NCBI GenBank assembly: GCA_038883715.1
Contig: JAVZLS010000020.1
Location: 1 to 16,891 of the forward strand
DNA from: Candidatus Bathyarchaeia archaeon
GTDB taxonomy: Archaea; Thermoproteota; Bathyarchaeia; Bathyarchaeales; Bathycorpusculaceae
Length of the DNA: 16,891 nucleotides
Direction: 5' to 3'
The notes beneath the pieces were generated by a model. It was not told where the DNA came from, did not search any database, and saw nothing but the letters and a program-made list of their open reading frames with translations. The position numbers were made by a program, and so were the translations under genes. Positions 1 to 16,891 of the stretch are shown piece after piece. Position 1 is the first letter of the stretch. Every line of letters starts with the position of its first letter.

Positions 1-117
1 TACAACGAGGCAAGAAAAATTGTGCCATTACGCCATGTTGGCGTTAGAAAGTCTAAGCTTCTGACGCAAGTGGCTCAAGTGCAAGTGCCACTGCAAAGGG
101 TTGAACAGCAAAGCTAG
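1..117 (+). CDS. rps3ae: 30S ribosomal protein S3Ae (eS1), 3' end only (partial)
   Basis: Not in the ORF track. Frame 1 reads YNEARKIVPLRHVGVRKSKLLTQVAQVQVPLQRVEQQS* (TAG 115-117), matching the archaeal eS1 C-terminal KIxPLRxVxIRKSK motif. Confidence 0.8.
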   Translation, partial: YNEARKIVPLRHVGVRKSKLLTQVAQVQVPLQRVEQQS

Positions 118-659
118 CCTTCAACAAACTTTTTGCCATATTCGTAGCCTATCTCAAAGGCTTTTAAGTTTAATTCCTCTGTTCCCCTTGGAACATTAGC
201 CTTAATCGACTCTTTTAGGGCTTCTCTGTCCACTATTCCAGTTATTGCTGCAAAAGCCCCAAGCATGACGACATTTGCAACAATCCTTCTTCCAAGCTCC
301 TCAGCCATCCTTGTGGCTGGAACGCGGAAAACTTTTACGCCTTCAATTTCACTCTCGTTGGGAATCATGTCCGGGTCAAGTATTATTGTTCCCCCCTTTT
401 TCACAGTTTCCGCGTACTCGTTGTAGGCGTGCTGGGACATCACCACCAAGATGTCTGGCTCGGTGACTTTCGGAAAGTCAATTTCATCATCCGCTATTAC
501 AACTTCGGATCGGCATGCACCGCCCCTCGACTCAGGTCCATAAGACTGTGTTTGCACCGCGTGTTTTCCGCCATATATGCATGCGGCTGTAGCCACCATA
601 ATTCCAGACTTAATTATCCCTTGTCCGCCGAAACCCGCAAATCTTATTTCAATACGCAT
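114..659 (-). CDS. korC: 2-oxoacid:ferredoxin oxidoreductase gamma subunit (2-oxoglutarate-type)
   Basis: IRFAGFGGQG, QSYGPESRGG and NVVMLGA motifs; last gene of the delta-alpha-beta-gamma cluster; GGTGAGG SD-like sequence upstream on the minus strand. Confidence 0.92.
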   Translation of the reverse strand: MRIEIRFAGFGGQGIIKSGIMVATAACIYGGKHAVQTQSYGPESRGGACRSEVVIADDEIDFPKVTEPDILVVMSQHAYNEYAETVKKGGTIILDPDMIPNESEIEGVKVFRVPATRMAEELGRRIVANVVMLGAFAAITGIVDREALKESIKANVPRGTEELNLKAFEIGYEYGKKFVEG

Positions 660-669
660 AACGCCTCAC

Positions 670-1509
670 CTATTTTTCACCTTCTTTCATTATTTGCGCC
701 ATCTTATTGTGGAGTAACTCCTCATAGGTTGGCTTTTGAAGGTCTACGAATTCGCCGACAACTATTCTTTCTGGGGTTATTTCTGCCTTAGCCGGATCTG
801 AGAAGTTGGCTATAACCGACGCCTTCCTAAACCACTCCATCATTTCAAGTCCTGTCCGCATTTTGTTGTGGCGTCCGTAGATTTCCGGGCATGGCGATAT
901 AACCTCTATGAAGGAAAAGCCCTTCCTTTGTAGAAGCTTCTTAATGGACATTGTTAGCATTCGCACGTGAAGGGTTGTCCACCTCGCTACATAAGTGGCG
1001 CCGGCTGCCGCTGCTAAATGAACCAAGTTGAAGGGATGCTCTATGTTCCCATAAGGTGTTGTCGTTGTAAAGGCGTCTAGCGGTGTTGTTGGCCCAACTT
1101 GACCGCCAGTCATTCCATAGTTAAAGTTGTTGGCGCATATCACCTTAATTCCAATGTTTCTTCTTGCTGCGTGAATGAAATGGTTTCCTCCTATGGCGAA
1201 GAGGTCGCCGTCGCCGCTTAAAACAACAACTTCGAGCCCTGGATTTGCGAGTTTAACACCCGTTGCGAAGGCGATGGGGCGCCCATGAGTCGTGTGGAAG
1301 GAATCGACATTCGTGTAGCCAGCTGCCCTTCCAATACAGCCTATCCCCGAAACGACGACAAGCTTGTCGAGATTTACTTGCAACTCGTCAAGCGCTTGCA
1401 CAAAAGCATTGAGTATTATGCCGTTTCCACATCCGGAACACCATATGTGGGGCATCATGGCAGCTCTCAAATATTTTGAGAGGGGATGCTGTTCAACGGC
1501 CTCCGTCAT
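670..1509 (-). CDS. korB: 2-oxoacid:ferredoxin oxidoreductase beta subunit (TPP-binding)
   Basis: WCSGCG, SGIGC, HGR, TPP motif GDGD...NNFNYGMTGGQ and SPC; start overlaps the alpha-subunit stop (ATGA). Confidence 0.93.
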   Translation of the reverse strand: MTEAVEQHPLSKYLRAAMMPHIWCSGCGNGIILNAFVQALDELQVNLDKLVVVSGIGCIGRAAGYTNVDSFHTTHGRPIAFATGVKLANPGLEVVVLSGDGDLFAIGGNHFIHAARRNIGIKVICANNFNYGMTGGQVGPTTPLDAFTTTTPYGNIEHPFNLVHLAAAAGATYVARWTTLHVRMLTMSIKKLLQRKGFSFIEVISPCPEIYGRHNKMRTGLEMMEWFRKASVIANFSDPAKAEITPERIVVGEFVDLQKPTYEELLHNKMAQIMKEGEK

Positions 1510-2660
1510 TTGCCATACCTCCTTATAAATTCGAGAATCTCCATTGGTGCGTGTGGCTCCTCACCCAACTTTGGCACGTGAAAAACCGGTGTTCCCTTTG
1601 CGGCTCTTTCAACTTCCCTTACCATTTGTCCGCAGTTCATTTCTGGAACAATTATGGCTTTGGCTTTTTCAGCAGCCTTTGCCACGTGCTTTTCTGGGAA
1701 AGGCCATAAGGTGATTGGGCGGAGAAGGCCGGCTTTTATACCCTGCTGCCTTGCCTTTCTCACCGCGCTCAGGGCCGCCCTTGCAACTATCCCATAGGCA
1801 AAAACCACTATTTCGGCATCACTCAGCATTTTTTCTTCGACACGGATAATTTTGTCAGCGTTCTTCCTTATCTTGTCGCATAGCCTCTGCACAAGCCTCA
1901 TTTGAACCTCTGAGCTTTGGGTGCGTGGATAGCCATACTCGTCATGGGTTAGGCCTGTTGCATGAAAACGGAAGCCCTCGCCGAAACAAGCCATAGGCGG
2001 AACCAAGTCGTCGTCGGGCATGAAGGGCATATACTTATCCGGTGACGTGTTAGGCCTTTTGCGGTTAACTATCCTTATCTCCTCAGCCGGAGGTATTACC
2101 ACTCTTTCCCACATGTGGGCAACAACTTCGTCGGCCATCACCAATGTTGGAACGCGATAGGTTTCAGCCAAGTTGAAAGCTTCAATCGTCAAGTCAAACA
2201 TTTCCTGAACAGAAGAAGGTGCCAAAGCAATTATTTCATAATCGCCATGAGAACCCCATTTGGCCTGCATGATATCCTGCTGTCCAGGAAGGGTTGGTTG
2301 TCCAGTGCTGGGGCCGCCCCGCATTACGTCAACAATAACGCATGGAGCTTCTGTCATTGCTGCCAAGCCTATATTCTCCTGCATTAAGCTAAAGCCTGGT
2401 CCAGAAGTAGCTGTCATAGCCTTCAAGCCAGCGTAGGATGCGCCTATTACGGCGGCTATGGAGGCTATTTCGTCTTCCATTTGGATGTAGATTCCGCCAA
2501 TTTTTGGCATTCTGGCTGCTATGTGTTCTGCTATTTCTGTTGCAGGCGTTATGGGATATCCGGCGAAAAATCGGCATCCCGCGGCAATGGCGCCTTCTGC
2601 ACATGCTATGTCACCGCTCATAAAATGCACGCCAGTCAAGACCGCCTTTTCATTAGCCAT
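1506..2660 (-). CDS. korA: 2-oxoacid:ferredoxin oxidoreductase alpha subunit
   Basis: GYPITP, QMEDE, TATSGPGFSL, RGGPSTG and EMNxGQ motifs. Substrate specificity is inferred from similarity to the KorA/OorA type. Confidence 0.93.
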   Translation of the reverse strand: MANEKAVLTGVHFMSGDIACAEGAIAAGCRFFAGYPITPATEIAEHIAARMPKIGGIYIQMEDEIASIAAVIGASYAGLKAMTATSGPGFSLMQENIGLAAMTEAPCVIVDVMRGGPSTGQPTLPGQQDIMQAKWGSHGDYEIIALAPSSVQEMFDLTIEAFNLAETYRVPTLVMADEVVAHMWERVVIPPAEEIRIVNRKRPNTSPDKYMPFMPDDDLVPPMACFGEGFRFHATGLTHDEYGYPRTQSSEVQMRLVQRLCDKIRKNADKIIRVEEKMLSDAEIVVFAYGIVARAALSAVRKARQQGIKAGLLRPITLWPFPEKHVAKAAEKAKAIIVPEMNCGQMVREVERAAKGTPVFHVPKLGEEPHAPMEILEFIRRYGK

Positions 2661-2939
2661 CTAACATCCATCCTTACATTGTTTTTCCCTAACGAAGATT
2701 GCGAAGTCTGGGCAAACTGCAGTGCAGAAACTACATAATATGCAGCTTTTTTCATCAACAACTCTTGGGGGGTGAACCCCTCTGGCATTAATTTCACTAG
2801 ATTCCTCTAAAACCTTTTTGGGGCAGTATTGGATGCAGAAGCCACACCCTTTACACTGGTCTTTTAATATGTGGATTTCAGCCTTTGGCCTCGAAACCTT
2901 CTCAATGTCTAGTGGGGTTCTCCAAAGCCTTTCAGGCAT
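2661..2939 (-). CDS. korD: 2-oxoacid:ferredoxin oxidoreductase delta subunit (2x[4Fe-4S] ferredoxin)
   Basis: CKGCGFCIQYCP and CILCSFCTAVCPDFAI; stop directly abuts the korA start. Confidence 0.9.
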   Translation of the reverse strand: MPERLWRTPLDIEKVSRPKAEIHILKDQCKGCGFCIQYCPKKVLEESSEINARGVHPPRVVDEKSCILCSFCTAVCPDFAIFVREKQCKDGC

Positions 2940-2940
2940 C

Positions 2941-5346
2941 CTAAGCTCCTCCAGCTTCTGAAAAAACTTTTTTGGCGTGTTCTATTTCCTCTAGGGTTAC
3001 ACTTTCCACAATTTTTTCCATTTCATAAATTTTTGAGGCAAATCTTTCTCCTTCGGCTGCTGAAACCCATAAAAGCTGAAGCCTCTCTTTGCGTAGACCG
3101 TTCTGTTCCATCTTCTTCCATAAGCGTTCCACACGTTTCTGAGTATGATAGTTGGCGTTAATGTAGTGGCAGTCTCCCGGATGGCAGCCAGCCACCAGAA
3201 CTGCGGCAGCGCCTCTTGCGAAGGCTCTTTCAACAAATTTTGGAGCAATCCTTCCCGAGCACATAGTTCTAATTATTCGAACTTTTGGCGGATACTGCAT
3301 CCTACTGACTCCGGCAAAATCTGCACCTGCATAAGCGCACCAATTGCAGCAGAAAGCGACAATTTTCTTGTCGGCATCATATTCTGTAACGGCGTCAATT
3401 TGAGCTATTATCTGCTCATCAGTGAAGTGGTTCTGGGTTAATGCATCGGATGGGCATTCTGCAGCGCATGTTCCGCATCCTCCACAAGCAGCCTCAACAA
3501 TTTCAACGCGTTTAAGCTCTTTGTTCAGAGTTATCGCGTTGTAAGGGCAAACCTTTGTGCAAAGCCCACAAGCCTTACATTTTTCCACATCCAAAATTGG
3601 CGTAATGGCCTCAACCGTAACTTTACCCTTAGCCATTAGTATGCCAGCTCTGGCTGCAGCTGCGCTGGCTTGTGTTACGCTGTCCTTTATGTCTTTTGGG
3701 GCTTCAGCGCACCCAGCGAAAAATATGCCTCCTGTGGCGGCATCCACTGGCCTAAGTTTTGGGTGAGCCTCCATGAAAAATCCGTCCTGCGTCCTCGAAA
3801 GAGTCAAAAGCCTCTGTATCACTTCGCTGTCTTTTCGCGGCTCAAGTCCGACAGATAGAATAACCATGTCAAAGTTCATTTTATAAGGCTCTTTCAAAAG
3901 CGTGTTTTCACCTATGAGCCAAAGGTTCTGAGTCCTTTTATCTTCAATTATTTCTGCCGGAAGCCCCCGGATGAATATTACGCCCTCCTTTTTAGCCCTC
4001 TTGTATAGGTCTTCAAAGCCCTTTCCATATGCACGAATATCAACGTAAAAGACGTAAATTTCAGTTTCAGGCCAGTGCTCCTTTATGAGGAGGCTGTCCT
4101 TTATGGTGTTCATGCAGCAAACATTGCTACAGTAAGTTCGTCCAGTCCTATTGGAGCGGGAGCCAACACATTGTATGAAAGCCACCCGCTTCGGAACTTT
4201 CATATCGCTAGGCCTAATCAGTCTTCCACCAGAAGGGCCGCCAGCATTAATCAACCTTTCAAATTCAAGCGATGTGATGACGTTTAGATATCTGCCATAA
4301 CCATATTGCGGCAGCGTTGAGGGATCGAAAACGTCTGCGCCTGTTGCCACTATAATTGTACCTACCTCTAACTCAACGGTTTCAGGTTTCATTGTAAAGT
4401 CTATGGCTTGCCTTTCGCAAGCCTTAATGCATTTGTCGCATACTATCACGCCATCTTTGTTTAGGCATAGGTTCATGTCAATTATGTAGGTAGATGGAAC
4501 CGCTTGTGCAAAAGGTGTATAAATGGCGTGTCTTAAGGCTAATCCGGCATCAAACTCGTTTGGCGATGTCATGGGACAAACTTTTGAGCATTCGCCGCAC
4601 GCTGAACAGTCTTCTTTTACATAACGCGGTTTCTTTAATACTTTTACTCGGAAGTTGCCGATGTAGCCCTTTACGTCGACAACTTCGCTGTTGGTTAATA
4701 GTTCAATGTTTGGATGACGCCCCACATCAGACATTTTTGGGGCGAGAATGCATATAGAGCAGTCCATTGTTGGAAAAGTTTTATCTATCCTTGCCATCAT
4801 CCCGCCGATGCTCGGCTCCCTCTCCACCAAATAAACCTTATAACCAGTGTCAGCAAGGTCTAATGCTGCTTGAATTCCTGCAACGCCGCCGCCAATTACA
4901 AGAGCCTTTCTTATAATTGGCACTTCAATTTCCTTGGCTGGCTTTAGTAAAGCCGCCTTAGCCACAGCCATTTTCACAAGGTCTTTGGCCTTTTCAATCG
5001 CCGCCTTCCTGTCATGGAGATGAACCCAACTGCACTGCTCACGAATGTTAGCCATCTCAAAAAGGTACTTGTTTAATCCAGCCTCTTCGCACACTTTTCG
5101 AAATGTGGGTTCGTGGAGGCGGGGAGAACACGAGGCAACGACCACACGGTTAAGCCTATACTCCTTAATATCATTTTTAATGAGCTCTTGCCCTTGGTCT
5201 GAGCATGTATAACGGTAATCCCTCGCCAAAACAACATGTGGAAGCTTGGAAGCGAACTCTGCGACATCTTTGCAATCGACAGAGCCCGCAATGTTCAGAC
5301 CGCAGTGGCAGACGTAAACCCCTATACGTATTTCTTCCTTCGCCAT
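2941..5346 (-). CDS. hdrA: Heterodisulfide reductase subunit A-like flavoprotein with C-terminal MvhD ([2Fe-2S]) fusion
   Basis: VYVCHCG, ASCSPRLHE, NIREQCSWVH, FAD motif IGGGVAG, KTFPTMDC, inserted ferredoxin, QCVGSR...CSNVCC, PKDI, C-terminal 2x[4Fe-4S], then the MvhD motifs FCCNWC, CSGR and GCHPGDCHY. Confidence 0.93.
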   Translation of the reverse strand: MAKEEIRIGVYVCHCGLNIAGSVDCKDVAEFASKLPHVVLARDYRYTCSDQGQELIKNDIKEYRLNRVVVASCSPRLHEPTFRKVCEEAGLNKYLFEMANIREQCSWVHLHDRKAAIEKAKDLVKMAVAKAALLKPAKEIEVPIIRKALVIGGGVAGIQAALDLADTGYKVYLVEREPSIGGMMARIDKTFPTMDCSICILAPKMSDVGRHPNIELLTNSEVVDVKGYIGNFRVKVLKKPRYVKEDCSACGECSKVCPMTSPNEFDAGLALRHAIYTPFAQAVPSTYIIDMNLCLNKDGVIVCDKCIKACERQAIDFTMKPETVELEVGTIIVATGADVFDPSTLPQYGYGRYLNVITSLEFERLINAGGPSGGRLIRPSDMKVPKRVAFIQCVGSRSNRTGRTYCSNVCCMNTIKDSLLIKEHWPETEIYVFYVDIRAYGKGFEDLYKRAKKEGVIFIRGLPAEIIEDKRTQNLWLIGENTLLKEPYKMNFDMVILSVGLEPRKDSEVIQRLLTLSRTQDGFFMEAHPKLRPVDAATGGIFFAGCAEAPKDIKDSVTQASAAAARAGILMAKGKVTVEAITPILDVEKCKACGLCTKVCPYNAITLNKELKRVEIVEAACGGCGTCAAECPSDALTQNHFTDEQIIAQIDAVTEYDADKKIVAFCCNWCAYAGADFAGVSRMQYPPKVRIIRTMCSGRIAPKFVERAFARGAAAVLVAGCHPGDCHYINANYHTQKRVERLWKKMEQNGLRKERLQLLWVSAAEGERFASKIYEMEKIVESVTLEEIEHAKKVFSEAGGA

Positions 5347-5353
5347 TTTCCAG

Positions 5354-6790
5354 TCACCTCAAACCCAAAGACTTTAGATAACGGTCAATCGAGACGGCGG
5401 CAATTTTCCCAGCACATACAGCCTCAATAATTGAAGCTGGACCGGTTACGACGTCTCCCCCTGCGAATACTCCTTGAAGGGTTGTTTCCATGGTTAATGG
5501 ATTAACCCAAATTGTTCCATCCTCGTTCAATTCAATCTCCTTGGGCAAAAAAGATAGGTCTGGGACTTCGCCTATCGCCAAAACCACCATGTCCGCGTCC
5601 TTAACAAATCCAGAGCCCTCAATAGGAATAGGCTTTCTCCTTCCGGTTTCATCTAACTCGCCTAACTTCATTCGGGCAAACTCAACACTGGAAACTTTTT
5701 TACCGTCGCCCAAAATTCTCTTCGGAGAAACCAAAAACTCAATTTTTACACCTTCACTTTCCGCTTCTTTAACTTCCCATGGATTTGCAGGCATCTCCTC
5801 CCTAGACCTTCGATAAAAAATAGTCACTTCTCCGGCTCCATATCTGAGAGCAGTTTTTGCGGAGTCAACAGCAATGTTCCCACCGCCAATAATGGCAACA
5901 CGCTTGCCACTAACATCCGGCGTCCTTCCAGAGTTAAACATCCAAAGAAAATCTAGAGCGTGCATTACCCCTTCCAAGTCGACCCCTTCAACCCTTAATT
6001 CTTGTCCTTTATGAGCGCCGGTGCCGATGAATATGGCATCATAGCCTTGTCTCTGCAAACCGTTGAAATCAACATCTCTACCAACCATAACACCAGTCTT
6101 CATTTCCACACCAAAGTCGTTCAACGCTTGTATGTCCGCGTCTAGAAACTCTCTTGGAAGTCGATAAGTGGGCAAACACTTTCTTAACATCCCACCAAGC
6201 TCTTTCATAGCCTCAAAAACGGTAACCTCATAGTTTTTCAAAGCTAATTCATATGCAACAGTAAGCCCCGCCGGCCCAGAACCTATGACTGCAACTTTCC
6301 CTTTCGCTGACTCTGCCCTAATTTCCCTCTTTTTCTCCTCCAGAATTTCCTTCCTTAACGATTCTGCCTCTTTTAGAACCTTCTCCAAGTCTAATCCTGC
6401 GCGTTCCGGATGGAAGCAAGCAAGAATTGTAACTAAGGGAAGGGGGGACACCTTAACAATTTTTCGAATAGCATTTTCAAATGATTGCTCATGTCCGGTT
6501 TTGACTGCAAACTTCCGAGTGTGAAGAAATATTTCTGGCGGTTTTAAGGCTTGGGGGCAACGCCTATAGCAACGGTAACACCAGGCGCAGAGCCAAATAT
6601 CATCCGAAACCAAAGCATTTTCGATGTTTAAGAAAATTTTTTCAAGGATATTCCTTGGGTTATACTCTCCTTTCAGAAGCTCCGCCATTGGACAGCTTGC
6701 GGTGCATATGCCACATTCGAAGCAGAACTTAATTTTTTCAGCGTCTGGGTATTCGGCGAGAACTTCCTTATAAGTTACAGTTTTTCCCAT
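5354..6790 (-). CDS. FAD/NAD(P)-dependent oxidoreductase (GltD/NfnB/SudA-like) with N-terminal HdrC-like 2x[4Fe-4S] domain
   Basis: N-terminal CFECGICTASCP...IWLCAWCYRCYRRCP; then VIGSGPAG, GGMLR..LPxYRLP, IGGGNIAVD, YRRSREEMPA and FAGGD. Confidence 0.85.
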   Translation of the reverse strand: MGKTVTYKEVLAEYPDAEKIKFCFECGICTASCPMAELLKGEYNPRNILEKIFLNIENALVSDDIWLCAWCYRCYRRCPQALKPPEIFLHTRKFAVKTGHEQSFENAIRKIVKVSPLPLVTILACFHPERAGLDLEKVLKEAESLRKEILEEKKREIRAESAKGKVAVIGSGPAGLTVAYELALKNYEVTVFEAMKELGGMLRKCLPTYRLPREFLDADIQALNDFGVEMKTGVMVGRDVDFNGLQRQGYDAIFIGTGAHKGQELRVEGVDLEGVMHALDFLWMFNSGRTPDVSGKRVAIIGGGNIAVDSAKTALRYGAGEVTIFYRRSREEMPANPWEVKEAESEGVKIEFLVSPKRILGDGKKVSSVEFARMKLGELDETGRRKPIPIEGSGFVKDADMVVLAIGEVPDLSFLPKEIELNEDGTIWVNPLTMETTLQGVFAGGDVVTGPASIIEAVCAGKIAAVSIDRYLKSLGLR

Positions 6791-6830
6791 GCTCAGCGTG
6801 ACCCGCCTTCCTATTATTGGAAAGGCTCAC

Positions 6831-6864
6831 AGATATAAACTTTACAAATGTAAAGTTTTAAATC
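6831..6864. promoter_or_regulatory. Back-to-back divergent BRE/TATA promoters
   Basis: Minus strand reads tgtaaagTTTATAT and plus strand reads tgtaaagTTTTAAAT. Together they form the inverted repeat AAACTTTACA-aa-TGTAAAGTTT (6837-6858). Confidence 0.65.
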
Positions 6865-6926
6865 ATAAGCCAAACTTCTTTTATAGATCCGACCGCCAAT
6901 AAACCATGAGACATGAGGAGCACTCT

Positions 6927-7952
6927 ATGGAAGAGGTTAAAGTTGTTTTATATGGGGTTGGCGCTGTCGGAAGTTTAATAGCAAGGGCTCTTCTCGAAAA
7001 GAAAGGCGTGAAAATAGTTGGCGCAATCGATGTTGCAAAGGATAAGGTAGGCAAGGATTTAGGCGAAATTTTAGGCTTGAACAGGGACCTTGGCATAACA
7101 GTTTCCAGCGACGTTGATACCACTCTCTCAAAAACAAAGCCGGACATCGCCATCCATGCCACATCATCCTACCTTAAAGACACCTACCCTCAAATAGCCT
7201 CCATAATTAAGCATGGTGTTAATGTTGTATCGACATGCGAAGAACTCTCGTACCCCTACTATTCAGAACCAAAAATCGCAAAGGAACTGGACAAGTTGGC
7301 CAAAAAACATGACGTGACAGTCTTAGGCACAGGAATAAACCCAGGCTTCCTAATGGACACTCTTGTGATAACACTGACAGCGGCATGTCAAAAAATAGAG
7401 AAAATCGAAGCCGTCAGAGTTATGAACGCTGCAACAAGACGTTTACCCTTCCAGAAAAAGATAGGCGCAGGCCTAACAGTAGAAGAATTTAAACAAAAAA
7501 TTGCGAAGGGAGAAATAACTGGACATGTGGGACTTGAGCAGTCCGTTGCGATGATTGCAGATGCACTGGCATGGGAACTTGATGAAATAAAGGCTGAACC
7601 CGTCGAACCAGTAATAGCCAAAGAACCAGTAGAAAGCGACTTTATAAGGGTTGAAACTGGAAAAGTTGCAGGTTCGAGGCAGACGGCGAAGGGAATAATG
7701 AAGGGCAAAGAGGTTATAGTTCTAGACTTTCAAGCCTATATCGGGGCGAAAGAAGAGTACGACGCCATAACGATCAGGGGCGTTCCAACAATCAAGCAGA
7801 AAATTCAGCCGTGCGTCCACGGGGACGCGGGCACAGTGGCAGTAATTGTAAACTCTATTCCAAAAGTGCTAAAGGCTCCGGCTGGCTTGCTGACCATGAA
7901 AGATTTGCCAGTTCCCTCGGCTGCTGTTGAGGATATGCGGAAATACTTATAA
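6927..7952 (+). CDS. NAD(P)-dependent amine dehydrogenase, 2,4-diaminopentanoate dehydrogenase (Ord)-like / DapB N-terminal family
   Basis: Rossmann GVGAVG, NVVSTCEEL, LGTGINPGFLMD, KIGAG, GHVG and GDxGTVA motifs. ATG 6927 follows GAGGAG (6915-6920) and is preferred over ATG 6906. Confidence 0.8.
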   Translation: MEEVKVVLYGVGAVGSLIARALLEKKGVKIVGAIDVAKDKVGKDLGEILGLNRDLGITVSSDVDTTLSKTKPDIAIHATSSYLKDTYPQIASIIKHGVNVVSTCEELSYPYYSEPKIAKELDKLAKKHDVTVLGTGINPGFLMDTLVITLTAACQKIEKIEAVRVMNAATRRLPFQKKIGAGLTVEEFKQKIAKGEITGHVGLEQSVAMIADALAWELDEIKAEPVEPVIAKEPVESDFIRVETGKVAGSRQTAKGIMKGKEVIVLDFQAYIGAKEEYDAITIRGVPTIKQKIQPCVHGDAGTVAVIVNSIPKVLKAPAGLLTMKDLPVPSAAVEDMRKYL

Positions 7953-7957
7953 TTTTA

Positions 7958-8752
7958 ATGCTTTTAGGAAGTGTTGGTTTGAGGTTTCTGGTTGATATAA
8001 ACTGTGATTTAGGCGAAAGCTATGGGGCATTCAGGATTGGGAATGACGAGGAAATAATGCCCTACATAACTTCTGCTAATGTTGCGTGTGGCTTTCACGC
8101 GGGCGACCCTTTAACAATGGCGCAAACGGTGGCCTTAACAAAAAAGTATGGAGTCGCCGTGGGGGCTCATCCTGGATACCCAGACCTTATGGGGTTTGGA
8201 AGAAGAGAAATGCAACTATCAGGCGAAGAGGCAAAAAACTATATCATTTACCAAGTTGGAGCGCTTCTCGGATTCGTCAAAGTTTTCGGCTTAAGTCTTC
8301 AACATGTAAAGCCCCACGGCGCGATGTATAATACAGCCTTAAAGAATAGAGAACTTTCCAGGGCTATAGCTGAAGCTGTCGCAGAGCTAGATGAGAACTT
8401 AATTGTTTTCGCACCGCCGAAATCCACAATGGCTGAGGTGGCTGCCAACGCTGGATTACGGGTTGCCTACGAATTTTTTGCGGACAGAGCCTATAACCCG
8501 GATGGAAGCCTAGTTTCAAGGAGGAAACCCGGCGCTGTAATTGGGGAGCCGGAAAAAGTTGTTAAGCGAGCCATACAAGCCGTAAAGGAAGGCGTAGTTG
8601 AAGCTTTTAGCGGCGAAGTCGTGGAGCTTGGACAAGTTCACACAATTTGTGTTCATGGCGACACGCCAAGAGCCGTAAAATTGGCTGAAGCATTAAGAAA
8701 AGGGCTTGTTAAAGCTGGAATAGATGTTAAACCAGTAAGCCAATTCATCTAA
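7958..8752 (+). CDS. pxpA: 5-oxoprolinase subunit A (LamB/YcsF family)
   Basis: DINCDLGES, ANVACGFHAGD, GAHPGYPDLxGFGRR, HVKPHGAMYN, FADRAY and TICVHGD. The true start may be TTG 7979. Confidence 0.93.
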   Translation: MLLGSVGLRFLVDINCDLGESYGAFRIGNDEEIMPYITSANVACGFHAGDPLTMAQTVALTKKYGVAVGAHPGYPDLMGFGRREMQLSGEEAKNYIIYQVGALLGFVKVFGLSLQHVKPHGAMYNTALKNRELSRAIAEAVAELDENLIVFAPPKSTMAEVAANAGLRVAYEFFADRAYNPDGSLVSRRKPGAVIGEPEKVVKRAIQAVKEGVVEAFSGEVVELGQVHTICVHGDTPRAVKLAEALRKGLVKAGIDVKPVSQFI

Positions 8753-9501
8753 TGATGCCCATGAAAAGCTTGGTTTACCCTTCTGCACGTTATCTTCCCT
8801 TTGGCGACCATGCTTTAATAGTTGAGTTTGGCGATGTAATTGATTTAGGGGTGAACAGCAAGGTCATCGCCTTACATGAGGCTCTTTTAAAAGCTGACAT
8901 AAAAGGCGTTGAAGAGTTTGTCCCCACTTATAGGTCTCTGCTTGTTCGTTATAATCCAGCTGAAATAACTTACGATCAACTTGTTGTACGCGTTAAAGAA
9001 ATTGAAAAGGCATTGAAAGATAAACCAGCAGAAATAGGGTGGAGGAAGCTTATTGTTCCAGTAGTTTACGGGGGTGCTTATGGACCAGACTTGGGTTATG
9101 TGGCTCAGTATCACGGGTTAACCGAGGAACAAGTTGTCAAGCACCATTCAGGGAAAGATTATAGGGTTTATATGATAGGCTTTGTTGCCGGCTTCCCATA
9201 CTTAGGTGACGTTCCAGAAGAAATTGCAACACCACGTCTTGAAACTCCACGTCTAAAAGTGCCAGCTGGTTCTGTTGGCATTGCAGAAAGACAGACAGGC
9301 ATTTATCCATGCGAGGCTCCCGGGGGATGGCGGATAATAGGCAGAACGCCAATTAAACTTTTTGATCCGCAAAAGCAGCCTCCAGCCTTACTAAAACCTG
9401 GAGATACTGTTAAATTTGAGCCGGTTTCGGAGGAGGATTACAAGAGAATTGAGGAACTTGTTAAGGTAGGCGCTTACAAGCTTCAATTTGAGGAACTGTA
9501 G
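8752..9501 (+). CDS. pxpB: 5-oxoprolinase subunit B (KipI / allophanate hydrolase subunit 1-like)
   Basis: GDxALIVEF, VPTYRSLLV, PVVYGGxYGPDL, GFVAGFPYLG, PRLKVPAGSVGIA and PGGWRIIGRTP; start overlaps the pxpA stop. Confidence 0.92.
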   Translation: MMPMKSLVYPSARYLPFGDHALIVEFGDVIDLGVNSKVIALHEALLKADIKGVEEFVPTYRSLLVRYNPAEITYDQLVVRVKEIEKALKDKPAEIGWRKLIVPVVYGGAYGPDLGYVAQYHGLTEEQVVKHHSGKDYRVYMIGFVAGFPYLGDVPEEIATPRLETPRLKVPAGSVGIAERQTGIYPCEAPGGWRIIGRTPIKLFDPQKQPPALLKPGDTVKFEPVSEEDYKRIEELVKVGAYKLQFEEL

Positions 9502-9502
9502 G

Positions 9503-10453
9503 ATGAAAGTTTTTCAAGTGTTAAAGCCCGGATTCTTTACAACAGTGCAAGACTTGGGTAGATATGGCTACCTTAAATATGGAGTTCCGATTTCTGGTGC
9601 TATGGACTCGTTTTCGATGATTGTGGCAAATTTGCTTGTTGGAAACAACCCTAATGATGCATGTTTGGAGATAACCCTCATAGGACCAGAACTTCAAGCG
9701 TTGGCAGATACTCAAATTGCCTTAACTGGAGGGAAAATTTCGGTGGAAATCAATGGTGAGGAAGCGTCCATGTGGCAAACATTAACTGTACGTAAAGGAG
9801 ACGTTGTTTCTGTTAGGAAAGTGGAAAGCGGGTGCAGATGTTACCTCTCCATTAGGGGAGGAATAAACACGCCCATAGTTCTTGGGAGCAGGTCAACTTA
9901 TGTCCGCGGACGCTTCGGTGGAATAGATGGCAGACAACTAAAGTTTGGGGACATAATTGAGGGGTTCAGTGTTCCGCCTATAGATGTTGTTTTTAGAATG
10001 CTAGAAAACCTCGTGCCGCACTTTGGGGATAGTTTCACGGTGCATGTTGTTTTGGGACCGCAAGCAGACATGTTCACTGAAGGAGGCATTGAAACTTTCC
10101 TTTCAAACCCTTATAGGGTTACAATAGATTCTGACCGCATGGGCTACCGCCTCGAAGGACCAGCAATACAGCATAAGGGGAAGGCTGACATAGTCTCGGA
10201 CGCCCTCCTGCCTGGGGCAGTTCAAGTACCCAGGGATGGAAAACCCATCATTATCATGAGGGATGCCCAAACAACCGGGGGCTATCCCAAAATAGCAGCT
10301 GTAATAACTCCAGATTTGGATAGACTTGGGCAAGCCAAGCCAAATGACATCATAAGGTTCTCGGAGATTACGCTAGAAGATGCCCGTAAAAGGCTTTTAG
10401 AGTATCGAGAAATGCTCGCTGGTTTGGCTGAAAAGTTAATTAGAATTTCTTAA
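9503..10453 (+). CDS. pxpC: 5-oxoprolinase subunit C (KipA / allophanate hydrolase subunit 2-like)
   Basis: TTVQDLGRxG, GAMD, ANLLVGN, LGSRST, SDRMGYRL, GAVQVP and DAQTTGGYPKI. ATG 9503 lies just after the pxpB stop and is preferred over TTG 9488. Confidence 0.92.
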   Translation: MKVFQVLKPGFFTTVQDLGRYGYLKYGVPISGAMDSFSMIVANLLVGNNPNDACLEITLIGPELQALADTQIALTGGKISVEINGEEASMWQTLTVRKGDVVSVRKVESGCRCYLSIRGGINTPIVLGSRSTYVRGRFGGIDGRQLKFGDIIEGFSVPPIDVVFRMLENLVPHFGDSFTVHVVLGPQADMFTEGGIETFLSNPYRVTIDSDRMGYRLEGPAIQHKGKADIVSDALLPGAVQVPRDGKPIIIMRDAQTTGGYPKIAAVITPDLDRLGQAKPNDIIRFSEITLEDARKRLLEYREMLAGLAEKLIRIS

Positions 10454-10494
10454 CCTTTAAATCGGCTTTCGCCGCTTTAGTGCATGGTGTTTCA

Positions 10495-10950
10495 ATGCCA
10501 TCCAGATGTATTCATGAGAAAGGCACCCTATCAATTGGAGAATTAATTGAAAGAGTTAAAGGAAATCCGAATTTTCAGAAGGCTGGAGCTATTGCCGTCT
10601 TTATTGGCGTTGTTCGTGGAGAGAATCCTAGGGAAGAAAAAGTTCAGAGATTGGAAATTGAAGCTTATGATGAGGGAGCAGATGAGGTGCTGTCGAAGAT
10701 ATGCCAAGACTTAAAAAGTAGAAGGGGCATAGTTGATGTTCAAATACACCATTTTTTGGGCAAGTTTGATGTTGGCGAGGACCTTGTTTATGTCGTGGTT
10801 GCCGGCTCTCACAGAGAGGATGTTTTTCCAGTTTTAAGGGAGGCTGTTGAGAGGTATAAGAAGGAAGCCCCAATCTTCAAGAAGGAGTATGTGACCACTA
10901 AAGAGGGCTTGGAGAAGGCTTATTGGGTTGCTGAAGCTGAAGAAGGATAG
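10495..10950 (+). CDS. moaE: Molybdopterin synthase catalytic subunit MoaE
   Basis: GAIAVFIGVVR, LEIEAY, HFLGxFxVGE, AGSHREDVF and KKEAPIFKKE...W. The start is either ATG 10495 (after GGTG) or GTG 10480. Confidence 0.88.
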   Translation: MPSRCIHEKGTLSIGELIERVKGNPNFQKAGAIAVFIGVVRGENPREEKVQRLEIEAYDEGADEVLSKICQDLKSRRGIVDVQIHHFLGKFDVGEDLVYVVVAGSHREDVFPVLREAVERYKKEAPIFKKEYVTTKEGLEKAYWVAEAEEG

Positions 10951-11014
10951 CTATGTTTTTGCAAAGTGTTATTAAGCATTTCATAGAAGCTTATTGTAAG
11001 GAGATGAGTTCGGC

Positions 11015-11683
11015 TTGGAAAAGAAAAGCTATGCATGGTTTGAGAGGCGGAGAAGGACAAAGGCTCTTGATTTGGCACAGGAGCAGATAACAAAGGCTTT
11101 GGACACCGTTACGCTTCTTCATTATGCTATGCAGAAAATGGCTGAAGGCAACAGGAAAGAAGCCATGCAGCACATAGAAAACATTTTCAAGGTTGAGAAG
11201 GAAGTTGACAGACTGCGAACAGAAGTCTTCAAGGAGCTTTCAAAAGGCGTGGCTCTTTTTGCAGATTACCGTGAAGACCTAATGCACCTTGTGAAGAGGC
11301 TTGACACTCTGGCCGACCATGTGAAGGACGCGGCAAGATGCATAAAGATGCTTGAAGGAGCCAAAGTTCCTAAGGAGCTTTGGGAGAACACAGCCCACAC
11401 AACATCGTTTCTTGTGGATTGCGCCCACGCCTTAAGAGGTAGCATCGAGAAAATTGCCGTGGACTCTTCTGAGGCTATAAGTGGAGCAAAAAAGGTGGAG
11501 GAAATAGAGAGGAAAATAGACGACGAGTATCTTAAAACCAAAGCCTTATTCATCAAATATGGAGGGCAGATGGATAGCGGCTCAATGGTTATTTTTGATG
11601 ATCTTGTGGAGTTTATTGAGCATGCTGCTGACATGTGCGCTGATACGGCTGACTACATAGTTATACTTGCTAGCAGAGAATAG
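11015..11683 (+). CDS. DUF47 / PhoU-like phosphate transport regulator family protein
   Basis: All-helical protein with two repeated ExxxD motifs (EKEVDRLR, ERKIDDEY), plus REDLMHLVKRLDTLAD and IEHAADMCAD; TTG start. Confidence 0.82.
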   Translation: MEKKSYAWFERRRRTKALDLAQEQITKALDTVTLLHYAMQKMAEGNRKEAMQHIENIFKVEKEVDRLRTEVFKELSKGVALFADYREDLMHLVKRLDTLADHVKDAARCIKMLEGAKVPKELWENTAHTTSFLVDCAHALRGSIEKIAVDSSEAISGAKKVEEIERKIDDEYLKTKALFIKYGGQMDSGSMVIFDDLVEFIEHAADMCADTADYIVILASRE

Positions 11684-11696
11684 CCAGCAGCCCATA

Positions 11697-11981
11697 CTAT
11701 TTTGTTTCTTCTTCTTGTTTTGATATTAAATTGCCTAGGGCGTAGGCCGCGGCTGAAACTATGATTATGCCGAAGAAGCCCGCTGCTAAAGTTGATAAGT
11801 ATGGGTTATCAATTGCTGGTAAAGTGTAGTCTGGCATAAGCCCTTTCCAAACGGGTTCCACCTCTTCCACTTTAAGGGTTTCAGCCACTGTTTCTAGGCC
11901 GTCTGGGTAGGATGAGGCGAAGGGTATTAGGATTGCAAGCCCAACGGCTATTAGGATTAGCGCCTTAACGTAGCCTTTCAA
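11697..11981 (-). CDS. nikN: PDGLE-domain membrane protein (NikN-like ECF accessory component)
   Basis: ASSYPDGLE and LMPDY motifs flanked by two hydrophobic helices. The likely TTG start at 11981 overlaps the nikM TGA (TTGA), giving 94 aa. Confidence 0.8.
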   Translation of the reverse strand: MKGYVKALILIAVGLAILIPFASSYPDGLETVAETLKVEEVEPVWKGLMPDYTLPAIDNPYLSTLAAGFFGIIIVSAAAYALGNLISKQEEETK

Positions 11982-12640
11982 ATGGCTTCCCTCTTTAGGA
12001 AAGCTAAACCATTCAGCACCGCGGGTTGCACTCGGTACAGTTGTGTTATGGCTGTTGTTGTTATTGCTGCTTCGCCGAGGCCTATTAGTACATGCCAAAA
12101 TAGCATGGCTGGGACTGTTACTGTTATTCCACCAACTTCTGTGAAGGCTGGTGAAAATCCTATCTGCAGACCGCATGCCAAAGCCCCAAGAACAACTGAT
12201 AGCCATGAAGCTGCGAACACGCCTATGAAGAAGCGTTTGCCTTTGGTTGAGTTTCCGGCTATGAGTTTAATTATGTAGAAGCTTAGGCCGCCTATAACTG
12301 CCATGTTGAAGATGTTGGCGCCTAGGGTTATGATTCCGCCGTCTGCGAAGAACAGTGCTTGCATTAGTAGGACTATTGTCATGCTTAGGATTGCCGCATA
12401 GGGGCCTAAAACTATTGAGAGGAATGTTCCGCCTACTAGGTGTCCGCTTGTTCCATATGTTATTGGGAAGTTAATCATTTGGGCGGCGAAGACGAAGGCG
12501 CTTGAAACCGCCAGTAGTGGGGCTAATGCTTTTGGGTATGTGGCTTTCGCTTTTTTCCATGACAAAACGAGGAATATAATGGATATTGCAGCCATTGTGG
12601 CGGCGATTTCTGGGCTTATGTAGCCGTCTGGTATGTGCAT
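11978..12640 (-). CDS. nikM: ECF-type nickel/cobalt transporter S component (NikM/CbiM family)
   Basis: N-terminal metal-binding MHIPDG, FAAQMINFP, GTSGH, QALFFADGG..LGAN and HVLIGLGEA; multiple TM helices. MHIPDG plus a PDGLE partner favours NikM over CbiM (MHIMEG). Confidence 0.88.
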   Translation of the reverse strand: MHIPDGYISPEIAATMAAISIIFLVLSWKKAKATYPKALAPLLAVSSAFVFAAQMINFPITYGTSGHLVGGTFLSIVLGPYAAILSMTIVLLMQALFFADGGIITLGANIFNMAVIGGLSFYIIKLIAGNSTKGKRFFIGVFAASWLSVVLGALACGLQIGFSPAFTEVGGITVTVPAMLFWHVLIGLGEAAITTTAITQLYRVQPAVLNGLAFLKREAI

Positions 12641-12653
12641 TAGATTAGCCTCG

Positions 12654-12681
12654 GTATTACTTTTTACTTGAAGAGTATTAC
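12654..12681. promoter_or_regulatory. Putative NikR operator
   Basis: GTATTA-N16-TATTAC upstream of nikM, with the same architecture as the E. coli NikR site GTATGA-N16-TCATAC. Confidence 0.65.
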
Positions 12682-12696
12682 TTATAAACTTTGCCG
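12681..12696 (-). promoter_or_regulatory. BRE/TATA promoter of nikMN
   Basis: Minus strand reads cggcaaag-TTTATAAG, about 41 nt upstream of the nikM ATG. Confidence 0.65.
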
Positions 12697-12718
12697 TTAA
12701 AATGCGGAAAACTGAAGA

Positions 12719-12991
12719 TTAGGAGAGTAGTTCTGTTAGGATTTTGTTTAGCTGTTCTTTGTCTTTTACTTTTTTGAAGACGGCTTTGCCTGTTGCGTAT
12801 AAGCGTATGTAAGTTTCTTTGTATGTTAAGTCGAAGATTATTTTTGCTGTGGTTTTTTGCAATACGGCTTTTTTCAGTATTTTTGTTATTGCCTCCTCTT
12901 TTTTGTCGAATTTAAAGTGGATTATGTAGTCTCTTTCTTCTCCGCATGCCTCTTCAATTCTTGCTATGTATGTGTCCAGAATTGTGCTCAT
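12719..12991 (-). CDS. Hypothetical 90-aa protein, last gene of the Fe-S operon
   Basis: ATG overlaps the sufS stop (ATGA, 12988-12991) with GGAG upstream; protein-like composition; single Cys (EACG). Confidence 0.75.
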   Translation of the reverse strand: MSTILDTYIARIEEACGEERDYIIHFKFDKKEEAITKILKKAVLQKTTAKIIFDLTYKETYIRLYATGKAVFKKVKDKEQLNKILTELLS

Positions 12992-14226
12992 AGGGATTTT
13001 TCAATCTCCTTTAGGGCTTCCACTAGCTTGTCGATTTCCTCTTCGGTGTTGTATATGTAGAAGCTTGCCCTTGCCGAGGATTTTAGTCCGAATCTCTGGT
13101 GGAGTGGTTGGGCGCAGTGGAAGCCGCTTCTTATCATTATGCCATAAGCGTCTAAGAGCAATGCCAAGTCGTGGGAGTCGAAGCCTTCAAGGTTGAAGGG
13201 CACTATGCCACATTTGGCTTTCACATCCTTTGGACCGTAAACCTTGACCTTTTCGCATTCTTGTAAGCGTTTTATGGCGTACTCGGTTAGGGCGCATTCA
13301 TGGGCTTTAACGTTTTCCATTCCTAGGTTTTTTAGGTATTTTATGGCTGCCATTAAGCCTACGCCACCGCATATGTTTGGTGTTCCAGCCTCAAATTTCC
13401 ATGGCAGGTCGTTCCAGGTTATTTTGCAAGTTTGTGTTTTTGGGTTGTAGGAGACTTCCCTTATCATTTCGCCTCCTCCATGGAAGGGCTCCATTTTTTC
13501 TAGGATGTCTCGCTTGCCGTATAGGACGCCTATTCCCGTTGGTCCAAGCATTTTATGTCCGGAAAAGGCTAGGAAGTCGCAGTCCAATTCTTTCACATTT
13601 ATTGGTATGTGGGGTACTGATTGGGCTCCGTCGACGAGAATGAGGGCGTTGTTTTCGTGGGCGAGTTTTGCGGCATATCGCACATTATTTATCACGCCGG
13701 TAACATTTGAGACATGGGTTATGCAGACAATTTTCACTTTTGGTGAAAGGGCTTCTTGGAAGGCTTGTTGGTTTAAGGTTCCATCTTCGTTGACGTCTAT
13801 GTATCGTACCTTGAAGCCCTTTATTTTTGAGAGGATTTCCCATGGCACAATGTTGCTGTGGTGCTCCATTAGGGTTACTAGAACCTCGTCGTCTCGTTTG
13901 AGGTTTCGCAGTCCCCAGGAGTAGGCGACAGTGTTTATGGCTTCTGTTGTCCCCCTTGTGAAGATTATTTCTTCTATGCTTTCTGCGCCTATGAATTTGG
14001 CTGTTTCTTCGTGGGCGCTTTCATAAAGCTCTGTAGCCTCAAGTGAAAGCGTATGCACGGCTCTGTGGACATTGGCATTGTGGAGTTCATAGTACTCTTT
14101 TATGGCTTCTATTACTTGTTTTGGTTTTTGGGACGTGGCAGCGTTATCAAAATAGATAAGCGGGTGATTGTTTATTTTCCGTTTTAAAATTGGAAAGTCT
14201 TCCCTAATCTTGTATGGGTCGAACAT
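12988..14226 (-). CDS. sufS: Cysteine desulfurase, group II (SufS type)
   Basis: YFDNAATSQKP, NVHR, GTTEAIN, MEHHSN, DGAQ, SGHKMLGP, FEAGTP, RSGFHCAQPL and RASFY; all catalytic motifs look intact. Confidence 0.93.
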   Translation of the reverse strand: MFDPYKIREDFPILKRKINNHPLIYFDNAATSQKPKQVIEAIKEYYELHNANVHRAVHTLSLEATELYESAHEETAKFIGAESIEEIIFTRGTTEAINTVAYSWGLRNLKRDDEVLVTLMEHHSNIVPWEILSKIKGFKVRYIDVNEDGTLNQQAFQEALSPKVKIVCITHVSNVTGVINNVRYAAKLAHENNALILVDGAQSVPHIPINVKELDCDFLAFSGHKMLGPTGIGVLYGKRDILEKMEPFHGGGEMIREVSYNPKTQTCKITWNDLPWKFEAGTPNICGGVGLMAAIKYLKNLGMENVKAHECALTEYAIKRLQECEKVKVYGPKDVKAKCGIVPFNLEGFDSHDLALLLDAYGIMIRSGFHCAQPLHQRFGLKSSARASFYIYNTEEEIDKLVEALKEIEKSL

Positions 14227-14726
14227 TATTTTTCCTCTGCCATCTTCATCTTTTTCTCAAGGATTCTCGCCAACTCTTCCTCTTCTAGGGCTTGTTTTTC
14301 TTCAAAGGTTAGTTCATTTGGAAGCCATTCCGGCATGGTCTGTTTGTTTTTGTAGTAGGCTCTTATGGCGCGTCTTAGGGCTCCTACGGCTAGGATTCCG
14401 CAGTGGAATTTCACCGCTGGCAATCCGCCAACCTCTTCTGCCACGCTTTTCCACGTTATTTTCCATGCATCTTCGAGTTTCATTCCCTTCACCTTCTCTG
14501 TTACTATGCTGGATGTGGCTATGTTGGCAGCGCATCCGTAGCTTTCAAAAGTTGCCTTTTCGATTATGTCTTGCTCGTTTATTTTTAGGTAGAAGGTTAT
14601 CATGTCTCCGCATTGGGGGTTTCCAGCAACAGCCGACACCGTAGCGTCTTCCATTCTCCCAAGGTTTTTGGGGTTTCTGAAAAGCTCGAGAATTTTTTGG
14701 CTGTAGGGCAGGGGTGCACGCGACAT
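14226..14726 (-). CDS. iscU: Fe-S cluster scaffold, IscU/NifU-N type, with C-terminal extension
   Basis: NPKNLG, GNPQCGD, FESYGCAA and LPAVKFHC. Cys2-Cys3 spacing is 44 aa, so there is no SufU-type insertion. Confidence 0.9.
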   Translation of the reverse strand: MSRAPLPYSQKILELFRNPKNLGRMEDATVSAVAGNPQCGDMITFYLKINEQDIIEKATFESYGCAANIATSSIVTEKVKGMKLEDAWKITWKSVAEEVGGLPAVKFHCGILAVGALRRAIRAYYKNKQTMPEWLPNELTFEEKQALEEEELARILEKKMKMAEEK

Positions 14727-14727
14727 T

Positions 14728-15951
14728 TTATCCCACCACTGTTGTGCCAGTTATCCCCCTAAGCCTTTCAACGGCTTTTGGAAACACTTCCAAAACATAG
14801 TCTATATCCTCTTCAGTATGGTAACGGGTAACCTTCATAAGGATGCTTCCATGGGCTTCCTCAAATTTTCTGCCTATTGCTGTCAGGACGTGGCTTGGCT
14901 GTAGTAGGCGCCTTGTGCATGCGCTCCCGCTTGAGACGTAAACACCGTTTAGGCTTAGTTCGATCGTTAGTGCTTCGCCTTCACAGCGCAAAAAGCTTAT
15001 GTTGGCATTATCTGGAGCCCTTTTCTCGCCCCTTGGACCATTTAAGCGTACATCGGTTATTTTTTCAAAAATTCCGCTTATGAGCTTGTCCCTAAGCCTT
15101 CGCATGTGCCTAACATTTTCTTCAAAGTTTTGGAAGGCAAGCTCAGAGGCTTTTGTAAAGCCAACTATTAATGGCGTGTTCTCAACTCCAGGCCAGAGTT
15201 TTTGGGTGCCTATTTGGCCTTCCAATATTCTTTCTATGTTTATGCCTTCCCTTACGTAGAGGGCTCCTATTCCGCGAGGTCCAAGGATTTTGTAGCTGCT
15301 TATTGTTGTCATGTCCACGCCCAAGTCCTGCACGTTGAACTGTATTTTTCCATAGGCGTCTGAAGCGTCTGTATGGAATATTGCGTTTGGGTTTTTGTCC
15401 TTGACTATTTCTCGGGCTTCCCTTATTGGTTGTATTGTTCCTATTTCATGGTTTACGGCGGAAAGGCTTACTAGAACGGTTTCGTCATCAACAGCTTCCT
15501 TCAATTTTTCAAGGTTTACAAGACCCTCGCCGTCAACTGGAATTTTTGTTACCGTGAAGCCGAAACGGGTTAACATTTCAGCCACATGCATAATGCTCAA
15601 CGGCTCAACTTCAGAAATTACAATCTTCTTCCCCTTCCCCCGCATCTGAAGGGTCGCACCCAGCAAGGCAAGGTTGTTGGCTTCTGTTTCACCAGGCGTA
15701 AAATTAACTTCCTCAAGATTTTTGCATCCCATAAAGCCGGCTATCTTTTGGGCTGATTCCATTATGGCTTCAAAGGCTTCCCATCCAGGCTTATGGGTAA
15801 GCGTTGGATTGCCATAGGCGCGCTGGTTAAAGTATGGAAGCATAGCTTCAACAACTTCTGTTGGCACCATGCTTGAGTTTTCAATGTCCAGATAGACTTC
15901 ACGCTTTAATCCCTCATGAGCCTTTAATAGTTCGCGGACATTTTCCACCAT
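14728..15951 (-). CDS. IscS/NifS-like (group I cysteine desulfurase family) protein with degenerate active site
   Basis: YLD, YGNP, TEANN, EIGTIQP, KxxGPxG and the group I loop SSGSACT...PSHVL; several conserved PLP- and substrate-binding residues are substituted (see findings). Confidence 0.88.
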   Translation of the reverse strand: MVENVRELLKAHEGLKREVYLDIENSSMVPTEVVEAMLPYFNQRAYGNPTLTHKPGWEAFEAIMESAQKIAGFMGCKNLEEVNFTPGETEANNLALLGATLQMRGKGKKIVISEVEPLSIMHVAEMLTRFGFTVTKIPVDGEGLVNLEKLKEAVDDETVLVSLSAVNHEIGTIQPIREAREIVKDKNPNAIFHTDASDAYGKIQFNVQDLGVDMTTISSYKILGPRGIGALYVREGINIERILEGQIGTQKLWPGVENTPLIVGFTKASELAFQNFEENVRHMRRLRDKLISGIFEKITDVRLNGPRGEKRAPDNANISFLRCEGEALTIELSLNGVYVSSGSACTRRLLQPSHVLTAIGRKFEEAHGSILMKVTRYHTEEDIDYVLEVFPKAVERLRGITGTTVVG

Positions 15952-16310
15952 AAACTTTCAAGTCCGTTTGGCTTATCAACTCCTATTAGGTTTGAGCTTA
16001 TAGAAAAAGCTATTTGACGCCGTTAAACGCCTAAACGTCATATTTGTGGCTGGTTCCAAACAACAAATACACTACCCCTCTCTACATTTTTTGGCTTGAA
16101 AAACAACCAATAGCGCCCCTCTCTCTATAGATTTCCGCAACTAAACAGCAAACATCAAATTTACCTGTTAGAAAACACCTAAATTAGATACCCTCTAGAG
16201 AAATTTGAGCACGAACAAAGGAAGACCTTATTAGGCTAGTTTTACAGTTATTTAGTGAGCTTTGCTGGCTTGTTGAGCGGGCAGTGTGAAGGCTGCTTTC
16301 TTACTTGTTA

Positions 16311-16346
16311 GTAAAGTTTAACATAAAAACTGAATGTTGGAGGTGA
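16311..16346 (+). promoter_or_regulatory. BRE/TATA-like element and Shine-Dalgarno for the 96-aa ORF
   Basis: gtaaagTTTAACAT (same BRE-like gtaaag as at 6850) and GGAGGTGA at 16339-16346, ending 7 nt before ATG 16354. Confidence 0.55.
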
Positions 16347-16353
16347 AAAGTGT

Positions 16354-16644
16354 ATGAAGTATATAGGATTTTGGAAGGTTGTTGGAGGCGACGTTATGGA
16401 TGTCATTGAAAAGTTTAGGAAAATGACAGCTGAAAGGGAAAAGGGAAACGAAGAGTTTGCTAAACTGATTTTTGGTCCTTTCCAGTTCACTGGCGAGAGC
16501 AAGGGCTTCACTTTGTTTGAGACAGACGACTCAGAGACGCTTAAAAACATTGCAAACTTCTACTCGCCTGAAATCAAGTGGAAGTTCTTCTCCATAAACG
16601 ACCCAACAAAAGCAGCGGATTTATACAAGACCTTGAGGAAATAG
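16354..16644 (+). CDS. Small protein, DUF3303/GYD-like dimeric alpha-beta barrel family (tentative)
   Basis: Strong SD; the pattern MKYIGFW...KLIFGP...GESKGFTLFETDD resembles DUF3303-type proteins. The family call is from memory. Confidence 0.65.
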   Translation: MKYIGFWKVVGGDVMDVIEKFRKMTAEREKGNEEFAKLIFGPFQFTGESKGFTLFETDDSETLKNIANFYSPEIKWKFFSINDPTKAADLYKTLRK

Positions 16645-16653
16645 TCTCAAACG

Positions 16654-16687
16654 TATTTCTCTTTATTTTTCAAAATTTCTGTTTTTC
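16654..16687 (+). terminator. Putative archaeal oligo-T terminator
   Basis: T-rich tract tatttctctttatttttcaaaatttctgtttttca starting about 10 nt after the stop codon. Confidence 0.45.
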
Positions 16688-16749
16688 AATAACGTTTTAA
16701 ACAGCTTTCGTTCTCTAGTTTGCAATAGGGAAGAAAAAGGCGCGTTCAA

Positions 16750-16891
16750 GTGAGGATAACAGATCTCCCAATTCCAGAGTCGGTTAAAGAAGTTCTACTT
16801 AAGTCTGGAATTGTTGAGCTTTATCCACCGCAGAAAGAAGCCATAAAGGCTGGCGCCTTAGAGGGGCGAAACCTTGTCTTGGCTAGTCCAA
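16750..16891 (+). CDS. hel308: Ski2-like DEAD/DEAH-box helicase Hel308 (Hjm), 5' end only (partial)
   Basis: Not in the ORF track. GTG 16750 gives MRITDLPIPESVKEVLLKSGIVELYPPQKEAIKAGALEGRNLVLASP, containing the Q-motif LYPPQ and running into the start of Walker A at the window edge. Confidence 0.85.
   Translation, partial: MRITDLPIPESVKEVLLKSGIVELYPPQKEAIKAGALEGRNLVLASP

Follow-up and report, generated by a model that had tools for sequence, protein, structure and literature searches.

A cassette of four minus-strand genes was identified in a 16,891-nucleotide stretch of a Bathyarchaeia contig (the window), encoding an IscS-like protein, an IscU-type scaffold, the cysteine desulfurase SufS and a small protein named p90 (Table 1). 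It mixes parts of the ISC/MIS and SUF systems, which are usually treated apart, and appears to be the sole Fe-S cluster assembly machinery of the source archaeon. The explanation proposed here, which as a whole is given about an even chance of being right, is that the four genes form a translationally coupled operon in which an archaeal minimal ISC-type pair (the IscS-like protein and IscU, MIS) is fed by SufS, with p90 serving as persulfide shuttle. In this scheme, SufS would make persulfide from cysteine, and p90 would take it on C16 and pass it to the IscS-like/IscU complex, possibly also to other sulfur-requiring pathways. The IscS-like protein, no longer a desulfurase, would hold IscU and offer its loop cysteine to the nascent cluster, as is reported of the IscS of A. 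fulgidus, while IscU would assemble the cluster. p90 would thereby do the work of SufE, SufU or TusA with a TBP-like fold.

Table 1. Features of the Fe-S assembly cassette (positions are those of the window)
Feature	Position	Strand	Description
IscS-like (MisS-like) class-V PLP-fold protein	14728-15951	minus	407 aa, ORF
IscU/MisU-type Fe-S scaffold	14226-14726	minus	166 aa, ORF
SufS, intact type II cysteine desulfurase	12988-14226	minus	412 aa, ORF
p90, predicted TBP-like domain with a single invariant Cys	12719-12991	minus	90 aa, ORF
Candidate archaeal TATA-like element TTTTTCTATAAG	15997..16008	minus	46-57 nt 5' of the iscS-like start codon; read by eye

Organization and conservation of the cassette

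Read from the sequence, the iscS-like and iscU genes are separated by a 1-nt gap (GGG TAA A ATG), iscU and sufS share a 1-nt TAATG overlap (AAA TAATG TTC) and sufS and p90 share a 4-nt ATGA overlap (CT ATGA GC). The first-pass annotation had described four minus-strand genes with three such tight junctions, and on re-reading the coordinates, the gap and the overlaps all agreed. In addition to the element upstream of the iscS-like gene, a second TATA-like motif (TTTATAA) is located within the 78 nt that separate p90 from cbiM; this candidate suggests that the four genes are a transcription unit of their own. A functional tie to the downstream cbiMN genes was considered and dropped, CbiM being located 3' of the cassette in 10 of 61 loci, all from close relatives.

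The neighbourhood survey that the first-pass annotation had proposed showed the cassette to be conserved: all four genes occur in the same order and on the same strand at 53 of 61 loci, each from the genome of a different Bathyarchaeia species. At seven of the other eight, a contig end cuts inside sufS, and the last (L060) consists of sufS-p90 alone. This four-gene arrangement is not due to chance. Median identities to the proteins of the window, across 49 complete loci, are 81.9% (IscS-like), 82.5% (IscU), 76.3% (SufS) and 57.3% (p90). No description of the cassette was found in the MIS/SMS literature searched, and none of the literature matches listed joined Bathyarchaeota with SufS, IscU or Fe-S assembly; Bathyarchaeia that lack SMS may already be tabulated in the paper that defined MIS and SMS (reportedly Garcia et al. 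2022) or in its supplements.

Fe-S assembly genes elsewhere in the genome

In archaea, SufBC is said to be apparently universal (PMC7585200). Family searches of the window agreed with the earlier observation that it holds no sufB, sufC, sufE or sufU, and the genome-wide search for sufBC and sufE, also proposed at that stage, found none in the source genome, a 1.33-Mb MAG of 41 contigs that is 90.3% complete. SufB/D (PF01458) gave no match there while all 14 control genomes matched, and the best match to a SufC model scored 84.7 bits against a cut-off of 212.8, so that neither of the SUF/SMS scaffold genes SufB(D) and SufC was found in this 90.3% complete genome. Likewise, no SufE (PF02657) match, no A-type carrier, no TusA and no sufU were found in it, the cassette IscU being its sole NifU_N match.

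Such a gap might be an assembly artefact, in which case the cassette would be one of several Fe-S systems and have no special role. The fragmentation and incompleteness of the MAG favour this reading, as does a SufB/D gene in 4 of 24 genomes of the same family. It is nevertheless very improbable: none of 13 other genomes of the genus, some of them 94-98% complete and in 4-20 contigs, has a SufB/D match, such matches occur in just 8 of 41 relatives, and no true SufC was found either. Of the 31 relatives bearing p90, 27 gave no match to SufB/D, and completeness reaches 90% or more in 14 of the 27. As most cassette-bearing Bathyarchaeia genomes show no SufBC, the cassette is a candidate route to all Fe-S proteins in a widespread uncultured archaeal class.

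The desulfurase, its IscS-like neighbour and the scaffold

The cassette SufS scores well above the TIGR01979 cut-off (594.2 against 475.1 bits), and its best solved relative is SufS of B. subtilis (5xt5, E 2.9e-141). Residues H122/H123, D199, Q202, K225, R366 and C371 are invariant in 69/69 sequences. Across the source genome (90.3% complete), no other protein was found with a complete cysteine-desulfurase active site, which upholds the earlier statement that SufS is the only apparently active desulfurase. Its H352, present in 68 of 69 sequences, aligns with His342 of B. subtilis SufS, a Zn-swapping ligand that, according to PMC8918507, only SufS enzymes partnered by SufU possess, and by this residue the cassette protein is of the SufU-partnered subtype.

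The IscS-like protein belongs to Pfam Aminotran_5 (E 3e-59), its closest solved relative being IscS of A. fulgidus (4r5f/4eb5, E about 1e-92). NifS and IscS are its best NCBIfam matches, and it lies below every curated type I (IscS/NifS) cut-off (NifS, 381 against 530.75 bits; IscS, 310.1 against 643.2 and 312.9 against 548). Site patterns were read in 59 and then in 67 sequences. The Schiff-base lysine K221 (SSYK) and the loop cysteine C345 (SGSAC) are retained in 59/59 sequences and D195 in 57/59; elsewhere the PLP pocket is remodelled, the typical pattern being P86, E88, P117, H168, D198, Y220 and V256. Where P117, H168, D198, Y220, V256 and E88 stand, canonical relatives in the same alignments have H, N, Q, H, T and A/G, respectively; we take these positions to be His104, Asn155, Gln183, His205, Thr243' and Gly/Ala75 of E. 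coli IscS. Proline occurs in 54 of 59 sequences at a position where A. fulgidus IscS and 9wer/9wep have histidine, presumably the PLP-stacking His104 of E. coli IscS. The equivalent of Gln183 is Asp, and that of Thr243 is Val, Ile or Leu, in all 59, which presumably places acidic or apolar side chains at the cofactor phosphate and O3' sites. To judge from these residues, PLP binding by the IscS-like protein may be impaired.

The label "degenerate IscS" given to this protein at first thus holds for most of its PLP pocket and fails for the lysine and the loop cysteine. That the protein is simply dead is contradicted by these two invariant residues and by its conservation, which equals or exceeds that of SufS in 43 of 49 loci; it is under strong purifying selection. 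With K221 and C345 unchanged throughout, the protein may still carry out some residual or altered PLP chemistry. The same retained residues, D195 among them, and the same conservation would be expected if two systems ran in parallel, an active though unusual IscS-like desulfurase supplying IscU, and SufS with p90 supplying other thio-cofactors (tRNA thiolation, or molybdopterin or thiamine via a ThiF/MoeB E1 and ThiS/MoaD-type carriers). The substitutions of the pocket argue against an active desulfurase of this kind, and so do relatives in which a degenerate IscS beside IscU is paired with a real desulfurase elsewhere. In four Bathyarchaeia genomes without SufS or p90 (G027, G029, G039 and G040), an IscS of the A. 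fulgidus type, with a Lys-to-Asp change, adjoins IscU, and three of the four encode a canonical IscS elsewhere too. The two kinds of degenerate IscS form separate, well-supported groups in a tree, as though two independent routes had led from an IscU-bound IscS to a putative non-catalytic partner. These SufS-less relatives lend comparative support to the division of labour proposed in the first-pass annotation; the part of that proposal which is less secure is the place of the IscS-like protein in the path of sulfur, as it may be bypassed.

The scaffold matches NifU_N (E 7.6e-39, 133.2 bits against a cut-off of 22) and possesses the motif LPAVKFHC, the residues C39, D41, C65, H108 and C109 and, at its C-terminus, a charged tail about 40 aa long. 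These five residues are kept in 63-64 of 64 sequences, and the LPAVK motif in 62-64 of 64 except at the Val position (V in 52, I in 12). It remains below the equivalog cut-offs of TIGR01999 (113.5 against 192.4) and of the clostridial NifU model TIGR03419 (137.4 against 187.9), and by these scores is a divergent member of its superfamily. Against the SufU model TIGR01994 it scored 65.9 (cut-off 92.5), with the first 87 of 137 model positions matched, and with LPAVK and His108 present its earlier description as IscU-type is borne out.

H352 raises the prospect that SufS may transfer sulfur directly to IscU, bypassing the IscS-like protein in the manner of SufS-SufU. The intact Cys/Asp/Cys/His/Cys set of IscU, in which the equivalents of the SufU Zn ligands are conserved, fits such a transfer as well, and a shuttle would then be unnecessary. 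p90 would then be an accessory factor rather than a sulfur carrier. It might, for instance, be a frataxin-like regulator or metal donor that uses C16 and its acidic EE..EE patch, an adaptor that links complexes, or an element resembling ubiquitin or E2, such as has been proposed for small TBP-fold proteins. This alternative is judged unlikely.

p90 and its relationship to E1 enzymes

No Pfam family matches p90, and nothing below E 0.33 was obtained when its sequence was compared with solved structures. Its identification as a SufE was ruled out by the lack of a match to that family (PF02657). An AF2 model of p90 (pLDDT 84.8) gave fold matches to TBP and the N-domain of RNase HIII: Foldseek gave TBP a probability of 0.97-0.98 yet an E-value of 0.09, with no PDB match at E <= 0.001, and VIA-align matched TBP 1mp9 with a Z of 7.1, which is middling on the tool's own scale. 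Profile comparison shows p90 to be a homologue of the domain at the C-terminus of ThiF/MoeB E1s (hhalign 98.1%, E 1.3e-13, 77 columns, Cys-Gly motifs aligned). That E1 domain itself gives a weak match to Pfam TBP (E 4.2e-5), and its C13/G14 are invariant in 11 E1 domains. The neighbours of the E1-TBP gene (DNA ligase, MatE and DUF362) are uninformative. Longer fused forms, of the SufS-p90 or IscU-p90 type, were not found among 7999 scored candidates, which the tool rates as weak evidence.

C16, in the motif EEACGEE, is the sole invariant column among 50 diverse members of the family (19-49% identity) and was also present in the 9 remotest members examined. Persulfide carriers typically have a single invariant cysteine, and other E1s carry a rhodanese sulfur-carrier domain where the E1-TBP fusion has its TBP-like domain; both points count against an accessory role. 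An acidic cluster surrounds C16 in Bathyarchaeia members, which favours such a role; against it, the acidic residues are not invariant across the wider family. Makarova and Koonin proposed Ubl-like roles for those small TBP-fold proteins that are fused to E1 (PMC2948915), which also favours an accessory role, and the absence of a C-terminal GG motif from p90 speaks against it. Alternatively, the lone conserved cysteine might serve as a metal ligand or as a thioester site.

The linkage of p90 outlasts rearrangement of the operon. Among 20 remote p90 loci, picked by hand in other families of Thermoproteota, p90 comes after sufS in seven and after iscU in four, is divergent beside sufS in two and lies 1.4 kb from sufS in one; six show neither a desulfurase nor IscU nearby, a point against the proposed scheme. 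SufS is encoded by 70 of the 73 genomes in which p90 was strongly matched, a count in which related genomes are not independent, and by 225 of 328 genomes of the phylum without p90; as SufS is common in the phylum anyway, the co-occurrence is just mildly informative. Pairs of sufS and p90 with neither IscS nor IscU nearby (L060, L112, L120 and L123) favour the parallel arrangement in which SufS and p90 serve other thio-cofactors, as do the homology of p90 to an E1 domain and the presence, in the source genome, of five ThiS/MoaD-type genes and one MoaE. Against it, p90 follows iscU in the f25 genomes while sufS is elsewhere, and together with the pocket changes described above this leaves two parallel systems improbable, at about one chance in a handful.

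From its invariant cysteine and its gene linkage, p90 is best read as a putative persulfide shuttle. The source genome encodes a tandem rhodanese; other persulfide carriers therefore exist, which counts against a shuttle role for p90. The small protein, at first regarded as an adaptor, now seems less a passive adaptor than a Cys-dependent carrier with kinship to an E1 enzyme domain. By extension, the Cys-bearing C-terminal domain of ThiF/MoeB E1s would fill the role of the rhodanese domain of MOCS3/MoeZ-type E1s. We suggest, more tentatively than for the scheme as a whole, that p90 and this TBP-like E1 domain make up a new family of persulfide carriers (transpersulfurases), on a par in function with SufE, SufU, TusA and rhodanese. 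If this is true, the stand-alone form couples SufS, in Bathyarchaeia and related Thermoproteota, to an IscU held by a pseudo-desulfurase IscS, a third style of Fe-S machinery that takes the place of SufBC entirely. p90 offers a concrete and cheap handle on the function of the E1 TBP-like domain and of single TBP-domain proteins, and if the suggestion is true it provides a function for an E1 domain unexplained since 2010-2013. The E1-TBP architecture and single TBP-domain proteins have been described without an assigned function (PMC2948915, PMC3597702); the available parts of these two papers make no mention of a conserved cysteine or a desulfurase link, "cysteine" occurring 0 times in that of PMC3597702. 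None of the literature matches listed combined TBP-like with cysteine desulfurase, SufS or persulfide, and the p90 family may have an entry in the arCOG tables of PMC2948915.

Comparison with known systems

The cassette resembles the A. fulgidus (IscS-IscU)2 complex (4eb5, 4hvk) and MIS in that an IscS-like gene directly precedes that of IscU, and in that a desulfurase-fold partner has a defective PLP site and keeps its loop cysteine. IscS of A. fulgidus is reported to be inactive, with its loop Cys ligating the cluster on IscU (PMC7585200). There the lysine is replaced by Asp, whereas the cassette protein keeps it and has other pocket residues changed. MIS as described consists of two components (PMC13066941), to which the cassette operon adds SufS and a fourth gene.

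With the SufS-SufU system of B. subtilis (5xt5), the cassette shares its closest SufS relative, the equivalent of His342 and an acceptor candidate from the IscU/SufU superfamily. In M. genitalium and M. pneumoniae, too, a system without SufBCD, made up of SufSU only, has been reported (PMC13066941). Unlike SufS-SufU of B. subtilis and other Gram-positives, the cassette has an IscU-type partner (LPAVK, His108), includes an IscS-like protein and p90 and belongs to an archaeal lineage. It is also relevant to the proposal that SufU descends from a MisU-like scaffold (PMC13066941).

p90 is comparable to SufE/CsdE, SufU and TusA in being small, encoded beside a type II desulfurase and furnished with a single invariant cysteine; it differs from them in having no SufE or other Pfam match and in its predicted TBP-like fold, which is neither the SufE/IscU nor the TusA fold. 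From the TBP-like domain of ThiF/MoeB E1s and from monopartite archaeal TBP-domain proteins it is distinguished by standing alone within an Fe-S operon. In the E1-rhodanese proteins MOCS3/Uba4 and MoeZ, an E1 adenylation core is followed by a small domain with one conserved cysteine; the likeness of E1-TBP proteins to these would be an analogy of architecture alone, their small domain being TBP-like and not a rhodanese.

Cassette structure and genomic setting

The genome under study is a MAG of 1.33 Mb in 41 contigs (90.3% complete), in which the window makes up the whole of contig C20. The first-pass annotation had described the four minus-strand genes of the cassette as coupled by a 1-nt gap, a TAATG overlap and an ATGA overlap, and these junctions were confirmed by reading the sequence. 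A family scan placed the SufS gene well above the model cut-off (594.2 against 475.1 bits), and the IscS-like gene nearest to the NifS and IscS models, below every curated cut-off. The gap between the cassette and cbiM contains a TATA-like TTTATAA, and cbiM lies 3' of the cassette in just 10 of 61 loci; the four cassette genes look like a unit of their own.

Fe-S enzymes are abundant in the rest of the window, namely an HdrA/MvhD-like fusion, subunits of 2-oxoacid:ferredoxin oxidoreductase and a ferredoxin. PxpABC-like genes, MoaE, a PhoU-like gene and cbiM/cbiN are also found there. The contig of the assembly operon thereby also has genes for Fe-S proteins densely packed around this fusion.

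Features of the window, the genome and other genomes discussed in the text (L, locus; G, genome; C, contig)
Feature	Location	Strand	Description
IscS-like	window 14728-15951	minus	407 aa; class-V aminotransferase fold
IscU	window 14226-14726	minus	166 aa; NifU_N/IscU scaffold
IscU C-terminal tail	window 14226-14345		charged, probably helical, about 40 aa
SufS	window 12988-14226	minus	412 aa; SufS model match
p90	window 12719-12991	minus	90 aa; no Pfam family matched
cbiM and cbiN-like (PDGLE)	window 11697-12640	minus	3' of cassette, after a 78-nt gap
HdrA-like flavoprotein	window 2941-5346	minus	801 aa; fused MvhD/FlpD domain
HdrA-like fusion and neighbours	window 114-2939 and 2941-5346		fusion next to a 478-aa Fe-S flavoprotein and four genes for subunits of 2-oxoacid:ferredoxin oxidoreductase
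ThiF/MoeB-type E1	contig C2:11320-12432; L129:3321-4367	minus (C2)	348 aa
Class-V fold PLP enzyme	contig C41:86-1138 (L003:35-1174)		379 aa; third-best class-V match, 149.9 bits on SufS model
TBP-like/PF04060 proteins	L140:742-1740 (G263); L142:1061-2194 (G228)		about 330-380 aa; TBP-like domain and C-terminal 'putative Fe-S cluster' domain

Conservation of the cassette

A pattern scan, with each species represented by one genome, identified 61 loci encoding relatives of p90, 59 of them titled Bathyarchaeia, Bathyarchaeota or Bathyarchaeales; the other two are labelled 'uncultured archaeon' (L023) and 'uncultured Ignisphaera sp.' (L060). The cassette, treated as a unit in the first-pass annotation, is conserved across these genomes: in 53 loci the four genes share a strand and keep their order. 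In seven of the remaining eight, the contig ends inside sufS, which directly precedes p90, while L060 carries sufS-p90 without an upstream IscS-like gene. Median identity to the window proteins, taken over the 49 loci where all four genes are near-complete, is 81.9% for the IscS-like protein, 82.5% for IscU, 76.3% for SufS and 57.3% for p90. In 43 of these 49 loci the IscS-like protein equals or exceeds SufS in conservation, and it is therefore a working protein rather than the product of a decaying gene. At one locus (L115, on contig C2 of genome G058), the IscS-like match preceding iscU-sufS-p90 extends over only ~500 nt (75% identity) and the gene is possibly truncated; this genome encodes a second SufS on contig C6.

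Fe-S assembly machinery elsewhere in the genome

The SufB/D core family was not matched in the genome, whereas it was matched in all 14 control genomes. The best match to the SufC model was an ordinary ABC ATPase (84.7 bits against a cut-off of 212.8), and SufE, the A-type carrier family and TusA gave no match in the genome. The only NifU_N gene is that of the cassette; an Mrp/ApbC-like ATPase and a tandem rhodanese are also encoded. Among nine matches to the class-V aminotransferase fold, SufS alone possesses a full desulfurase site. The third-best match, on contig C41, has the lysine, but a catalytic-cysteine motif was not seen on inspection of its sequence by eye; its neighbour at the end of the contig is a fragment of a class I aminoacyl-tRNA synthetase. 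The fourth-best match resembles an aspartate/serine-glyoxylate-type transaminase.

Among 41 relatives, all MAGs in which absence means not found in the genome searched, SufB/D is present in eight (0 of 13 other genomes of the same genus), p90 in 31, SufS in 32 and IscU in 36. SufS occurs in 30 of the 31 genomes with p90, the exception being 62% complete. No SufB/D was found in 27 of the 31 genomes with p90, 14 of those 27 being at least 90% complete. That SufBC is missing from the genome under study through an artefact of assembly is considered very improbable. One member of the same order (G028, 92% complete) gave no match to SufB/D, SufS, IscU or p90, and none of the recognised scaffolds for Fe-S assembly turned up in it.

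The IscS-like protein

The best solved relative of the IscS-like protein is IscS of A. fulgidus (E about 1e-92), which is reported to be inactive through replacement of the lysine by aspartate and to provide a cysteine ligand to the IscU-bound cluster (PMC7585200). The first-pass annotation had called the IscS-like protein degenerate. This holds for the PLP pocket, several positions of which are changed; the lysine (SSYK) and the loop cysteine (SGSAC) are kept.

Motifs of the IscS-like protein and their counterparts
IscS-like	A. fulgidus IscS / 9wer sequences
TPGETE	TSGATE / TSGGTE
EVEPLS	VEHMS / IEHHS
VNHEIG	NNEIG
HTDASDA	HIDATAS / HTDAAQS
SYK	AHK
PGVEN	SGSEN / AGTEN

Both the lysine and the cysteine are invariant among 59 cassette-type sequences. 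For the pocket we assume the E. coli numbering and residue roles: the position of the stacking histidine is proline in 54 of the 59 and that of His205 is tyrosine in 52, while the Gln183 position is aspartate, and the Thr243 position valine, isoleucine or leucine, in all 59. Five sequences keep histidine at two changed pocket sites, and these come from lineages with divergent iscS-iscU and sufS-p90 operons. Two parallel systems, each with its own sulfur source, would be compatible with the retained lysine and cysteine and would have to operate with the altered pocket; this reading is rather unlikely.

Five Bathyarchaeia genomes that have neither SufS nor p90 were used for comparison. In four (L143, L144, L146 and L147; genomes G027, G040, G029 and G039, respectively), the IscS encoded beside IscU has the lysine replaced by aspartate, as in A. 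fulgidus, and three of these four possess a second IscS of fully canonical pattern elsewhere (L148-L150). G027, in which the Lys-to-Asp IscS was the only one found, is an exception to the pattern of a separate desulfurase; the IscU-adjacent IscS of the fifth genome is canonical. In a tree of 26 of 67 IscS sequences (41 cassette-type near-duplicates being left out), the Lys-to-Asp group falls on one branch (100/98), and a 100/100 branch separates all IscS-like proteins associated with SufS/p90 from the rest. IscU-bound IscS has thus lost canonical catalytic residues by two different routes. A separate complete desulfurase, either a canonical IscS paralogue or SufS, is encoded in the same genome in most such cases. 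This pairing is the strongest support for the division of labour in Fe-S assembly that the first-pass annotation had proposed.

SufS and IscU

SufS is closer to its counterpart in B. subtilis (E 2.9e-141) than to that of E. coli (E 1.5e-120). None of its catalytic residues varies among 69 sequences, and H352, which aligns to B. subtilis His342, is kept in 68. IscU contains the LPAVK motif, fails the SufU model and retains C39, D41, C65, H108 and C109 in 63-64 of 64 sequences. Cassette-type IscU frames are longer (about 166-208 aa) than those of the SufS-less relatives (128-134 aa), which score higher, and the cassette type is therefore assigned a charged C-terminal tail of about 40 aa. Given H352 and the kept IscU residues, sulfur may pass directly from SufS to IscU in the manner of SufS-SufU, which is a live possibility; the fuller alternative, with such transfer and p90 as a regulator or metal donor, seems unlikely to us.

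The p90 family

The 31 close homologues of p90 (58-96% identity) are all labelled Candidatus Bathyarchaeia or Bathyarchaeota. The family is small: a profile search of 1.84 billion representatives gave 83 proteins at E <= 0.001, mostly of about 90 aa. Cys16 is the only invariant column among 50 full-length members (19-49% identity to p90), G68 and L85 being at least 90% conserved in the alignment, and the cysteine is kept in the nine most remote members examined. One remote member (P0090) carries the label Candidatus Baldrarchaeia (Asgard archaea), which takes the family past Thermoproteota.

Across 401 Thermoproteota genomes, the p90 profile matched in 103 at E <= 0.001. Taking strong matches as E <= 1e-10 (73 genomes by hand count), SufS is present in 70 of 73 against 225 of the 328 others, a mild enrichment among kin that are not independent. 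At 20 loci chosen by hand across families other than that of the window, p90 directly follows sufS in seven and iscU in four, is divergent from and adjacent to sufS in two, and lies 1.4 kb from sufS in one. No desulfurase or IscU was found within about 6 kb in the other six, and five of these belong to the six weakest matches. In the family where p90 follows iscU (f25), all five genomes encode SufS elsewhere. Given these varied arrangements, linkage to SufS, IscS and IscU genes therefore outlasts several rearrangements.

In the AF2 model of p90 (pLDDT 84.8), two strands and a helix are followed by four strands and a second helix. The model is matched best by TBP and the N-domain of RNase HIII, with modest scores (Foldseek probability 0.97-0.98 but E 0.09; VIA-align Z 7.1). 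The p90 profile also found a second, weaker match in the genome, inside the ThiF/MoeB-type E1. The Pfam ThiF domain of this protein ends at residue 248, and in its last roughly 90 residues a Cys-Gly (W-L-C-G) is invariant in 11 of 11 E1 proteins of Thermoproteota. Profile-profile comparison aligned p90 with this C-terminal domain (98.1% probability, E 1.3e-13, 77 columns), including the Cys-Gly motifs of both; independently, a protein atlas returned domains inside ThiF-family proteins among the structural neighbours of p90 (TM 0.62-0.65). ThiF/MoeB-class E1 enzymes require a persulfide donor; some lineages have a single-cysteine rhodanese domain fused at the same place. The genome encodes five ThiS/MoaD-type genes. 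A sulfur-carrier role is a better fit than other nameable roles for both the cysteine-bearing E1 domain and stand-alone p90. The E1-plus-TBP-like architecture has been described as common in archaea and bacteria and is given no function, and archaeal single TBP-domain proteins are likewise left unexplained (PMC2948915, PMC3597702).

Another TBP-like domain in an Fe-S setting is found in the PF04060 proteins of two genomes (L140 and L142), where it matches the p90 profile and Pfam TBP weakly.

Proposed mechanism and comparison with known systems

In the mechanism that we propose, SufS would be the sulfur source, the IscS-like protein would hold IscU without catalysis and contribute its loop cysteine, and C16 of p90 would carry persulfide from SufS to the IscS-like/IscU complex and perhaps to other pathways. 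Taken as a whole, this scheme is about evenly poised between right and wrong; the carrier step of p90 is put forward a little more tentatively.

In the literature searched, no description was found of SufS feeding IscU held by an IscS pseudo-enzyme in SufBC-less genomes, of a cysteine-bearing TBP-like protein in an Fe-S operon, or of these parts combined in a single operon; some partial prior mention of any of the three is possible. Each part of the cassette has a known relative, in the archaeal minimal ISC system (MIS; MisS/MisU), A. fulgidus IscS, SufS-SufU and the E1-TBP proteins; the p90 domain could be the element that is new in kind.

Follow-up and report, generated by a model that had tools for sequence, protein, structure and literature searches.

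A conserved and probably inactive IscS homologue encoded with IscU and SufS in Bathyarchaeia

In E. coli IscS, His104 is reported to stack on PLP, Gln183 and Asp180 to hydrogen-bond it, and Arg354 to bind the substrate carboxylate; the H104Q, D180, Q183E, K206A and C328S variants are described as inactive and R354K as active (PMC9978102). Inactive IscS proteins are so far represented by one solved case, that of A. fulgidus, and one suspected, IscS1 of M. acetivorans. The A. fulgidus protein (4hvk, 4eb5, 4r5f) is a known inactive paralog that is paired with IscU and keeps its loop Cys, which is reported to ligate a [2Fe-2S] cluster on IscU (PMC8918507, PMC13066941, PMC7585200). It is also reported to bind PMP even without the Schiff-base Lys (PMC8918507). 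M. acetivorans IscS1 is described as being without PLP-binding residues, including the Lys, as paired with an enlarged IscU (24 kDa) and as clustered with function-unassigned genes; the protein is uncharacterised, and the authors suggest that it acts in the manner of A. fulgidus IscS (PMC7585200). The source of sulfur for the clusters in such inactive-IscS systems is posed as an open question (PMC8918507). In archaea, a minimal IscS-IscU (MIS) system has been described as a two-gene module of an IscS-like and an IscU-like protein (MisS-MisU), with an active cysteine desulfurase but none of the chaperones or carriers found in the isc operon of bacteria; degenerate MisS forms may already be listed in the same paper or its supplements (Garcia et al., 2022). 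Our literature searches found no work on a Bathyarchaeia cysteine desulfurase together with IscU, and in the search for pseudoenzyme and desulfurase the word 'pseudoenzyme' was absent among the matches listed.

Bathyarchaeia are an abundant uncultured group of archaea. The window analysed here, a stretch of 16,891 nucleotides from one member of the group, encodes an IscS/MisS-like protein, P0001 (Table 1). Its intact frame of 407 aa, read in an initial annotation made from the sequence alone, was borne out. P0001 is a type-I (IscS/NifS-fold) protein with a remodelled PLP and substrate pocket. It matches Pfam Aminotran_5 (PF00266) over the full length of the profile (3e-59, positions 1-371 of 371) and so belongs to the aminotransferase class V, fold-type I PLP fold. 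However, it scores well below the cut-offs for type-I desulfurase equivalogs, with 381 vs 530.75 bits for NifS (TIGR03402), 310 vs 643 for IscS (TIGR02006) and 313 vs 548 for the NCBIfam model NF010611. Its closest PDB sequence match is A. fulgidus IscS (1e-92, 40-41% identity). The AF2 model (pLDDT 91.6, pTM 0.90) also has its best fold match in the A. fulgidus protein (4hvk, TM 0.95, rmsd 1.7 A), and TM scores against IscS and NifS structures range from 0.86 to 0.96. Confidence in the model is low only at the C-terminal tail, at a loop of residues 241-260 and at the Cys loop, which is flexible (pLDDT < 50 at residues 344-347). At the N-terminus, residues 1-15 occupy columns that are gapped in canonical IscS and conserved in the P0001 clade (A) and a sister form (A'); residues 2-11 are modelled as a helix.

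The pocket was compared with that of E. coli K-12 IscS, whose sequence was taken from the database record and whose residue numbering was verified on that sequence. The initial annotation had listed a series of motif changes, all of which reappear in the alignment: LDYSATT to LDIENSS (S10E, A11N, T12S), TSGATE to TPGETE (S73P, A75E, with Thr76 kept), EH to EP (H104P), DAxQ to DASD (Q183D), SGHK to SSYK (H205Y), RSGT to WPGV (R240W, S241P, T243V) and SIRFS to SILMK (R354L). The equivalents of Lys206, Asp180 and Cys328 are retained, as it had also claimed, and the five codons that it gave are exact, those of Pro117, Cys345 and Leu371 as in Table 1, D198 at 15358-15360 and K221 at 15289-15291. 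To its list can be added N155H, K105L, Y337H and D79N among the changes, and Ser203 and Thr76 among the residues kept (Ser218 and Thr89 of P0001). A shifted alignment register was considered and ruled out, since Lys206, Asp180, Ser203 and Cys328 are all kept and the columns are identical across MAFFT alignments of 11, 43, 271 and 353 sequences, with the E. coli numbering verified residue by residue. The altered Arg240-Thr243 loop, which in IscS carries the cross-subunit phosphate ligand, lies within the stretch of the model that is low in confidence. In terms of charge, three positives are lost from the pocket (K105L, R240W, R354L), and acidic Glu24, Glu88 and Asp198 and two His (168 and 354) are gained, next to Asp195 and Lys221, which are retained.

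Table 1. Features of P0001 and its operon, with positions in the window; counts out of 200 refer to the conservation set described in the text
Feature	Position	Strand	Basis or count
P0001, IscS/MisS-like protein, 407 aa, frame intact	14728..15951	(-)	ORF calling
Clade-specific N-terminal helix, residues 1-15, invariant His12	15907..15951	(-)	alignment and AF2
Glu24-Asn25, replacing Ser10-Ala11	15877..15882	(-)	each in 199/200
Glu88, replacing Ala75 in the phosphate-binding GAT loop	15688..15690	(-)	E in 200/200
Pro117, replacing the PLP-stacking and acid-base His104	15601..15603	(-)	CCG; P in 198/200
His168, replacing Asn155	15448..15450	(-)	H 185, N 12, P 3 of 200
Asp195-Ala-Ser-Asp198; PLP-N1 Asp180 kept, Gln183 to Asp	15358..15369	(-)	D195 196/200, D198 199/200
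Tyr220-Lys221; His205 to Tyr, Schiff-base Lys206 kept	15289..15294	(-)	Y 195/200, K 200/200
Trp253-Pro-Gly-Val256, replacing Arg240-Ser-Gly-Thr243	15184..15195	(-)	W 200/200, V or I 200/200
Cys345 in SSGSACT, equivalent of the catalytic loop Cys328	14917..14919	(-)	C in 200/200
Leu371, replacing the substrate-carboxylate Arg354	14839..14841	(-)	L in 200/200
IscU/MisU scaffold (P0271), 166 aa	14226..14726	(-)	NifU_N 7.6e-39
Canonical type-II cysteine desulfurase SufS, 412 aa	12988..14226	(-)	TIGR01979 594 vs cut-off 475 bits
orf90 (P0272), 90 aa, invariant Cys16-Gly17	12719..12991	(-)	alignment of 35 sequences

Conservation was assessed in a set of 200 unique sequences from Bathyarchaeia with an identity of 60% or more. 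With the exception of His168, the replaced residues are fixed in 195-200 of them, and Ser218 and Thr89 are kept in 198 and 195, respectively. Of the 120 database homologues nearest to P0001 (82-100% identity, P0001 itself among them), 101 share one identical pattern over 16 positions, and each of the remaining 19 departs from it at a single position. The pattern thus recurs far beyond chance. The two residues expected of a type-I desulfurase in the Schiff-base and loop positions, Lys and Cys, are invariant (K221 and C345), whereas His104, Gln183 and Arg354 have given way to Pro117, Asp198 and Leu371; all 93 canonical sequences in the comparison have these three residues, but the group was defined by them. 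The candidate pseudo-desulfurase proposed in the initial annotation is supported by the loss of Arg354, by the low equivalog scores and by the reported inactivity of E. coli IscS mutated singly at H104 or Q183 (PMC9978102). On these grounds P0001 is probably a conserved but catalytically inactive copy of IscS.

The closest described protein, A. fulgidus IscS, shares with P0001 the replacement of Arg354 by Leu and the loss of Gln183, as well as the proposed role of scaffold partner and Cys ligand. The differences are more numerous. A. fulgidus IscS has lost the Schiff-base Lys (Asp199, within SSND) and has Asn for His205, but keeps His104, Asn155 and an Arg-Ser-Gly-Ser loop, whereas P0001 keeps the Lys (within SSYK), has lost His104, His205, Asn155 and Thr243, and has gained Glu24, Glu88 and Asp198. 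M. acetivorans IscS1, described as lacking the Lys (PMC7585200), differs from P0001 in the same respect. In the tree the P0001 clade is separate with a support of 0.996, and an assignment of P0001 to the A. fulgidus-like clade was ruled out by both the residue patterns and the tree. The suggestion of the initial annotation that P0001 had come by a different route from the A. fulgidus protein therefore stands, since its clade is its own and keeps Lys206. Copies of the A. fulgidus-like SND type also occur in Bathyarchaeia, as another group. Unlike the A. fulgidus type, the P0001 type carries extra N-terminal helices in both proteins of the pair, and its operon includes SufS and orf90; the five Bathyarchaeia loci of the A. 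fulgidus-like kind that have an IscU ORF (L040-L043, L050) showed none of these features. The sister form A' shares R354L, Q183D and T243V with P0001 but keeps His104 and His205. Judged from the sequences, the P0001 type has lost its PLP site independently and more drastically, and the loss is fixed across seven Bathyarchaeia families.

The operon is tightly packed and reads IscS-like gene (first), iscU, canonical sufS and orf90, with a single base between the stop of the P0001 gene and the iscU ATG (TAA-A-ATG), a TAATG overlap between iscU and sufS and an ATGA overlap between sufS and orf90. It is without HscAB, IscA and Fdx, and its IscS-like gene adjoins an IscU-like gene, which is the layout of MIS. 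However, it has a probable pseudoenzyme at the MisS position, where MIS is described with an active desulfurase (Garcia et al., 2022), and it is joined by a type-II SufS. The presence in the same operon of a canonical SufS and a conserved 90-residue Cys protein is the decisive context of the locus and was absent from the initial annotation. Synteny at loci of the P0001 type is conserved across seven families of the class. IscU follows the IscS-like gene at 29 of 30 genome loci, the 30th being cut, and follows it at 74 of 80 metagenome loci, 56 of which have the full order of four genes. IscU thus accompanies the P0001 type in every case, and an intact type-II SufS does so in nearly every case; SufS was found in 21 of the 22 genomes with this type and lies within the locus in 20, across three different arrangements. 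In the sister form A', SufS was found in only two of nine genomes, and hence SufS is not a universal partner of the degenerate copies.

The U-type protein of the operon is an IscU. It keeps Cys39, Asp41, Cys65, His108 and Cys109, the ligand residues being invariant in 35 sequences, and it has N- and C-terminal extensions that are restricted to IscU proteins paired with an A or A' type, the N-terminal one with a conserved Ser-Arg tail. The arrangement of SufS beside a U-type protein recalls SufS-SufU of B. subtilis. An assignment to SufU, judged by the model cut-off and by loss of the His before the third Cys, was rejected, since P0271 scores 65.9 against a cut-off of 92.5 (TIGR01994), has an invariant His108-Cys109 and is without the SufU insertion. 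The SufS encoded next to it most resembles the B. subtilis enzyme (2.9e-141), with which its catalytic His, Lys, Cys and Arg motifs align. A His aligned with the Zn-swapping His342 of B. subtilis SufS appears to be conserved by alignment count, with some uncertainty in the chain offset. Unlike in B. subtilis, family searches of the host genome (90.3% complete) found no SufB/D and, for SufC, nothing above cut-off; nor did they find SufE, a second IscU or another IscS-type gene. The operon is therefore the only Fe-S assembly system found there, an unseen SufBC being possible at this level of completeness. A SufB/D scaffold was likewise not found in 14 of the 22 genomes of the P0001 type.

Binding of P0001 to IscU was predicted by co-folding, as the initial annotation had proposed. 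The pair scores 0.62, vs 0.00 for the best of three controls, and passes a mark that is reached by 58 of 80 solved complexes and by 2 of 110 mismatched pairs; 62% or more of the contacts are common to the runs, and the pLDDT of the partner does not fall below 82. Solved structures of IscS-IscU complexes exist (4eb5, 3lvl), and the pass may therefore partly reflect likeness to those. The predicted interface equals that reported for E. coli IscS-IscU (PMC2854127) and includes P0001 residues 344-346, which face the IscU cysteines. The N-terminal helix of P0001 is predicted to contact the N-terminal extension of IscU; contacts between these two clade-specific extensions are present in no solved complex.

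The reading that we favour, and hold to be fairly probable, is that IscU docks on a non-catalytic MisS/IscS, which makes its Cys345 available, and that the sulfur comes from SufS. P0001 would then be a non-catalytic descendant of a type-I desulfurase, the 'MisS' of a MIS system. Its fold, its dimer-type architecture, the surface for docking IscU and the long mobile loop with Cys345 would all have been preserved, and the side chains for stacking on PLP, for contacts to the phenolate and phosphate of PLP and for holding the carboxylate of cysteine would be gone. Its part would be structural: bound to the IscU encoded immediately downstream, it would bring Cys345 to the site of cluster assembly, where this residue would either be the fourth ligand of the cluster, in the manner of A. 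fulgidus IscS, or relay a persulfide. The sulfur itself would be mobilised by SufS, the intact type-II enzyme encoded in the operon, with orf90 as an accessory. We infer that P0001 is inactive, that it binds IscU, that Cys345 is a ligand or relay and that SufS is the donor, the role of Cys345 because this residue is invariant, the synteny with IscU is obligate and the co-fold passes. The B. subtilis-like features of SufS suggest that it can load a U-type protein directly, and the position of P0001 beside IscU and an intact SufS suggests a hybrid Fe-S cluster machine. The testable model is one in which a type-II desulfurase feeds an IscU-type scaffold, a pseudo-desulfurase is kept for its docking surface and mobile cysteine, and redundancy inside one operon leads to a pseudoenzyme.

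Cys345 could also act one step earlier. If P0001 were a dedicated sulfur acceptor of SufS, an analogue of SufE or SufU, Cys345 would take the SufS persulfide and pass it to IscU bound on P0001. This is possible but unlikely. It would suit an invariant Cys on a flexible loop, the facing of residues 344-346 to the IscU cysteines in the co-fold, the linkage of SufS to the P0001 gene in three gene orders and the failure to find SufE in the host genome (90.3% complete). However, B. subtilis SufS uses a U-type partner, and with a SufS closest to that enzyme, down to the apparent His342 equivalent (offset uncertain), IscU may itself accept the sulfur, as may orf90 through its invariant Cys16.

Four PLP contacts are kept (Lys221, Asp195, Ser218 and Thr89), and the cofactor may therefore still bind P0001. 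Moreover, the residues that replace the old ones are themselves near-invariant, which indicates a new constraint on the pocket and not just loss, and for this constraint the non-catalytic explanation does not account. P0001 might on this basis have remained a PLP- or PMP-dependent enzyme whose chemistry or substrate has changed, the substrate being for example one with no free alpha-carboxylate such as protein- or carrier-bound cysteine or persulfide, and the cofactor being held by Tyr220 in addition to the four contacts above. A switch of substrate was also the alternative raised in the initial annotation, and the invariance of Lys221 leaves room for it. Lys221 is invariant and the other three contacts are kept in at least 195 of 200 sequences; E24, N25, E88, D198, Y220 and H354 are fixed, not drifting; A' keeps both His104 and His205; and PMP is reported to be bound by A. 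fulgidus IscS (PMC8918507). We nevertheless regard an enzyme of this kind as rather improbable, as the ring-stacking His is Pro in 198 of 200 sequences, the change of Gln183 to Asp and the Glu in the GAT loop put acidic groups at the phenolate and the phosphate, Thr243 has become Val or Ile and Arg354 Leu, a complete SufS is present in the same operon, and a single H104Q or Q183E change is reported to kill E. coli IscS (PMC9978102).

More speculatively, and with little likelihood in our view, the PLP pocket may have been rebuilt for a new job, either cation binding (ferrous iron for IscU) or clamping of the IscU Ser-Arg tail, with P0001, SufS and orf90 making up a self-sufficient hybrid MIS-SUF machine. 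If true, this machine would be the sole Fe-S assembly system of those archaea and would represent a surviving intermediate of the route that has been proposed to lead from MisU to SufU. That the P0001 gene is a functionless duplicate, decaying or under relaxed selection, as the many catalytic residues gone and the redundancy of P0001 as an enzyme beside an intact SufS could suggest, has next to no probability and is refuted by the selection and conservation data: dN/dS is 0.079 (571 pairs, 95 sequences), like that of the neighbouring SufS (0.083) and IscU (0.063), 95 full-length DNA copies have an intact frame, 124 of 407 columns show the same residue in at least 99% of the 200 sequences, synteny extends across seven families, and no other IscS-type gene was found in the host genome. 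A pseudogene or relaxed selection is ruled out by this dN/dS. The view taken in the initial annotation, that this was not simple decay, agrees with a value near those of SufS and IscU, and the check it had proposed, for the same substitutions across orthologs with dN/dS below 1, gave 195-200 of 200 fixed and dN/dS of about 0.08.

RNA-seq contigs from two sediment libraries are 98-100% identical to parts of P0001 (15382-15831 and 14828-15051), and contigs from the same two libraries are 98-100% identical to a part of orf90 (12735-12904); the parts of the two genes without such cover carry no meaning. As RNA libraries can contain DNA, these matches are only a weak hint of expression. Two 'metatranscriptomic WGS' runs are probably DNA.

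The small protein orf90 was found only at loci of the P0001 type; its dN/dS is 0.134. It matched no Pfam or NCBIfam family, and its AF2 model (pLDDT 90.6) has no PDB match with E < 0.1 in Foldseek. In the Atlas it falls into its own Bathyarchaeota clusters only, apart from weak structural likenesses; it weakly resembles TBP-like domains and the C-terminal parts of ThiF-family proteins (TM 0.62-0.67). We flag it as a candidate new Fe-S biogenesis factor.

P0001, the IscS-like protein under study, is encoded by an intact ORF and is matched end to end by Pfam Aminotran_5 (3e-59). Its NCBIfam scores are 381 bits for NifS (cut-off 531) and 310 bits for IscS (cut-off 643), and it falls likewise far under the cut-off of every other desulfurase equivalog. 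Its best solved sequence relative is A. fulgidus IscS (4r5f, 4eb5; about 1e-92). The AlphaFold2 model, built from a 46-row alignment, has a pLDDT of 91.6 and a pTM of 0.90, and confidence is low only at the Cys loop (344-347), the 241-260 loop and the last three residues. The top fold matches are also A. fulgidus IscS structures (TM 0.94-0.95, rmsd 1.7-1.8 Å, 40-41% identity), followed by human NFS1, E. coli IscS and the T. maritima NifS-like protein. Alignment and model both show that P0001 begins with an N-terminal helix specific to its clade, in which His12 is invariant. Some recent PDB entries (9wer, 9wep, 9wew and relatives), 406-aa chains named 'cysteine desulfurase', are level with A. 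fulgidus IscS as sequence relatives (~3e-92); these chains carry canonical active-site motifs.

The active site was compared with the E. coli K-12 iscS record, on which textbook numbering was verified before alignment to P0001. The initial annotation had described a systematically remodelled active site, and every substitution it listed is present, the five codons it named being exact: H104 is replaced by P117, Q183 by D198, H205 by Y220, T243 by V256, R240 by W253, R354 by L371, A75 by E88, S73 by P86, and S10-A11-T12 by E24-N25-S26. Four further changes had been overlooked, namely N155 to H168, K105 to L118, Y337 to H354 and D79 to N92. Kept are K206 (K221), D180 (D195), S203 (S218), T76 (T89), E156 (E169) and C328 (C345). 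Thr76, Ser203, His205 and Thr243 are reportedly the phosphate contacts in an IscS structure paper. The IscS pocket is lined by His104, Lys105, Asn155, Glu156, Tyr337 and Arg354; His104 forms a stack with PLP, whose phenolate oxygen and N1 are hydrogen-bonded by Gln183 and Asp180, respectively, and Arg354 holds the cysteine carboxylate. In E. coli IscS, activity is lost in H104Q, D180, Q183E, K206A and C328S variants but not in R354K (PMC9978102).

The remodelled pattern is close to fixed. Among the 120 nearest homologues, which span 82-100% identity and include the query itself, 101 have the identical residues at all 16 positions, and the other 19 are one position off. In a set of 200 unique sequences defined by identity alone (at least 60% to P0001), E88, W253, V/I256, H354 and L371 occur in all 200, E24, N25 and D198 in 199, P117 in 198, Y220 in 195 and H168 in 185; K221 and C345 are invariant and D195 is found in 196. 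Pairwise Nei-Gojobori dN/dS, restricted to pairs with dS of 0.05-1.5, has a median of 0.079 for the IscS-like gene (95 sequences, 571 pairs), 0.063 for IscU (102, 390), 0.083 for SufS (64, 238) and 0.134 for orf90 (67, 346), values that are rough because dS is near 1 and are still far under 1. The substitutions are thus conserved across orthologs in 185-200 of 200 sequences, and the earlier argument against simple decay holds. Single in-frame stops were seen in two six-frame matches, a TAA in an IscS-like gene (G029:C5:25245-26456, locus L030) and a TAG in a SufS gene (G082:C9:31916-33133); each may be a break, an overrun past the stop or an assembly error.

P0001 heads a row of four same-strand genes, followed by IscU, a canonical SufS and orf90, with junctions TAA-A-ATG, TAATG and ATGA.

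Coordinates of the operon genes and other features (window positions unless a locus is named)
Feature	Coordinates	Strand	Description
P0001, IscS-like	14728-15951	-	407 aa
IscU	14226-14726	-	166 aa; NifU_N 7.6e-39
SufS, canonical	12988-14226	-	412 aa; TIGR01979 594 bits, cut-off 475
orf90	12719-12991	-	90 aa; no known family
CbiM	11978-12640	-	just downstream of operon
Other neighbours	114-6790	-	see text
Other neighbours	6906-10453	+	see text
Divergent SufS-like class-V protein	L003:35-1171 (G000, contig C41)	+	379 aa; SufS model 150 bits, cut-off 475

IscU keeps Cys39, Asp41, Cys65, His108 and Cys109, which are invariant in 35 sequences, and has two extensions, an N-terminal MSRxPLPY and an acidic C-terminal stretch of ~35 residues (PxWLPxExTxEEKxALEEEELA). 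When P0001 and IscU were co-folded, each with its own alignment, the pair scored 0.62 (runs 0.62, 0.63, 0.59), whereas the best of three controls scored 0.00; contact agreement between runs is at least 62% and partner pLDDT at least 82. The mark that the pair passes is attained by 58 of 80 solved complexes and by 2 of 110 mismatched pairs. The complex suggested in the initial annotation is thus predicted to form. The predicted interface comprises residues 322-334, 344-346, 353, 363-367 and 400-404 of P0001 and 37-44, 61-66 and 103-106 of IscU. It corresponds to the E. coli one, namely IscS helix 309-316, Glu347 and helix 379-391 with IscU Gly38-Lys42, Lys59-Gly64 and Lys103 (PMC2854127). This core may be model memory, since like complexes are solved; memory does not account for predicted contacts between P0001 1-11 and IscU 1-13, because these extensions are absent from the solved complexes. 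The predicted contacts with IscU further include N25 and L118, which sit on the rim of the former active site; the IscU C-terminal extension lies outside the confident interface.

A six-frame search of 121 Bathyarchaeia genomes, followed by locus extraction, gave at least five IscS forms. The query type, form A (22 loci, 65-100% identity to P0001), has P104 in 22/22, Y205 in 20/22 and K206 in 22/22. Its sister form A' (9 loci, 50-54%) keeps H104 and H205 and has in common with A E10, N11, N155H, Q183D, R240W, T243V/I/L and R354L. Form B (41-46%; the seven loci L040-L043, L048, L050 and L051) is A. fulgidus-like, with N205-D206, Q183A/V and R354L/M/A. Form C (45-47%; L044 and L047) has H104N, N155D and Q183A, keeps K206 and R354, and adjoins SufS. 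Two loci (41-45%) are fully canonical (L049) or near-canonical (L046, Q183T). Some genomes, for example G086, G077, G072 and G066, carry a query-type and an A. fulgidus-like copy together, each with its own IscU. The query family is discrete: in a library of representatives at 50% identity, its own clusters lie at 57-77% and the next at 47% or less. In a FastTree of 196 sequences, with group A thinned to 42 representatives of less than 85% mutual identity, clade A has a support of 0.996 and A + A' 0.982; the nearest to A + A' are further atypical sequences, C among them (0.997), and B is placed elsewhere. Group labels are residue-defined, so only these clade supports are relied on.

Of 30 genome loci, 29 have IscU after the IscS-like gene and the remaining one is cut. 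Both IscU extensions are limited to the partners of A and A', being absent from IscU beside other forms (IscU partner alignment A4). SufS lies inside 20 of 22 A loci and 0 of 8 A' loci; at A loci it takes one of three placements: after IscU, ahead of the IscS-like gene, or past orf90 in divergent orientation. In the orf90 product Cys16-Gly17 is invariant and Leu-Leu stands at the C-terminus. The protein is under purifying selection, and its confident AlphaFold2 model (pLDDT 90.6) resembles a single TBP-like domain only weakly. The gene was found at A loci only; of the other loci examined, the 8 of form A' and the 3 of form C or near-canonical type show no similar ORF after IscU. Its product is a candidate for a new factor in Fe-S biogenesis or sulfur relay. 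In metagenomes, all four genes lie on one strand in the order IscS-like, IscU, SufS, orf90 in 56 of 80 loci; 12 lack only an orf90 match, 6 have IscS-like and IscU genes, 3 the IscS-like gene only and 3 no called IscS-like ORF, and the shorter loci may reflect contig ends.

Genome G000, the window's own (1.33 Mb, 90.3% complete, 2% contaminated), has a single NifU_N gene, the operon's IscU; the names given to near-identical proteins place its host in Bathyarchaeia. Neither SufB/D nor SufE was found in this 90.3%-complete assembly, nor SufC above cut-off (best generic ABC ATPase 85 bits against 213). Beside P0001 and SufS, its class-V proteins are the distant 379-aa SufS-like protein and one aminotransferase. 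SufB/D were found in 40 of 121 Bathyarchaeia genomes and in 8 of the 22 with form A; among the remaining 14 is one with a completeness rating of 100%. SufS (E ≤1e-60) is present in 72 of 121 genomes, 21 of 22 with form A and 2 of 9 with form A'. Because the genomes are related, these counts are descriptive only.

The series C, A', A suggests a stepwise loss, its order coming from an unrooted comparison. However, only C and A were found beside SufS. The invariant Lys221 and near-invariant replacement residues are not accounted for by simple loss. The pocket has turned from basic to acidic, with K105, R240 and R354 lost, E24, E88 and D198 gained, and D79 changed to N. Such a near-invariant, acidified pocket with an invariant Lys221 leads to a bolder reading, drawn from sequence, in which the old pocket might be a new cation site or a tail-docking site. 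The most economical reading is that P0001 is a pseudo-desulfurase kept as an IscU-holding subunit. Cys345 would then be a cluster ligand or persulfide relay, for which A. fulgidus IscS is the precedent (PMC8918507, PMC13066941, PMC7585200). Sulfur would come from the co-operonic SufS, whose closest solved relative is B. subtilis SufS (2.9e-141), to which its His, Lys, Cys and Arg motifs align. Among archaea, an inactive IscS is known in A. fulgidus, and M. acetivorans IscS1 is suspected to be another. The published literature searched yielded no description of this Lys-retaining, His-less IscS form, of its fixation across seven Bathyarchaeia families in the sample, of its operon with SufS and orf90, or of its being the sole Fe-S system detected in several genomes (Garcia et al., 2022, on the minimal archaeal IscS-IscU system, and its supplements may bear on this); no paper was found that brings Bathyarchaeia together with cysteine desulfurase and IscU.

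Elsewhere in the window lie genes for Fe-S-rich enzymes, namely pyruvate:ferredoxin oxidoreductase subunits and an HdrA/MvhD-like protein. The latter, of 801 aa, joins an HdrA-like part to an MvhD/FlpD domain; its neighbours include an Fe-S flavoprotein, a 2,4-diaminopentanoate dehydrogenase-like protein and a LamB/YcsF and carboxyltransferase trio (5-oxoprolinase-like). Several studies of hot springs have metagenomes with DNA near-identical to window 12719-15951 (word shares 0.23-0.90), and in two sediment RNA-seq libraries short contigs match parts of the IscS-like gene and of orf90 at 98-100% identity.
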